Shown here: positions 1 through 59,097 of the stretch, in pieces
Position numbering within the stretch: the first letter of the stretch is position 1
Layout: the number at the start of each line of letters is the position of its first letter
Source: an uncultured Acidobacterium sp.
Lineage (GTDB): Bacteria > Acidobacteriota > Vicinamibacteria > Vicinamibacterales > UBA2999
Length of the DNA stretch: 59,097 bases
Assembly: GCA_964495855.1 (NCBI GenBank)
Contig: CAZBYY010000001.1
Span: 1-59,097, forward strand
Direction of reading: 5' to 3'
The notes under the pieces: generated by a model
Told to the model about the DNA's origin: nothing
What the model saw: the letters and a program-made list of their open reading frames with translations, nothing else
The model's database searches: none
Made by a program: the position numbers and the translations under genes

Positions 1-544
1 CGTCGCGCACCTCGGCCGGGAGACGAAGCAGCCTCAGGATGTTGGCCACCGTCGTCCGGTCTTTACCAACCCGCAGGCCGATATCTTCCTGGGTCAGATG
101 AAATTCATCGGCGAGCCGCTGATACGCCAGGGCCTCTTCCAGCGGATTGAGGTTTTCCCGCTGGATGTTTTCGATGAGGGCCATTTCCAGCTGCGCCTGG
201 CGTTGCGTGTCGTCGACCTCTTTGACCGTGACGGGCACCCGGGTGAGACCCGCCAGCTGAGCGGCACGCCAGCGGCGCTCGCCGGCGATGATCTGGTAGC
301 GTTCGCGCGAGCCCGCCGGCCCATCAACGCGGCGCACGACGATGGGTTGAATCACGCCGTTGGCCTGGATCGATCGCGACAGATCGTCAAGACGCTCGGC
401 ATCCATCGGCCCGCGCGGTTGATAGTGATTCGGCTCGAGCTGATCGATGTCGACTTCGAACGTCGATCGCGGCGCCGAGATGGATTCAGCGGCGTCCGGG
501 ATGAGCGCGCTGAGTCCTTTGCCGAGTGCTGGTCTCTTCTCCAT
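1..544 (-). CDS. parB: ParB/Spo0J chromosome partitioning protein; the 3' end runs off the window and the first 181 codons are present
   Basis: Hand translation of the minus strand from ATG 544 (AGGAAG 6 nt upstream) gives MEKRPALGKGLSALIPD...LEMALIENIQRENLNPLEEALAYQRLADEFHLTQEDIGLRVGKDRTTVANILRLLRLPAEVRD, with the ParB box and HTH motifs. It lies directly downstream of parA. It is absent from the ORF track because it has no stop codon in the window. Confidence 0.9.
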   Translation of the reverse strand, partial: MEKRPALGKGLSALIPDAAESISAPRSTFEVDIDQLEPNHYQPRGPMDAERLDDLSRSIQANGVIQPIVVRRVDGPAGSRERYQIIAGERRWRAAQLAGLTRVPVTVKEVDDTQRQAQLEMALIENIQRENLNPLEEALAYQRLADEFHLTQEDIGLRVGKDRTTVANILRLLRLPAEVRD

Positions 545-583
545 TGTTCTTCCTGATGCCTGGGGCCCGGGGCGTGAGGCTTG

Positions 584-1366
584 TTACGCGAGCGCCGGCT
601 CGTTGCGTTCCAGCACTTCACGCGCGAAGGCGAAGTACGCCTCGGCGCCACGCGATTTCGCGTCGTAGGTCACCGCGGGCAACCCGTGACTGGGCGCCTC
701 GGCCAGCCGCACGTGGCGCGGGGTCACGGTGCGGTAGACCTTTTCCTTAAAGAACTCGCGTACATCGCGGCCGACCTGCTGACCAAGGTTCGTGCGCTCA
801 TCGTTCATCGTGAGCAGGACGCCTTCGATATCGAGCGAAGGATTGAGCGACGCACGCACGCGCCTCATGGTCGCAACGAGATCCGCGAGGCCTTCGAGCG
901 CGAAGTATTCGCAGTGCAGCGGGATCAACACGCGGTCGGCGGCAACGAGCGCGTTCAGCGTCAGTAACCCCAGCGAAGGCGGCGAGTCGATGATGATGAA
1001 ATCAAATTCGTCTCTTGCCTGCGCGAGCAGATCTTTCAGCCGTCGCTCTCGATCGCTGACGGTGATGAGTTCGATTTCAGCGCCGGAGAGATCACGTGTG
1101 GCGGGAATCAGGGACAAGCGCTCGGTCGCCGTTGGGATGATGAATTGGTGAACGTCGGCTGACGGATCAGTGATCGCTTCGTAGATTGTTCCGCCGGGGG
1201 CGCGCTGTCCCTTCTGGCCGACCCCGCTCGTCGCGTTACCTTGTGCGTCGCAATCGACCAGCAGCACGTTGCGTCCGTCGAGGGCAAGCGCGGCAGCCAA
1301 ATTGATCGCCGTGGTGGTCTTTCCCACTCCGCCCTTTTGATTGGTGACGGCTATAACCTTCGACAT
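584..1366 (-). CDS. parA: ParA/Soj chromosome partitioning ATPase
   Basis: Tracked ORF 584..1375. It has a deviant Walker A (KVIAVTNQKGGVGKTTTAINLA). The track start at 1375 is GTG. An in-frame ATG at 1366 gives the family-typical MSKVIAV N-terminus. Confidence 0.9.
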   Translation of the reverse strand: MSKVIAVTNQKGGVGKTTTAINLAAALALDGRNVLLVDCDAQGNATSGVGQKGQRAPGGTIYEAITDPSADVHQFIIPTATERLSLIPATRDLSGAEIELITVSDRERRLKDLLAQARDEFDFIIIDSPPSLGLLTLNALVAADRVLIPLHCEYFALEGLADLVATMRRVRASLNPSLDIEGVLLTMNDERTNLGQQVGRDVREFFKEKVYRTVTPRHVRLAEAPSHGLPAVTYDAKSRGAEAYFAFAREVLERNEPALA

Positions 1367-1476
1367 ATCAGCCACTTGGAGCTGTTTTGGTTAAATTACC
1401 TAAAATACTTATTGGCAGCGAGGAGCTACCAATCTAACCCACGGATAGAAGACCGGCAAGAGCGAAGTGAGTGATT

Positions 1477-1492
1477 TGTTCCACGTGGAACG
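1477..1492. promoter_or_regulatory. parS centromere-like site TGTTCCACGTGGAACG
   Basis: Core GTTCCACGTGGAAC is a perfect 14-bp palindrome. It matches 13 of 16 positions of the TGTTTCACGTGAAACA parS consensus. It lies in the parA-rsmG spacer, next to parAB. Confidence 0.75.
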
Positions 1493-1495
1493 TGG

Positions 1496-2197
1496 TCAGA
1501 CGCGGCTCTTGGCCAGGACGACCAGCTTTGAATGAAGAGCATCCACCAGCGGGTAGGTTGCCATCCACGCAAGTGGCGGTGGCGGCGCGTCCTCGAGATC
1601 GGCCCTGGTGGAACCCCGGAATAACAAGAGCTTCCCGCCTGGCCTGAGGAATGCCTGCAGGGTGTTCAGCGTTCTTGTCTCGACACGCACGGCGCGGATC
1701 GAAACGAGATCGAGGCCCTCGTGAAGCTCTGGCCTCGAGAGTAACTCTTCGAATCTCGCCGTTTCGACCCAGGCGGCCTTGAGGCCGAGAACTCGAACCG
1801 CTTCCCGGAGAAAGACACCCTTCTTGGTTTTCACTTCGACCATTCGGAGCGAGAGCTGAGGAGAGGCTAGCTTCAGAGGAATGGCTGGTGATCCACCACC
1901 CGACCCGGCGTCGAGCAAGGATCGGGCGCTATCGGGAACGAACCGGGCTGCGGCAACTGGCTCGATCAAGAGCCGATCGACCGCTTCATCGCTGCCGTCG
2001 GGTGTCAGTCGGAACGCGGTCAGATTGATCTTGGCGTTCCACTTGGTCAGGAGCTGGAAATACGACTCGAGATGGTCCAGCAGGTTGGGATCGAGGGTGA
2101 GCCCCGCGGCTCTGGCTCTTCGCTTCAGCCTCTCGCGGAACTCGCGGTTCGCCACACCCGAATCTTGCCATAACGGGCGACGCGCACACGGCCGCAA
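1496..2197 (-). CDS. rsmG: 16S rRNA (guanine527-N7)-methyltransferase RsmG/GidB
   Basis: Tracked 233-aa ORF (TTG start) with the LLTKWNAKINLTA motif and the SAM motif LLDAGSGGGSPAIPL. It has the conserved position downstream of mnmG. Confidence 0.85.
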   Translation of the reverse strand: MRPCARRPLWQDSGVANREFRERLKRRARAAGLTLDPNLLDHLESYFQLLTKWNAKINLTAFRLTPDGSDEAVDRLLIEPVAAARFVPDSARSLLDAGSGGGSPAIPLKLASPQLSLRMVEVKTKKGVFLREAVRVLGLKAAWVETARFEELLSRPELHEGLDLVSIRAVRVETRTLNTLQAFLRPGGKLLLFRGSTRADLEDAPPPPLAWMATYPLVDALHSKLVVLAKSRV

Positions 2198-2203
2198 GTC
2201 ACT

Positions 2204-4042
2204 CTAGAACCTGTCCAGGTAGGCGCCAACAACCGCAACAGCCGCCGGCGTCACACCGGGAATCCGCTGAGCTTGGCCCAGGGTTTCAGGCCGCGATTCG
2301 GAAAAGCGTTGCACCATTTCCCTGGAAAGACCAGGGACCCTCTCAAACGGAAACGCCTCCGGGATACGACGCATTTCCGCCTGGTTCGACCGTGCCACCG
2401 CTTGCTGCTGTCTCACCAGGTAGCCCTCGTATTTAATGGTCGTCTCGACCGACGCGATGTCAAGAGCACGGTCGGCCGGGATGGTATCGAGCGGGACCTC
2501 GCCCCCCTCAAGCAGATCGGTCAACGAGACTTCCGGACGTCGTAGGGCCTGCGCTGCCGTGACGCGTCCGCCGCCAATACGAACCAATGTCTGACGAATC
2601 CCCGTGAGGTTCCGCTCAAAACGCCGGTTTCGCTCCAGAAACCTCTCCCACCTCTCATCGTCAACCAAGCCCGCTTCACGTCCCTTCGGCGTCAGCCGCA
2701 GGTCGGCGTTGTCAATGCGCAGCAGAAGTCGATACTCCGCCCTGGAGGTGAACATTCGATATGGTTCGAGGCAGCCTTTCGTCACCAGGTCATCAACCAT
2801 GATGCCGAGGTACGCCTCGTCTCGACCGAACGTCAGCGCGCCCCGTTTCTTCGCCTGTAGGGCGGCGTTCAGACCGGCAATGATCCCCTGGCCGGCTGCC
2901 TCTTCGTACCCCGAGGTGCCGTTGATCTGGCCGGCGAAGAATAGCCCCGCAATCCGGTGCGTCTCGAGGGTCGATCGGAGCTCTGTCGGCTGGACGAAGT
3001 CGTATTCAACGGCGTAACCAGGCCGAAGCATTTCGGCAGACTCCAGGCCGGGCAGAGCGTGAATGAGTTCTTCTTGCGTTTCACGCGGGAGGCTCATCGA
3101 GAACCCGTTGACGTAGATCTCCTCGACGTCGAGCCCCTCTGGTTCAAGAAACAACTGGTGTCGCTCCCGGTCAGGGAACCGCATCACCTTGTCTTCCAGG
3201 GACGGGCAGTACCTTGGACCGACGCCAGAAATCTGGCCGTTGTAAAGGGGCGATTCCGCAATCGACGCACGCACGATCTTGTGAACGTGCTCAGTGGTGT
3301 GCAGCAGGTGGCACACTGCCGAATTCCTGGGTTCTTGATTGGCAATGAACGAGAACGCCATCGGGTTGGCATCGCCATGTTCCACGTGGAACACGCCACG
3401 TCTGACGGCATCACCGAAATCAATCGATTGCTTCGCTAGCCTGGGGGGAGTTCCTGTCTTGAGTCGACCCCATCGGAAACCGATGGACTTGATCGATTCG
3501 GAAAGGTCTTTCGACGGCGGTTCGTCGGCGCGACCGGCGGGCCGCTGCTCACGCCCGATGTGAATCAGGCCGTTCAGGAACGTCCCGGTTGTGATGATCA
3601 GTGTCTTGCAGCCGAAGCGGCGCCCGTCCTCCAGTTCGAGACCCACAATCCGACCGCTCTCATGAAGAACACGCCCTGCGCGACCCAAAATCCACTCGAT
3701 GTTGGATTGAGACTCGAGCGCACGACGCAGCCACGCTCCGTAGCGAGGCTTATCCGCCTGCGCCCGGGGCGACCACACGGCAGGGCCGCGGCTCCGGTTG
3801 AGCAGCTTGAATTGTATTCCCGTATCGTCGATTGCAAGTCCCATCAATCCGCCAAGCGCATCGATCTCTCGGACGAGATGCCCCTTTGCCGTGCCTCCGA
3901 CCGCCGGGTTGCATGGCATGTGTGCGACGGTTTCTCTGGTGAGCGTGCACAGGCCAACGCTGCACCCCAGCCTCGCTGCCGCCCATGCCGCCTCCACGCC
4001 GGCATGACCTGCGCCGATTACAATGACATCTAATTTAGTCAT
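2204..4042 (-). CDS. mnmG: tRNA uridine 5-carboxymethylaminomethyl modification enzyme MnmG/GidA
   Basis: 612-aa ORF starting with ATG. The N-terminal FAD motif is DVIVIGAGHAGVEAA. GidA-family sequence runs throughout (TGTPPRL, GQINGTSGYEEAAGQG). Confidence 0.95.
   Translation of the reverse strand: MTKLDVIVIGAGHAGVEAAWAAARLGCSVGLCTLTRETVAHMPCNPAVGGTAKGHLVREIDALGGLMGLAIDDTGIQFKLLNRSRGPAVWSPRAQADKPRYGAWLRRALESQSNIEWILGRAGRVLHESGRIVGLELEDGRRFGCKTLIITTGTFLNGLIHIGREQRPAGRADEPPSKDLSESIKSIGFRWGRLKTGTPPRLAKQSIDFGDAVRRGVFHVEHGDANPMAFSFIANQEPRNSAVCHLLHTTEHVHKIVRASIAESPLYNGQISGVGPRYCPSLEDKVMRFPDRERHQLFLEPEGLDVEEIYVNGFSMSLPRETQEELIHALPGLESAEMLRPGYAVEYDFVQPTELRSTLETHRIAGLFFAGQINGTSGYEEAAGQGIIAGLNAALQAKKRGALTFGRDEAYLGIMVDDLVTKGCLEPYRMFTSRAEYRLLLRIDNADLRLTPKGREAGLVDDERWERFLERNRRFERNLTGIRQTLVRIGGGRVTAAQALRRPEVSLTDLLEGGEVPLDTIPADRALDIASVETTIKYEGYLVRQQQAVARSNQAEMRRIPEAFPFERVPGLSREMVQRFSESRPETLGQAQRIPGVTPAAVAVVGAYLDRF
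3378..3393. promoter_or_regulatory. parS site TGTTCCACGTGGAACA, a perfect 16-bp palindrome inside mnmG
   Basis: Read directly from the sequence. Coordinates were anchored with the tracked ORF 3339..3563 (TGT codon at 3378). The core is identical to the intergenic site at 1477. Confidence 0.7.
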
Positions 4043-4107
4043 TAAATATCGCTTAATTATTCAATAATTAGATTCTTATAAAGCCGCTGTCCTATTGTCT
4101 GACGCGC

Positions 4108-5466
4108 TCACTTGCCGATGCAAAATCGTTCGAAAATGTGGCGCAACAGGTCGTCGGTGGTGCGTTTGCCGGTGATTTCCTCGAGGGCCGCATTCGCCTC
4201 CTGAAGATCGAGCAACGGGAACTCCTCCGACACTCGTGATTCAAGTGACAGGGCCGCCTGTTGTAGCGATGTCTTTGCGCGTTCGAGCAGGCGCGCGTGC
4301 CTAACGTTCGTGAGTGCCGGTGTGTCGCGCAAGGATTCGCCGGATGACAACCGGGCGGTGATCGCCTCGAGCAAGGCGTCGAAACCCGCTCCCGTCTTCG
4401 CCGACAGCTCTACCGGTTGCCACGGACTCACTTCTTCGGCCGACAGTGCGCGTGGAAGATCCGACTTGTTCACGACCACGACACGCGGACGATCCCTCGT
4501 CACGTCGAGGAGCTGTTGGTCCTGATGCAACAGCGGGCGCGATCGATCGAGCACGACGATCACGATGTCCGCCACAGCAATCGCTTGCCTCGCGCGCAGG
4601 ACGCCTTCCTGCTCGACGATGTCTTCGGACTCGCGGACGCCGGCCGTATCAATCAACGATAGCGACAGGCCGCCGATGTCGGCGCGCTCGGTCAAGAGAT
4701 CCCGTGTCGTGCCTGGGATGTCGGTAACGATGGCGCGCTGCGCGCCCACCAGCGCGTTGAAGAGGCTCGACTTGCCCACGTTGGGCGCACCCACGATGGC
4801 CACGTGTGCGCCCTCGCGGATCATCCGTCCGCGTGAGAACTGTTCAAGTAGCGCATCGATCAGCGCTATCACCCGTCCGATGGATGTCCGCGCTTCTTCC
4901 GGTGCAACGAAGTGGTAGCCCTCTTCAGGGAAATCGAGAGATGCCTCGAGTTTCGCCATCAAGTCGAACAATGCCTGATCGATCTCCGAGATTCGTTGCG
5001 TCAGCGTGCCTTCGAGCTGGTCGAATGCCGCCCGCGCTTGGAGTGGCGTGACGGCGTCAATCAAGTCGGCGACCGCCTCGGCTTGGACGAGATCGACCTT
5101 GTGATTGAGGAACGCGCGGAGTGTGAACTCGCCGGGTTCCGCCAGCCGCGCACCCGCATCCATGGCCGCGCGGACGACGGCGTTCAGGACGATGGGACTG
5201 CCGTGAACGGAAACCTCAACGACGTCCTCGCCGGTATAGGACGCGGGCGCCACAAAATGCGTCAGCACCCCTTTCTCACCAATTGGGTGACGGTCACCCA
5301 ATTTCAACATGGTGAAGGTTGCGTAACGCGGCTTGAGGGGGCGGACACGGCCGGCGAGGATCGATGCAATGCGCGGTGCGTCAGGACCGCTGATCCGAAC
5401 GACGCCGATGCCGCCGCGTCCGGGCGGCGTGGCGATGGCCACAATCGTGTCGTTCGTGGAGAACAT
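4108..5466 (-). CDS. mnmE: tRNA modification GTPase MnmE/TrmE
   Basis: Tracked ORF 4108..5568. An internal ATG at 5466 gives MFSTNDTIVAIATPPGRGGIGVVRISG, the canonical MnmE N-terminus. G1 motif GAPNVGKSS is present. The C-terminal tetrapeptide is CIGK. Confidence 0.9.
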   Translation of the reverse strand: MFSTNDTIVAIATPPGRGGIGVVRISGPDAPRIASILAGRVRPLKPRYATFTMLKLGDRHPIGEKGVLTHFVAPASYTGEDVVEVSVHGSPIVLNAVVRAAMDAGARLAEPGEFTLRAFLNHKVDLVQAEAVADLIDAVTPLQARAAFDQLEGTLTQRISEIDQALFDLMAKLEASLDFPEEGYHFVAPEEARTSIGRVIALIDALLEQFSRGRMIREGAHVAIVGAPNVGKSSLFNALVGAQRAIVTDIPGTTRDLLTERADIGGLSLSLIDTAGVRESEDIVEQEGVLRARQAIAVADIVIVVLDRSRPLLHQDQQLLDVTRDRPRVVVVNKSDLPRALSAEEVSPWQPVELSAKTGAGFDALLEAITARLSSGESLRDTPALTNVRHARLLERAKTSLQQAALSLESRVSEEFPLLDLQEANAALEEITGKRTTDDLLRHIFERFCIGK

Positions 5467-5588
5467 GCCGGGCGATGACCCTCGCCGGAGCTTACTACGC
5501 GTCTGGCAACGCAGCCTGCGTCGCTGACGGTCCGGCGACGCTGAAACGCACCCGTAGGGATTCAGCATCCCACACGGGCCGCCGGCAA

Positions 5589-6032
5589 CTACTTCACCGA
5601 GATGATGACCGTCTTCTCGAACGCGTCGCCGATGCTCTCCGACGTCACCGTCCCGAGCTCAGCGATCGCCAGGTGCACGATGCGCCGCTCGTACGGATTG
5701 AGCGGCCCGATCTCCTGCGCCAGGCCGGTGTCCTTGGCCTTGCCGCCGAGAAACAACGCCATCTGGCGCAGCTCGTCGTCTTTGCCTTTGCGATACCCCA
5801 TGCAATCCACCACGAGACGCCGGCCTTCGGTCGTCTCGTTGCGGAAGATCGCGGCCACGATGTGCTGCAGGGCGGCGAGCGCCTCTCCCTGGCGACGGGT
5901 CAGCATGTTGCCGTCTTCGCCGGTGAGGTTGATTCGGATGCCGTCGGGCATCTCCTCCGCACTGGCCTCGAGATCGAGGTCCATTGCATCAACGACCTGC
6001 TGCACGAACTCGGTGATGTCGGATGTCGCCAT
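5589..6032 (-). CDS. jag: Jag/KhpB-like KH + R3H RNA-binding protein
   Basis: Tracked ORF 5589..6125. ATG 6032 lies 13 nt after the yidC stop. An R3H-type segment is present (LNPYERRIVHLAI). It has the conserved yidC-jag-mnmE order. Confidence 0.8.
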   Translation of the reverse strand: MATSDITEFVQQVVDAMDLDLEASAEEMPDGIRINLTGEDGNMLTRRQGEALAALQHIVAAIFRNETTEGRRLVVDCMGYRKGKDDELRQMALFLGGKAKDTGLAQEIGPLNPYERRIVHLAIAELGTVTSESIGDAFEKTVIISVK

Positions 6033-6045
6033 AAGGATGTGCGGC

Positions 6046-7758
6046 CTATTTTGCCTTGGCTCGCGCTGGAGCGCCAATGAGATAGTTTGTGAAGTATTGC
6101 TGACCGATGGTGAACAAGGTAGCAACCAGCCAGTAGATCACCAGCCCGCTCGGGAAATTGAACGACATCACCAGGAACATGATGGGCATCACCATCATGA
6201 CTTTTTGCTGCGCCGGATCACCGCCGGCAGGCTGCAGTTTCATCTGGAGGAACTGCGCGGCGCCGTTCAGCACAGGGAAGATGAACAGCGGATCCGGCGC
6301 GGACAGGTTATGGATCCACCCCATGAAATCCGCGCCTCGAATCTCGATCGACTGCGACAGCATCGAGTAAAACGCGAACAGGAACGGAAAGGTCAAGAGC
6401 ATCGGCACGCAGCCGCTGGCCGGATTGACGCCCTTGGCCTTGTACAGCTCCATGATTTCCGTGTTCATCTTCTGCCGCTCAGGATCGGTCACCTTGTACT
6501 TCGCGTACCGATCCTGGATGGCTTTCATCTGCGGCTGGATCTCCTGCATCTTGCGCATGGAGACGACGCTCTTGTGGCGCAAGGGGAAGAGCGCGAAGTT
6601 GATCAGCAGCGTGAGCGCGATGATCGACCAGCCCCAGTTGCCGACGTATCCGTGAACCCACTTCAGCGCACCGAGCAGCGGCACGGCGAGCCAGGAGAAC
6701 ATGCCGTAGTTGATGACGCGCGTGGCCTCGGGACTGATCGCGCGGAGATCCTCGAAGCCTTTCGGGCCAAGGAAGAACTTTGACTGCTCTTGCGGTTGCG
6801 CAAAGCGCAACGCATACGCGACGTAATGCCCCACGATCGCCGGGTCGTCCTGTTGCGGCGCGAGCACGGGAGCGTAATCCATGCGAACCTGGGCTCCGGA
6901 CTCGTTCACCAGCATGGACACGAAGTAGTGGTCATCAACGCCCGCGTAGCGAAGTGATCCTTCCTGCGTGCCGGTGTCGCTCGCTCTGAGACGGGTGACC
7001 TTGCCGTCCTTGTGCACGAGAGGAGCCGCCGGCGTGTTGTAGCTCGGCGACAGGAACGAAGAAGGTTTGGAACGCGCGATCTCGTCACCGAGACCCGGTC
7101 CCCAATGAATCGTTGGATTCAGTTGCTGCGATCCGACGTGAATTTGCTGCGTCATCGCTATGACGTAGCTTGTCGGCTCCAGCGTGATGCGCTTGCGCAC
7201 ATTCAGGCCATCAGCCGATGCGGTCTCGAACTCGATCGTTTGTGCCGTGCTGGTGGCGTCGATCGACGTGCCCGCCGGCGCGCCGTTGACCGTCACGCGA
7301 TAGATCGATTCATTCAGTCGTGCGCTGATCTTCGCGTCATCAACCGTCAAGGAGAACGGCTTGATCGCCGACGCACCCGCGCCCTGTGGAACGAGATCGA
7401 GCGGTTGACCGTTGTCGTTTCGGAAATCTTTGAGCACCCAGTGCGTGAGCACGCCGCCACGGTTCGAGAACACCGCCTTCACTTTCGCCGTCTCCACAAC
7501 CACTTCGCGAGCGCCTGGCTCGGTGATGGTCGCCTCAGCCGCCGGGAGCGATGCGGGTGACGCCGCAGCCAGAGACGGCGCTGCCGGCTGTGTGGACGGC
7601 GACGCGGTCGTCGCGCTCGGCGACGCGGTTGCCGCCGGAGGACTCGTCGCAGCCGTTGCATTGGCCGGCGCTTCGGGGGGCGGCGGCATCACGAACCGCT
7701 GGAAGAGAAACAGGACGAGAAATGAAAGCGTGATTGCGAGAAGAACTCTGCGTTCCAT
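6046..7758 (-). CDS. yidC: Membrane protein insertase YidC
   Basis: Tracked ORF 6046..7878. ATG 7758 (MERRVLLAITLSFLVLFLFQ = TM1) follows the yidD stop at 7784. The C-terminal 60-kDa-IMP core is present (SWLAVPLLGALKWVH, NPASGCVPMLLTFPFLFAFY, GLVIYWLV). Confidence 0.9.
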   Translation of the reverse strand: MERRVLLAITLSFLVLFLFQRFVMPPPPEAPANATAATSPPAATASPSATTASPSTQPAAPSLAAASPASLPAAEATITEPGAREVVVETAKVKAVFSNRGGVLTHWVLKDFRNDNGQPLDLVPQGAGASAIKPFSLTVDDAKISARLNESIYRVTVNGAPAGTSIDATSTAQTIEFETASADGLNVRKRITLEPTSYVIAMTQQIHVGSQQLNPTIHWGPGLGDEIARSKPSSFLSPSYNTPAAPLVHKDGKVTRLRASDTGTQEGSLRYAGVDDHYFVSMLVNESGAQVRMDYAPVLAPQQDDPAIVGHYVAYALRFAQPQEQSKFFLGPKGFEDLRAISPEATRVINYGMFSWLAVPLLGALKWVHGYVGNWGWSIIALTLLINFALFPLRHKSVVSMRKMQEIQPQMKAIQDRYAKYKVTDPERQKMNTEIMELYKAKGVNPASGCVPMLLTFPFLFAFYSMLSQSIEIRGADFMGWIHNLSAPDPLFIFPVLNGAAQFLQMKLQPAGGDPAQQKVMMVMPIMFLVMSFNFPSGLVIYWLVATLFTIGQQYFTNYLIGAPARAKAK

Positions 7759-7783
7759 TGAAGGCTTTTGTGAGCTGCGTGAT

Positions 7784-8002
7784 CTAGTGGTGTGGAACCG
7801 GGTCGTAACCGTGACCGCCGAATGGGTGGCACCTGCAGAGGCGCTTGGTTCCCATCCAGCCGCCGCGCAGCACGCCATGTCGCGTAATTGCTTCGCTCAT
7901 GTAATCGGCGCACCCGGGTGTGTAGCGGCAGCTGCCTGAAAAGAACGGGGACAGCGTGAGCTTGTAGCCGCGGATCAGCGCGAGAGTGATGAGCTTAAGC
8001 AT
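7784..8002 (-). CDS. yidD: Membrane protein insertion efficiency factor YidD
   Basis: 72-aa ORF containing SCRYTPGCADY...RHG..RG...KRLCRCHPFGGHGYDPVP, the YidD signature. It lies between rnpA and yidC. Confidence 0.85.
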   Translation of the reverse strand: MLKLITLALIRGYKLTLSPFFSGSCRYTPGCADYMSEAITRHGVLRGGWMGTKRLCRCHPFGGHGYDPVPHH

Positions 8003-8342
8003 GCGCGGTTCTCGGCGCTCGGCGAGCCAGGAGCGCCGTGAATTCAGATTCCAGGCGTTCGTAGGGCGCAGTCAGCATTTCGCGGCGCGGCACGACAACC
8101 ACATCAACCGCCGTGGACGGCTTGTGGTGACGAAACAACTCACGCACCAGTCGCTTGGCGCGATTGCGTTCGACAGCGTCGCCCATCTTGCGCGTCGCTG
8201 CTATACCGAGACGGGCCGGACCCGTCTCGCGTTCCCTCGTGAACATCGTCATGAGGCGTCCGGAGCGTTTGAAACCTGACTTGTAAATGAGTTCGAAATC
8301 CGCTCGCTTGCGAACGTGTTCCGATGGGGTAAAGCGGGCCAC
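7995..8342 (-). CDS. rnpA: Ribonuclease P protein component
   Basis: 115-aa basic ORF with a GTG start. It contains the segment LGIAATRKMGDAVERNRAKRLVRE (RNR-type motif). It lies directly downstream of rpmH. Confidence 0.85.
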   Translation of the reverse strand: MARFTPSEHVRKRADFELIYKSGFKRSGRLMTMFTRERETGPARLGIAATRKMGDAVERNRAKRLVRELFRHHKPSTAVDVVVVPRREMLTAPYERLESEFTALLARRAPRTAHA

Positions 8343-8395
8343 AAGAGCCTGCCGCGCCGAAGCGCCCAGCCGGGCCGGGCGCGGAGGCGGGTCAC

Positions 8396-8560
8396 TTACT
8401 TCTCGTCGGAAACGGTGAGACGCTTGCGTCCCTTGGCACGCCGACGCTTCAACACCTTCTGGCCGTCTTTGGTTGCCATACGCGAGCGGAAGCCGTGGCG
8501 CTTGGCCCGGCGGCTCGTGTTGGGTTGAAACGTGCGCTTGCCCTTCTTCGATCTAGCCAT
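8396..8560 (-). CDS. rpmH: 50S ribosomal protein L34
   Basis: Too short for the ORF track. Hand translation gives [54 protein letters not shown] (54 aa, TAA stop). The L34 signature [17 protein letters not shown] is present. Confidence 0.9.
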
Positions 8561-8756
8561 TTTTCTCCTCCGCCTCGGCGGACGATCCGCTCCGGCGTGA
8601 CCACGCGACCACTCGCAAAGAGCAAGCGAAAGCGGGCTTGTCGAACTTTCGATTATAACCGGCTCAGCGTGCTAAAGTGTGCTTCCCTCCGCCGATTCTC
8701 GGCCCGACCTGAGCGAGCTTGTGCCTGCTTGGCGCGTCGAAGCGAGTCGAAGGAAG

Positions 8757-8788
8757 ATTTCCACACCTGTGGAAAAGGTTGTGGAAAA
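8757..8788. promoter_or_regulatory. Cluster of three DnaA boxes upstream of dnaA
   Basis: ATTTCCACA (8757-8765, forward). TGTGGAAAA (8768-8776) and TGTGGAAAA (8780-8788) are both the reverse complement of TTTTCCACA, which fits TTWTNCACA exactly. Boxes 1 and 2 form a head-to-head palindrome. An AT-rich stretch (8793-8837, 16/47 G+C by hand count) follows, up to the dnaA ATG. Confidence 0.7.
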
Positions 8789-8837
8789 ACCCGCGAATAT
8801 TTGGGTTTAAGTCCTTATATTTCATAAACTTACGTGA

Positions 8838-10208
8838 ATGTCTACCGGAACTGTTTGGGATCAGGTGCTCAGTCGCATCGAGGATCAAGTCGGAAAACAC
8901 AGTTTTTCGACCTGGTTTAAGCCGACGTCCCTCCTGGCTGATGGCGGACAAAGCCTGTCGATCCGTGTGCCAAACCCGTTGTTTGTCGAGTGGCTTCCCA
9001 AGCATTACTCCGTGGTTTTGGCTGAGGCGCTCCGCGACGTCGGCAGGCCAGACGTCAAATTGCTCTTCATTCCAGACGGCAGCGCGGCGGCGGCCTCGGA
9101 AGCGAGTGCGACGAATCGGGCGCCGGCGCTCATCACACGAGAGGCCTCCGACGCGCGCGGGGGTGCCGAGAGTGTTGAGGAAGCGCCTCGTGCCGGCAGC
9201 CTGATTCCTCGTTACACCTTCGACACGTTCATCGTAGGGCCGTCGAATCAATTCGCACACGCCGCCTGCCGGGCGGTTGCGGAGACGCCGTCGCGGTCGT
9301 ACAACCCGCTGTTCATTCACGGGGGCGTCGGCCTCGGCAAGACCCATTTGATGCACGCCATCGGCCATTACGTGGTCCAGCACCATCCAGGGCTCGTGCT
9401 GACTTACATCTCGTCCGAGCGATTCATGAACGAGATGATCAACGCCGTCCGCTTCGACCGCATCCTGGATTTCAGATCGCGTTATCGCAGCGTGGACGTC
9501 TTGCTCGTCGATGACATCCAGTTTGTGTCGGGCAAAGAGGGCACCCAGAACGAGTTTTTTCACACGTTCAACGCGCTGCACGACGCGCAAAAACAGATCG
9601 TCATCAGCAGCGATCGCCCTCCCCATGAAATTCCCGCCCTGGAAGAACGTTTACGCTCGCGATTCGAGTGGGGGCTGATCGCCGACATCCAGACGCCGGA
9701 CGTCGAGACGAAAGCCGCGATTCTCAAGCGGAAAGCCGAAGAAGAAGGCGTGCCGCTGCCGAATGACGTGGCCATGCACATGGCGAGCCGCATCAAGTCC
9801 AACGTGCGCGAACTCGAAGGCTCGTTGATCCGCTTGATCGCATACTCATCGCTCACGGCAAAGCCACTCACGATCGAGCTGGCGCATGAAGTCCTGCGCA
9901 ACGTACTCGACCATGATGAACGGGCCGTGACGATCGAACAGATCCAGAAGTACGTAGCGGACTTCTATCACTTGAAGTTGAACGAGCTGAAGTCCCGCAA
10001 TAATTCAAAGTCGGTCGCCATGCCGCGACAGGTGGCGATGTATCTGTGCAAGACCCTCACGCACGCATCGCTGCCGGAGATTGGCCGCAGCTTTGGGGGC
10101 AAGCACCACTCGACCGTAATTCACTCCATCAAGAAGGTTGAGAAACTCCGTCAGAAGCACGGAGACTTCGATAAACAGGTCGCAAACCTGATCGAAGGCC
10201 TGAAATAG
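8838..10208 (+). CDS. dnaA: Chromosomal replication initiator protein DnaA
   Basis: 456-aa ORF starting with ATG. AAA+ Walker A is NPLFIHGGVGLGKTHLMHAIG. Box VII/sensor regions are present. The C-terminal DNA-binding helix is GGKHHSTVIHSIKKVE. Confidence 0.97.
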   Translation: MSTGTVWDQVLSRIEDQVGKHSFSTWFKPTSLLADGGQSLSIRVPNPLFVEWLPKHYSVVLAEALRDVGRPDVKLLFIPDGSAAAASEASATNRAPALITREASDARGGAESVEEAPRAGSLIPRYTFDTFIVGPSNQFAHAACRAVAETPSRSYNPLFIHGGVGLGKTHLMHAIGHYVVQHHPGLVLTYISSERFMNEMINAVRFDRILDFRSRYRSVDVLLVDDIQFVSGKEGTQNEFFHTFNALHDAQKQIVISSDRPPHEIPALEERLRSRFEWGLIADIQTPDVETKAAILKRKAEEEGVPLPNDVAMHMASRIKSNVRELEGSLIRLIAYSSLTAKPLTIELAHEVLRNVLDHDERAVTIEQIQKYVADFYHLKLNELKSRNNSKSVAMPRQVAMYLCKTLTHASLPEIGRSFGGKHHSTVIHSIKKVEKLRQKHGDFDKQVANLIEGLK

Positions 10209-10433
10209 CGTTTTCCACAGGCTTGATGTTCATGAATTGTGGAGGTTGAGGATGGGGCGAAAGACCCCTTCGCGGCCGGGACTGAACCCACGTTCCATTC
10301 ACAGAAAAATGCACAGTTTAAATATTTGAAAATCAAAGACTTGTGGCTGATGGAAATTTCGTAAACAAGACCTACTTCTTGTATACTTTTATATCTTCGC
10401 CTTTAACTCAAATCTCAGAGGTTAAGTAGGGCT
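10209..10433. promoter_or_regulatory. dnaA-dnaN spacer with one perfect DnaA box plus an AT-rich tract (candidate oriC/DUE module)
   Basis: TTTTCCACA at 10211-10219. Degenerate boxes are present (CCATTCACA, TCAGCCACA on the reverse strand, AAATGCACA). Hand counts give 19/60 G+C for 10321-10380 and 13/40 for 10381-10420, against about 60% nearby. Confidence 0.5.
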
Positions 10434-14098
<3,665 letters not shown>

Positions 14099-14128
14099 CG
14101 ATCTTGTGAGCTGGTGATCAGAGACTGA

Positions 14129-16642
14129 ATGGACGTTAACGTCAATCGTACGCCGGTCAACATCGAAGACGAGATGAAGCGCTCGTACCTCGATTACGCG
14201 ATGAGCGTGATCATTGGTCGAGCGCTGCCTGATGTTCGCGATGGTTTGAAGCCCGCCCACCGGCGCGTGCTCTACGCGATGCGGCAAATGGGGCTCGCGT
14301 CGAATCGCGCGTATCGCAAGTGCGCGAAGATCGTCGGCGAAGTCATCGGCAACTACCACCCGCACGGCGATGCACCCGCGTACGACACCCTCGTCCGCCT
14401 GGCGCAGGACTTCAACATGCGCAACACCCTGGTGGATGGCCAGGGTAACTTCGGCTCGGTCGACGGCGACCCACCCGCGGCGTATCGCTACACCGAAGCA
14501 CGCCTGGAAGCGCTCGCTGAAGCGCTGATGGCCGATCTCGACAAGGACACGGTCGACTTCCAGCCGAACTTCGACGAGACCACGACCGAACCCACGGTGC
14601 TGCCAGCACCGTATCCCAACCTGCTCGTCAATGGTTCCACGGGCATCGCCGTGGGCATGGCCACGAACATTCCGCCGCATAACCTCGGCGAGGTGTGCGA
14701 CGGCGTCATGTGGTTCATCAAGACCACACTGATGGGAGGGCCGGACGGTCCGCCCCAGGAGTTGTCGCGCGAGCAGAAGCTCAAGGAACTGATCCGGCTG
14801 ATTCCTGGTCCTGACTTCCCCACTGGCGGCATGATCGTCGGGCGGCGAGGCATCCACGAGGCCTACGTCAGCGGCCGTGGCGGCATCCAGGTGCGCGCCA
14901 AGGCTGAAATCGAGACGACGAAAAAGGGCGACCGCCAGCAGATCATCGTCACGGAGATCCCCTACCAGGTAAACAAGGCGAAGCTGCTCGAACGCATCGC
15001 GGAACTGGTCCGCGAAAAAACGATCGAAGGAATTTCAGACCTGCGCGACGAGTCGGATCGCTCGGGCATGCGCATTGTGATCGAGTTGAAGCGCGGCGAG
15101 GTTGGCGAGGTGATCCTCAACAATCTCTACAAGCACACCTCGTTGCAGCAGACGTTCGGAATCATCACGCTCGCCATCGTGGCCGGACGGCCGAAGGTGC
15201 TCAGCCTGCTCGAGGTCATTGAGCACTTCGTCGATTTCCGTCGCGAAGTGGTGCGCCGACGCATCGAATTCGAGCTCCGCAAGGCCGAGGCTCGGGCCCA
15301 CATCCTCGAAGGTCTGCGGATCGCGCTCGACAACCTCGACGCCGTCATCAAGCTGATCCGCGGATCGAAGAATCCTCCCGAAGCCAAGGCCGGCCTGACG
15401 TCCAACTTTGGCCTCACGGACATCCAGGCGCAAGCGATTCTCGACATGCAGCTCCAGCGGCTCACGGGGCTCGAACGCCAGAAGATCCTGGACGAGCTCG
15501 CGGAACTCACCGAGCTGATCACGCGCCTGCGCGGCATCCTCGCCGACCAGAAGAAGCTGCTGCAGATCATCGTGGACGAGCTGCAACAGGTCAAAGACAA
15601 GTTCGCAGATGCGCGCCGCACGCAGCTGATTGATGAAGAGGGCGAGTTCAGCATCGAGGACCTGATCACCGAGGAAGACGTCGCGGTGACGGTCACCGAC
15701 ACCGGATACATCAAGCGGACGCCGATCACCACCTATCGGACGCAGAACCGCGGCGGCAAGGGCCGCATCGGCATGCGCACGCGCGAGGAAGACGTCGTCA
15801 ACCACCTGTTCGTGGCCTCGACGCACTCGTACATGATGATCTTCTCCAATCGCGGGCGCGCGTACTGGTTGAAGATGCATGAGATTCCAGACGTCGGCCC
15901 GGACCACAAGGGCAAGTCAATCGCCAACCTGGTTCAATTCGAAGACGGCGAGAAGCTCGCCGCCATGCTCGCGGTCCAGGAATTCGATGATCAGCACTTT
16001 ATCGTGATGGGGACCAAGAAGGGCACGATCAAGAAGACCGAGTTGTCGGCGTTCTCGAACCCTCGTGCCGGCGGCATCATCGCCATGGGCATCGAAGACG
16101 GCGATACGGTGATCGACGTCCAACTGTCCGACGGCCAGAGCGAAATCTTCATCGGTACCCGTGACGGCAAGGCGATCAGGTTTGCAGAGGACGAAGTCCG
16201 CTCCATGGGCCGAACGGCGTACGGTGTGCGCGGTATCCAGCTGCGAGACGACGACGAAGTGGTGTCGATGCAGGTGGCCAAGCCCGGCGGCACACTGCTG
16301 ACGGTCACTGAAAAGGGCTACGCGAAGAACACGCTGATCGACGAGTATCGCGTGACGGGCCGCGGTGGCCTTGGCGTCAAGAACGTCGAGGTCACCGACA
16401 AGAACGGCCATGTCGTCGCGATCACGCAGGTGCACGCGAACGAGGAATTGCTGGTGATGACGGAGCAAGGCAAGATTCTCCGCACGCCCGCCAACGAAAT
16501 TCGCACCATCGGCCGCGCGACTCAGGGCGTGAGGCTGATGGACCTCGATGGCGAAGACAAGATCGTGTCCGTCGCGCTCGTCGACGCGGCCACCGTAGAC
16601 ACACCGGAGAACACCGGCGAAGGTCCAGGGGAGGGTGCATGA
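14129..16642 (+). CDS. gyrA: DNA gyrase subunit A
   Basis: 837-aa ORF. Motifs include [21 protein letters not shown] and the active-site region [11 protein letters not shown]-terminal beta-pinwheel repeats are present. Confidence 0.97.
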
Positions 16643-17337
16643 AGAAGGGAATCGCCATAGCGCTTTTGCTTGTTCCGGCCACGCTCTTTGTCGCAAGCTG
16701 CTCCCGGCCGCCCGAGCAGCAGTTCCTGACCCAGTTCTTCCGCGCCGCCAAGGCCCGGGACAACGCGACCGTCGGCAAGATGTCGGCCGTCGAGCTCGAT
16801 CCTCGAGAGAAGGGATCCGTCGAAAGCTTTTCGATTGAGAGCATTAGTCCCGAGACGAAGACCCCCCTGTCGTTCAAGCCGTTCTTCGAAGCCGAAGCGA
16901 AAGCCGCTGAGGACGAGAAGGCGTTCCTGAAGACAAAGATCGATTACCAGACGGCCAACATCAAGGCCATCGAAGAAGTCTTGAAGATCGAAGCGCAGCC
17001 GGCGCCGAAGTACACGCCGGCACAGCAGAAGGTCAAGGACGAGTGGGACAAGTGGCGCCAGGGCATTGCGGATCATGCCCGCACGACCGCGACCGCGTCC
17101 GCCAACATCAAGCGCGCAACGAGCGTGGCGGAAGCGTCGCTCACGCAGCCGGGCCAACCCGCGCTCGATCCGAAGACCTTCGAAGGCGAGACCATCAAGA
17201 AGGACGTGACCGTGAAGGCAAAATTCAAGTCTGCCGACGGTCAGACGTCAGACAAGACGCTGGTGATCACGATCGAGCGTGTCACGGGCGGCGGCCGCGA
17301 AGGCAGGCCGATTATTACGAAGATCAGCGGCCTCTAG
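16639..17337 (+). CDS. Hypothetical lipoprotein, translationally coupled to gyrA
   Basis: 232-aa ORF. Its signal peptide has a lipobox ([13 protein letters not shown]). Its ATG overlaps the gyrA stop (ATGA at 16639-16642). Amino-acid composition is balanced. I recognise no family. Confidence 0.7.
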
Positions 17338-17383
17338 GCGGGTTCGCGGATCGACAGGCAGGCAGATTGATCAGGGCGCGGCG

Positions 17384-19711
17384 TCAGGCTCGTTGGAGCT
17401 TGGCGTACCGCGCCCTGAGTGTTTTTGTACCAACAGAGACGAACTTGACGACGACCTTCTGGTCGTCTTCGAGATCTTCAACACTGACAATGGTGCCCGG
17501 ACCAAATTGCGCGTGGCTGACGCGCGCACCAGGACGGAAGCCCGGGGTTTGGTCCTCGTCCTCATAGCGGAAATTCTGCGTTGCCACTTTTCCGTCGTCA
17601 TCGACGCGCTTCGAATAGCTGCGGCGGCCATACGGATTCGAGCGATACTCAAAGCCGCCTCCGCCGAAGCCACGGTTGCCAGACCCGCCGCCGTAACTAC
17701 CGCCGTAGTTGTTTCGGCTATTGAACGAGCTCGTGTACGACACGTCCTGTTCGATCAGGTCCTGGGGAATCTCGTCGATGAATCGCGACGGTTCCGTTGA
17801 CTGGTACTCTCCAAACACGCGACGGCGAGCCGCACTCGTCAGGATCAACTGCTTCCGCGCGCGAGTGATGCCGACGTAACACAGCCGCCGTTCTTCTTCG
17901 AGTTCAGCCTCGTCTTCGCGAGAACGCGAGTGCGGGAACAGCCCTTCCTCGAGTCCGGCGAGCACGACGGTCGGGAACTCCAGGCCCTTTGCCGAGTGCA
18001 GCGTCATCATCATGACGCGTGGGTCGCTCTTTTGGCCCTGGTCCTTGTCGATGTCCGACAGCAGCGAGAGCCGATCGACGAATCCGCCGAGCGACGGCTC
18101 CGCCTCCCTCGTCTCGTACTCGCGCGCGGCCGACACGAGCTCCATGAGGTTCTCGATGCGTGCCTCGGATTCTTCGCTCTTGTCTTCGCGCAAATCGCGA
18201 AGGTATCCGGATTGATCGAGCACCTTGCCGAGCAGGATGGACACAGGCTCACGTCTGGCTACATCTGCGAGGCCTGAAATCAGGTCGCGAAACGCTGCAA
18301 GGGCAGCCACTTGTCGCGAGGACAGCCTGCGGCCGTCCACGGCCGTGACGAGCTTGGTCCACAACGAGTTCTGCGCGACCGTTGCGCTCAGGCCGACAAG
18401 CAGGGGCGGCAAGTTCGTATCGACTTCCGACACGTCCACGGCTTCGAGTGCGTCCATTACGCCCTTGCCGATGCCCCGCGCCGGGACGTTGATCACGCGT
18501 CGCAGCGCGATGTCGTCGTGCGGATTCAAGATCAGTTTCAGGTACGCGAGTGCGTCCTTGATTTCCCTGCGCTCGTAGAAACCGACACCGCCGAGAATCA
18601 CGTAGGCGATGCCGGCGGCGCGAAGCGAATCCTCAACCGCACGCGACTGCGCGTTGGTGCGATACAGCACTGCCGTCAGGGCTTTGTAATCCTCTTCGAT
18701 GGCCTTCCGGACGACGCGGGTGATGTAGTCGGCCTCTTCAAGTTCATCCGAACCCCGGAACAACTTGATCTTGGCGCCACCTTTGGCGTCGGTCCACAAC
18801 GTCTTCTTCTTGCGATTCTTGTTGTTTTCGATCACCGCCGACGCGGCGTCGAGGATCACTTCGGTCGAGCGGTAGTTCTGCTCCAAGCGCACGATGTGCG
18901 CATCGGCGAAGTCGCTCTCGAAGTCCATGATGTTGCGCAGGTCGGCGCCGCGCCACTTGTAGATCGACTGATCCGGATCGCCGACGACGGCAAGATTGCG
19001 ATGCTTGCCGGCGATCTGCTTGATCAGGAGGTACTGCGGCCGATTGGTGTCCTGGTACTCGTCCACCATGACGTAGCGGAAGCGATGGGCATAGCGCTCC
19101 CGCACCGCGGGATTCTTGTCGAACAATTCCACGGTGGCGAGCAACAGGTCGTCGAAGTCGAGCGCACTCGCATCGCGCAGCGCCTTCATGTAGCCCTGGT
19201 AGATCTTGCCGATCTCCTTGTCACGAGGGTTCCACGTATTCATGAAACTCTCGGGGCCCTCCATGCGGTTCTTGGCGGCGCTGATGCGGCCGAGCACCAT
19301 GCGAGGCTGGTAGGTCTCGTCGGCGAGGTGATATTCCTTGAGCAGCTGCTTGATGACCGCCTGCTGGTCGGCGGAGTCGTAGATCGTGAAGTCCCGGCTC
19401 AGGCCGATGTTGTGCGCCTCGCGACGCAAAAGGCGCGCGCACAGCGCATGGAACGTCGACACCCACATGGCTCGGCAATCCACGCCGAGGATGGTCTCAA
19501 CACGCTCGCGCATCTCCTGCGCGGCCTTGTTGGTGAAGGTGACCGCCATGATCTGGTCCGGATGGGCGATCTGCTCAGAAATGAGATATGCAATGCGATG
19601 CGCGATGACGCGCGTCTTTCCTGATCCCGCTCCAGCGAGGATGAGGAGCGGGCCTTCGGTGTGTCGTACAGCTTCTTGCTGCGCAGGATTCAGCGAGGAG
19701 AGAAGATCCAA
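17384..19711 (-). CDS. pcrA: UvrD/PcrA-family ATP-dependent DNA helicase with a Gly/Tyr/Arg-rich C-terminal tail
   Basis: 775-aa ORF with a TTG start. Motifs include LNPAQQEAV, Walker A AGAGSGKT, DEYQDTN and VTLMT/HSAKGLEF-type motifs. The C-terminus ends in a small beta-rich module (GARVSHAQFGPGTIVSVE...VVVKF). Confidence 0.93.
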   Translation of the reverse strand: MDLLSSLNPAQQEAVRHTEGPLLILAGAGSGKTRVIAHRIAYLISEQIAHPDQIMAVTFTNKAAQEMRERVETILGVDCRAMWVSTFHALCARLLRREAHNIGLSRDFTIYDSADQQAVIKQLLKEYHLADETYQPRMVLGRISAAKNRMEGPESFMNTWNPRDKEIGKIYQGYMKALRDASALDFDDLLLATVELFDKNPAVRERYAHRFRYVMVDEYQDTNRPQYLLIKQIAGKHRNLAVVGDPDQSIYKWRGADLRNIMDFESDFADAHIVRLEQNYRSTEVILDAASAVIENNKNRKKKTLWTDAKGGAKIKLFRGSDELEEADYITRVVRKAIEEDYKALTAVLYRTNAQSRAVEDSLRAAGIAYVILGGVGFYERREIKDALAYLKLILNPHDDIALRRVINVPARGIGKGVMDALEAVDVSEVDTNLPPLLVGLSATVAQNSLWTKLVTAVDGRRLSSRQVAALAAFRDLISGLADVARREPVSILLGKVLDQSGYLRDLREDKSEESEARIENLMELVSAAREYETREAEPSLGGFVDRLSLLSDIDKDQGQKSDPRVMMMTLHSAKGLEFPTVVLAGLEEGLFPHSRSREDEAELEEERRLCYVGITRARKQLILTSAARRRVFGEYQSTEPSRFIDEIPQDLIEQDVSYTSSFNSRNNYGGSYGGGSGNRGFGGGGFEYRSNPYGRRSYSKRVDDDGKVATQNFRYEDEDQTPGFRPGARVSHAQFGPGTIVSVEDLEDDQKVVVKFVSVGTKTLRARYAKLQRA

Positions 19712-19716
19712 CGCTC

Positions 19717-21561
19717 CTATTCTACCGTGACACTCTTGGCCAGGTTCCGCGGTTGATCGACATCGCAGCCACGGCGCACCGCAATGTAGTACGACAGAAG
19801 CTGCAGCGGTAGAGAAATCACGATTGGCATCAACAGCCGATCAGTCGCAGGAACTGCGACAAGGCTGTCGCTGTCGCTCAGCAGATCCTTCAACGTCGTA
19901 TCGCCTTTGGTGGTGATCGCAATGATCGATCCGCCACGCGCTTTCGCTTCCTGGATGTTGCCCTGCATCTTTTCGAACACGTGATCGTGCGTCGCGAGGG
20001 CGACGACCGGCATCTTCTCGTCGATCAGCGCGATGGGACCGTGCTTCATCTCCCCCGCCGGATACCCTTCAGCGTGGATGTAGGAGATTTCTTTCAGCTT
20101 GAGCGCGCCTTCGAGCGCGATCGGATAATTGATGCCGCGGCCCAGGTAGAGAAAATCGGAACGGTTGTAGAACCTGGCGGCGATCTCCTCCATGACCTTG
20201 CCGGTGGCCTTCAGTGTCTCTTCGAGCACCTTCGGCAGCTGCATCAATGCGGCGATGTGCTGCGCGCGTTGCTCGGCCGACAACGTGGCTTTCACTTCGG
20301 CGAGCTTGAGTGCGAACAGATAGAGCGCAACGAGTTGCGTCGTGAAGGCTTTTGTGGACGCGACGCCGATTTCCGGTCCGGCGTGGGTGTAGATCGTGCC
20401 CTCCGCTTCGCGGGTGGCCATGCTGCCGACGACGTTGCAGATCGACAGGCTACGGGCGCCCTTTGCCTTGGCCTCTCGCATCGCGGCGAGCGTGTCGGCG
20501 GTTTCGCCTGACTGGGTGATCGCGACGGCAAGCGTCTTGTTGTTGACGATCGGGTCTCGATAGCGGTACTCGGAGCCGTAGTCGACTTCCACGGGAACCT
20601 TGGCGAGCTCTTCGATCATGAACTTGCCGACGAGCGCCGCGTGCCACGAGGTGCCGCAGGCGAGGAGCGTGATCTTGTCGATGGCCTTGAGGTCGGCGTC
20701 CGAGATCGCCATCTCGTTCAGATGGACGAGGCCGGTATCCAGGGAGGCGCGCCCGAGGATGGTTTCGCGGACCGCTTCGGGCTGCTCAAAAATTTCCTTG
20801 AGCATGAAGTGCTTGTAGCCGGCCTTCTCCGCTGAAATCGGATCCCAAGTCACGCGGAGCGGCTTGCGATCCATCGTCTTGCCGTCCAGCGTCTGGAACG
20901 TGACGCCGGTCTTCGTGAGGACGGCCATCTCCCGGTCTTCGAGAAACACGACATCGCGCGTGTGGCTGAGGATCGCGGGCACGTCCGATGCGACGAAGAA
21001 TTCGCCGTCGCCAATTCCGACAACGATGGGCGGCCCATTGCGCACCGTCACTAACTTTTCCGGGTCGTCAGCCGACATGAGTACAAGGGCGAACAACCCG
21101 CGAACGCGTTTCATCGCGCGCAGCACGGCATTTTCAAGTCCGTCGTTCCTCCATTCCTTCTGAACGAGGTGCGCGACGACTTCGGTGTCGGTTTCGGATT
21201 CGAACTTGTGGCCCTCTGCGATCAGCTCGCGCTTGATCTCGAGGTAGTTTTCGATGATGCCGTTATGAACGACGACGATCCGTCCGGAACCGTCGCGATG
21301 GGGATGCGCGTTTTCTTCCGTCGGCCGCCCGTGCGTCGCCCATCGGGTGTGGCCCAGGCCGTAGACGCCTGCGAGCGGCTTTCCATTGATGGAGTTTTCG
21401 AGGTTGATCAGCTTTCCTGCGCTGCGCCGGACCTCGATCGCGCCGTCTTGCACGACGGCCACACCTGCCGAATCGTAGCCGCGGTATTCGAGGCGGCGAA
21501 GCCCGTCCAGAAGAACGGGGACGACTGGCTTAGGGCCGATATACCCAACAATCCCGCACAT
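19717..21561 (-). CDS. glmS: Glutamine--fructose-6-phosphate aminotransferase
   Basis: 614-aa ORF. The N-terminus is MCGIVGY (Ntn amidotransferase). Two SIS domains are present. The C-terminus is NLAKSVTVE. Confidence 0.97.
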
Positions 21562-22973
21562 CAGATCTTTGCCTTTGCTTCCTTCGCTTCTTTGCGGCGA
21601 GCGACCCAGCCATCCTTATTCTCCTGCCGGGCGCGCCCAATGGCGAGCGCGCCAGCCGGCACGTCCGTGGTGACGGCGGATCCTGCTGCAATGTACGAGC
21701 CATCGGCTAAGGTAACCGGCGCGACGAGCGTGCTGTTGCTTCCAACAAAGACGTTGGCGCCGATGGTCGTCTGGTGCTTCTTGTCGCCGTCGTAGTTGCA
21801 GGTGATGGTGCCGGCGCCGACGTTGGATTTCTCGCCGATTGTCGCATCACCGAGGTACGCAAGATGATTCGCCTTCGCACCCTTCCCCATCGTCGTCTTC
21901 TTGAGCTCGACGAAGTTGCCGATGTGGGCGTCCTCGCGTACCTGCGAGCCGGGTCGAATGTGCGCGAACGGGCCGAGGAACGCTCCGGCTTCAACTGTGG
22001 AATCGGTGACCACAGTGTGGTTGCGCACACACACACGGTCGCCGATGGTCGAGTTGACGATCCGGCTTCCAGCGTGGATTTCGCACGCCGACCCGATCTT
22101 CGTTGAACTCTCCAGGAACACGCACGGGTGAATCACGGTATCGGCTCCGACGACGACGTCAGCGTCGATGTAGGTCGTTGCGGGATCGATGAGCGTGACG
22201 CCCGCGGCCATTAATTCTTCGTTCTTCTGCTGGCGAACCATGGTGGCGACCTCAGCAAGTTCGGTGCGGCTGTTGATGCCGCGGATTTCGTCTGCGCGCG
22301 AGACAGTCCAGGTGGCGACGGTACGTTTCTGCTTGCGATAGATCGCGACCAGATCCGGCAGGTAGTATTCGCCTTGCTTGTTTGCCGTGCCGATCGAATC
22401 GAGCGCCGGGAACAACGGTTCCAGATCGAACGCGTAGATACCCGAGTTGATTTCGGTGATCGCACGCTGTGCCGGCGTCGTGTCCTTCTCTTCCACGATC
22501 TTCGAGATGACACCGTTCGAGCGGACGATCCGGCCGTACCCAAACGGCCTGGGCACGTTGGCGGTGATGACGGTTGCCGCGGCCTGCGCCTCCGCATGCG
22601 CCTCGAGCAGCGCCTGCAGCGAGGCAACCTTCAGCAGTGGTACGTCTCCGGACAGAAGGACCACACTGCCGTGCTGATGCTCGAGCAGCGGTCGTGTCTG
22701 GAGCAGGGCGTGACCGGTGCCGAGCTGCTGTTCCTGCGTCACGAATCGAATGGCAGGACGTCCTTCGAGAGACTGCCGGACGGCGTCGGCACCGTGACCA
22801 ATGACGACGGTGATGCTCTTGGGTTCGAGGGCGGAGGCGGTTCTAATAACGCGCTCGATGAGAGAAAGCCCGGAGATCGCGTGGAGCACCTTCGGCAACT
22901 GGGACTTCATCCTGGTGCCCTTGCCGGCGGCAAGCACGACGACATGGATATCTCTCACAGCGGCCAAATCCAA
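21561..22973 (-). CDS. glmU: Bifunctional UDP-N-acetylglucosamine pyrophosphorylase / GlcN-1-P acetyltransferase
   Basis: 470-aa ORF. The N-terminal nucleotidyltransferase motif is [14 protein letters not shown]-terminal left-handed beta-helix hexapeptide repeats are present. Its stop overlaps the glmS ATG by 1 nt. Confidence 0.95.
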
Positions 22974-23022
22974 ACCCCCATCTTAGCAACCCCGCGAGGC
23001 CAAATATCATAGGTTATAAGAC

Positions 23023-23916
23023 CTATTTATTTCGTTCCAGGATGGCATACACCTGTTTTGCCGTCAGTCCGAGCCGATCTCCAACCGCCCTGGCGGCGTC
23101 TTTCTTGCTCTCGAACTCAGTTGATTCTGTTATTTGACCAAATAAGTCCACAACATCTTTGTCTGACACTGCCGAAGGCGAATTCATTGAGGATTCTTGG
23201 TCTGATCTTGGAGGAACGAGAATTGTGAACTCGCCTTGAGGGGTCTCAAAACGAGCAGCCAGTTCGCCTGGTTCACCTTCGACGAACTCCTCATGGAGTT
23301 TGGTCAACTCTCGGGCGACTATAATAGGCCAATTAACCAAATTCGCCAGTTCTTCCAGTGTTTTCCTCACCCTGTGGGGCGCCTCAAAGAACACAACCAG
23401 GCGAGCTTCGCTGATTTGGGCCAGCTCCGAAAAGAATTTTGTTCTGTCTTTTCCCCTAATTGGTGGGAATCCCAAGAAAGCAAACCCGTGGCTGTTGATT
23501 CCAGCCGCAGATATTCCCGCAAGAACCGCGCTTGCGCCGGGAATTGGTTCCACTTTGAAACCTGCTTTGCGAACGGCCGCTACGAGCACTGCCCCGGGAT
23601 CGGAAATGCCAGGGGTTCCGGCGTCGGTGACGAGCGCCACTGACCCACCCTTGGCCAAGCGGTCGGTGATGGTCTCAACCCGTGCATTTTCGTTGTGCTC
23701 GTGGACGCTCAGGATTGGCGTCTGAATGTCGAAATGCCGCAGCAATTGGCCGGTCCGCCGGGTATCCTCTGCGGCGACCAACTGAACGGTCTTCAGCACC
23801 TTCAGCGCGCGGAGCGTGATGTCTTCGAGATTCCCGATTGGCGTGGCAACGACGTAAAGGATGCCTGCCTGGGCCCGGGCCCCTCGACTTGCTTCGTTCG
23901 CGCGGGACAGAGCCAT
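23023..23916 (-). CDS. rsmI: 16S rRNA (cytidine1402-2'-O)-methyltransferase RsmI
   Basis: 297-aa ORF with a tetrapyrrole-methylase fold signature (LYVVATPIGNLEDITLRALKVLK, AAEDTRRTG, TDAGTPGISDPG). Confidence 0.9.
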   Translation of the reverse strand: MALSRANEASRGARAQAGILYVVATPIGNLEDITLRALKVLKTVQLVAAEDTRRTGQLLRHFDIQTPILSVHEHNENARVETITDRLAKGGSVALVTDAGTPGISDPGAVLVAAVRKAGFKVEPIPGASAVLAGISAAGINSHGFAFLGFPPIRGKDRTKFFSELAQISEARLVVFFEAPHRVRKTLEELANLVNWPIIVARELTKLHEEFVEGEPGELAARFETPQGEFTILVPPRSDQESSMNSPSAVSDKDVVDLFGQITESTEFESKKDAARAVGDRLGLTAKQVYAILERNK

Positions 23917-24005
23917 CAGCGGATTTTAAGCTACCATTGCGAGATGGCCTCTCCGCCGGAGAAACGCACTGATCAGACCCTGTAGCTGACGGATTTCAGG
24001 AAGGC

Positions 24006-25664
24006 ATGCACGCGGCAGAACCCTTACCCCACTTCGTAGACGACTACTTGTCGTTTCTCTACGAAGTGCACCCCACCGGCGCCACCATGGATGGGGTACA
24101 CATCCACGACGATCTTCTCGAGGACTACCGGCGGAGCGCGATCGACACGCACGTCAGCGCCCTCGCAGGCTTCGCGCGACGGCTGGACAGCATCCCCGTC
24201 GATCTGCTGTCGCCGCGCGAGCAGATCGAGCACCAGATCGTGTCGTCGAACATTCGCGGCCGCCAGTTCGAACTCGAAGCGGTCCGATCGTGGGAACGCA
24301 ATCCCCACATCTACGCCGACACGCTCGCATCGAGTCTCGCGGCGCAGGCGATCTTCACCTACGCTCCGGAAACGGAACGCGCCCGGCGGGTGCTTTCCAA
24401 GCTTCGGCAGGTGCCGCGCCTCGTCCAGGCTGCGCGCGACAACATCAAGGAGCCCCCGGCGATCTTCGTCAAGGTCGGCATCGACACCTGGCGCGGCGCC
24501 ATGAGCTTCATCGATCGCGATCTGCCCCGCGCTTTCGCCAACGTCGACGACATTCACCTGCTCGGCGATCTTGACGATGCGTGCAAGGAGGCCGTCAACA
24601 CGATCGGCGCGTACGTCGAGGATCTTGAGAACGACATTCGTCCCAAAGCGCGCGGCACCTTCCGCCTGGGCCGGGATCGATTCGAGCAGAAGCTCCGCCT
24701 CGAGGAAGGGATCACGGTCCCGACCGATCGTCTGCTTGCCATCGCCATGCGTGAACTGGCGATCACGCAAGAGGAGTTCCGGCAGCTCGCGGGTCGGCTG
24801 AACGGCGGCGATCCGATGACCGCATGGCAGAAGGCCAAGGAAACGCATCCGCAACCCGGGAAGCTGATCGCCACGGCGCGCGAGCAGCTCGCCGAGCTGC
24901 ACACGTTCCTCTCGCGGAACCCGGTCGTGTCGATGCCTGACGGCGGCGACGTTGCCGTCGCGCCGACGCCGGATTTCTTCCGCTGGTCATCCGCCAGCAT
25001 GTGGACGCCCGGGCCGTTCGAATCGCGGCCGTCGCGGGCGATGTATTACCTCACGGATGTCGACCCGAAGTGGGAAGCGGATCGGCAGATCGAACACCTG
25101 CGTGATTTCAACATGCCGACGCTCTGGACCATCTCGATCCACGAGGTGTATCCCGGGCACTTCCTCCACTATCAATTCCTGAAGAAGGCGGATGCGAAGA
25201 TCCGCCGCTCGACGATGTTCGCGCCGGCGTCGTACATGGAGGGCTGGGCGCATTACTGCGAGCAGATGATGCTCGAGGCCGGCTTCGGGAAGGGCGATCA
25301 CGCGTTGAAGCTCGGCCAGCTCGCCGAATCACTCGTTCGGCTCGCCCGCTTCGTCGTCGGGATCCGCCTGCACACCGAAGACTGGTCGGTGGAGCAGGGC
25401 GTACGATTCTTCCGCGAAGAGGCCTACCTCGAGGAATCGAGCGCGCGGCGCGAAGCCGAGCGCGGCACCTTCGATCCGACGTACCTCGTGTACTCGGCCG
25501 GGAAGATGATGCTGCTGAAGTTACGGCATGATTGGTACGAGGAGCAGGGCGGCAAGCCGTCGCTGCGTGGCTTCCATGACGCGTTCCTCGCACAAGGTGC
25601 GGCGCCGTTCTGGGCGCTGCGAAAGTTGATGTTGGAACACCACAACGACACGGTGCTTGAATAA
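24006..25664 (+). CDS. DUF885-family protein (putative metallopeptidase-like)
   Basis: 552-aa ORF starting with ATG, with AGGAAGG upstream. Motifs IHEVYPGHFLHY and EGWAHYCEQMM are typical of DUF885, from my recollection of the family. Confidence 0.8.
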   Translation: MHAAEPLPHFVDDYLSFLYEVHPTGATMDGVHIHDDLLEDYRRSAIDTHVSALAGFARRLDSIPVDLLSPREQIEHQIVSSNIRGRQFELEAVRSWERNPHIYADTLASSLAAQAIFTYAPETERARRVLSKLRQVPRLVQAARDNIKEPPAIFVKVGIDTWRGAMSFIDRDLPRAFANVDDIHLLGDLDDACKEAVNTIGAYVEDLENDIRPKARGTFRLGRDRFEQKLRLEEGITVPTDRLLAIAMRELAITQEEFRQLAGRLNGGDPMTAWQKAKETHPQPGKLIATAREQLAELHTFLSRNPVVSMPDGGDVAVAPTPDFFRWSSASMWTPGPFESRPSRAMYYLTDVDPKWEADRQIEHLRDFNMPTLWTISIHEVYPGHFLHYQFLKKADAKIRRSTMFAPASYMEGWAHYCEQMMLEAGFGKGDHALKLGQLAESLVRLARFVVGIRLHTEDWSVEQGVRFFREEAYLEESSARREAERGTFDPTYLVYSAGKMMLLKLRHDWYEEQGGKPSLRGFHDAFLAQGAAPFWALRKLMLEHHNDTVLE

Positions 25665-25708
25665 CAGGCTGTCTGGCCATTGGGCCATCAGGCCGTCAGG
25701 ACGTCCAA

Positions 25709-25990
25709 ATGCCTTTATACGAGTATCAGTGCGACACGTGCGCACATCGCTTCGAAGTCATCCAGAAGTTTTCGGATGCGGCCATCGAGGTGTGTCCGAA
25801 ATGCGGCGGGCCGGTGAAGAAGTTGCTGTCCTCGCCCGCGATCCAGTTCAAAGGATCGGGGTGGTACATCACCGACTACGCGAAGAAGGGTAGCGACAGC
25901 GCGACGACGCCGGCTTCGTCGGAGACGAAGACCGAGACGCCTGCGGCCGCAACGAAATCCGACACGAAGGGCGACACCAAGTCAGACTAG
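25709..25990 (+). CDS. FmdB-family zinc-ribbon protein
   Basis: 93-aa ORF. MPLYEYQCDTCAHRFEVIQKFSD....CPKCGG matches the CxxC...CxxC FmdB/Zn-ribbon signature. The tail is low-complexity and Thr/Lys-rich. Confidence 0.8.
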   Translation: MPLYEYQCDTCAHRFEVIQKFSDAAIEVCPKCGGPVKKLLSSPAIQFKGSGWYITDYAKKGSDSATTPASSETKTETPAAATKSDTKGDTKSD

Positions 25991-26857
25991 CGATTTGAGG
26001 TAGTCGCGAAAGGCGTCGGCGATATCCGGCCGCCGCAAACCGAAATACACGTTCGCTTTCAGGAACCCAAGCTTGTTGCCGGTGTCGTGGCGCACCCCGT
26101 CGATCACGACGGCGTAGAGCGGGCGCGACTTCAACAGCCGGCGCAAGCCATTGGTCAGTTGGATCTCGCCCGATTTGTCCTTACCGGTCTCGTGGAGGGC
26201 GGCGAAGATATCCGGCGTCAGGATGTAGCGACCGACGATGGCCAGGTCGGACGGGGCCTGGTCGCGCGGCGGTTTCTCGACGAGATCGGTAATGCGGTAG
26301 ACGTCCTTGCCGAATTGCGGCGCCGGTTCGCCGGCGATGACGCCATAGGCAGACACCTTGTCCATGGGGACGCGCTCGACGGCGATTACGGGTCCGCCGG
26401 CGCGACCGAAGACGTCGATCATCTGCTGCAATGCCGGCGGCGTCGCGTCGTAGACATCGTCAGCCAGGATCACCGCGAAGGGTTCATCGCCGACGACCGC
26501 TTCGGTGACGAGGACGGCATGCCCGAGGCCGAGTGGTTCACCCTGGCGCACGGCCGACACGCGCGTGAGGGATGCGATGCGCCGCACTTCGTCGGCGAGA
26601 TCCTTCTTGCCTCGGCTTTCCAGAAATGCGACCAGGCCCGGCGCTTCGTCGAAGTGATCTTCCATGGCGCTCTTGCCGCTGCTGGTCACGAGAATGATGC
26701 TGGTGAGCCCGGACGCCATGGCTTCTTCCACGCCGTACTGGATCGTCGGCTTGTCGACGATCGGCAACATTTCCTTGGGCACCGCCTTGGTTGCCGGAAG
26801 GAATCGCGTGCCGAGGCCGGCAGCGGGGAAGACGACTTTACGAATCCTGGCGCTCAC
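25982..26857 (-). CDS. galU: UTP--glucose-1-phosphate uridylyltransferase
   Basis: This is the C-terminal 291 codons of tracked ORF 25982..27463. GTG 26857 gives VSARIRKVVFPAAGLGTRFLPATKAVPKEMLPIVDKPTIQY, the GalU signature. The upstream 202 codons of the tracked ORF are antisense to serS and look like junk. Confidence 0.9.
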   Translation of the reverse strand: MSARIRKVVFPAAGLGTRFLPATKAVPKEMLPIVDKPTIQYGVEEAMASGLTSIILVTSSGKSAMEDHFDEAPGLVAFLESRGKKDLADEVRRIASLTRVSAVRQGEPLGLGHAVLVTEAVVGDEPFAVILADDVYDATPPALQQMIDVFGRAGGPVIAVERVPMDKVSAYGVIAGEPAPQFGKDVYRITDLVEKPPRDQAPSDLAIVGRYILTPDIFAALHETGKDKSGEIQLTNGLRRLLKSRPLYAVVIDGVRHDTGNKLGFLKANVYFGLRRPDIADAFRDYLKSLV

Positions 26858-26903
26858 TCCACTAGAATAATCCGACGGGCGGATGGAAAACCGCCACTCC
26901 CAT

Positions 26904-28190
26904 ATGCTTGATGCGAATTTCGTTCGTGACAACCTCGACGTCGTCAAAGCCGCGATGGCCAATCGCGGCATGGACGTCACGGCGGAACTGCAGGCGTTTG
27001 CCACTGCCGAGTCCACTCGGCGGCGGCTGATCCAGGAGAGCGAGTCGCTCAAGCGCGAGCAGAACGCGTCGGGCGAACTGGTGGCCCGCGCGAAGAAACA
27101 AGGCGAGGACGTCTCGCACCTGTTCGAGGCGAACAAGCAGCGGGGCCAGAAGATCAAGCAGCTCGAGGCCGAGCTGGATCGCGTCGAGCGCGAGCGCAAC
27201 GCGATTCTCGAAACCCTCCCGAACCTTCCGGATGCGAGCGTGCCGGTTGGCAAGAGCGCCGCAGACAACGTCGTCGTTCGCACGTGGGGCGAGCCACGCG
27301 CGTTCGACTTCGAACCCAAGGCGCACTGGGACCTCGGTCCCGAGCTCGGCGTGATTGATTTCGAGCGTGCCACCAAGATTTCCGGCGCCCGCTTTGCGGT
27401 CCTCATGGGCGCCGGCGCGCAGCTCGAGCGAGCGTTGATCAACTTCATGCTCAACCTCCACACGACCGAGCACGGCTATACGGAAGTCGAGCCTCCGTTC
27501 CTCGTATCGTCGTCCACGTTGTATGGGACCGGCCAACTGCCGAAGTTCGAACAGGACCTGTTCAAGATTGCGGGCGAGTGGGATCTGTTCCTGATCCCGA
27601 CGGCCGAAGTCCCGGTGACGAATCTGTATCGCGGCGAAATCGTGGACGGCCGGCAGTTGCCGATGAAATACACGGCGTATACGCCGTGCTTCCGCAGCGA
27701 AGCCGGCTCATACGGGTCGGACGTCCGCGGGCTGATCCGGCAGCATCAGTTCGACAAGGTCGAGCTCGTGAAGTTTGCGTCGCCGCAGACGTCGTACGAC
27801 GAACTCGAAAGCCTCACGGCGAATGCGGAGCGCGTGCTGCAGTTGCTCGGTCTGCCATATCGGACGGTGGTGCTGTGCACGGGCGACATGGGGTTTTCTG
27901 CCGCGAAGACCTACGACATCGAGGTGTGGCTGCCGAGCCAGGAGACGTACCGGGAAATCTCGTCGTGCTCGAACTGCGACGCGTTCCAGGCGCGTCGCGC
28001 GAACATCAAGTTCCGCCCGGACGGCACCGGCAAGGCCGAGCATGTGCACACGTTGAACGGTTCCGGCCTGGCGGTTGGTCGAACGTTGATTGCGATTCTC
28101 GAGAACTACCAGCAGAAGGACGGATCAGTGGTGATTCCGGACGTGCTGCGCCCGTTCATGAACGGGAAGGAAAAGATCTCGCGATCTTGA
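26904..28190 (+). CDS. serS: Seryl-tRNA synthetase
   Basis: Tracked ORF 26883..28190. ATG 26904 gives [12 protein letters not shown], the canonical SerS start. A coiled-coil arm and class II motifs are present ([27 protein letters not shown]). Confidence 0.95.
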
Positions 28191-28218
28191 GAGCCGGTGA
28201 TCTGGTGATCTAGTCAGG

Positions 28219-28308
28219 TGGCGGAGAGGAAGGGATTCGAACCCCTGGAACCCGTGAAGGTTCAACGGTTTTCAAGACCGCCGCTTTCGACCGCTCAGCC
28301 ACCTCTCC
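28219..28308 (-). tRNA. tRNA-Ser (anticodon UGA), CCA encoded
   Basis: Hand fold of GGAGAGGTGGCTGAGCGGTCGAAAGCGGCGGTCTTGAAAACCGTTGAACCTTCACGGGTTCCAGGGGTTCGAATCCCTTCCTCTCCGCCA. It has a 7-bp acceptor stem, a 3-bp D stem, anticodon loop CT-TGA-AA, a long variable arm (GAACC/GGTTC) and a TTCGAAT T-loop. Confidence 0.93.
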
Positions 28309-28321
28309 GCGCCGATCTATT

Positions 28322-28762
28322 CTAGCCCTGCTTGTCCTTGGCGAGCACTCGCGCTGCGGCTTCCGCAAGCAAGCGGATGCTGTGGTTGACGGTCTTGCGC
28401 TCCGATCGCGGTATCTCCCTGATCACATCCGCCAGCATTTGTTCATTCATCTCGAGCAGTTCATCGTAGATGCCTTGTGCCTTCCTGGTCGGGTGAATCC
28501 AGACGATCCGGCGATCGGCATCGTCGTCGACGCGCCTGACGAGTTTCTCGTCGACCATCCGATCGATCAGCGGTGTCACGGCTGAGGGCGCGATGCCCAG
28601 GCCGTCGGCGAGGTCGCGGTTCTTGGCCCGTTGCATGCGGCACAGCAGCATCACGGCCTTGAGCTGCGCCATCGTCAGGTCGAGGGAGCGCCAGGGCAAC
28701 TGGCCGCGGCAGGCCTGGATGGCCTTCAGGATTTGCGTGAGACGGACGAGCTCAGCCGGCAT
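28322..28762 (-). CDS. MarR-family transcriptional regulator
   Basis: 146-aa ORF with a winged-HTH MarR pattern (LTMAQLKAVMLL..., LADGLGIAPSAVTPLIDRMVDEKLVRRVDDDADRR). It is divergent from the efflux operon. Confidence 0.85.
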   Translation of the reverse strand: MPAELVRLTQILKAIQACRGQLPWRSLDLTMAQLKAVMLLCRMQRAKNRDLADGLGIAPSAVTPLIDRMVDEKLVRRVDDDADRRIVWIHPTRKAQGIYDELLEMNEQMLADVIREIPRSERKTVNHSIRLLAEAAARVLAKDKQG

Positions 28763-28780
28763 GTCATCAAAAACGTTGTG

Positions 28781-28811
28781 ATAACCTGAATAGTTATAGA
28801 ATACTTAACTA
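28781..28811. promoter_or_regulatory. Nested inverted repeats in the MarR/efflux divergent spacer (candidate MarR operator)
   Basis: ATAAC(28781-85)-N7-GTTAT(28793-97) and TAGTTA(28791-96)-N9-TAACTA(28806-11). They lie in a 53-bp AT-rich spacer between the marR start (28762) and the OMP start (28816). Confidence 0.4.
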
Positions 28812-28815
28812 TCTC

Positions 28816-30228
28816 ATGCATCGCCTGATACACGCAATCCTGTTGGTGGCCGCGGCCGCCATCCCGGCGGCGGCGCAGACCGAGCTGGTGCTGCCGCGAA
28901 CCAGCCCATTCGCGGGTGGGGTGCCGTCCGGCACGGCGACCGCGGAGCCGATCCGGCTGACGATCATCGACGCCGTGTCGCGCGCGCTGTTACACAACCT
29001 CGGCGTGCTGCTGGCCGAACAGCAGACCGAAACCGCGGCGGCCCAACGGTGGACAGCGCTGAGCCACCTGTTGCCCAACGCCAACGCGTCGATTATGGAG
29101 TCGCGGCGCAAGTCCAACCTTGAAGCCTTCGGCTTTCCGCGCGACGCCAGTCCGCTCGGTGCGAGCTTCCCGAAGCTGGTCGGCCCGTTCAACGTGTTCG
29201 ATGCGCGCGTGTTCGTGTCGCAATCGGTGTTCGACCTCGATGCGCTGAACGAGGCCGCTGCCGCGGCGCACCGCGTCGAAGCGTCGAAGCAAAGCTATCG
29301 CGGCGCCAGGTCGCTCGTCATGCTGGCCTCCGCGAACCTGTACTTGCAGGCGCTGGCTGCTGAGGAGCGCCGCTCCGCCGCCGATGCGCAGCTGGCGCTG
29401 TCGCGGGCGATTCACCAGCAGGCCGTGGATCTTCGCCAAGGCGGCATCGTCGCCGGGCTTGATGTGGTTCGCGCCGAAGTCCGTGTGAGCGCCGATACGC
29501 AACGGGCCACCGCAGCGGCGAACGACGCGCAAAAAGCCAAGCTGCAGCTGGCGCGCATCATTGGGCTGCCGATCGGGCAGAACTTTACGCTGGTCGGCGA
29601 CATTCCGCAGGTACCGGAGTCGGGACTGACGCTCGAGCAGGCGCTCGACGTGGCGTATGAGAAACGATCGGACTACCAGGCCGCCGCCGAACAAGTGAAG
29701 GCCGCCGAAGCGAGCCGCCGGGCCGCGATTGGCGATCATCTGCCGTCGGTCCGCGTGACGGCGGATTACGGTGCCATTGGCCTGACCGCCGGCACCGCAT
29801 TGCCGACCTTCAACGTCACCGGCGCGATCGACGTGCCGATCTTCGACGGCGGCCGGCAGCGAGCGAGGCTCGCGCAGGCGAACGCCGAACTGAAGCGGCA
29901 AACGGCGCAGCTCGAGGACTTGAAGGCCTCTGTGTATTACGACGTCCGCTCGGCGTTTCTCGACGTCGAAGCGTCGCGCCAGCAGCGCGAGGCCGCGTCG
30001 AGAGGACGGGAACTCGCCACGCAGCAGCTCCAGCAGTCCCGCGACCGGTTCGCTGCCGGCGTGGCAAGCAACATCGAGGTGATCCAGGCGCAGGAAGCGC
30101 TGGCGCTGGCGACTGAGCAGGCGATCAGCGCCGAGTACGGATTCGCCGTGGCGAAGACGGCGCTCGCCGCTGCGCTCGGGACCGCTGAAGAGACGTTGAC
30201 GAAAGCCGTCCAGGGCTCCAAACCATGA
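28816..30228 (+). CDS. TolC-family outer membrane efflux protein
   Basis: 470-aa ORF with a signal peptide and a two-repeat OEP architecture with long alpha-helical segments. It is the first gene of the efflux operon. Confidence 0.85.
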   Translation: MHRLIHAILLVAAAAIPAAAQTELVLPRTSPFAGGVPSGTATAEPIRLTIIDAVSRALLHNLGVLLAEQQTETAAAQRWTALSHLLPNANASIMESRRKSNLEAFGFPRDASPLGASFPKLVGPFNVFDARVFVSQSVFDLDALNEAAAAAHRVEASKQSYRGARSLVMLASANLYLQALAAEERRSAADAQLALSRAIHQQAVDLRQGGIVAGLDVVRAEVRVSADTQRATAAANDAQKAKLQLARIIGLPIGQNFTLVGDIPQVPESGLTLEQALDVAYEKRSDYQAAAEQVKAAEASRRAAIGDHLPSVRVTADYGAIGLTAGTALPTFNVTGAIDVPIFDGGRQRARLAQANAELKRQTAQLEDLKASVYYDVRSAFLDVEASRQQREAASRGRELATQQLQQSRDRFAAGVASNIEVIQAQEALALATEQAISAEYGFAVAKTALAAALGTAEETLTKAVQGSKP

Positions 30229-31430
30229 ATACACGCGTCCGAATCGTTGCCATCGTCGTTGTCGTCTCGCTCCTCGGTGCCGCCTCGTACTTCTTCCTCA
30301 CGCGCGGCCAGGAAACGACCGACGACGCCCAAGTCGAGGCGCACGTCACGCCGGTTGCGGCGCAAGTGGGCGGCACCATTGTGAAGGTCTCCGTATCAGA
30401 CAACGAACAGGTGCAGCAAGGCGCGGAGATGGTGGTCCTGGACACGCGGGACTACGAGATCGCGCTCGCGCGCGCTCAGGCGGCGCTGGCCGACGCGCGC
30501 GCCGAGGCGGCGGCAGCGAATGCGACCGGAGAGATCACCACCACGACGGCGAGCAGCAATGTGTCGACGGCGCAGGGCGGCGTGCAGCAGGCACAATCGA
30601 GCGTTTCCGAAGCCGAACACGGCATTGCGGTGGCCCAGGCGCGTCTGCTGACGTCGCGGGCGCGGTTGCGTGAAGCCGAAGCGAACGCGACCAAGGCGAG
30701 CCGCGACGTCGAGCGCCTCAAAGGTTTGTTGGCGAAGGACGAGATCGCCCAACAACAGTACGATGCCGCCGTGGCGGCCGATGCTGCCGCGTCGGCCGGC
30801 GTCGAATCTGCGCGGGCGCAAGTCAGCGAGTCAGAAGCCGCGGTGCGGGCTGCTGAGAGCCGACTGACGCAAGCGCGTGCGGGGACGGAACAGGCCAGCG
30901 CGCAGTTGCGAACGGCGCAGACGGCGCCACAGCAGGTGGCAGCGAGTCGCGCACGAGCCGAATCAGCGGCCGCGAAGGCATCGTTGGCCGAGGTTGCCGT
31001 CAAGCAGGCCGAGCTCAACCTGCAGCGCACGACCGTCCGCGCCCCGGTGACGGGGATCGTCAGCAAGAAGGCCGTGGAACCTGGCCAGGTGATCCAGCCG
31101 GGGCAGCCGTTAATGACGGTGATCCCGCTCGACAAGGTCTGGATCACCGCCAACTTCAAGGAGACACAGCTGCGCAACATGCGCGTTGGCCAGGAGGTCA
31201 GCGTGAAGGTCGACGCGTACGGCGGTCGAGAGTTCAAGGGCAAGGTCGACAGCATTGCGGCGGCCACCGGCTCGCGCTTCAGCCTGTTGCCGCCGGACAA
31301 CGCCACCGGGAACTTCGTGAAAGTCGTGCAGCGCGTGCCCGTCAAGATCGTCCTCGACGGCTCGCAGGATCCCGATCACCTGCTTCGTCCCGGGATGTCG
31401 GTCACGCCAACGGTCTATACCCGTGACTGA
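30225..31430 (+). CDS. HlyD/EmrA-family periplasmic adaptor (membrane fusion protein)
   Basis: 401-aa ORF with an N-terminal TM, a long Ala/Gln-rich coiled coil and a beta-barrel segment (VRAPVTGIVSKKAVEPGQVIQPGQPLMTVIPLDKVWITANFKETQL). ATGA overlaps the upstream stop. Confidence 0.85.
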   Translation: MNTRVRIVAIVVVVSLLGAASYFFLTRGQETTDDAQVEAHVTPVAAQVGGTIVKVSVSDNEQVQQGAEMVVLDTRDYEIALARAQAALADARAEAAAANATGEITTTTASSNVSTAQGGVQQAQSSVSEAEHGIAVAQARLLTSRARLREAEANATKASRDVERLKGLLAKDEIAQQQYDAAVAADAAASAGVESARAQVSESEAAVRAAESRLTQARAGTEQASAQLRTAQTAPQQVAASRARAESAAAKASLAEVAVKQAELNLQRTTVRAPVTGIVSKKAVEPGQVIQPGQPLMTVIPLDKVWITANFKETQLRNMRVGQEVSVKVDAYGGREFKGKVDSIAAATGSRFSLLPPDNATGNFVKVVQRVPVKIVLDGSQDPDHLLRPGMSVTPTVYTRD

Positions 31431-32973
31431 AGACCGCCACGTCAATCCATGGATCGTCGCGATCGCGGTGATGTTCGCGACGTTCATGGAAGTGCTCGAC
31501 ACCACCGTCGTCAACGTGTCGTTGCCGCACATTGCCAGCACAATGTCGGCGACGACTGACGAAGCGACGTGGGTGTTGACGTCGTACCTTGTTGCCAACG
31601 CCATCATCCTGCCGATGACGGGCTGGCTGGCCGGCCGATTCGGCCGCAAGCGGCTGCTGCTTCTGTCGACGGTCGGATTCACGATCGCATCGGGGTTGTG
31701 CGGCATGGCACCGAACCTTGCGACATTGATCATCGCGCGCATCCTGCAGGGCGCGACTGGCGGGGCGCTGCAGCCGCTGTCACAGGCCGTGCTCCTCGAA
31801 TCGTTCAGGCCAGAAGAGCGAGGCAAGGCGATGGGCTTCTGGGGCCTGGGCATCGTCGTGGCGCCGATCCTGGGTCCCGTGTTCGGCGGCTGGATCACCG
31901 AGAACTACAACTGGCGCTGGGTGTTCTACATCAACCTGCCGGTCGGGCTGATGTCGATCTTCATGATGCAGCGCTACGTGTTCGACCCCGCGTACCTCAA
32001 GAAGGTTGCGCGCGGCATCGATTACTGGGGCATGGGGCTGCTGGTGGTCGGCATCGGCACGCTGCAGTTCATCCTCGACAAGGGACAACAGGAAGACTGG
32101 TTCGAATCGAACATGATCGTGACGCTGACGATCGTGTCGGTGGTCTCGCTCGCTACGCTGATCTATTACGAGCTGCGCACGCCTGAACCCGTGGTCGAGT
32201 TGCACTTGTTCACGAATCGCACGTACGCCACCGGTGTCTTCCTGATGACGGTCGTCGGCTTCGTGCTCTACGGCGGCATGGTGCTGTTGCCGCTCATGTT
32301 GCAGACGCTGTTCGGCTATTCGTCGATGGAAGCGGGAAAGGCGATGGCGCCGCGGGGCGTCGGATCGATGCTGATGATGCCGCTCGTCGGCATGCTGACG
32401 TCGAAGATCGATCCGCGCAAGCTGCTCGTCGTTGGCCTGTCGATCGGCGGCCTGACGATGATCTGGCTTGGCCAGATCAACCTGAACGCCGGCTACAACG
32501 ACATTGCGATTCCGCAATTCCTGCAGGGGACTGGCATGGCGCTGTTGTTCGTGCCGCTCACGACGGTCGCGATGGCCAATATCCCGCCGGAGAAGATGGG
32601 CTATGCGACCAGCCTGTTCAACCTGATGCGCAACATCGGCGGTGGCGTGGGTATTGCCGCGACGGGGACCTACCTACAGCGCCATCGGCAAGTGGTCGCG
32701 TCGACGCTCGGTGAACACGTCAGCGCCTACGATCCGCGGACGCAGGCGACCTTGAACCAGATCGTCCAGGGGCTGGTTGCGGCAGGGACCGACATGGCCA
32801 CCGCGACCGAGCGCGCGTACGTGATGCTGCACGGCATGGTGTTACGGCAGGCGTCCATGGTGTCGTTCGTGGCGGTCTATCGCGGGCTCGGCGCGTTGTT
32901 TCTTGTGATGATTCCGCTTGTGCTTCTGATGCGCCGTCCGGCGCGCGGCGGCGCGGCGGCGGCGGCTCACTGA
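31423..32973 (+). CDS. DHA2 (EmrB/QacA) family MFS drug efflux transporter, 14-TMS type
   Basis: 516-aa ORF with a GTG start. The MFS motif A-like segment is GWLAGRFGRKRLLL. Its length and hydrophobic pattern fit 14 TMS. Confidence 0.9.
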   Translation: MTEDRHVNPWIVAIAVMFATFMEVLDTTVVNVSLPHIASTMSATTDEATWVLTSYLVANAIILPMTGWLAGRFGRKRLLLLSTVGFTIASGLCGMAPNLATLIIARILQGATGGALQPLSQAVLLESFRPEERGKAMGFWGLGIVVAPILGPVFGGWITENYNWRWVFYINLPVGLMSIFMMQRYVFDPAYLKKVARGIDYWGMGLLVVGIGTLQFILDKGQQEDWFESNMIVTLTIVSVVSLATLIYYELRTPEPVVELHLFTNRTYATGVFLMTVVGFVLYGGMVLLPLMLQTLFGYSSMEAGKAMAPRGVGSMLMMPLVGMLTSKIDPRKLLVVGLSIGGLTMIWLGQINLNAGYNDIAIPQFLQGTGMALLFVPLTTVAMANIPPEKMGYATSLFNLMRNIGGGVGIAATGTYLQRHRQVVASTLGEHVSAYDPRTQATLNQIVQGLVAAGTDMATATERAYVMLHGMVLRQASMVSFVAVYRGLGALFLVMIPLVLLMRRPARGGAAAAAH

Positions 32974-33431
32974 TGCACAAATTCATCTGTTTCCTGATAC
33001 CTTTCGTTCTGGTCGCGGCTGCTGCGTGTGGCGGCTCGACATCGTCCGCGCCTCCGGAGGGCGCGCCCATGGCCGACAGCGGAATCACACAACTCCAAGT
33101 ACAGGAAGTCACCACCGGTTCAGGCGCCGAGGCGCGACCGGGCCGCGCGGTGCGCGTGCACTACACCGGATGGCTGTACGACGCCGCCAAGGCCGATAAT
33201 CGCGGAAGCAAGTTCGACAGCTCGAAGGATCATGGCGAGCCCTTCCAGTTCAACCTCGGCGCGCGCGAAGTGATCAGCGGGTGGGACGAAGGCGTCGCGG
33301 GGATGAAGGTCGGCGGCACGCGCATTCTGACGATTCCGCCGCACATGGGGTATGGCGCGCGCGGAGCCGGCGGCGTGATTCCGCCGAATGCGACGCTCGT
33401 GTTCGAAGTCGAATTGCTCGACGTGAGGTGA
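32973..33431 (+). CDS. FKBP-type peptidyl-prolyl cis-trans isomerase, lipoprotein
   Basis: 152-aa ORF with a lipobox (LVAAAACGG) and an FKBP core (VHYTGWL...KFDSS.D.GEPFQFNLG...VI.GWDEGV.GMKVGG.R.L.IPP..GYG). Its ATG overlaps the transporter TGA (TGATG). Confidence 0.9.
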   Translation: MHKFICFLIPFVLVAAAACGGSTSSAPPEGAPMADSGITQLQVQEVTTGSGAEARPGRAVRVHYTGWLYDAAKADNRGSKFDSSKDHGEPFQFNLGAREVISGWDEGVAGMKVGGTRILTIPPHMGYGARGAGGVIPPNATLVFEVELLDVR

Positions 33432-33461
33432 GCGGCCGGAGGCCAGCGGTCGGGCGCGCAG

Positions 33462-34562
33462 ATGCACTGTAAGCATTTCGGCGTGTGCGGCGGCTGTACG
33501 CTGCCTGGTGTCCCGTACGCCGAACAACTCGAAGGGAAGCGCGCGCGGCTGTCGAGTCTGCTCGGCATGTCCGTTCCGGCGCTGGTTCCGTCTCCGAAAG
33601 AATCCGCGTTTCGCAGCAAGGTCGCCTTCGTGTTCGGCGGCGGCGTGATGGGGCACTACGCCCTCAGGTCGCAGAAGGTGATTCGCATCGAGGAGTGTCC
33701 CGTCCACAACGAGCGCGGCAACGCCATCGCGTTTGCGCTTCGCGACCGGCTGATGCGGATCCCGGACGGCATCCTGCGCCACATCTTGATCCGGACGACT
33801 GATGACGGCCGAGAGGCGTCGGCAATGCTCGTCGTCCGGCGGAACGACAAAGTCCTGCGTGCACCGGTGAAGAAGTTCCTCGCATCGGCCGATCGACCCG
33901 AAGGGTTCTTCGTCAACATCCACGACAAGCCCGGCCCCTACATGGTTGGGGATGAGACGATCAAGATCGACGGCCGGAGCCACGTGAAGGAAGTGGTCGA
34001 AGGCGTGTCCTACCTGGTCTCACCAACAGCGTTCTTCCAAACCAATGTCGGGGCCGCGACCAGGCTGGTCAGGCATGTGGTGCAGGAGGTGGGAGCGGCG
34101 AGGCGAGTGCTTGATTTGTACTGCGGCAGCGGACTCTTTTCGCTGCAACTCGCGAAGGCCGGCGCGATGGTCACCGGCATCGAGGAAAATCGCCAGGCGG
34201 TCGCCGACGCGGAAGGCAACATGCGGCTGAACAGGCTGCCGGCCGAGCGCGCGCGATTCTTCGCAGCGCGCGTCGAAGACGCGCTCGAACGGATGTCCAG
34301 GGATCCGTGGGACGCCGTTGTGCTCGACCCGCCACGGCAAGGCTGCCCGCCTCGGGTGCTGGCCACCATCTTTGGCAAGATGCGCCCGCCTCGTGTCGTC
34401 TATGTGTCGTGTAATCCGGAGGCGCTTGCGAGTGAGCTGCCGGTGATCCTGAAGAGCGGCTATCGAGTGACGCGGGTGCAGCCGGTTGACATGTTCCCCC
34501 ACACCGAGCACATTGAGACGGTGATCGTCTTCGAACCACAGAGGCGCGAGCAGCTTGCTTAA
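33462..34562 (+). CDS. TrmA/RlmD-family RNA (uracil-5)-methyltransferase with an N-terminal Cys cluster
   Basis: 366-aa ORF. MHCKHFGVCGGC plus a later ECPVH fits the 4-Cys Fe-S pattern of RumA-type enzymes. The SAM motif is VLDLYCGSGLFSL. The C-terminal motifs VVLDPPRQG and YVSCNP are present. Confidence 0.85.
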   Translation: MHCKHFGVCGGCTLPGVPYAEQLEGKRARLSSLLGMSVPALVPSPKESAFRSKVAFVFGGGVMGHYALRSQKVIRIEECPVHNERGNAIAFALRDRLMRIPDGILRHILIRTTDDGREASAMLVVRRNDKVLRAPVKKFLASADRPEGFFVNIHDKPGPYMVGDETIKIDGRSHVKEVVEGVSYLVSPTAFFQTNVGAATRLVRHVVQEVGAARRVLDLYCGSGLFSLQLAKAGAMVTGIEENRQAVADAEGNMRLNRLPAERARFFAARVEDALERMSRDPWDAVVLDPPRQGCPPRVLATIFGKMRPPRVVYVSCNPEALASELPVILKSGYRVTRVQPVDMFPHTEHIETVIVFEPQRREQLA

Positions 34563-34572
34563 AGCCGCGCGC

Positions 34573-36567
34573 ATGGTCGTCATCGTCTCGACGGTGGCGG
34601 CGGCGTTGTTCGAGTCCTATCTCGCAACGCAGTACCACCCGGCAATTTTCTGGCTCTCGCTGATCGGGTTCGCCGTGCTTGCCGGCGTCGGCGAACGTCT
34701 TCGCCCGTTGGCCTTGCCCACGCTGATGGCGGCGGCGTACGTGACGCCTGGGATCCTGATTGCGCTGGATCCGGCCAAGCAGGCCGATTTTGGACTCGAC
34801 ATCGTGTGGGTGCTGCCGCTGCTCGGCTTGTCGCTGTCCGGCCGCACGGCTGACTGGTCGGTGCCGCCGCGCTGGCAATGGCCCCTCGTGACATGGTCGC
34901 TGGTTGTCGCGGTCGCGTGGCCGATCGTATTCCTGCGCGAGGTGGACTTCGCGCCGTGGATCCTGCAGCTGCAGCGCGTGTCGAATACCAGCGGCGGCTT
35001 CAGCCCTGCGTTCGTGTCGCAGAACATCACGTACTTTGTCCTGCTGCACAACGCCGGCATCCTGTTCATCGACGCGCTGTGCCGATGGTTTGCCACTGAC
35101 CCGGCCGCATTTCGGAAACAGATTCTCGTGCCGATGGCCATCACCGCACTCGTGGCCGCGGTGACGGCCTTCTACCAGGGTTTTGTCGACCTCGGCTTTC
35201 TTCAGCAAAAGTTCTGGACCTACATGATTCGCGCGGCCGGCACCCTCGGCGACCCGAACAAGTTCGGCGCCGTCACCGGTTTCTGGACGATTGGCGGGAT
35301 CCTTCTTGCTCGGCGCATGTCGAATCCATGGTCGCTGATCGTCGCGGCGTCGTCGGTGGCGACCGGTGTCGGCGGTGTATGGCTGTCTGGTTCACGCACG
35401 GGACTGGCAGCGGTCATCGTCAGCCTCACCTGGAGCGCGTGCGCCGCCCTGTCTTACGCATGGTCGAACCGGCGCGGAGCGCCGATCAACCTGACACGAG
35501 CCGCCGCGTTCCTCGCGGTGGCCGCCGTCCTTGCGGCGCTGATGGTCGGCGTCCTTCAGCGATCATCCACCCATACGATCGTTGCGCGCGGAACGCTTGG
35601 CTACCTGCCGTTCTTTGGCGATCGCGGCATTGCGGAGAGCGCCAACGAATTGCTCTGGGAGCGCTTTGGCTACGGGCTGGCGGCGATCGAAATGGTGAAG
35701 GAGCATCCGATTGACGGCATTGGGATCGGGATGTTCCACGCGCTGGTCATCGACTACGGCAAGATCCACGGCAAGTTCCTGCCGACGGACAATGCGCAGA
35801 GCTGGTTCCGGCACGTCATCGCGGAATCGGGACTCGTCGGCAGCATGCCGATGCTGTGGTGGTCCGTCGTGTTCCTCCTGACCATGTTCGCCCGATCCAC
35901 CGGCGACCGGCTCACCATCGGCATGCTGCGTGCCGTACTCCTCGGTTTTGCTACGGCGTCAATTTTCGGCATGCCGGCACAATCGATCGCGATCGTCATG
36001 ACCTTCTGGGTGTTCGCGTTCTGGCTGCTTCTCGAATCCGGACCCATCGAGCCTGCGTCGAAGCCCTGGACGACCCTGGCGATCGCCGCCACTGTCGCGA
36101 TCGTCGTGCTGAATGCCGGCGCAACGACGGTCGACGCATTCGGCAGCTTGCGCCCGCTCGAACGCGCCAAGCGATGGGACTGGTATTACCGTTACGGCTG
36201 GGTACAGCCCGACGACGTAGAAAAAGATCCTGGAGGCAATCCCGTCGGGCGCCGCTGGACGATGAAGAAGTCGCTCGCGCTCATCCCGGTGAAGGGCCGC
36301 GCGTTGAAGTTGGCGGCATGGGTCGACCATCCGGACAGCAGCGTGAAACCCGTGCACACGCGTGTGTGGGCCGACGGCGTGCTGGTGTTCGAGGGAGACT
36401 TGCGGCGCGGGACACCGCTGATGATGGATCTGCCGGCGAAGCCGGGCGAGAAGTACCTGGTTCTCGAGACAGAAATCGATCGCGTGTTCCGGCCCAGCGA
36501 CTTCAATCCGGCGAGCCGGGACCGGCGCGAACTGGGGCTGTCGGTTCGCGATTGGGTGTGGGAGTAG
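34573..36567 (+). CDS. O-antigen ligase (Wzy_C)-like polytopic membrane protein with a C-terminal soluble extension
   Basis: Tracked ORF 34555..36567 (TTG start). The first ATG is at 34573. It has many hydrophobic segments and Wzy_C-like motifs (WLSGSRTGLAAVIV, TDNAQSWFRHVIAESGLVG). The C-terminal ~150 aa are hydrophilic. Confidence 0.65.
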   Translation: MVVIVSTVAAALFESYLATQYHPAIFWLSLIGFAVLAGVGERLRPLALPTLMAAAYVTPGILIALDPAKQADFGLDIVWVLPLLGLSLSGRTADWSVPPRWQWPLVTWSLVVAVAWPIVFLREVDFAPWILQLQRVSNTSGGFSPAFVSQNITYFVLLHNAGILFIDALCRWFATDPAAFRKQILVPMAITALVAAVTAFYQGFVDLGFLQQKFWTYMIRAAGTLGDPNKFGAVTGFWTIGGILLARRMSNPWSLIVAASSVATGVGGVWLSGSRTGLAAVIVSLTWSACAALSYAWSNRRGAPINLTRAAAFLAVAAVLAALMVGVLQRSSTHTIVARGTLGYLPFFGDRGIAESANELLWERFGYGLAAIEMVKEHPIDGIGIGMFHALVIDYGKIHGKFLPTDNAQSWFRHVIAESGLVGSMPMLWWSVVFLLTMFARSTGDRLTIGMLRAVLLGFATASIFGMPAQSIAIVMTFWVFAFWLLLESGPIEPASKPWTTLAIAATVAIVVLNAGATTVDAFGSLRPLERAKRWDWYYRYGWVQPDDVEKDPGGNPVGRRWTMKKSLALIPVKGRALKLAAWVDHPDSSVKPVHTRVWADGVLVFEGDLRRGTPLMMDLPAKPGEKYLVLETEIDRVFRPSDFNPASRDRRELGLSVRDWVWE

Positions 36568-36576
36568 GTCGACGGA

Positions 36577-37326
36577 CTACTTCTTGATCGTGCGGGCGAG
36601 ATAGTTTCGAATCGCCTCGCGCGTGTGCGGTTGCAGCCACTCCTCGCTGACGCGCGCGTTCAGGCTGGCGAGCTGTTTCGTTTTCTCGAGCACCGGCGAG
36701 TAGAACGCTTCCTTCGTCAGCACGAATGCAGGGGAAGGGATCGCCATCCATTTGTGCGCGACTTCGTGTGCGCGGTCGAGCAGCATCTCGCGCGAACACG
36801 TGTCGTCGATCAGGCCGAGCGCCTTCGCCTCATCGACGACCAGCGTGCGTCCCGTAAACACCAGGTCACGCATCGCGGCGTCAGACAGACGAGCGGCCAT
36901 GATCTGCAACGGCAACGCTGGAAACGGCACGCCGACGGCGAGCTCAGGGATGCCGATCCGCCCGGTGCCGTGCGCCATGATCCGGTAATCGCACGCAGCG
37001 GCAAGAATGCATCCGCCCGCGATCGCGTGACCGTTGATCGCTGCAATGACGGGCTTCGGGAAGGTCAGCACGTCGCGCAAGAGCTCATCGAGCGCCGGCA
37101 GAAAGCGGCGCGCATAATCCTGTCCCTCGTCGACGAGACGAAACAGATCGACGCCGGCCGAGAACGATGATCCCGATCCGGTGAGGATCACCGCCTTCAC
37201 CGAGACCTGCCGAGTCTCGCCCAGTTCGCGCGTCAGCGCCTGGCACAGTTCGAAGTCGATCGCATTGACCTTGCCGTGCGCGAGGGTCAGCGTGCGAACG
37301 CCGTCGCGATCGTTCCGCTCTATCAC
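36577..37326 (-). CDS. Enoyl-CoA hydratase/isomerase family protein
   Basis: 249-aa ORF with a GTG start and a crotonase signature (AVILTGSGSSFSAGVDL, INGHAIAGGCILA). Confidence 0.85.
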   Translation of the reverse strand: MIERNDRDGVRTLTLAHGKVNAIDFELCQALTRELGETRQVSVKAVILTGSGSSFSAGVDLFRLVDEGQDYARRFLPALDELLRDVLTFPKPVIAAINGHAIAGGCILAAACDYRIMAHGTGRIGIPELAVGVPFPALPLQIMAARLSDAAMRDLVFTGRTLVVDEAKALGLIDDTCSREMLLDRAHEVAHKWMAIPSPAFVLTKEAFYSPVLEKTKQLASLNARVSEEWLQPHTREAIRNYLARTIKK

Positions 37327-37347
37327 CGCGACAGATTACACTGGCTT

Positions 37348-38013
37348 GTGGCCGATATCGCCGTCGCCCGTCCCGCATCCACCGTCGTCGTGCTGCGTCC
37401 AGGAGATCCGTTTGAGATCCTGATGGTCCGCCGGAATGACAAGGTGGCGTTCATGGCCGGCTCGTACGTGTTTCCGGGTGGGCGAGTGGATGAAGGCGAC
37501 GGACCGCCGGGCGAGGATTCGACCTATCGCATGGCCGCGGTGCGCGAGCTGCGGGAAGAGGCGAACGTTCACATCACCGTGGACGACCTGGTGCCGCTGG
37601 CGCATTGGGTCACGCCGGAAATCGAGATCCGCCGATACGACACCCGCTTTTTTCTTGCGCGGATGCCTGCCGATCAGGTGGCGAAGCACGACGAAAGCGA
37701 AACGACGGCGCTCGAGTGGCTGTCGCCGCGCCAGGCCATGGCGCGATTCGAACGGAAGGAGCTGTTGCTGCCGCCGCCGACGTGGACGACGATCTGGCAG
37801 CTTGCCAAGCACGGGTCGATCGAAGACGCGATGCTGCAGGCGAGGGCGACACCGATCGTCCGCATCATGCCAGGCTTTTTCAAGGTGGGTGACGAGGTCA
37901 CGCTGACGCTGCCGGGCGATCCGACGTTTCCGCCGATTCCAGGATGGGATGTTCCCGACGCGACACGATTCGTCCTGGAAGATGGAGTGCGATGGGTCCC
38001 GCGCAAAGTCTGA
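37348..38013 (+). CDS. NUDIX hydrolase
   Basis: Tracked ORF 37276..38013 (GTG). The GTG at 37348 avoids a 51-nt divergent CDS overlap. A Nudix box is present (GGRVDEGD...AAVRELREEANV). Confidence 0.8.
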   Translation: MADIAVARPASTVVVLRPGDPFEILMVRRNDKVAFMAGSYVFPGGRVDEGDGPPGEDSTYRMAAVRELREEANVHITVDDLVPLAHWVTPEIEIRRYDTRFFLARMPADQVAKHDESETTALEWLSPRQAMARFERKELLLPPPTWTTIWQLAKHGSIEDAMLQARATPIVRIMPGFFKVGDEVTLTLPGDPTFPPIPGWDVPDATRFVLEDGVRWVPRKV

Positions 38014-38441
38014 TCGACGCCGTCGATCAGCTCATCGTGAACTTCAACAGGCGAACGCTGGATCTTCCGGACAACCTGTTTGATCGCAAGACGCAGTTCG
38101 TGATCAATGGCGAGTCGTTTGAATCGTTGCTGAGCGCGGCGCCGAACGATCCGCTCGTGTTGATGCTGTCGCGTGGTCCCGCCGGTTATCGCTTCACCAT
38201 GAAAGCGTTGCAACACGCGATTCCCGACGCTGCGCTCGAACGCGGCGAAGTCAGCGGTGATTCCACCAAGGTGGCGACCACGGTGTGGTTGTCTGGAGGA
38301 TTGCGAGGCACCGGCGAGCGTGTCCACGTGCTCGCAACGGTCGCCTTGCGGCTGAACGCAGCGGGAGCCGTCGACGTCGCCGAGGCCAGCCTCGCCCTGG
38401 ACCAGCTCGAACGGATCCGCGCCGCCCGCCTCAGGCCGTAG
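37992..38441 (+). CDS. Hypothetical protein (possibly an NTF2-like fold)
   Basis: Tracked ORF 37944..38441. ATG 37992 (MGPAQSLIDAVDQL) is the preferred start. Composition is balanced, whereas the antisense alternative 37674..38525 is Arg/Ser-rich junk. The family call is a guess. Confidence 0.5.
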   Translation: MGPAQSLIDAVDQLIVNFNRRTLDLPDNLFDRKTQFVINGESFESLLSAAPNDPLVLMLSRGPAGYRFTMKALQHAIPDAALERGEVSGDSTKVATTVWLSGGLRGTGERVHVLATVALRLNAAGAVDVAEASLALDQLERIRAARLRP

Positions 38442-39099
38442 GCGCGTCCGGCTCGTCGGGCAGCTGCAACGCTTCGCGCACGAACATCTTTTCCGGGAGT
38501 CCGCCGAGGATCTCGATCGTCTCATTGACGATCGTCTTCGGCACCCCGGTGACGCGATACTTGCGGCTCAGATCCATGAACTCCGTCGCTTCGATCGCAT
38601 CCGCGGTGATGTTCGGATTCGCCGCTGCCATCTTGTGTGCGAGGACGACCGCCCTCGGGCAGTGCGGTCACGTGGGCGTGGAAAAGACCTGGATGTGCGT
38701 CGGCTTGTCGACCGCCTGCACCCATGCCATCGTTTCCGGATCGAGGTCGATCTTGCCGGTGCCGGCGACGATGATCGCTTCCACAAGACCGACGAACTCG
38801 TAGCCGGTCGGCGCGCCGTACATCCGCATGCGCGTGTCGACGCCGTTGCTCAAGATGACGATGGCCGGTGCCTTGTCGATGTTGTACTTGGCCTTGTCCT
38901 CGGTATCGAGGACGAAGTTCTTTTCGACGATCGTCACCTTGTCGTTCAGCGACGCGATCTCACCGACGATCTGCCGGGCGACATCGCCGCTCTCGGATCC
39001 GCCGAACGTCTGCGTGAACAGCACGAGCTCGACGGGGAGCGTGATCGACGACAGATGTTGCTTGAGTGTCGCCTCGTCTTGCGGAGACAGCAGGCCCAT
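38431..39099 (-). CDS. Two-domain glutaredoxin-like protein disulfide oxidoreductase with in-frame TGA at the CxxC position (candidate selenoprotein, U-P-H-C); 222 codons
   Basis: Tracked ORFs 38668..39099 (ends ...HIQVFSTPT-TGA) and 38431..38631 are in the same frame, separated only by TGA plus 12 sense codons (PHCPRAVVLAHK). The joined protein reads ...VFSTPT[TGA]PHCPRAVVLAHKMAAANPNITADAIEATEFMDLSRKYRVTGVPKTIVNE...GGLPEKMF. This matches the TPTCPxCP...VP(K) pattern of PDO/AhpF-N-terminal-domain proteins. Confidence 0.75.
38622..38667 (-). promoter_or_regulatory. SECIS-like stem-loop immediately 3' of the in-frame UGA
   Basis: The mRNA reads UGA-CCG-CA-CUGCC-CGAGG-GCGGUCGU-CCUCG-CACACAAGAU-GGCAG-CGG. 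The apical stem is CGAGG/CCUCG and begins 10 nt after the UGA. The loop contains GGUC. Lower pairings are CUGCC/GGCAG and CCG/CGG. Folded by hand only. Confidence 0.5.
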
Positions 39100-39112
39100 C
39101 GCTCAATTGTAC

Positions 39113-39601
39113 TTAGAACTTGAACAGATCGTCGAAGGCCTTCTTCGCGCCGCTGGGTTCTTTGGGATTGCCGCCCTTCTCGGCGACAGCGGTGGTCGTC
39201 TCGCGCTCGATCGTCGTCCGAATGCTGAAGTGCTGGCACTCGTTGGCCGTGTCCTTGGGGGACACGCGCGCCTGGAGCTTGATGGCGCATTCGAAGCTGG
39301 CGCCCGGATCGAAGTTCACGCATTGGATGCAGGCGCGCAACGCCACCTGGCATTTCGGGCATGCGCTGCGGGACATCACCTGCGGGTCGACGATCGTTCC
39401 GCAACGCGCGCATCTGGCGACCTGACGGGAGCCCATCATTCGCGGGTTGCGAGCGCCTTCAGAGGAGATGCGCCGGGCCCCGGCGGGCGCGCCCGGTTCG
39501 CGCTCGGGCTTGCCGCTACTCGCCGGACGCGGACCTTGCGGACGTCGGTCGCGGTCATCGTCCTGGTAGCCGCGCTGCCGGTATTTGCGGTCGTCGCTCA
39601 A
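39113..39601 (-). CDS. Cys-rich zinc-ribbon-like hypothetical protein with a basic, disordered N-terminus
   Basis: 162-aa ORF with a TTG start and no clear SD. Cys pairs are CARCG...CPKC...CIQC, plus two further Cys. Its stop is 13 nt upstream of the PDO-like gene start, so co-transcription is likely. Confidence 0.6.
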   Translation of the reverse strand: MSDDRKYRQRGYQDDDRDRRPQGPRPASSGKPEREPGAPAGARRISSEGARNPRMMGSRQVARCARCGTIVDPQVMSRSACPKCQVALRACIQCVNFDPGASFECAIKLQARVSPKDTANECQHFSIRTTIERETTTAVAEKGGNPKEPSGAKKAFDDLFKF

Positions 39602-39771
39602 AGGTGGTCAGGGAAAGGATATAGCAGGAGCCGTGCGCATAGTGGCTGCAACCTGCAGTGGGGGAAGCACCGGGTGGCGTCACCACCATGCGCCGGCAGG
39701 ATGCTAGTTATGCGCTGGCCGGATGAGCCTTGTCAAGAACTGTGAGACAGTATCCCTGCCAAGGAGCCCGT

Positions 39772-41817
39772 ATGAAGCGCTTCCGACTTTCGCTGGCCGT
39801 GCTCGTTTGCCTGCTGACGATTTCCCAGGTCACCGCGCAGGAGAAGCGCGGGCGGACCTTCGTCGATGATCTCGAGCAAGCCGTCATCAGCGACCCGCAG
39901 CTGTCGCCCGACGGCAAGCAGATCCTGTTTACGATCGATCGTGCGGACTGGAAGCAGAATCGCCGTGTCGGTCACATCTTTCGGATCAACAGCGACGGCA
40001 CCGGACAGGTGCAGCTGACATTTGGGGACCGCGGCGAGAACGCGCCGCGCTGGTCTCCGGATGGCAAGTGGATCGCGTTCACTACCAGGCGCGATCCCGA
40101 TACCAGCAACCAGATTTACCTGCTGAGCGTCGCGGGCGGCGAAGCGCGGCGTCTCACGAATCATCCCACCTCTACCGGCAACCTCACGTGGGCGCCGGAC
40201 AGCAAGGGCATTTACTTCGTGGCCGCCGACGACAAGACCGCGGACGAGAAGGACAAGGACCGGGTTCGCGACGATGTGTACGCGTTTGAAGAGAACAACT
40301 TCAAGCAGCGGCATCTGTGGACGACGGATCTCGATGGCAAGACGAAGCGCATCACGCAAGGCGACTGGACCGTCAGCGGCTATCAGGTGAGCGATGACGG
40401 CAAGCTCGTGGCGATGACGCGCATGCCGAGCCCGCTCCTTGAGTTCAGCGACCGCACCGAGGTGTGGCTGATGAACGCAGACGGCTCGAACGCCCGGCAG
40501 TTGACGAAGAACATGGTGCCGGAGAGCAACGCGTCGGTGTCGCCTGACGGATCGACGGTGCTCTTCACGTCGGGATCGAACGAGCAGGGCGAGATTTACT
40601 ACAACGCGAAGATCTTCCTCGTGCCCGCTGCGGGCGGGCCGGCGAAGATCCTGCTGCCCGGCGTGCCGTACGAGATCAACTCGGCTGAATGGAGCAAGGA
40701 CGGCAAGAGCATCTACTTCCTCGCCAACATGGGCGTGCACGACGAGATCTTCAAGGTCGACGTTGCCACCCGGCAGGCCACGCAGGTCAGCAAGGGCGAT
40801 CACGCGATCGGCGGATGGTCGTATTCAGAAGACCACGGTGTGCATGTGTTCACCCGCAATACGCCCGAGCGGCCAAGCGAGGTTTACACGATGACCGGCG
40901 CGGGCCAGATGAAGCGCGTGACGTCGGTGTTCGACGATGACCTGGCGAAATTCAAGACGGCGCGGACCGAGAAGATCACGTGGAAAGGGCAGGATGGCGT
41001 GACCGTTGAAGGCCTGCTGACGTATCCGCTGGATTATCAGCCGGGCACGAAGTACCCGTTGATCGTGCAGACGCACGGCGGCCCGGCGGCGTCGGATCAA
41101 TTCGGATTTTCGACCGACAACCAGGTGTATGCGGCGAAGGGCTACGCCGTCTTGCGTCCGAACTATCGCGGCAGCACCGGATACGGCGATGCGTTCCTGC
41201 GCGACATGGTGAAGGGTTATTTCAAGCAGGCGCATCTCGACGTGCTGGCCGGCACGGACGCGGTGATCGCGATGGGTGTGGCCGATCCCAACAAGCTCGT
41301 GAAAATGGGCTGGAGCGCCGGCGGCCACATGACGAACAAGATCATCACGTTCACCGATCGCTTCAAGGTGGCCAGCAGCGGCGCCGGCGCGGCGAACTGG
41401 ATCTCGATGTATGCGCAGAGCGATCATCGCGAGTTCCGCACGCCGTGGTTCGGCGCGACGCCCTGGGGCCCGAATGCGCCGATCGATCTCTACTGGGATC
41501 ACTCGCCGCTCAAGGACGTGTCAAAGGTGAAGACGCCAACGATCTTCCTGGTGGGCGAGCAGGACCCGCGTGTGCCGATGCCGCAGTCGATCGAGATGTA
41601 TCGCGCGTTGAAATCCAATGGTGTGCCGACGCACCTGTATGTGGCGCCGCGGGAAGGTCACGGCTGGGCGGAGTTGCGGCACCGGCTCTTCAAGCTGCAG
41701 ATAGAAATGGAGTGGTTCGAGAAGTACATCAACAACCGCCCGTATGTGTGGGAGAAGGCGCCGGGCGACGAAAAGAAGGATGCAGCCCGTCCGCCGAGCA
41801 CGGCAGGTCAGCCGTAG
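39772..41817 (+). CDS. S9-family serine peptidase (prolyl oligopeptidase / acylaminoacyl-peptidase type) with an N-terminal beta-propeller
   Basis: Tracked ORF 39730..41817 (TTG). ATG 39772 is preceded by AAGGAG and gives the signal peptide MKRFRLSLAVLVCLLTISQVTAQ. TolB-like propeller repeats are present (SPDGK...). The catalytic motif is GWSAGGHM, and later D and H residues are present (EGHGW). Confidence 0.9.
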   Translation: MKRFRLSLAVLVCLLTISQVTAQEKRGRTFVDDLEQAVISDPQLSPDGKQILFTIDRADWKQNRRVGHIFRINSDGTGQVQLTFGDRGENAPRWSPDGKWIAFTTRRDPDTSNQIYLLSVAGGEARRLTNHPTSTGNLTWAPDSKGIYFVAADDKTADEKDKDRVRDDVYAFEENNFKQRHLWTTDLDGKTKRITQGDWTVSGYQVSDDGKLVAMTRMPSPLLEFSDRTEVWLMNADGSNARQLTKNMVPESNASVSPDGSTVLFTSGSNEQGEIYYNAKIFLVPAAGGPAKILLPGVPYEINSAEWSKDGKSIYFLANMGVHDEIFKVDVATRQATQVSKGDHAIGGWSYSEDHGVHVFTRNTPERPSEVYTMTGAGQMKRVTSVFDDDLAKFKTARTEKITWKGQDGVTVEGLLTYPLDYQPGTKYPLIVQTHGGPAASDQFGFSTDNQVYAAKGYAVLRPNYRGSTGYGDAFLRDMVKGYFKQAHLDVLAGTDAVIAMGVADPNKLVKMGWSAGGHMTNKIITFTDRFKVASSGAGAANWISMYAQSDHREFRTPWFGATPWGPNAPIDLYWDHSPLKDVSKVKTPTIFLVGEQDPRVPMPQSIEMYRALKSNGVPTHLYVAPREGHGWAELRHRLFKLQIEMEWFEKYINNRPYVWEKAPGDEKKDAARPPSTAGQP

Positions 41818-41841
41818 GCGGACGCAAGGATAAATAGAGAG

Positions 41842-41869
41842 GGCGGAGGGGCGTTTCCTCCGCCTTTTT
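41842..41869 (+). terminator. Rho-independent terminator after the S9 peptidase gene
   Basis: GGCGGAGG (41842-49), a 7-nt loop, CCTCCGCC (41857-64), then TTTTT (41865-69). It lies 25 nt after the stop codon. Confidence 0.7.
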
Positions 41870-42055
41870 CGCGCGCCCATTGCCGACTAATTCAGTCGCA
41901 ATTGCAACATCGCGCCCCTCAACATAGAATGCGCTTGAGAAATTTTTCACAAGACTCTCGTCCCAACAAAAACGAGATAAAGTGAGCTGCTTTGGCGACG
42001 CTCGTACCAGGCGAGTTGTGGCCAACACATTAACTCCCGGGGGCTGCTGGATCGC

Positions 42056-42715
42056 ATGTCGCAGGTATTCCCAAAAAGCGCCAACGCGTGGTCGAAGGCC
42101 AGCATTGCTGGCGTCATCGCGTTCATCGCTCTACTCGGTTCGACGATTCTCGCGCTGCAGCGTTCCGATTTCGTGACCACTGCGAATCGCTTCGTCGAAC
42201 AACCGGTTCAATTCAGCCATCGGCACCACAACGGAGGCATCGGCATCGACTGCCGGTATTGCCACACCTCTGTTGAGGTGTCGCCCTCGGCCGGCATTCC
42301 GCCGACGAAGACGTGCATCAACTGCCACTCGCAGATCTGGAACACCAGCCCGTACCTCGAGCCGGTGCGCGCCAGTTTCCGCGAGGACAAGCCGCTGCGC
42401 TGGGTCCGCGTGCACGACCTGCCGGACTTCGTCTATTTCAACCACAGCATCCATGTCCGCAAGGGCGTCGGCTGCGAAACGTGTCATGGCCGCGTCGATC
42501 GGATGCCGCTGATGGTGCAGAAGAACTCGCTGCAGATGGAGTGGTGTCTCGACTGTCACCGCGATCCGTCCCGCTACCTGCGGCCGCGCGATCAGATCAC
42601 CACGATGGGCTATGTGCCGGCCAAGGCGCAGTCGGAGCTCGGGCCGGAGCTGATGCGCGAATACAAGGTCGCTGACGTGCAGCACCTCACGAGCTGCTCG
42701 GTCTGCCACAGATAA
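42056..42715 (+). CDS. actA: Alternative Complex III subunit ActA, pentaheme cytochrome c
   Basis: 219-aa ORF with an N-terminal TM and five CxxCH motifs (CRYCH, CINCH, CETCH, CLDCH, CSVCH). It is the first gene of the act cluster. Confidence 0.9.
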   Translation: MSQVFPKSANAWSKASIAGVIAFIALLGSTILALQRSDFVTTANRFVEQPVQFSHRHHNGGIGIDCRYCHTSVEVSPSAGIPPTKTCINCHSQIWNTSPYLEPVRASFREDKPLRWVRVHDLPDFVYFNHSIHVRKGVGCETCHGRVDRMPLMVQKNSLQMEWCLDCHRDPSRYLRPRDQITTMGYVPAKAQSELGPELMREYKVADVQHLTSCSVCHR

Positions 42716-42717
42716 AC

Positions 42718-45774
<3,057 letters not shown>

Positions 45775-45779
45775 CCGAC

Positions 45780-47162
45780 ATGGATCCAAACATCCACAAA
45801 CCCATGGCCCTGCAGGAAGTGCCCGTGATTCTTCCGGGGCACGACTTCGAGACCGTCACCGAGACGATCGCGGAAATTCCGCTGTCGAAGCGGTTCCCGC
45901 TCGGCTGGATCGGGCTGCTCCTCGTTTCGCTGACGCTGTTCGGCGTGCTCCACATGGCGCTCGGTTATCTCGTGATAACCGGCATCGGCATCTTCGGCAC
46001 GAACCAGCCGGTCGGCTGGGCCTTCCCGATCATCAACTTCGTCTGGTGGATCGGCATCGGCCACGCGGGCACGCTCATCTCGGCCATCCTGCTGCTCTTC
46101 AAGCAGCAGTGGCGCATGTCGATCAGCCGTTTTGCCGAAGCGATGACGATCTTCGCGGTGGCGTGCGCGGCGATCTTCCCCGTGTTCCACACCGGCCGTC
46201 CGTGGCTCGCCGCCTACTGGCTCTTCCCGTATCCCAACACGATGGGGTTGTGGCCGCAGTTCAAGAGCCCGCTGATCTGGGACGTGTTCGCGGTCTCGAC
46301 CTACGCGACGGTGTCGATCGTGTTCTGGTACATCGGCATGATTCCCGACCTCGGCACGCTGCGCGATCGCGCCACGTCGAAAATCAAGGCGCGCATCTAC
46401 GGCATCTTCTCGCTCGGCTGGCGCGGTTCGGCGCGTCACTGGCATCGCTATGAAGTCGCGTCGCTGATTCTTGCGGGCCTGTCGACGCCGCTGGTGCTGT
46501 CGGTCCACACGGTCGTCAGCTTCGACTTCGCGGTGTCGCTGATCCCGGGCTGGCACGCGACGATCTTCCCGCCCTACTTCGTCGCCGGCGCGATCTATGC
46601 CGGCTTCGCGATGGTGTTGACGCTGGCGATTCCGGTGCGCCGCTTCTACGGCATGGAAAGCCTGATCACCATGCGGCACATCGACAACATGGCCAAGATC
46701 ACGCTGGCTACCGGCTTGATCGTCGGCTACGGCTACACCATGGAAGCGTTCTTCGCGTGGTACAGCGGCAGCCCGCACGAGCGCTTCATGATGTGGAACC
46801 GCATGACCGGGCAGTACGCATGGTCGTACTGGGCGCTCATCGCCATCAACATCGGCATGGTGCAGTTGTTGTGGTTCAAGAAGATTCGCCAGAACACCAC
46901 CGTGCTGTTCATCATGTCGCTGATCGTCGGCGTCGGCATGTGGCTCGAGCGCTTCGTGATCGTGGTCACGTCGCTCGCCAACGACTTCCTGCCGTCGTCG
47001 TGGGCGCACTATACGCCGACGCGATGGGACTACCTGCTCTACTTGGGCACCTTCGGGTTGTTCCTGACGGCGTTCCTGCTGTTCCTGCGCTTCATCCCGA
47101 TGATTTCGATGTTTGAAGTCAAGACGCTGCTGCCGCAGGCCAAGGTGGAGGCGAAGCACTGA
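45780..47162 (+). CDS. actC: Alternative Complex III subunit ActC (NrfD/PsrC-like quinol-interacting membrane subunit)
   Basis: Tracked ORF 45519..47162. ATG 45780 (MDPNIHKPM...) lies 6 nt after the actB stop. The polytopic NrfD-like sequence includes WAFPIINFVWWIGIGHAGTLISA. Confidence 0.9.
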   Translation: MDPNIHKPMALQEVPVILPGHDFETVTETIAEIPLSKRFPLGWIGLLLVSLTLFGVLHMALGYLVITGIGIFGTNQPVGWAFPIINFVWWIGIGHAGTLISAILLLFKQQWRMSISRFAEAMTIFAVACAAIFPVFHTGRPWLAAYWLFPYPNTMGLWPQFKSPLIWDVFAVSTYATVSIVFWYIGMIPDLGTLRDRATSKIKARIYGIFSLGWRGSARHWHRYEVASLILAGLSTPLVLSVHTVVSFDFAVSLIPGWHATIFPPYFVAGAIYAGFAMVLTLAIPVRRFYGMESLITMRHIDNMAKITLATGLIVGYGYTMEAFFAWYSGSPHERFMMWNRMTGQYAWSYWALIAINIGMVQLLWFKKIRQNTTVLFIMSLIVGVGMWLERFVIVVTSLANDFLPSSWAHYTPTRWDYLLYLGTFGLFLTAFLLFLRFIPMISMFEVKTLLPQAKVEAKH

Positions 47163-47707
47163 TGTCTCACGCGGTCGAAACCACGAACGCAATGCACGGC
47201 GTGATGGCCGAATACGACAGCGGCCAGGCGCTCGTCGAGGCCACGCGCAAGACAATGGCGCAGGGCTACACCCGCGTCGAGGCCTACTCGCCGGTGCCGA
47301 TCGAGGAGCTCAACGACCTGATTCACAAGAAGCGCACGGTGCTTCCGAAGCTGGTGTTGTGCGGCGGCCTGACCGGGATGGCGACGGGCTTTGCGCTGCA
47401 GTACTGGGCGTCGGTACTGGAATATCCGATGAACATCGGCGGCCGCCCTCTGGCGAGCTGGACGACCTTCATTGTCCCGTCGTACGAGCTGACGATCCTG
47501 TTTTCGGCGCTGACGGCGGCGATCGGCATGATCGCGCTGAGCGGACTGCCGCAGCCGTATCACCCGGTGTTCAACGTCGAGCGGTTCTCGCTGGCCAGCT
47601 CCGACAAGTTCTTCCTCGTGATCGAATCGACCGATCCGAAGTTCGCGGACGCCGCGACGTTCCTGCAGGGCACGGGCGCGAAGGGAGTCTATGACGTTGC
47701 GGAATAA
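47162..47707 (+). CDS. actD: Alternative Complex III subunit ActD (DUF3341)
   Basis: 181-aa ORF whose start overlaps the actC stop (TGATG). It has a soluble N-domain plus two TM segments, typical of ActD. Confidence 0.85.
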   Translation: MSHAVETTNAMHGVMAEYDSGQALVEATRKTMAQGYTRVEAYSPVPIEELNDLIHKKRTVLPKLVLCGGLTGMATGFALQYWASVLEYPMNIGGRPLASWTTFIVPSYELTILFSALTAAIGMIALSGLPQPYHPVFNVERFSLASSDKFFLVIESTDPKFADAATFLQGTGAKGVYDVAE

Positions 47708-48371
47708 CGCCACCGAGACACGGCGGCACGGAGGCCGATTCTTGCTGGCCTCGATCGTGGCGCTGTCATTCGCCGCCGGTTGCCGCCAGGACATGCACGA
47801 CACGCCGCGCTATGAGGCGTTCGAAGCGAGTTCGACGTTCCAGGACAACCGTTCGTCGCGGAACCTGCCGGCCAACACCGTTGCGCGCGGATGGCTGCGC
47901 GAGGACGAGGCGCTCTACACCGGCAAGGTGAACGGCCAGTTCGTTGACGAATTCCCGTTCCCGATCGGCCACGACGAGCTCGTGCGCGGCCAGCAGCGCT
48001 TCAACATCTACTGCACGCCCTGCCACAGCCGGCTCGGCGACGGCAAGGGCATGGTCGTGCAGCGTGGATTGCGGCAGGCCGCGTCGTTCCACCAGGACCG
48101 CTTGCGCCAGGAGAAGAACGGCTACTTCTTCGACGTGATCACCAACGGCTTTGGCGCGATGCCCGACTACGCGACGCAGATCCCTGTGCGCGATCGCTGG
48201 TTGATCGTCGCCTACGTCCGCACGCTGCAACTGAGCCAGCACGCGTCGGTCAGCGACGTACCGGCGGATCATCGCGGCGATCTCGATCGCACTGCCAACT
48301 CCGCCGCTGAACCTGGCGCGGCTACGGCAGGCCAGGCCGGCGCGCCGTCAAGTCCAGCGGAGAAGAAATAG
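47691..48371 (+). CDS. actE: Alternative Complex III subunit ActE, monoheme cytochrome c lipoprotein
   Basis: 226-aa ORF with a lipobox (LSFAAGC), a single CTPCH and a downstream Met ligand region (GFGAMPDY). Confidence 0.85.
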   Translation: MTLRNNATETRRHGGRFLLASIVALSFAAGCRQDMHDTPRYEAFEASSTFQDNRSSRNLPANTVARGWLREDEALYTGKVNGQFVDEFPFPIGHDELVRGQQRFNIYCTPCHSRLGDGKGMVVQRGLRQAASFHQDRLRQEKNGYFFDVITNGFGAMPDYATQIPVRDRWLIVAYVRTLQLSQHASVSDVPADHRGDLDRTANSAAEPGAATAGQAGAPSSPAEKK

Positions 48372-49570
48372 TGTCGACGACGACAGTGAACTCGGAAACG
48401 TTCGTAGCGTCCGGCACCCCGCTGCCGGGCATGAAGCAGTTCGGCATGATTGCCGGCGTGCTCGGCGTGGTGCTCGCCGTCGCCGGCTTCTTCATGTCGG
48501 GCGTGGATCGCTTCTTCCAGGCGTACCTGGTCGCCTACACCTTCTGGATGGGCGTGATCATGGGCGCGATGGCGCTGCTCATGGTGCAGCACCTGTCCGG
48601 CGGCGTGTGGGGCATCATCCTGCGCCGCCCGTTCGAAGCGGCGGTGCGCACGCTGCCGATCATGACGGTCCTGTTCATCCCGATCGTGTTCGGGATGCAC
48701 TCGCTCTATGAATGGGCGCGCCCCGAAGCGGCGAATGATGCGGGTATCCAGGCGAAGGCGCTCTACCTGAACACGCCGTTCTTCCTCGTCCGCCAGGCAA
48801 TCTACTTCGCGCTGTGGAACGCGATCGGCTTCCTGCTCACCAAGTGGTCGGCGGAGCACGATCGCACCGGCGATCCCGCGTTGCTCGACAAGCTGTCGCG
48901 GCTGTCGGGCGCCGGCCTGCTGATCTACGGCCTGACGATGACGTTTGCGGCGGTGGACTGGACGATGTCGGTGAACCCGCACTGGTTCTCGACGATCTGG
49001 GGCATGCTCTACGTCGGCGGCCAGGGCCTCTCGGCGTTTGCGTTCGGCATCTGCGTGCTCGTGATGCTGGCGCAGACCGCGCCGATGAACAAGGTTCTCA
49101 CGAACAACCATTTCCACGACCTCGGCAAGCTGCTGTTTGCGTTCCTGATGTTGTGGGCCTACCTGTCGTTCTCGCAGTTCCTGATCATCTGGTCGGCGAA
49201 CCTGCCGGAAGAAATTCCTCACTACCTGAATCGCTGGGAGAACACGTGGAAGTTCCTCAGCATCTTCATTGTCGTCGGCCACTTCATGGTGCCGTATGCG
49301 CTGCTGTTGTCGCGCGACATCAAGCGCAACTACGGTAAGCTGCGGCTGATTGCGACGTGGCTGCTGGGCGCGCGCGTGGCCGAGTATTTCTGGCACGTGG
49401 CGCCTGAGCTGCACAAGGACGGCTTTACGCTGTCGCTGCTCGACGTGGCGCTGCCGCTCGCGCTCGGCGGCATCTTCATTTCGTTGTTCGTTTCGCAGCT
49501 CGGTGGCCGCTCGCTCCTGCCGGTCAACGATCCTGCTTTAGACAAGGCGCTGCATCACCATGTCCACTGA
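48371..49570 (+). CDS. actF: Alternative Complex III subunit ActF (second NrfD-like membrane subunit)
   Basis: 399-aa polytopic ORF. Its GTG start overlaps the actE TAG (TAGTG). Confidence 0.85.
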   Translation: MSTTTVNSETFVASGTPLPGMKQFGMIAGVLGVVLAVAGFFMSGVDRFFQAYLVAYTFWMGVIMGAMALLMVQHLSGGVWGIILRRPFEAAVRTLPIMTVLFIPIVFGMHSLYEWARPEAANDAGIQAKALYLNTPFFLVRQAIYFALWNAIGFLLTKWSAEHDRTGDPALLDKLSRLSGAGLLIYGLTMTFAAVDWTMSVNPHWFSTIWGMLYVGGQGLSAFAFGICVLVMLAQTAPMNKVLTNNHFHDLGKLLFAFLMLWAYLSFSQFLIIWSANLPEEIPHYLNRWENTWKFLSIFIVVGHFMVPYALLLSRDIKRNYGKLRLIATWLLGARVAEYFWHVAPELHKDGFTLSLLDVALPLALGGIFISLFVSQLGGRSLLPVNDPALDKALHHHVH

Positions 49571-50039
49571 GCACAACGGCTTCGAGCTGGAATACGGACC
49601 GACGCCGTCAGGCGCGAAGTACGAGCACACCGACATCGATGCGTCGATCGGCTACAAATTCGCCCTGTGGCTGACGGTCGCGATGTTCGTCGGTCTCGGC
49701 ATCGTCTACGGCACGTTCTGGATGTTCGAAGGACGCGCGCGCGCGGCCAACGCGGCGGCGCAGAAGTATCCGCTCGCCGTCGGGCAGACGAAGGAGCCGC
49801 CCGCGCCGAACCTGCAGAAGCAGTCGTTCAAGGACGTCTACCTGTTGCGGCAGTCGGAAGCGGCGACGCTTGGCACCTACGGATGGGTCGACAAGGATGC
49901 CGGCGTCACGCACATCCCGATCGATCGCGCGATCGAGGTGATGCTGCAGAAGGGATTTCCGGCGCGTGCTGCAGGCGGCAACGCGCTGAACGTCGTGACG
50001 CAGGACAGTTCGTCGGGTCGTACGATCGTTCCACGCTGA
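49560..50039 (+). CDS. Hypothetical single-pass membrane protein between actF and sco (possible accessory subunit)
   Basis: 159-aa ORF. Its ATG overlaps the actF 3' end by 11 nt. It has one TM (FALWLTVAMFVGLGIVYGTFWMF) followed by a ~100-aa soluble domain. Confidence 0.6.
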   Translation: MSTEHNGFELEYGPTPSGAKYEHTDIDASIGYKFALWLTVAMFVGLGIVYGTFWMFEGRARAANAAAQKYPLAVGQTKEPPAPNLQKQSFKDVYLLRQSEAATLGTYGWVDKDAGVTHIPIDRAIEVMLQKGFPARAAGGNALNVVTQDSSSGRTIVPR

Positions 50040-50067
50040 CGCGGGGCATCACGAATAGAAGCACGTC

Positions 50068-50913
50068 ATGAAAGCAACACATCTTCGAACGGCAGTGGTG
50101 GCGATGAGCGCGGCGCTCATGTCGGCGGTCGTGTCGGCGCAGGGGAATGCGCCTGGCGTGATGCCGGATCCCACGCTGCCGTCGAACAAAGTGCCGACCG
50201 TGTTGAGCCGCGTGTCGTTCGAGCAGCGGTTGAACGAGCAGCTCCCGCTCGACTTGCCGTTCAAGGACGAGCAGGGCCGCGACGTCAAGCTTGGCGATTA
50301 CTTCGGCCGCAAGCCGGTCGTGCTGACGTTCGTGTATTACGAGTGCCCGATGCTCTGCACCGAAGTGCTGAACGGGCTCGAGAGCGCGTTGCGCGTGCTG
50401 AACGAATCGATCGGCCGCGAGTTCGACGTGATCACCGTGAGCTTCGATCCGAAGGAAACGCCGGTGCTCGCGCTCGGCAAGAAGAAGGCGTATCTCGAAC
50501 GCTACAAGCGGGCCGAAGCGGAGATGGGCTGGCATTTCCTGACGGGCCAGCAGCCGTCGATCGACGCGCTGACGAAGGCGGCGGGGTTCAACTTCACGTG
50601 GGATGAGGACTCGCACCAGTTCGCGCACCCGAGCGGCATCGTCGTGGTGACGCCGCAGGGCAAGGTGTCGCGGTACTTCTTCGGCATCGATTACGCGCCG
50701 CGCGACGTCAAGTTCGCGCTGGTCGAATCGTCGAACGAGAAGATCGGATCGCTGGCCGACCGGCTGTTGCTCTACTGCTATCACTACGATCCCACGAAGG
50801 GGAACTACGGGTTCGTGGCGATGCGGGCGGTGCGCGTCGGCGGGGCGCTGACGATCCTGGCGCTGGTTGGTTTTGTGTTTGTCTCGTTGCGGAAAGAGGC
50901 GAACGGACAGTAG
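50068..50913 (+). CDS. SCO1/SenC-family copper chaperone
   Basis: 281-aa ORF with a signal/anchor, a thioredoxin-fold CxxxC motif (YYECPMLCT), a conserved His region (FAHPSGIVVV) and an extra C-terminal TM. Confidence 0.88.
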   Translation: MKATHLRTAVVAMSAALMSAVVSAQGNAPGVMPDPTLPSNKVPTVLSRVSFEQRLNEQLPLDLPFKDEQGRDVKLGDYFGRKPVVLTFVYYECPMLCTEVLNGLESALRVLNESIGREFDVITVSFDPKETPVLALGKKKAYLERYKRAEAEMGWHFLTGQQPSIDALTKAAGFNFTWDEDSHQFAHPSGIVVVTPQGKVSRYFFGIDYAPRDVKFALVESSNEKIGSLADRLLLYCYHYDPTKGNYGFVAMRAVRVGGALTILALVGFVFVSLRKEANGQ

Positions 50914-50916
50914 CTA

Positions 50917-51951
50917 ATGACAATATTCGGCATACCCATCTTCCCGGAGCAGGCATCGGCGTTCGCCAAGGACGTCGACGCGCTCTATTTCTTCATCCTC
51001 GCGACGTGCGCGTTCTTCGCGACCGGCGTGTCGGTCGCGGTCGTCATCCTCGGGCTGAAGTATCGCAAGACGCACGAGGGGCAGATCGGCGCCCGCATCG
51101 AAGGCAACCTGCCGCTCGAGCTGCTGTGGAGCGTGATCCCGACGATCATCGCGATGTTCATGTTCGGCTGGGGCGCCTCGGTCTTCTACCACTTACGGCG
51201 GCCGCCAGACGAAGCGCTGCATCTGTATGCGGTGGGCAAGCAGTGGATGTGGAAGTTCCAGCACCTCGAAGGGCAGCGCGAGATCAACGAATTGCACGTG
51301 CCGGCGGGCCGGCCGATCAAGATCACGATCAGCTCTGAAGACGTGATTCACAGCCTCTACTTCCCGTCGTTCCGCGTGAAGTACGACGCGATCCCGGGCC
51401 GCTACACCGAACTGTGGTTCGAGGCACAGAAGCCGGGCACGTACCACATCTTCTGCGCTGAGTACTGCGGCACGAATCACTCGCAGATGATCGGCATGGT
51501 GACGGTGATGGAGCCGGCGCAATACCAGGCGTGGCTGCAGGGCGGCGGGGCCGAAGGCACGCTGGCGCAGCGCGGCGCCAAGCTGTTCAACGATCTGGCC
51601 TGTTCATCGTGCCACCTCGACAGCGGCCAAGGCCGCGGCCCGTCGCTCAAGGACATCGTCGGGACGACGGTGGAATTCCAAGATGGATCGAGCGCGGTGG
51701 TCGACGAAGCGTACCTGCGCGAGTCGATCCTCACCTCGCAGGCGAAGATCGTGAAGGGCTTCCAGCCGCTGATGCCCACCTTCCAGGGGCTCGTCAGCGA
51801 GGAGAATCTCGTCGCCCTGATCGAGCACGTGAAGTCGCTGTCACCAAAGGCCACCACCGCGGCGGCGCCGATGCAGCCGCAGCCCGCGAGCCAGACCGGC
51901 GGCTCGCCGGTCAACGAACTCAAGCCGCGCGTTCAGACGGGAAAGAAGTAA
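50917..51951 (+). CDS. coxB: Cytochrome c oxidase subunit II with a fused C-terminal cytochrome c domain (caa3 type)
   Basis: 344-aa ORF. The CuA site is HSLYFPSF...FCAEYCGTNHSQM. The C-terminal heme motif is CSSCH. Confidence 0.95.
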   Translation: MTIFGIPIFPEQASAFAKDVDALYFFILATCAFFATGVSVAVVILGLKYRKTHEGQIGARIEGNLPLELLWSVIPTIIAMFMFGWGASVFYHLRRPPDEALHLYAVGKQWMWKFQHLEGQREINELHVPAGRPIKITISSEDVIHSLYFPSFRVKYDAIPGRYTELWFEAQKPGTYHIFCAEYCGTNHSQMIGMVTVMEPAQYQAWLQGGGAEGTLAQRGAKLFNDLACSSCHLDSGQGRGPSLKDIVGTTVEFQDGSSAVVDEAYLRESILTSQAKIVKGFQPLMPTFQGLVSEENLVALIEHVKSLSPKATTAAAPMQPQPASQTGGSPVNELKPRVQTGKK

Positions 51952-51954
51952 GCC

Positions 51955-53580
51955 ATGCTAGACACGCTCAAGATTCCCGAGCACCACTACCTGAATAACG
52001 GCCACGGCCTGAAGTCGTGGTTGCTGACGAAGGACCACAAGCGGATCGCGATCATGTATTTGATCTCGATCTCGGTGATGTTCGTGCTCGGCGGCCTGTT
52101 CGCGATGGGCATCCGCCTCGAGCTGGCCACGCCGCAGGGCGACTTCGTCAGCGCCGACACCTACAACAAGTTCTTCACGATGCACGGCGTGATCATGGTG
52201 TTCTTCTTCCTGATCCCGTCGATTCCCGCGGTGCTCGGCAACTTCCTGATCCCGCCGATGATCGGCGCCAAGGACCTGGCCTTTCCGCGCATCAACCTGC
52301 TGAGCCTCTACATCTACTGGATCGGCGGCATCTTCACGCTCGCGGCGATGGTCGCCGGCGGCGTCGACACGGGATGGACGTTCTATACGCCGTATAGCGC
52401 GGCGGCGTCGAACACGCACGTGATTCCGACGGCGCTCGGCATTTTCATCACCGGGTTTTCGTCGATCCTCACCGGTCTGAACTTCATCGTCACGATTCAC
52501 CGCATGCGCGCGCCGGGCATGGGGTGGTTCCGCCTGCCGCTGTTTGTGTGGGCGCACTATGCGACCAGCCTGATCCAGGTGCTTGGCACGCCGGTTGTCG
52601 CGATCACGATCGTGATGGTGTTCGTGGAGCGCGCGTTCGGCTTCGGCATTTTCGATCCGACGCGTGGTGGCGACCCGGTGCTGTTCCAGCACCTGTTCTG
52701 GTTCTATTCACACCCGGCCGTCTACATCATGATCCTGCCGGCGCTGGGCGTGATGTCGGAGCTCATCTCGACGTTCTCGCGGAAGATGATCTTCGGCTAC
52801 AGCTTCGTCGCGTTCTCGTCGCTGGCGATTGCGGTGTTCGGCTTCATCGTGTGGGCGCACCACATGTTCGTCGCCGGCATCTCGACCTACGCGGCGATGG
52901 TGTTCTCGTTCCTCAGCTTCTCGGTCGCGATTCCGTCGGCGGTGAAGGTGTTCAACTGGACGGCGACACTCTACAAGGGCGCGATCTCGTTCGAGACGCC
53001 GATGCTCTACGCCTACGGCTTCATGGGGCTGTTCCTGATCGGCGGCTTGACGGGCCTGTTCCTCGCCACGCTCGGCATGGACATCCACCTGCACGACACG
53101 TACTTCGTCGTCGCGCACTTCCACTACATCATGGTCGGCGGCGCGATCATGGGCTATCAGGGCGGCCTTCACTATTGGTGGCCGAAGATGACGGGCCGGA
53201 TGTATTCGGAGTTCTTCTCGCGCATCAGCGCGATCCTGGTGTTCGTCGGGTTCAACCTGACCTTCCTGCCGCAGTTCGTCGTCGGCTACCTCGGCATGCC
53301 GCGCCGCTATCACGCGTATCCGGATGAGTTCCAGGTGCTGAACGTGATGTCGTCGGCGGGGGCGAGTGTGCTGGGCCTCGGCTACGCGCTGCCGGTGCTG
53401 TATTTCCTCTACTCGCTGAAGAAGGGCCCGGTCGCGGGGCCGAACCCGTGGGGCGCGACGACGCTCGAGTGGACGACGCAGTCGCCGCCGCTGACGGAGA
53501 ACTTCCTCGAGGTTCCCGAAGTTGTGGGCGAGCCCTACGAGTACGAGCACGTCGTCGCCAAGGAGAGCCATCTTGTCTAA
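51955..53580 (+). CDS. coxA: Cytochrome c oxidase subunit I
   Basis: 541-aa ORF with heme-copper oxidase signatures ([12 protein letters not shown]-type [37 protein letters not shown]). Confidence 0.97.
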
Positions 53581-54379
53581 CGCGGTCGCGCACGCGGGCC
53601 ACCACGATTCACACGCCGCGCACGCGCATCATCCGGCACTGCAGCATCACTTCGACACGATGGCGCAGCAGAAGGAAGCTGCGGTCATCGGCATGTGGCT
53701 GTTCCTGCTCACCGAAATCCTGTTCTTCGGCGGGCTGTTTGTCGCCTACATGATCTACCGCGTCTGGTATTTCGAGGCGTTTGCCGAAGCCAGCCGGCGC
53801 CTGAGCATCTTCTGGGGCGGCCTCAACACGGCGGTGCTGATCGGCAGTTCGCTCACGATGGCGCTCGGCGTGCGGGCGGCGCAGACGAACAACCGCAAGT
53901 GGACGGTCAACTGGCTGATCCTGACGATGTTGCTCGGCTGCGTGTTCCTTGGCGTCAAGGTGATCGAGTATCGCGACAAGTTTGCCAACTACGAGGTACC
54001 GGGCGCGTCCTATAACTGGCTGTATCACGAGCAGCACGAGGGCGGAGCCGCCGCTGAAGGCGGTGAGCACGCCGCCGGGGCAGCCGCGGAAGGCCAATCA
54101 GCGGAAGCAGCCGCGCATCACGTGAAGATGACGCCGGATCAGCTGCAGCGCACGACGCAGATCTACTTCAGCTTGTATTTCACGATGACCGGCCTGCACG
54201 CATTGCACATGATCATCGGCGTGGGCTTGATGCTCGTGATCACGTGGATGTCGTGGAAGGGCAAGTTCGACGCGGAGTACTACACGCCGGTTGAAATGGC
54301 CGGCCTCTACTGGCACTTCGTCGACATCGTCTGGATCTTCCTGTTCCCGCTGCTCTATCTCGTCGAGAGGCACATGTAA
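53573..54379 (+). CDS. coxC: Cytochrome c oxidase subunit III
   Basis: Tracked ORF 53522..54379. In-frame TTG 53573 is preceded by AAGGAG (53561-66) and overlaps the coxA stop. The subunit III core is present ([34 protein letters not shown]). Confidence 0.88.
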
Positions 54380-54714
54380 TGTCGGATCACGTTTCTCCGG
54401 TCGGCCTTTACATCACGATCTTCCTGGCCTTGATGGTGGGCACCGCGCTGACCGTCGGCGCGGCGTTCGTCAATCTCGGCGTGTTCAATTTCCCGGTGGC
54501 GATGCTGATCGCCGTGGTCAAGGCGTCGCTGGTGATCTGGTTCTTCATGCACGTGAAGTATCAGAGCCACCTCACCAAGCTGGCGATTGCGACCGGCTTG
54601 TTCTTCCTGTGCATCCTCCTCGGGGAGACACTGATCGATTACGTGTCGAAGGACAACTTCAACTTCTACACCGCGCCGCCGCCGATCGAGCAGAGCTCAG
54701 TCATCCCGAAGTAG
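54379..54714 (+). CDS. Prokaryotic cytochrome c oxidase subunit IV family protein
   Basis: 111-aa ORF with three hydrophobic segments. Its ATG overlaps the coxC TAA. The VKASLVIWFFMHVK motif is typical of COX4_pro, from recollection. Confidence 0.8.
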   Translation: MSDHVSPVGLYITIFLALMVGTALTVGAAFVNLGVFNFPVAMLIAVVKASLVIWFFMHVKYQSHLTKLAIATGLFFLCILLGETLIDYVSKDNFNFYTAPPPIEQSSVIPK

Positions 54715-54787
54715 CCCGCCGGAGTTACAGGCCTCGGGCCTCAGGAACAGCTCCTGATGGCCCGACGACCTAAGGCCTGACCGGCCG

Positions 54788-55087
54788 CTACTTATCGACC
54801 TCGACCTTCTGCGCGATCTTCGTCGCGCCATCCATCACGAACTCGATCTTCACCTTCTTGCCTGAGGCGAACGCCGTTGCGTCGGCCTTGGCGCTGCCCG
54901 ACACGATCTGCGACTGATCGTTGAGCACGAATACGCCCTGCTTGTCCTTGTTCTTGACGGTCAGCGTCTTCGTTGCGGCGTCGAATTTCTCGACGACGCC
55001 TGAATATTTCGCCTTGACCTTGCCTGGGGCGGCGATCGCGGACGCGGCAATCGCGAGCGCACAGACGAACATGATCACTTTCTTCAC
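54788..55087 (-). CDS. Small secreted hypothetical protein
   Basis: 99-aa ORF with a GTG start and GGGAGA 7 nt upstream. It has a signal peptide (MKKVIMFVCALAIAASAIAAPG). The mature part is Lys/Val-rich and looks beta-rich. Confidence 0.6.
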   Translation of the reverse strand: MKKVIMFVCALAIAASAIAAPGKVKAKYSGVVEKFDAATKTLTVKNKDKQGVFVLNDQSQIVSGSAKADATAFASGKKVKIEFVMDGATKIAQKVEVDK

Positions 55088-55201
55088 GATGAACTCTCCC
55101 GATAGCGATGCGGCCGAACCACGGCCGTCATCTGATTTAACAATCAGGAGCGCTTCACGACAGTTACTTTTCAGAAAGGTTTATGCGGTGAATGTCACGG
55201 G

Positions 55202-55660
55202 TTACACCCGCGCAAAGACATTCACCACTTGATGTGAAGGGATGTCGCCGCCTGTCGCGTTTTCGATCTGGATCGCCCGCGCGCCGATCTCGGCGAGCGC
55301 GTGCAGCACCGGCTGGCGCTGTTCGTCGGGGACGTCGAGCAGCGCAATCGCGTGTGTCGCTTTCGCGAACATCCTCGCAAGGAGTCCCCGCATGCGGTCG
55401 CTGTCCAGCGGCCCGCCCGGCACAGCCGAGAGGCGCCAGATGACAACGTGCCACGGTACGGCGGGATCGAGCGACGCGGCCGCACCAACGTGAAACACGC
55501 CATCCGGCATCTGCTCGCGCGCGGCCTCGATCGATCCCTCATCGGCGTCGCAGCCACCGACGATGTAGCCGTTGTCATGGAAGGGGACGAGCAGCTCGCC
55601 ACCCCCGCAGTCCACCTGGAAGACACGCGTGCCGGGACCGATGTCGAGCGTCTGGGCCAC
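55202..55660 (-). CDS. Short class I SAM-dependent methyltransferase-like protein
   Basis: This is the C-terminal 152 codons of tracked ORF 55202..56080, starting at GTG 55660. A motif I-like segment is present (RVFQVDCGGGELL). The upstream part of the tracked ORF overlaps the neighbouring gene in another frame and is Arg/His-rich junk. The start is uncertain. Confidence 0.5.
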   Translation of the reverse strand: MAQTLDIGPGTRVFQVDCGGGELLVPFHDNGYIVGGCDADEGSIEAAREQMPDGVFHVGAAASLDPAVPWHVVIWRLSAVPGGPLDSDRMRGLLARMFAKATHAIALLDVPDEQRQPVLHALAEIGARAIQIENATGGDIPSHQVVNVFARV

Positions 55661-55686
55661 GTGTTCAGCGAAGGCGAAGCGGGGCT

Positions 55687-56112
55687 CTATTTGTCGAACG
55701 CCGTGACGTTGATGATCGCGGTGTCGATGGCGACCGAAGCGACTTTCGTTCCAGCGGGCACGCGGAACGGAAACGCGCACTGGTAGTCGGGCTTTGATCC
55801 CGGATCGACGAACGCGACCGACGTCTGATAAGTCTTGCCCGCGGTATCGGTCAGGACGGGTTTTTTCAGCAACGTCTCCTTGAACGCCGGCGAAACCTTG
55901 AAGCCGAGCGTGACGACGGCGAACTCCTCGCCGTCGCGGGCGTTGCCGCGCTGGGTGTTGGTGCCAGGCGGGCAGTCGACGAGCGCAGCGTTGGTTGCGC
56001 GCTCGACCTTGATCGGGGTGATGTCGATCCCCTTGTAGCTCGTGGGCTTGACCTGCGCGATGGCCGTCGCCACCGCGCACGCCAGGAATCCGAGAACGAC
56101 AGCGGAGCGCAT
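55687..56112 (-). CDS. Secreted hypothetical protein (possibly DUF4352/Ig-like)
   Basis: Tracked ORF 55687..56250. ATG 56112 (MRSAVVLGFLACAVATAIAQ signal peptide) lies 1 nt downstream of the upstream gene's stop codon (56114-56116). The family assignment is a low-confidence recollection. Confidence 0.6.
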   Translation of the reverse strand: MRSAVVLGFLACAVATAIAQVKPTSYKGIDITPIKVERATNAALVDCPPGTNTQRGNARDGEEFAVVTLGFKVSPAFKETLLKKPVLTDTAGKTYQTSVAFVDPGSKPDYQCAFPFRVPAGTKVASVAIDTAIINVTAFDK

Positions 56113-56113
56113 C

Positions 56114-56932
56114 TTAGAGCGGCGCGTCGGGATTGGCCAAGGTGCGCCACATGTGCGCGCTTGGGCTGTTGTCGAAACCGAGGCCTTCTTTCGGATGCTT
56201 GAAATGGCGGCCGATGATGTCCTCGAACGGATCGATCGACACCTTTGCATTCGGATCGAACGCGTAGAGATCGTTGACGGTCACGAGGCGCGGCTCCATG
56301 TACCACTTGTGGTTGCGCACCATTTTGTAGGTCGCGGCGATGTACTCGGGCGGCTGGTAGTCGTGACCGAAGATCCGGTAGTAGAGGTCGGGGTACTCGT
56401 AACCGGCATCGGCATCCGGGTAGAAGCGCAGCGCCGCGTGGTAGCGAATCGCGAACGTCGACTTCTCCGGGATGTAGGGCTCGAACATCTGCGCGCCCCA
56501 CCAGCCGTGATCCACCTTGATCATCGACTGCACGACGTCGTGCAGCAGGCAGGCGAGGATGATCTCTTCGGACATGCCGGTCTTCATCGCGCGCGTCGCG
56601 CTCTGCAGCACGTGGTTGGCGGGCTGGAAGCGGAGGCGGAAGAAGTCCTGCAGCTTCGGCGCCTTGGGCATCGGCTCGAGGCGCTTCACCTTGCCACCCT
56701 GGCTGCCGACGAACAGGTTGCCCACGCCGCGGCGGTAGGTGCGCGTCTCGATTTGCGCTTCGAGTTCGGCGGCCGTCGGGAACTTCTCCTGGCCCTGCGC
56801 CGCGGCGACCTGCTCGTCGAGCTTCTCTTCCATGTAGTGCTCGAGCGCTTCGGCCTTGGCTTCGTGATCCATCAAGCTGACGGCGGCGGTACCTCCGAGA
56901 CTGGCGATGAACGCTCTGCGATCGACCTCCAT
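56114..56932 (-). CDS. Tat-signal myo-inositol-oxygenase-like (MIOX/HD-domain diiron oxygenase family) protein
   Basis: Tracked ORF 56114..56980. ATG 56932 is preceded by AGGAGG (4-nt spacer) and gives MEVDRRAFIASLGGTAAVSL, a twin-arginine motif. The segments ANHVLQSATRAM, ACLLHDVVQ, FAIRYHAALRFYP and VNDLYAFDP resemble the MIOX blocks H.LQTAE, L.HDLGK, IRYHSFYPWH and NKFDLYSK, from recollection. Confidence 0.7.
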   Translation of the reverse strand: MEVDRRAFIASLGGTAAVSLMDHEAKAEALEHYMEEKLDEQVAAAQGQEKFPTAAELEAQIETRTYRRGVGNLFVGSQGGKVKRLEPMPKAPKLQDFFRLRFQPANHVLQSATRAMKTGMSEEIILACLLHDVVQSMIKVDHGWWGAQMFEPYIPEKSTFAIRYHAALRFYPDADAGYEYPDLYYRIFGHDYQPPEYIAATYKMVRNHKWYMEPRLVTVNDLYAFDPNAKVSIDPFEDIIGRHFKHPKEGLGFDNSPSAHMWRTLANPDAPL

Positions 56933-56983
56933 GGGGCCTCCTGAACGGGAGACACTACGCCCATTTCGTCTGGGCGGCAAGGA

Positions 56984-57787
56984 CTACTTCACGCCCTGGG
57001 CCTGCAGGTCGCTCAGCCATTTACGCGCGAACGCGCGGGCGGCGTCGGTGGCGGGCTTTCCGGCCCGAAAGCACAGCTTCCACTCGGCCGGCTTCGCTTC
57101 GAGCGCCGCGCTGGCAAACAGCTTCTTCTTGTCCTTCTCGACGAGCTGCGCGCCGAAGTCCACGTCGCTCGTGACGTCGAGGAAGCGGCGCAGCCGCATG
57201 GCAACCAGCGCCCGCGGATCAGCGGGGAAGGCGGCATCGAGCTTCTTCAGCGCCGCGTCGTGCTCCCGGACGAGCTCGTCGCGCTGTTCCTTGAGGATGC
57301 CTTCGATCTCCTTGCGCCGGCTACCCGACTGCATGTCGTCGAAGCGCTGGCGCATTTCCGTCCAGCCTTTCTCGAGCGTGGCGATCTGCTCCGGCGTAAT
57401 TTGGTCGAACAGCTTGCGCATGCCCTCCACCTGCGCTTCGAAGTTGGCGCGCTCCTTGGCGAAGATCTGGTCGGGCGACTCTTCCGCCGGCAGCGGGTCC
57501 GGGCCGTTTGCCTCTCGATGATCGGCGTATCGGCGCTTGAACTCGTCGCTCTCCACGAACGCGCGCGCGGTGGTCAGCGCGAACTCGACCAGGGCGACGC
57601 GCTCCTGCGGGGTCTTGGCGAGAAAAGCCGCAGGCTTACCCGCCAGCGCGACCGAGTCGGCGATGAACGAGTCGAAGATGGCCTCTTTGGCGCGGCCCTG
57701 GGAGATCCCGAGCGTGGCGAGATGGTCCTGTGCGGCGGCGGCAGCGACCGTTATGCAAAGCAGCGTAATCGTTACGGCAAAACGCAT
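56984..57787 (-). CDS. Secreted alpha-helical hypothetical protein
   Basis: 267-aa ORF starting with ATG. It has a signal peptide (MRFAVTITLLCITVAAAAAQ). It is rich in charged helix-formers. I recognise no family. Confidence 0.6.
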   Translation of the reverse strand: MRFAVTITLLCITVAAAAAQDHLATLGISQGRAKEAIFDSFIADSVALAGKPAAFLAKTPQERVALVEFALTTARAFVESDEFKRRYADHREANGPDPLPAEESPDQIFAKERANFEAQVEGMRKLFDQITPEQIATLEKGWTEMRQRFDDMQSGSRRKEIEGILKEQRDELVREHDAALKKLDAAFPADPRALVAMRLRRFLDVTSDVDFGAQLVEKDKKKLFASAALEAKPAEWKLCFRAGKPATDAARAFARKWLSDLQAQGVK

Positions 57788-57835
57788 GACGCAGGATAGC
57801 AGGTCGGCAGCGCAGCCGGTGAGGTGGTGAGCGGT

Positions 57836-59097
57836 TTACCGCGCGGGCTTTGACTGCACCGTGACTCGGTGGCCCCGGATCTTCGTCGCCTTGAGCGCGT
57901 CAATGATGCGGTCGGCGAGCATCGACGGCACCTCGACGAGGGAGTAGTCGTCGTGGATCTTGATGGCGCCGAGCACGGACGACGAGATCCTGGCTTCGCC
58001 GGCGATCGCGCCGACGAGGTCGGCGGGGCGGATGCTCTCTTCCTTACCGACGCTGATGCGCAGCAGCGTCATGGGCCCTTCGGGTTCGGACCGTGGTGCC
58101 CGAGGCCCGCGCTTCTTGTAGCCGCGGTCTTCGTAGTCCGGCCGTTCGGCCTCGAAGCGGACGGATTCACCGACAGGTAACGGCGTGGACTTGCCCGATT
58201 CCTCGCTGGCCAGCGCGACGGCTGCGGCGGCGAGATCAAGGATGTCGAACTCCTGGGCCAGCGTATCGATGAACTCGCGCAATTGTTCGAGTCCGCCGGC
58301 GGCGAGGCGGGCACGCAAGGCGTCGGCGGTGGCGGCCAGGCGCCGCTGCCGCAGGTCGGCTTCACTTGGCAGCTTGCCGATCTCGATCTTCTGTTTCGTC
58401 AGCCTCTCGACGTATTGCAGGAAGCGCTGCTCGCGGGGCGCGACCAGCGTGATCGCGACGCCCTCCCGGCCGATGCGGCCGGTGCGGCCGATGCGATGCA
58501 CGTAGACTTCCGGTGCCGTTGGCAGGTCGAAATTAATCACGTGCGACACGTGGTCGATATCCAGGCCGCGGGCGGCGACGTCGGTGGCGACGAGGATTTC
58601 GGACTGCTCGGTGCGGAACGACTGCATCACGCGGTCGCGCTGCTTCTGCATCATCCCGCCGTGCAGCGCCTGCGCGCCGTAGCCATGCGCGTTCAGCGTG
58701 TCGGTCAGCTCATCCACCTCCAGCCGAGTCCGGCAGAAGACGATCGCCGACTTCGGGCTCTCGAAATCGAGGATGCGATGGAGCGAAGGGATCTTCTGTC
58801 CCTTGCCGACGACGTAGGCGACCTGGCGAACGCGTGGCAGCTTACCGGCGGCCCGCTTTTCGGCCGCGATCTGCACCTTGAGCGGATTCTTCAAGTGCCG
58901 CCCGGCGATGGCCATGATGCGCGGCGCGAACGTCGCGGCAAACAGCGAGGTCTGCCGTTCCGATGGTGTTTCGCCAAGGATCGCGTCGATGTCTTCGGCG
59001 AACCCCATGTCGAGCATCTCGTCTGCTTCGTCGAGCACGACGATCTGCACCGCGCTCAGCTGTAGCGTGCCGCGGCGGATGTGATCGAGCACGCGGC
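57836..59097 (-). CDS. DEAD-box ATP-dependent RNA helicase with a C-terminal DbpA/DeaD-type RNA-binding domain; the 5' end is outside the window
   Basis: The frame is open to the window edge. Motifs present are VLDEADEMLDMGF (motif II), SAT-like FAAT, ILVATDVAARGLDI and HRIGRTGRIGREG. The C-terminal segment is ISVGKEESIRPADLVGAI...KIRGHRV. Confidence 0.93.
   Translation of the reverse strand, partial: RVLDHIRRGTLQLSAVQIVVLDEADEMLDMGFAEDIDAILGETPSERQTSLFAATFAPRIMAIAGRHLKNPLKVQIAAEKRAAGKLPRVRQVAYVVGKGQKIPSLHRILDFESPKSAIVFCRTRLEVDELTDTLNAHGYGAQALHGGMMQKQRDRVMQSFRTEQSEILVATDVAARGLDIDHVSHVINFDLPTAPEVYVHRIGRTGRIGREGVAITLVAPREQRFLQYVERLTKQKIEIGKLPSEADLRQRRLAATADALRARLAAGGLEQLREFIDTLAQEFDILDLAAAAVALASEESGKSTPLPVGESVRFEAERPDYEDRGYKKRGPRAPRSEPEGPMTLLRISVGKEESIRPADLVGAIAGEARISSSVLGAIKIHDDYSLVEVPSMLADRIIDALKATKIRGHRVTVQSKPAR

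Follow-up and report, generated by a model that had tools for sequence, protein, structure and literature searches.

The window examined here—the whole 59,097-nucleotide stretch of DNA that was analyzed—carries on its minus strand a frame of 222 sense codons, which starts at an ATG (39099-39097), ends at a terminal TGA (38433-38431) and holds one internal TGA at codon 144 (Table 1). The part upstream of this internal TGA corresponds to a 143-aa ORF with the C-terminal end ...HIQVFSTPT. Beyond the TGA, the frame reads PHCPRAVVLAHK and then joins a 66-aa ORF, whose ATG (Met157, 38631-38629) lies exactly 39 nt past the T of the TGA. The original prediction had described precisely this arrangement—one 222-codon frame, a single internal TGA and a 39-nt offset to the ATG—and translation of the locus reproduced it exactly. 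Furthermore, both ORFs were found in the same frame and contiguous, 39 nt apart, in all relatives compared. Since Cys147 is the single cysteine of the protein, a selenocysteine (Sec) at codon 144 and Cys147 would form its sole redox pair, with Cys147 presumably serving as the resolving partner of Sec144; this amino acid is invariant among relatives, and its codon varies synonymously between TGC and TGT. Further downstream, a G-V-P-K stretch is invariant in the alignment and matches A-V-P-K in the structures 1A8L and 1J08. Within it, Val186-Pro187 presumably constitutes the cis-Pro loop, a cis conformation being what the fold would suggest.

Table 1. Features of the predicted selenoprotein locus; positions refer to the window.
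Feature	Position	Strand	Basis
Complete predicted selenoprotein gene, two-thioredoxin-fold protein disulfide oxidoreductase (TIGR02187 family)	38431..39099	-	Translation, profile, structures
In-frame UGA, codon 144, position 1 of the predicted U-P-H-C redox motif	38668..38670	-	Conservation, alignment
Codon of Cys147, sole Cys of the protein	38659..38661	-	Translation
Candidate bacterial SECIS hairpin	38640..38657	-	Pairing in 22 sequences, RNAalifold, bSECIS criteria
66-aa ORF called as a separate gene; C-terminal third, codons 157-222	38431..38631	-	Frame continuity
Codons of Val186-Pro187, predicted cis-Pro loop facing the redox motif	38539..38544	-	Alignment
162-aa Cys-rich zinc-ribbon-like hypothetical protein, upstream same-strand gene	39113..39601	-	No Pfam family

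Gene callers had been expected to split or truncate such a gene, and public records display exactly this pattern. In the annotation of a 97%-identical NCBI MAG (GCA_964344505.1), the locus is represented by two genes, encoding 143 and 66 aa, the shorter of which carries a Thioredoxin_3 match. A protein search gave 3122 homologues; among the best 120 of these, 85 terminate at ...TPT (80 of them with a length of 143 aa) and 33 are full-length proteins of ~220 aa with the motif TPTCPxCP. The shortened calls are labeled 'alkyl hydroperoxide reductase subunit F' (AhpF) at JGI. This name is incorrect, since the protein comprises 222 aa and its score against the AhpF model TIGR03140 is far below the cut-off (71.5 vs 502.9 bits, covering profile positions 8-179 only)—indicating that the protein encoded in the window is not an AhpF. 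The practical value of the present analysis lies in annotation: most public records show this gene in split or truncated form, sometimes under the wrong name AhpF.

To place the internal TGA in a comparative context, species-representative genomes were scanned, which led to 42 loci, all in MAGs of the Acidobacteriota/Vicinamibacterales type as judged by title or similarity. All 40 Sec-type genes, from the window and 39 genomes, have TGA at codon 144, and never TAA or TAG; the terminal stops of the same genes are mixed (TGA 19, TAA 14, TAG 10). TGC is found at the TGA position in the three most distant orthologues (L037-L039, ~55% identity) and in a close Cys-form (L043). Close Cys-forms with sequence identities between 68% and 71% have their first Cys aligned with the TGA, the motif being TPTCPHCP in P0001-P0007 and others, and the Cys-form orthologues are single proteins of 217-227 aa. 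That a cysteine would align with the TGA in homologues of the protein disulfide oxidoreductase (PDO) and AhpF N-terminal domain type had been anticipated, and the alignments bear this out down to the solved structures: in both 1A8L and 1J08, the TGA lines up with the initial Cys of CPYC. Likewise, the flanking TPT...PHCP and the downstream VP, both pointed out in the original prediction, correspond to the PDO motif and its V-P-K loop.

Pairwise dN/dS values (Nei-Gojobori) were calculated for 39 Sec-type genes, and amounted to 0.20 upstream of the TGA (codons 1-143), 0.15 downstream (codons 145-214) and 0.16 downstream when the codons of a hairpin described below were omitted (codons 160-214), with dS at ~0.9-1.0 throughout. 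The ~75 codons past the TGA are under purifying selection. Codons 145-148 (P-H-C-P) show synonymous change only; as the amino acids are invariant and the third positions vary, this stretch between the TGA and the annotated ATG must be translated. Moreover, with C in place of the stop, the Pfam Thioredoxin_3 domain spans the junction (residues 135-211, E 2e-18). These observations bear directly on the reading suggested by public annotation, in which the TGA is a real stop and the locus yields a 143-aa fold devoid of the redox site together with a 66-aa fragment initiated at the ATG at 38631—or the 143-aa protein alone. Met157 is indeed invariant among relatives and this genome uses TGA as a regular stop codon, both of which would fit such a scenario. 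However, the 12 codons leading from the TGA to that ATG are kept as protein, the two parts always share one frame with a spacing of 39 nt, and the Cys-form orthologues are single proteins. In addition, the 66-aa piece would contain no CxxC motif, its fold would be missing the first strand as well as the first helix, and termination offers no explanation for the strict use of TGA at codon 144 as opposed to the mixture of TAA, TAG and TGA at true gene ends. We therefore regard genuine termination at codon 144 as highly unlikely.

The use of TGA in the rest of the window was inspected as well. This codon ends 12 of the 34 confident genes, and the long housekeeping genes match their family models fully and contain no internal TGA; a genome-wide reassignment of TGA was ruled out on these grounds. 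A search of the window for a second selenoprotein, i.e., frames interrupted by a TGA with coding-like GC3 before and after it, returned antisense artefacts only.

To gauge how widespread the arrangement is, metagenomes were scanned with a pattern encoding T-P-T-TGA-P-H-C-P only, which gave at least 120 contigs with at least 113 distinct junction sequences. Among the matches listed, nearly all of the 113 distinct junctions encode the same split, and they represent many subfamilies. In counts pooling the metagenome contigs among the matches listed, the genome loci and the window, the frame remains open for at least 60 codons past the TGA in 150 of the 152 contigs that include the true stop (median, 75). 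The Sec form is dominant in a large clade of Vicinamibacterales-type Acidobacteriota and, among the matches listed, is also found in many other environmental lineages. This breadth bears on the possibility that the interruption reflects a pseudogene, or a sequencing or assembly error for TGC or TGT. A single-base change would be enough to turn either codon into TGA, and the window represents one sequence; yet the same TGA recurs in 39 independent species-level genomes and at nearly all of the metagenome junctions. A pseudogene had been foreseen as the outcome if close relatives were to carry the stop without conservation of the 78 codons downstream; these codons are instead kept as protein, with the dN/dS of 0.15 given above, and the frame past the TGA stays open across almost all contigs. 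The comparative data effectively refute decay or error, the probability of which we consider negligible.

From a protein perspective, residues 7-212 of the 222-residue translation (with U read as C) matched the NCBIfam equivalog model TIGR02187.2, 'PDO_seleno_TRX', at 229.9 bits, well above the curated cut-off of 185. AhpF models matched it through their N-terminal domain only, with scores far below cut-off. In a phmmer search of the PDB, 1J08 and 1A8L were the closest structures by sequence (E ~1e-34, residues 1-211). For P0003, a Cys orthologue with 71% identity, AlphaFold gave a model (pLDDT 93.2, pTM 0.91) with two thioredoxin folds and with residue 144 located between a strand (134-140) and a helix (147-160). 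Superposition of this model on PDOs and AhpF N-terminal domains gave TM scores of 0.8-0.93, the best PDB matches being the PDOs (0.88-0.93, with 0.93 to 1A8L). By analogy with this model, the Sec144-Pro-His-Cys147 motif would be positioned where the first helix of the second fold begins. The N-terminal sequence, MGLLSPQDEATLK, led us to assume that the protein is cytoplasmic.

The PDOs of Pyrococcus furiosus and P. horikoshii (1A8L, 1J08) and of Aquifex aeolicus (2AYT, 2YWM) are, like the protein of the window, free-standing proteins of ~225 aa built from two thioredoxin folds, and the alignment between them matches F-x-T-P-T-C-P-Y-C-P, the C-terminal active site, as well as the V-P-K loop. 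Archaeal PDOs, however, use Cys where the window protein is predicted to have Sec, and their N-terminal fold contains another CxxC (CQYC); the window protein has S-E-S-G at that site in the alignment, in agreement with the claim that its N-terminal thioredoxin fold has no Cys pair. The AhpF N-terminal domain (1HYU, 1ZYN, 4O5Q, 5H29) is likewise a fusion of two thioredoxin folds, of which the second carries the only CxxC, whereas the FAD/NADH-dependent, thioredoxin-reductase-like C-terminal part of AhpF is missing from the window protein. This domain is the likely functional model for the protein, i.e., an electron shuttle from a thioredoxin-reductase-like flavoenzyme to a peroxiredoxin.

A UxxC selenoprotein family designated 'AhpF N-terminal domain homologue' was listed as early as 2006 for Carboxydothermus hydrogenoformans and Symbiobacterium thermophilum (PMC1794560), and the selenoprotein family is also listed in PMC9312934 and PMC13188914—the latter describing its selenoproteins as 'predicted with high confidence'. 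Examples include ABB15282.1 of C. hydrogenoformans and members from S. thermophilum and Asgard archaea. Our gene shares with them Sec as the first residue of UxxC, a SECIS element in the ORF directly past the UGA and the existence of Cys-form homologues, and like the rest of the family its product is a predicted selenoprotein; the likeness to ABB15282.1 is one of family profile and description. The first members described came from anaerobic or thermophilic Firmicutes-like organisms, whereas the window is of the Acidobacteriota/Vicinamibacterales type and contains aerobic respiration genes. The use of Sec is documented in some other Acidobacteriota, and a literature search retrieved no paper on selenocysteine in Vicinamibacter or Vicinamibacterales. 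Given the score above the TIGR02187 cut-off and the listing of the family by 2006, the family is not new; the gene of the window adds a member to a known TIGR02187-type selenoprotein family, one that seems to be undescribed in this lineage. The proposal of an unannotated selenoprotein holds: the gene is split in annotation and its Sec reading is strongly supported, but the family was already known to comprise selenoproteins by 2006. The analysis reveals neither a new mechanism nor a new selenoprotein family.

The RNA directly past the UGA provides a further line of evidence. A hairpin is located at +14 to +31 (the U of UGA being +1), with the 5' stem CGAGGGC (38657-38651), the loop GGUC (38650-38647; +21..+24) and the 3' stem GUCCUCG (38646-38640), leaving a gap of 17 nt between the UGA and the loop. 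In the bacterial SECIS (bSECIS) model, the apical loop comprises 3-9 nt and lies 16-37 nt from the UGA, the upper stem spans 4-16 bp, and the first two loop positions include a G that has G or U after it (PMC13188914; also PMC10778597). With its 4-nt GGUC loop, 7-bp stem and 17-nt gap, the hairpin thus lies within all of these bounds. The SECIS-type hairpin sought past the TGA in the original prediction is therefore present, and its stem pairs in 22 of 22 distinct sequences. The consensus of these sequences is C(G/C)AGGGC-GGUC-GUCCU(C/G)G, with standard pairs in 154 of 154 pair cells. At the second stem pair, 13 sequences have G-C and the other 9 have C-G, and one sequence shows a change from A-U to G-U; the pairing and covariation observed were reached by none of 500 shuffles and by no slid control, and RNAalifold independently returned the identical hairpin. 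The co-varying bases are the third positions of Pro148 (CCG/CCC) and Leu153 (CTC/CTG), so that neither change alters the amino acid. The covariation rests on this one stem pair, and its G-C/C-G swap, which maps to one or two events on an approximate NJ tree, probably reflects no more than that in evolution.

Constraint on the hairpin is also visible in codon usage. Third-position entropy is zero at codons 149-152 (AGG GCG GTC GTC) across 39 species despite a dS near 1, and Arg149 is AGG and Val152 is GTC in all Sec forms. A close Cys-form (P0001/L043) encodes the same RAVVLA stretch but uses CGG and GTG, which destroys the stem, and the hairpin is absent from distant Cys forms. In the 139 distinct sequences of the pooled set—the metagenome matches listed, whose search pattern encodes T-P-T-TGA-P-H-C-P alone and was thus not chosen for the hairpin, plus the genome loci and the window—74% place G22-U23 in an apical loop of 3-9 nt above an uninterrupted stem of 4 bp or more, as compared with only 21% of synonymous-codon randomizations, and the mean MFE is -12.3 kcal/mol vs -9.1 for the randomizations. 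In many of the remaining sequences of this set, the hairpin is bulged or displaced. An Rfam scan at the gathering threshold gave a tRNA only. A single-sequence MFE fold of the 86 nt past the TGA proposed another structure (stem ACUGCC/GGCGGU plus pairs including the UGA) that was no more stable than shuffles (z = -0.28). It was rejected, as 9 of 22 relatives disrupt it and no compensatory change is seen, while the hairpin described above pairs in all of them.

The element of E. coli fdhF was matched at 100% identity in 5413 genomes. Both this element and the hairpin of the window are in-ORF structures directly 3' of the UGA with the tetraloop GGUC, located at +22..+25 in fdhF and at +21..+24 in our gene. 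Unlike fdhF, the hairpin of the window has no bulged U, its upper stem being continuous over 7 bp (including one G-U pair), and the rest of its sequence is unrelated.

Considering codon conservation, selection and RNA structure, the locus very probably represents one gene for a free-standing, 222-residue PDO in which UGA144 is read as selenocysteine, such that Sec144-Pro-His-Cys147 would be the sole redox centre. The machinery for this decoding was looked for in the available sequences. ARAGORN detected no tRNA-Sec in the 59-kb window or in 168 sequences, selA, selB and selD were absent from ~40 window ORFs as judged by NCBIfam and Pfam models, and tblastn searches of the window and all related loci (894 kb) with SelA, SelB and SelD from E. 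coli gave no match. A tRNA gene at 28219-28308 of the window is a tRNA-Ser (anticodon UGA) and not a tRNA-Sec. As the Sec machinery was not seen in the window or in the 894 kb of related loci, we kept one further reading, in which a tRNA(Sec)-like opal suppressor inserts Cys or another residue at the UGA and the hairpin serves that system. Allo-tRNAs occur in Acidobacteria and are possible nonsense suppressors, and a selC* tRNA(Cys) accompanied by a second selB is reported from other phyla, its opal suppression having been shown in E. coli (PMC5389517); either a selC* tRNA(Cys) with its SelB* paralogue or an allo-tRNA would be a conceivable, if very unlikely, decoder here. However, every selC*-containing genome also has a full Sec system (PMC5389517), the hairpin fits a canonical SelB-type SECIS with the GGUC loop of fdhF, the protein belongs to a recognized selenoprotein family, and some Acidobacteriota are documented Sec users. 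Suppressor-mediated insertion of another residue accordingly appears very improbable to us as a whole; if such a non-canonical decoder were at work, Cys or another residue, and not Sec, would be incorporated in abundant aerobic soil bacteria. Under the selenocysteine reading, by contrast, members of an abundant soil order with aerobic respiration genes would have a selenium requirement through at least one conserved redox protein. The Sec clade and the Cys forms nested in it, one of which lost the hairpin synonymously, further offer a clean natural data set on Sec/Cys exchange and SECIS evolution.

Based on its fit to the bacterial SECIS model, we propose that, once the ribosome arrives at UGA144, the 7-bp hairpin with its GGUC loop, beginning 10 nt past this codon, would recruit SelB with Sec-tRNA(Sec), and that selenocysteine would be inserted in place of termination. 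In the folded protein, the selenolate of Sec144 might then attack a substrate disulfide, e.g., in oxidized peroxiredoxin or another protein, Cys147 would resolve the mixed selenenylsulfide, and a thioredoxin-reductase-like flavoprotein could re-reduce the Se-S bond. Such a role as disulfide reductase or electron shuttle is suggested by what is known of PDOs and of the AhpF N-terminal domain. Clustering of the neighbourhoods of ~157 loci revealed no conserved thioredoxin reductase, peroxiredoxin or ahpC-like neighbour, and the physiological partner is consequently proposed from the family alone.

The window corresponds to a replication-origin region, with mnmG, mnmE, yidC, dnaA, dnaN, gyrB and gyrA plus housekeeping genes, and also holds gene clusters for alternative complex III and for an aa3 oxidase. 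The only recurrent partner of the selenoprotein gene across the ~157 loci is the zinc-ribbon-like gene upstream, which is its same-strand neighbour in 52 related loci and, in the window, terminates 13 nt upstream of the ATG of the selenoprotein gene. Its product has >3000 homologues, nearly all named ones being 'hypothetical', and the two genes may, tentatively, be co-transcribed.

The Cys-form genes of the selenoprotein's relatives, namely those for the homologues P0001, P0003, P0004, P0006 and P0002/P0005/P0007, are nested within the Sec clade of our neighbor-joining (NJ) tree, and this placement suggests that several Sec-to-Cys conversions have taken place. At the P0001 locus (L043), the amino acids RAVVLA are retained and the SECIS hairpin is dismantled by synonymous changes (AGG to CGG and GTC to GTG). 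Among the matches listed, metagenome contigs L048-L167 contained many further protein subfamilies with the T-P-T-U-P-H-C-P motif, which is followed downstream by RAVRLA, PAVLLA, RAVSLA, RAARLA and other sequences; their hairpin register is shifted by 1 nt, with loops such as CGUGC, and G22-U23 still lie in the loop. RNAalifold also indicated a possible lower stem (numbered from the U of UGA as +1), which we left out of the SECIS element because the evidence for it is weak: its changes are one-sided only, and the outer pair is broken in 4 of the 22 distinct sequences. Among the related loci, the metagenome-assembled genome (MAG) records of L002, L007 and L017 are titled 'Acidimicrobiia' and that of L005 'cyanobacterium'; these are probably mislabelled, since their genes share 81-89% sequence identity with Vicinamibacterales/Acidobacteriota copies, in conflict with the titles.

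The Cys-rich, zinc-ribbon-like protein encoded upstream, whose gene ends 13 nt from the start codon of the selenoprotein gene, had no family match in Pfam. This gene is the upstream same-strand neighbour of the selenoprotein gene in 52 related loci, and the protein may be an operon partner or substrate of the selenoprotein. It has more than 3000 homologues, with nearly all the named ones called 'hypothetical protein' and the few organism labels shown being Acidobacteriota.

Coordinates of features in the window and at locus L043
Feature	Location	Strand	Remark
Cys-form gene of P0001	L043 3001-3672		
Chromosomal origin region	within 2204-16642		mnmG, mnmE, yidC, dnaA, dnaN, gyrB, gyrA
dnaA	8838-10208		
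serS	26883-28190		adjoins tRNA-Ser
tRNA-Ser	28219-28308	-	90 nt, anticodon UGA
ORF, 670 aa	34555-36567	+	GC3 coding-like
Possible lower stem	38620-38661	-	UGYC +10..+13 with GGCR +42..+45
Hypothetical gene, zinc-ribbon-like	39113-39601	-	162 aa
Alternative-complex-III-like cluster, then SCO1 and subunits II, I and III of an aa3 cytochrome oxidase	within 42056-54714		
Multihaem cytochrome (cluster)	42056-42715		
Fused molybdopterin/Fe-S subunit (cluster)	42718-45774		
ActD (cluster)	47162-47707		

The alternative-complex-III-like cluster, SCO1 and the aa3 oxidase subunits are genes of aerobic respiration. The only tRNA of the window is not tRNA-Sec, as its anticodon is UGA rather than UCA. Finally, the 670-aa ORF had no match in Pfam or NCBIfam, and its length and position are conserved in a 97%-identical NCBI MAG (L046).

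Follow-up and report, generated by a model that had tools for sequence, protein, structure and literature searches.

The window analyzed here, a 59,097-nucleotide stretch of DNA from an uncultured Acidobacterium sp. of the Vicinamibacterales, covers a chromosomal origin region with the genes mnmE, yidC, dnaA, dnaN, gyrB, gyrA, pcrA, glmS, glmU and serS. These oriC-region genes are followed by efflux genes, a gene for a PDO-like protein, and genes coding for alternative complex III-like and cytochrome c oxidase-like proteins. The PDO-like gene lies on the minus strand (39099..38431), and its translation gives a 222-residue product once an in-frame TGA is read through. Reading along that strand, the codons ACG CCC ACG lead into the TGA, which is followed by CCG CAC TGC (the rest of the active site), by CCG AGG GCG GTC GTC CTC, and then by GCA CAC AAG and an ATG, with GCA GCG GCG beyond it. 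The features of the locus are collected in Table 1.

Table 1. Features of the PDO-like gene, its predicted recoding element and the adjacent ORF (window coordinates)
Feature	Coordinates	Strand	Remarks
Predicted selenoprotein gene	38431..39099	-	PDO / AhpF-N-terminal-domain-like thiol-disulfide oxidoreductase; 223 codons including the stop; predicted Sec at codon 144; active site U-P-H-C
In-frame UGA, predicted to be read as selenocysteine	38668..38670	-	codon 144; TGA in 74 of 80 genome sequences, TGC/TGT in 6
Spacer between UGA and upper stem, 10 nt CCGCACUGCC	38658..38667	-	codons Pro-His-Cys plus 1 nt
Upper stem of the predicted SECIS, 5' arm CGAGGGC	38651..38657	-	nt 14-20 counted from the U of the UGA; MFE fold; paired in 100% of cells
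Apical GGUC tetraloop, presumed SelB contact	38647..38650	-	nt 21-24; invariant in 70 Sec forms
Upper stem of the predicted SECIS, 3' arm GUCCUCG	38640..38646	-	nt 25-31; MFE fold and RNAalifold
Lower helix, 3' side GGCAGCGG	38622..38629	-	only 38629-38627 (GGC, nt 42-44) paired in all relatives
Upstream ORF, probably co-transcribed	39113..39601	-	162 aa; eight Cys, all invariant (six in three CxxC motifs, two outside them)

A PDO-like oxidoreductase with a UGA at its active site

The read-through protein is recovered by the NCBIfam model TIGR02187.2 ("PDO_seleno_TRX") with a score of 229.9 bits against a cutoff of 185, the match spanning residues 7-212 of 222, and its residues 135-211 correspond to the Pfam Thioredoxin_3 domain. 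The PDOs of Pyrococcus horikoshii and Pyrococcus furiosus (1j08, 1a8l) align to the full-length protein (residues 1-211, E ~1e-34), and the AhpF N-terminal domains 1zyn and 1hyu align to it as well. These alignments indicate a tandem pair of thioredoxin-fold units like that of PfPDO and of the AhpF N-terminal domain. In the C-terminal unit the segment TPT-[TGA]-PHCP lies over TPT-C-PYCP of the two archaeal proteins, which places the UGA at the first Cys of the C-terminal CxxC; with the UGA read as selenocysteine, TPTUPHCP stands over TPTCPYCP, and the UxxC aligns with the CxxC of Cys-containing homologues (TPT-C-PYC-P and TPT-C-PHC-P). In the N-terminal unit, the position of the CQYC of PfPDO is occupied by SESG. 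The archaeal PDOs, unlike the window protein, have two CxxC motifs, CQYC and CPYC; they use Cys and do without a recoding signal.

The homologues of PDO and the AhpF N-terminal domain are a known UxxC selenoprotein family (PMC13188914, PMC1794560). Its members in Carboxydothermus hydrogenoformans and Symbiobacterium thermophilum were reported by Zhang et al. 2006 (PMC1794560), and hence the family itself is not new. With the family of the C. hydrogenoformans protein ABB15282.1 the window protein shares an above-cutoff HMM score, the architecture of two thioredoxin folds typical of PDO and the C-terminal UxxC. It differs from the known PDO selenoproteins in having the N-terminal SESG instead of a second CxxC, and in being preceded by a conserved ORF with eight Cys residues. 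Furthermore, whereas the first-described members come from thermophilic anaerobes or microaerophiles, the host here belongs to the Acidobacteriota (Vicinamibacterales), and the window carries aerobic respiratory genes.

The ORF with eight Cys residues ends 13 nt before the start codon of the PDO-like gene. In 74 of 75 loci it directly neighbors the PDO-like gene in the same orientation, beside forms with TGA and forms with a Cys codon alike, and its Cys columns are 99-100% conserved; scans of its 162-residue product against Pfam and NCBIfam returned zero matches.

A protein search with the product of the window gene recovered two kinds of relatives. The first comprises dozens of homologues with 84-97% identity and a length of exactly 143 residues; as they end exactly there, they stop at the same TGA. 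Several of them carry the JGI name "alkyl hydroperoxide reductase subunit AhpF". The second comprises full-length homologues of 217-227 residues with 57-71% identity, and all 16 of these have CPHC, with a Cys at the position of codon 144. A scan of species-representative genomes then yielded 80 loci, nearly all from the Acidobacteriota and mainly from Vicinamibacterales MAGs. The analyzed set of 80 sequences consists of the window and 79 of these loci, one (L064) being left out as it had no match to the motif. At the homologous codon, 74 of the 80 sequences have TGA (hereafter Sec forms) and six have TGC or TGT (Cys forms).

Translation continues beyond the UGA

Several lines of evidence bear on whether the TGA is decoded. 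In each of the 74 Sec forms an uninterrupted ORF of 70-85 codons follows it. The divergence of this ORF is 0.165 at codon positions 1 and 2 and 0.443 at position 3, values that parallel those of the part upstream of the TGA (0.194 and 0.453, respectively). The frame 3' of the TGA is thus translated and under purifying selection. The genetic code is standard, as TGA is the ordinary stop of 11 of the window's 27 other genes, and we rejected a reassignment of TGA on the same ground.

One might nevertheless take the TGA for a true stop, with the locus being a pseudogene or a split gene that makes a 143-residue N-terminal protein and a separately started C-terminal fragment, and with the hairpin being a by-product of GC-rich coding sequence. 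Gene callers do give 143-residue products, as with the "AhpF" entries of JGI, and an ATG lies 13 codons past the TGA, opening a 66-residue ORF (38631..38431). However, the presence of TGA together with an in-frame ORF under purifying selection in 74 species-level genomes strongly disfavors this reading. Moreover, the 12 codons that separate the TGA from this ATG (PHCPRAVVLAHK) show 96% amino-acid identity and include the remainder of the active site, which would make no sense if they were untranslated; and the Met past the TGA is equally conserved in the full-length Cys forms. The part of this reading that concerns the hairpin is taken up with the comparative evidence below.

A GGUC hairpin immediately downstream of the UGA

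The earlier note had drawn attention to a SECIS-like hairpin here, reading, after the TGA at 38670..38668, the 10 nt CCGCACUGCC (38667-38658), a stem arm CGAGG (38657-38653), a loop GCGGUCGU (38652-38645) and the returning arm CCUCG (38644-38640); each of these segments is found in the sequence exactly where it had been placed. The RNA fold of the 56 nt from 38670 to 38615 has an energy of -22.3 kcal/mol and contains a 7-bp stem (38657-38651 / 38646-38640). The suggestion that a G-U pair could tighten the loop to CGGUCG holds insofar as G19.U26 closes, but C20-G25 closes as well, and hence the loop is GGUC (38650-38647). The central G22-U23 of this loop, counted from the U of the UGA, occupy positions 1 and 2 of the Val151 codon.

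As had been cautioned, the fold on its own is weak evidence: the 56-nt single-sequence fold has z = -1.54, and 15 of 200 shuffled sequences are equally stable. We therefore kept this single-sequence thermodynamics, being non-significant, out of the evidence. The core of 18 nt folds with -10.1 kcal/mol, within the span of the Sec forms (-10.0 to -13.4 kcal/mol). When the peptide PHCPRAVVLAHKMAAA was recoded using the codon usage of the gene, the core hairpin of 1.35% of the synonymous versions reached or exceeded the stability of the natural one (-10.1 kcal/mol). That short GC-rich hairpins are common, and that shuffled and recoded sequences match this one at such rates, is what the view of the hairpin as a coding by-product can draw upon. 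From one sequence, then, the hairpin barely goes beyond chance; across relatives it clearly does.

The earlier note had also proposed a lower helix (CUGCC/GGCAG plus CCG/CGG) that would extend the structure to about 46 nt. The window MFE does hold the CUGCC/GGCAG helix along with three outer pairs, and so do the closest relatives, to which, with the window, pairing of the remainder of 38622..38629 is confined. As a conserved feature the extended helix was rejected, as only its inner 3 bp are kept: the helix 9-13/42-46 is 82% paired, with pair 9-46 unpaired in 34 and pair 10-45 in 12 of 52 distinct sequences, and pairs 11-44, 12-43 and 13-42 hold in all. The 5' side of this 3-bp helix is formed by the final 3 nt of the spacer (38660-38658). 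Even these three pairs are uninformative on structure, since their bases are fixed by Cys147, Pro148, Met157 and Ala158. An alternative 3-bp extension pairing nt 10-12 with nt 33-35 was likewise rejected, being 81% paired. Rfam scans, at the gathering threshold for the whole window and with permissive settings for 38560-38730, gave zero matches to SECIS families; their lone match was to a togavirus frameshift hairpin at chance level (E = 1.5).

Selection on the hairpin and its link to the TGA

The hairpin C(G/C)AGGGC-GGUC-GUCCU(C/G)G is common to 70 of the Sec forms without a single indel, even as their nucleotide identity outside the hairpin ranges from 61 to 99% with a median of 70%. In the 52 distinct sequences among them, all 364 cells of the core helix are paired; when the 3' partners are slid by 1 to 3 columns, merely 30-75% of the cells pair. 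RNAalifold, run without a supplied model, arrived at the identical 7-bp stem and GGUC loop, together with the 3-bp lower helix (nt 11-13 / nt 42-44).

The variation that does occur within the stem preserves its pairing. At pair 15-30, 28 of the distinct sequences have G:C and 24 have C:G; at pair 16-29, 51 have A-U and a single one has G-U; and at pair 19-26, 51 have G.U and a single one has G-C. The switch at pair 15-30 is compensatory and consists of two synonymous third-position changes, namely CCG/CCC at Pro148 and CTC/CTG at Leu153, and the linkage between them is perfect, with 45 sequences having CCG and CTC, 25 having CCC and CTG, and none being mixed. The covariation that the earlier note had suggested looking for is thus present, joining the third base of codon 153 to that of codon 148. 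A Fitch count on a rough UPGMA tree gives two switches of pair 15-30, and only one or two independent events may lie behind the pattern.

Conservation at synonymous sites, which had been proposed as a further indicator, is equally pronounced. Among the 56 codons with an amino acid at least 95% conserved and at least 4-fold degeneracy, synonymous diversity is zero solely in codons 149-152 (AGG GCG GTC GTC), that is, in four contiguous codons that correspond to the upper stem and loop. The next-lowest diversity of any codon is 0.111, and typical values are 0.3-0.7. Codon 149 is AGG in 69 of 70 sequences as against 20 of 508 Arg codons in the remainder of the gene.

The sharpest comparison is with close relatives in which the UGA is replaced by a Cys codon. 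The earlier note had reasoned that the hairpin would be mere coding constraint if orthologues with Cys kept the same nucleotide sequence, and for this comparison we used seven close Cys forms: L044, L060 and five more (L081-L085) fetched for the purpose. These encode P-R/K-A-V-V-L-A, the same or nearly the same peptide. Six of the seven nevertheless use other codons (CGG, CGC or AAG; GCC; GTG), which leave 4-6 of the 7 pairs and/or change the loop; the loop reads GGUG, CGUC or CGUG in five of the seven. The core MFE of these six degraded forms is -0.9 to -6.5 kcal/mol, as opposed to -10.0 to -13.4 kcal/mol in all 70 Sec forms. In the seventh, L082, the hairpin is perfectly intact; its TGA may have been converted to TGC recently, leaving the element as a relic. 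Fisher's exact test of Sec or Cys form against an intact hairpin (70 and 0 versus 1 and 6) gives p = 3e-8 without phylogenetic correction.

Taken together, the pairing, the compensatory pair, the synonymous freeze and the decay in Cys forms show that natural selection keeps the hairpin beyond what the protein sequence needs, and that this selection is tied to the presence of the TGA. As both the synonymous freeze and the covariation are restricted to Sec forms, they also run against the hairpin being a by-product of GC-rich coding, and we consider it scarcely credible that the TGA is a true stop.

Selection at synonymous sites proves a function at the level of RNA and does not by itself identify which one. 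The hairpin could in principle have another role, such as in mRNA stability, as a site for a regulatory protein, or in translational pausing for folding, and its retention in the Cys form L082 is in keeping with such a role. Against this, the hairpin tracks the TGA, being present in 70 of 70 Sec forms versus 1 of 7 Cys forms; its geometry agrees with the bSECIS model, described below, on every count; and more distant Sec forms, with another stem, still present G22-U23 in an apical loop at an equal distance from the UGA. Such another RNA-level role is accordingly the least probable of the readings that we considered.

The Sec forms just mentioned (L071, L074, L078 and L080) form a set of their own: their stem is different, yet its apical loop still contains G22-U23, no nearer to or farther from the UGA than in the other Sec forms. 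Their core energies, -6.2 to -10.0 kcal/mol, overlap those of some Cys forms, and hence the case for a SECIS is weaker in these four.

Comparison with known SECIS elements

We compared the hairpin with known bacterial SECIS elements. The bSECIS model, which goes back to bSECISearch by Zhang and Gladyshev and is restated in PMC13188914, allows loops of 3-9 nt on upper stems of 4-16 bp, sets the distance from UGA to loop at 16-37 nt and the MFE at -7.5 kcal/mol or lower, and calls for a G among the first two loop positions, usually as G[G|U]. The window element has a 4-nt loop of sequence GGUC, a 7-bp stem and a core energy of -10.1 kcal/mol, and its UGA and loop are separated by 17 nt (nt 4-20) in every one of the 70 sequences. 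An in-frame UGA followed by a conserved coding ORF is likewise present (74 of 80 genomes), as is selection beyond coding constraint, seen in the compensatory pair, the 4 frozen codons of 56 and the decay in 6 of 7 Cys forms. Like the consensus bSECIS, it is a hairpin within the coding sequence immediately 3' of a predicted Sec-UGA; we found no structural differences from that consensus, within which its spacing is close to the permitted minimum and its upper stem is perfect and free of bulges.

The apical loop of the SECIS of E. coli fdhF reads GGUC, as does that of the window element. The earlier note had likened the two in loop and spacing. The fdhF upper stem-loop comprises nt 15-31 (17 nt) at a distance of 11 nt from its UGA; its U17 is bulged and needed by E. 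coli SelB, and its loop contains G23/U24, the dinucleotide that SelB contacts (PMC8659212). The window stem-loop has 18 nt (nt 14-31) and begins 10 nt after the UGA, and is thus one nucleotide off with the same 3' boundary; its G22/U23 in the GGUC loop are shifted by one nucleotide from G23/U24 of fdhF and are invariant. In contrast to fdhF, it has no equivalent of the bulged U17, forming instead a continuous 7-bp helix in 70 of 70 sequences. Its closing pairs are C-G and G.U as against A-U in fdhF, and its conserved lower helix is only 3 bp long with a 10-nt one-sided internal loop. Hence, the element is not a strict copy of the fdhF SECIS and presumably works like it, with the SelB of this lineage presumably having no need for a bulged U.

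The predicted selenocysteine and its incorporation

The best reading of these observations is that the element is a functional bacterial SECIS and that the UGA is read as selenocysteine in a PDO-like thioredoxin-fold oxidoreductase, to which we assign a probability of about 0.9. The comparative data support the proposal, made in the earlier note, of a SECIS-like hairpin next to a UGA at a CxxC position; that SelB is recruited by this hairpin, that selenocysteine is the residue at the UGA and that the protein has a redox role is what we infer from them. In mechanistic terms, the mRNA of the PDO-like gene would present a UGA at the first position of the C-terminal CxxC, with GGUC displayed on a 7-bp stem 10 nt downstream. 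As the ribosome moves the UGA toward the A site, the hairpin would still be folded at the mRNA entrance, where the C-terminal winged-helix domains of SelB could bind the loop, with G22/U23 as the counterparts of G23/U24 of fdhF. The SelB.GTP.Sec-tRNA(Sec) complex would thereby be brought to the UGA and outcompete release factor 2, and translation would go on for 78 codons to give a 222-residue protein with a U-P-H-C redox centre.

The machinery for such incorporation was sought within the available sequence. Neither the window nor the 85 loci contained a tRNA-Sec, and no selA, selB or selD was found in the 59-kb window (by an NCBIfam scan of 30 of its proteins) or in ~0.9 Mb of flanks around the relatives (80 loci). 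A screen for an in-frame TGA combined with a hairpin gave zero other candidate selenoprotein genes in the window, and in the related loci returned about eight scattered singletons that we judged to be background. The Acidobacteriota do have documented users of selenocysteine within the phylum.

That the Sec machinery was found neither in the window nor in the flanks of the relatives would suit a selenium-independent read-through of the UGA, by a near-cognate tRNA (for Trp or Cys) or low-level suppression, with the hairpin acting as a generic pause or stimulator without SelB. UGA followed by C is a weak termination context, and a C does stand directly 3' of this UGA; further, the evidence for downstream translation, clear as it is, remains silent on which amino acid goes in. 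Yet the UGA takes precisely the place of the nucleophilic CxxC cysteine in a family with known Sec members, and the GGUC, invariant and of the type bound by SelB, stands at the canonical distance from it. Both the bases and their position are conserved, beyond the mere stability of the stem, and such frozen loop bases are unneeded for a roadblock, which disfavors a generic one. The Cys forms, with TGC or TGT at this codon, imply that a Cys-like residue is required there, and Trp would inactivate the site. On balance, selenium-independent read-through is highly improbable, and we retain selenocysteine incorporation directed by the hairpin as the preferred reading.

Implications

Both the type of signal and the selenoprotein family were already known, and what we describe is a well-supported ordinary case in soil Acidobacteriota that leaves the accepted view of Sec insertion unchanged. 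Its immediate consequence is the correction of an annotation error: the dozens of public 143-residue "AhpF" proteins would be the N-terminal two-thirds of a 222-residue selenoprotein. It also provides a clean natural experiment, in which Sec forms hold the hairpin through frozen or compensatory synonymous sites and Cys forms let it decay, and these data should be a good benchmark for SECIS predictors.

One may go further and tentatively propose that the Sec-containing PDO and the upstream protein with eight Cys residues constitute a dedicated selenium-dependent redox pair that is core to the Vicinamibacterales, which are mostly from soil and freshwater and have aerobic respiratory genes. Under this speculative proposal, the SelB of the lineage would read a GGUC hairpin that lacks a bulge and is centered on the fixed Val151 codon, while its stem would have been rebuilt at least once around G22-U23, as in the four distant Sec forms. 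We regard this as unlikely in its entirety; if true, it would amount to a redox pair so far undescribed. Independently of it, the distribution of the Sec forms points to a PDO-type oxidoreductase with selenocysteine as a near-universal component of the Vicinamibacterales, an abundant soil lineage, which bears on the demand for selenium in soil and on the redox biology of these bacteria.

Variation of the SECIS stem and of the codons preceding the UGA

Among homologous loci in related genomes, L071, L074, L078 and L080 encode selenocysteine (Sec) forms of the PDO protein at 55–61% identity that lack the GGUC stem found in the closer Sec forms. Inspection of nt 1–60 after their TGA revealed an alternative hairpin, either CGAGC-CGUGUC-GCUCG or CCGGGCU-GUC-AGCCUGG. 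Since the stems differ, yet G22-U23 (counted from the U of the UGA) still lies in an apical loop and its distance to the UGA is unchanged, this suggests that the stem of the selenocysteine insertion element (SECIS) was built anew around a Val codon that stayed fixed. The Cys-form orthologue in L082 (gene 301-954) has TGC at the active-site codon, yet its 7-bp stem and GGUC loop are perfectly preserved and match exactly those of the CCC/CTG subtype among the Sec forms; this hairpin may be a fossil SECIS left by a recent Sec-to-Cys conversion.

Comparison of codons 141–143 in the window (38671-38679, minus strand) and in L001–L080 also uncovered a bias on the 5′ side. Of the 70 Sec forms, 44 have ACT as the Thr codon directly preceding the UGA (codon 143) and 36 have ACA at codon 141, both being codons seldom used elsewhere in the GC-rich PDO gene. 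In six Cys forms codon 143 is ACG or ACC; the gene in the window reads ACG at codons 141 and 143. The ACT/ACA preference may reflect selection on the context 5′ of the UGA.

Annotation of the relatives

The PDO selenoprotein is systematically mis-annotated: dozens of 143-aa entries in public protein collections (matches P0008–P0120) are its N-terminal part, ending at the Sec codon, and several bear the name “alkyl hydroperoxide reductase subunit AhpF”. Moreover, the submitters' taxon labels of several loci (L001, L003, L006, L007, L010, L044, L046 and others) conflict, with Acidimicrobiia, Cyanobacteriota or Bifidobacteriaceae standing against Vicinamibacterales/Acidobacteriota. Because these loci nonetheless have the PDO gene in common at 68–89% identity, and mostly the upstream neighbor as well, the conflict points to mislabelled or mis-binned MAGs.

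Genomic context

Features of the window and TGA positions in the distant Sec-form loci
Feature	Position	Strand	Remark
mnmE	4111-5658	-	
yidC	6049-7896	-	
dnaA	8838-10205		
dnaN	10407-11540		
gyrB	11465-14095		
gyrA	14129-16639		
serS	26871-28187	+	directly adjoins tRNA-Ser(UGA) gene
tRNA-Ser(UGA)	28219-28308	-	
162-aa ORF	39113-39601	-	stop 13 nt before PDO start
Respiratory block	41981-54379	+	long, same-strand
TGA, L071	6427		
TGA, L074	1798		
TGA, L078	6433		
TGA, L080	4812		

The window has no tRNA-Sec gene, its sole tRNA being tRNA-Ser(UGA). Window 4111-16639 is the neighborhood of the chromosomal replication origin.

The 162-aa ORF upstream of PDO, which matches no Pfam or NCBIfam family, displays eight invariant cysteines (three CxxC motifs and two more). 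As PDO has this ORF for a same-strand neighbor in 74 of 75 related loci, in Sec and Cys forms alike, the ORF product may serve PDO as a redox partner or substrate.

The respiratory block codes for proteins resembling alternative complex III/Qrc, namely a multihaem cytochrome c, a DsrP/NrfD-like membrane subunit and a fused molybdopterin-like/FeS subunit (1032 aa). Cytochrome c oxidase subunits II and I come next, and this succession indicates an aerobic respiratory lifestyle.
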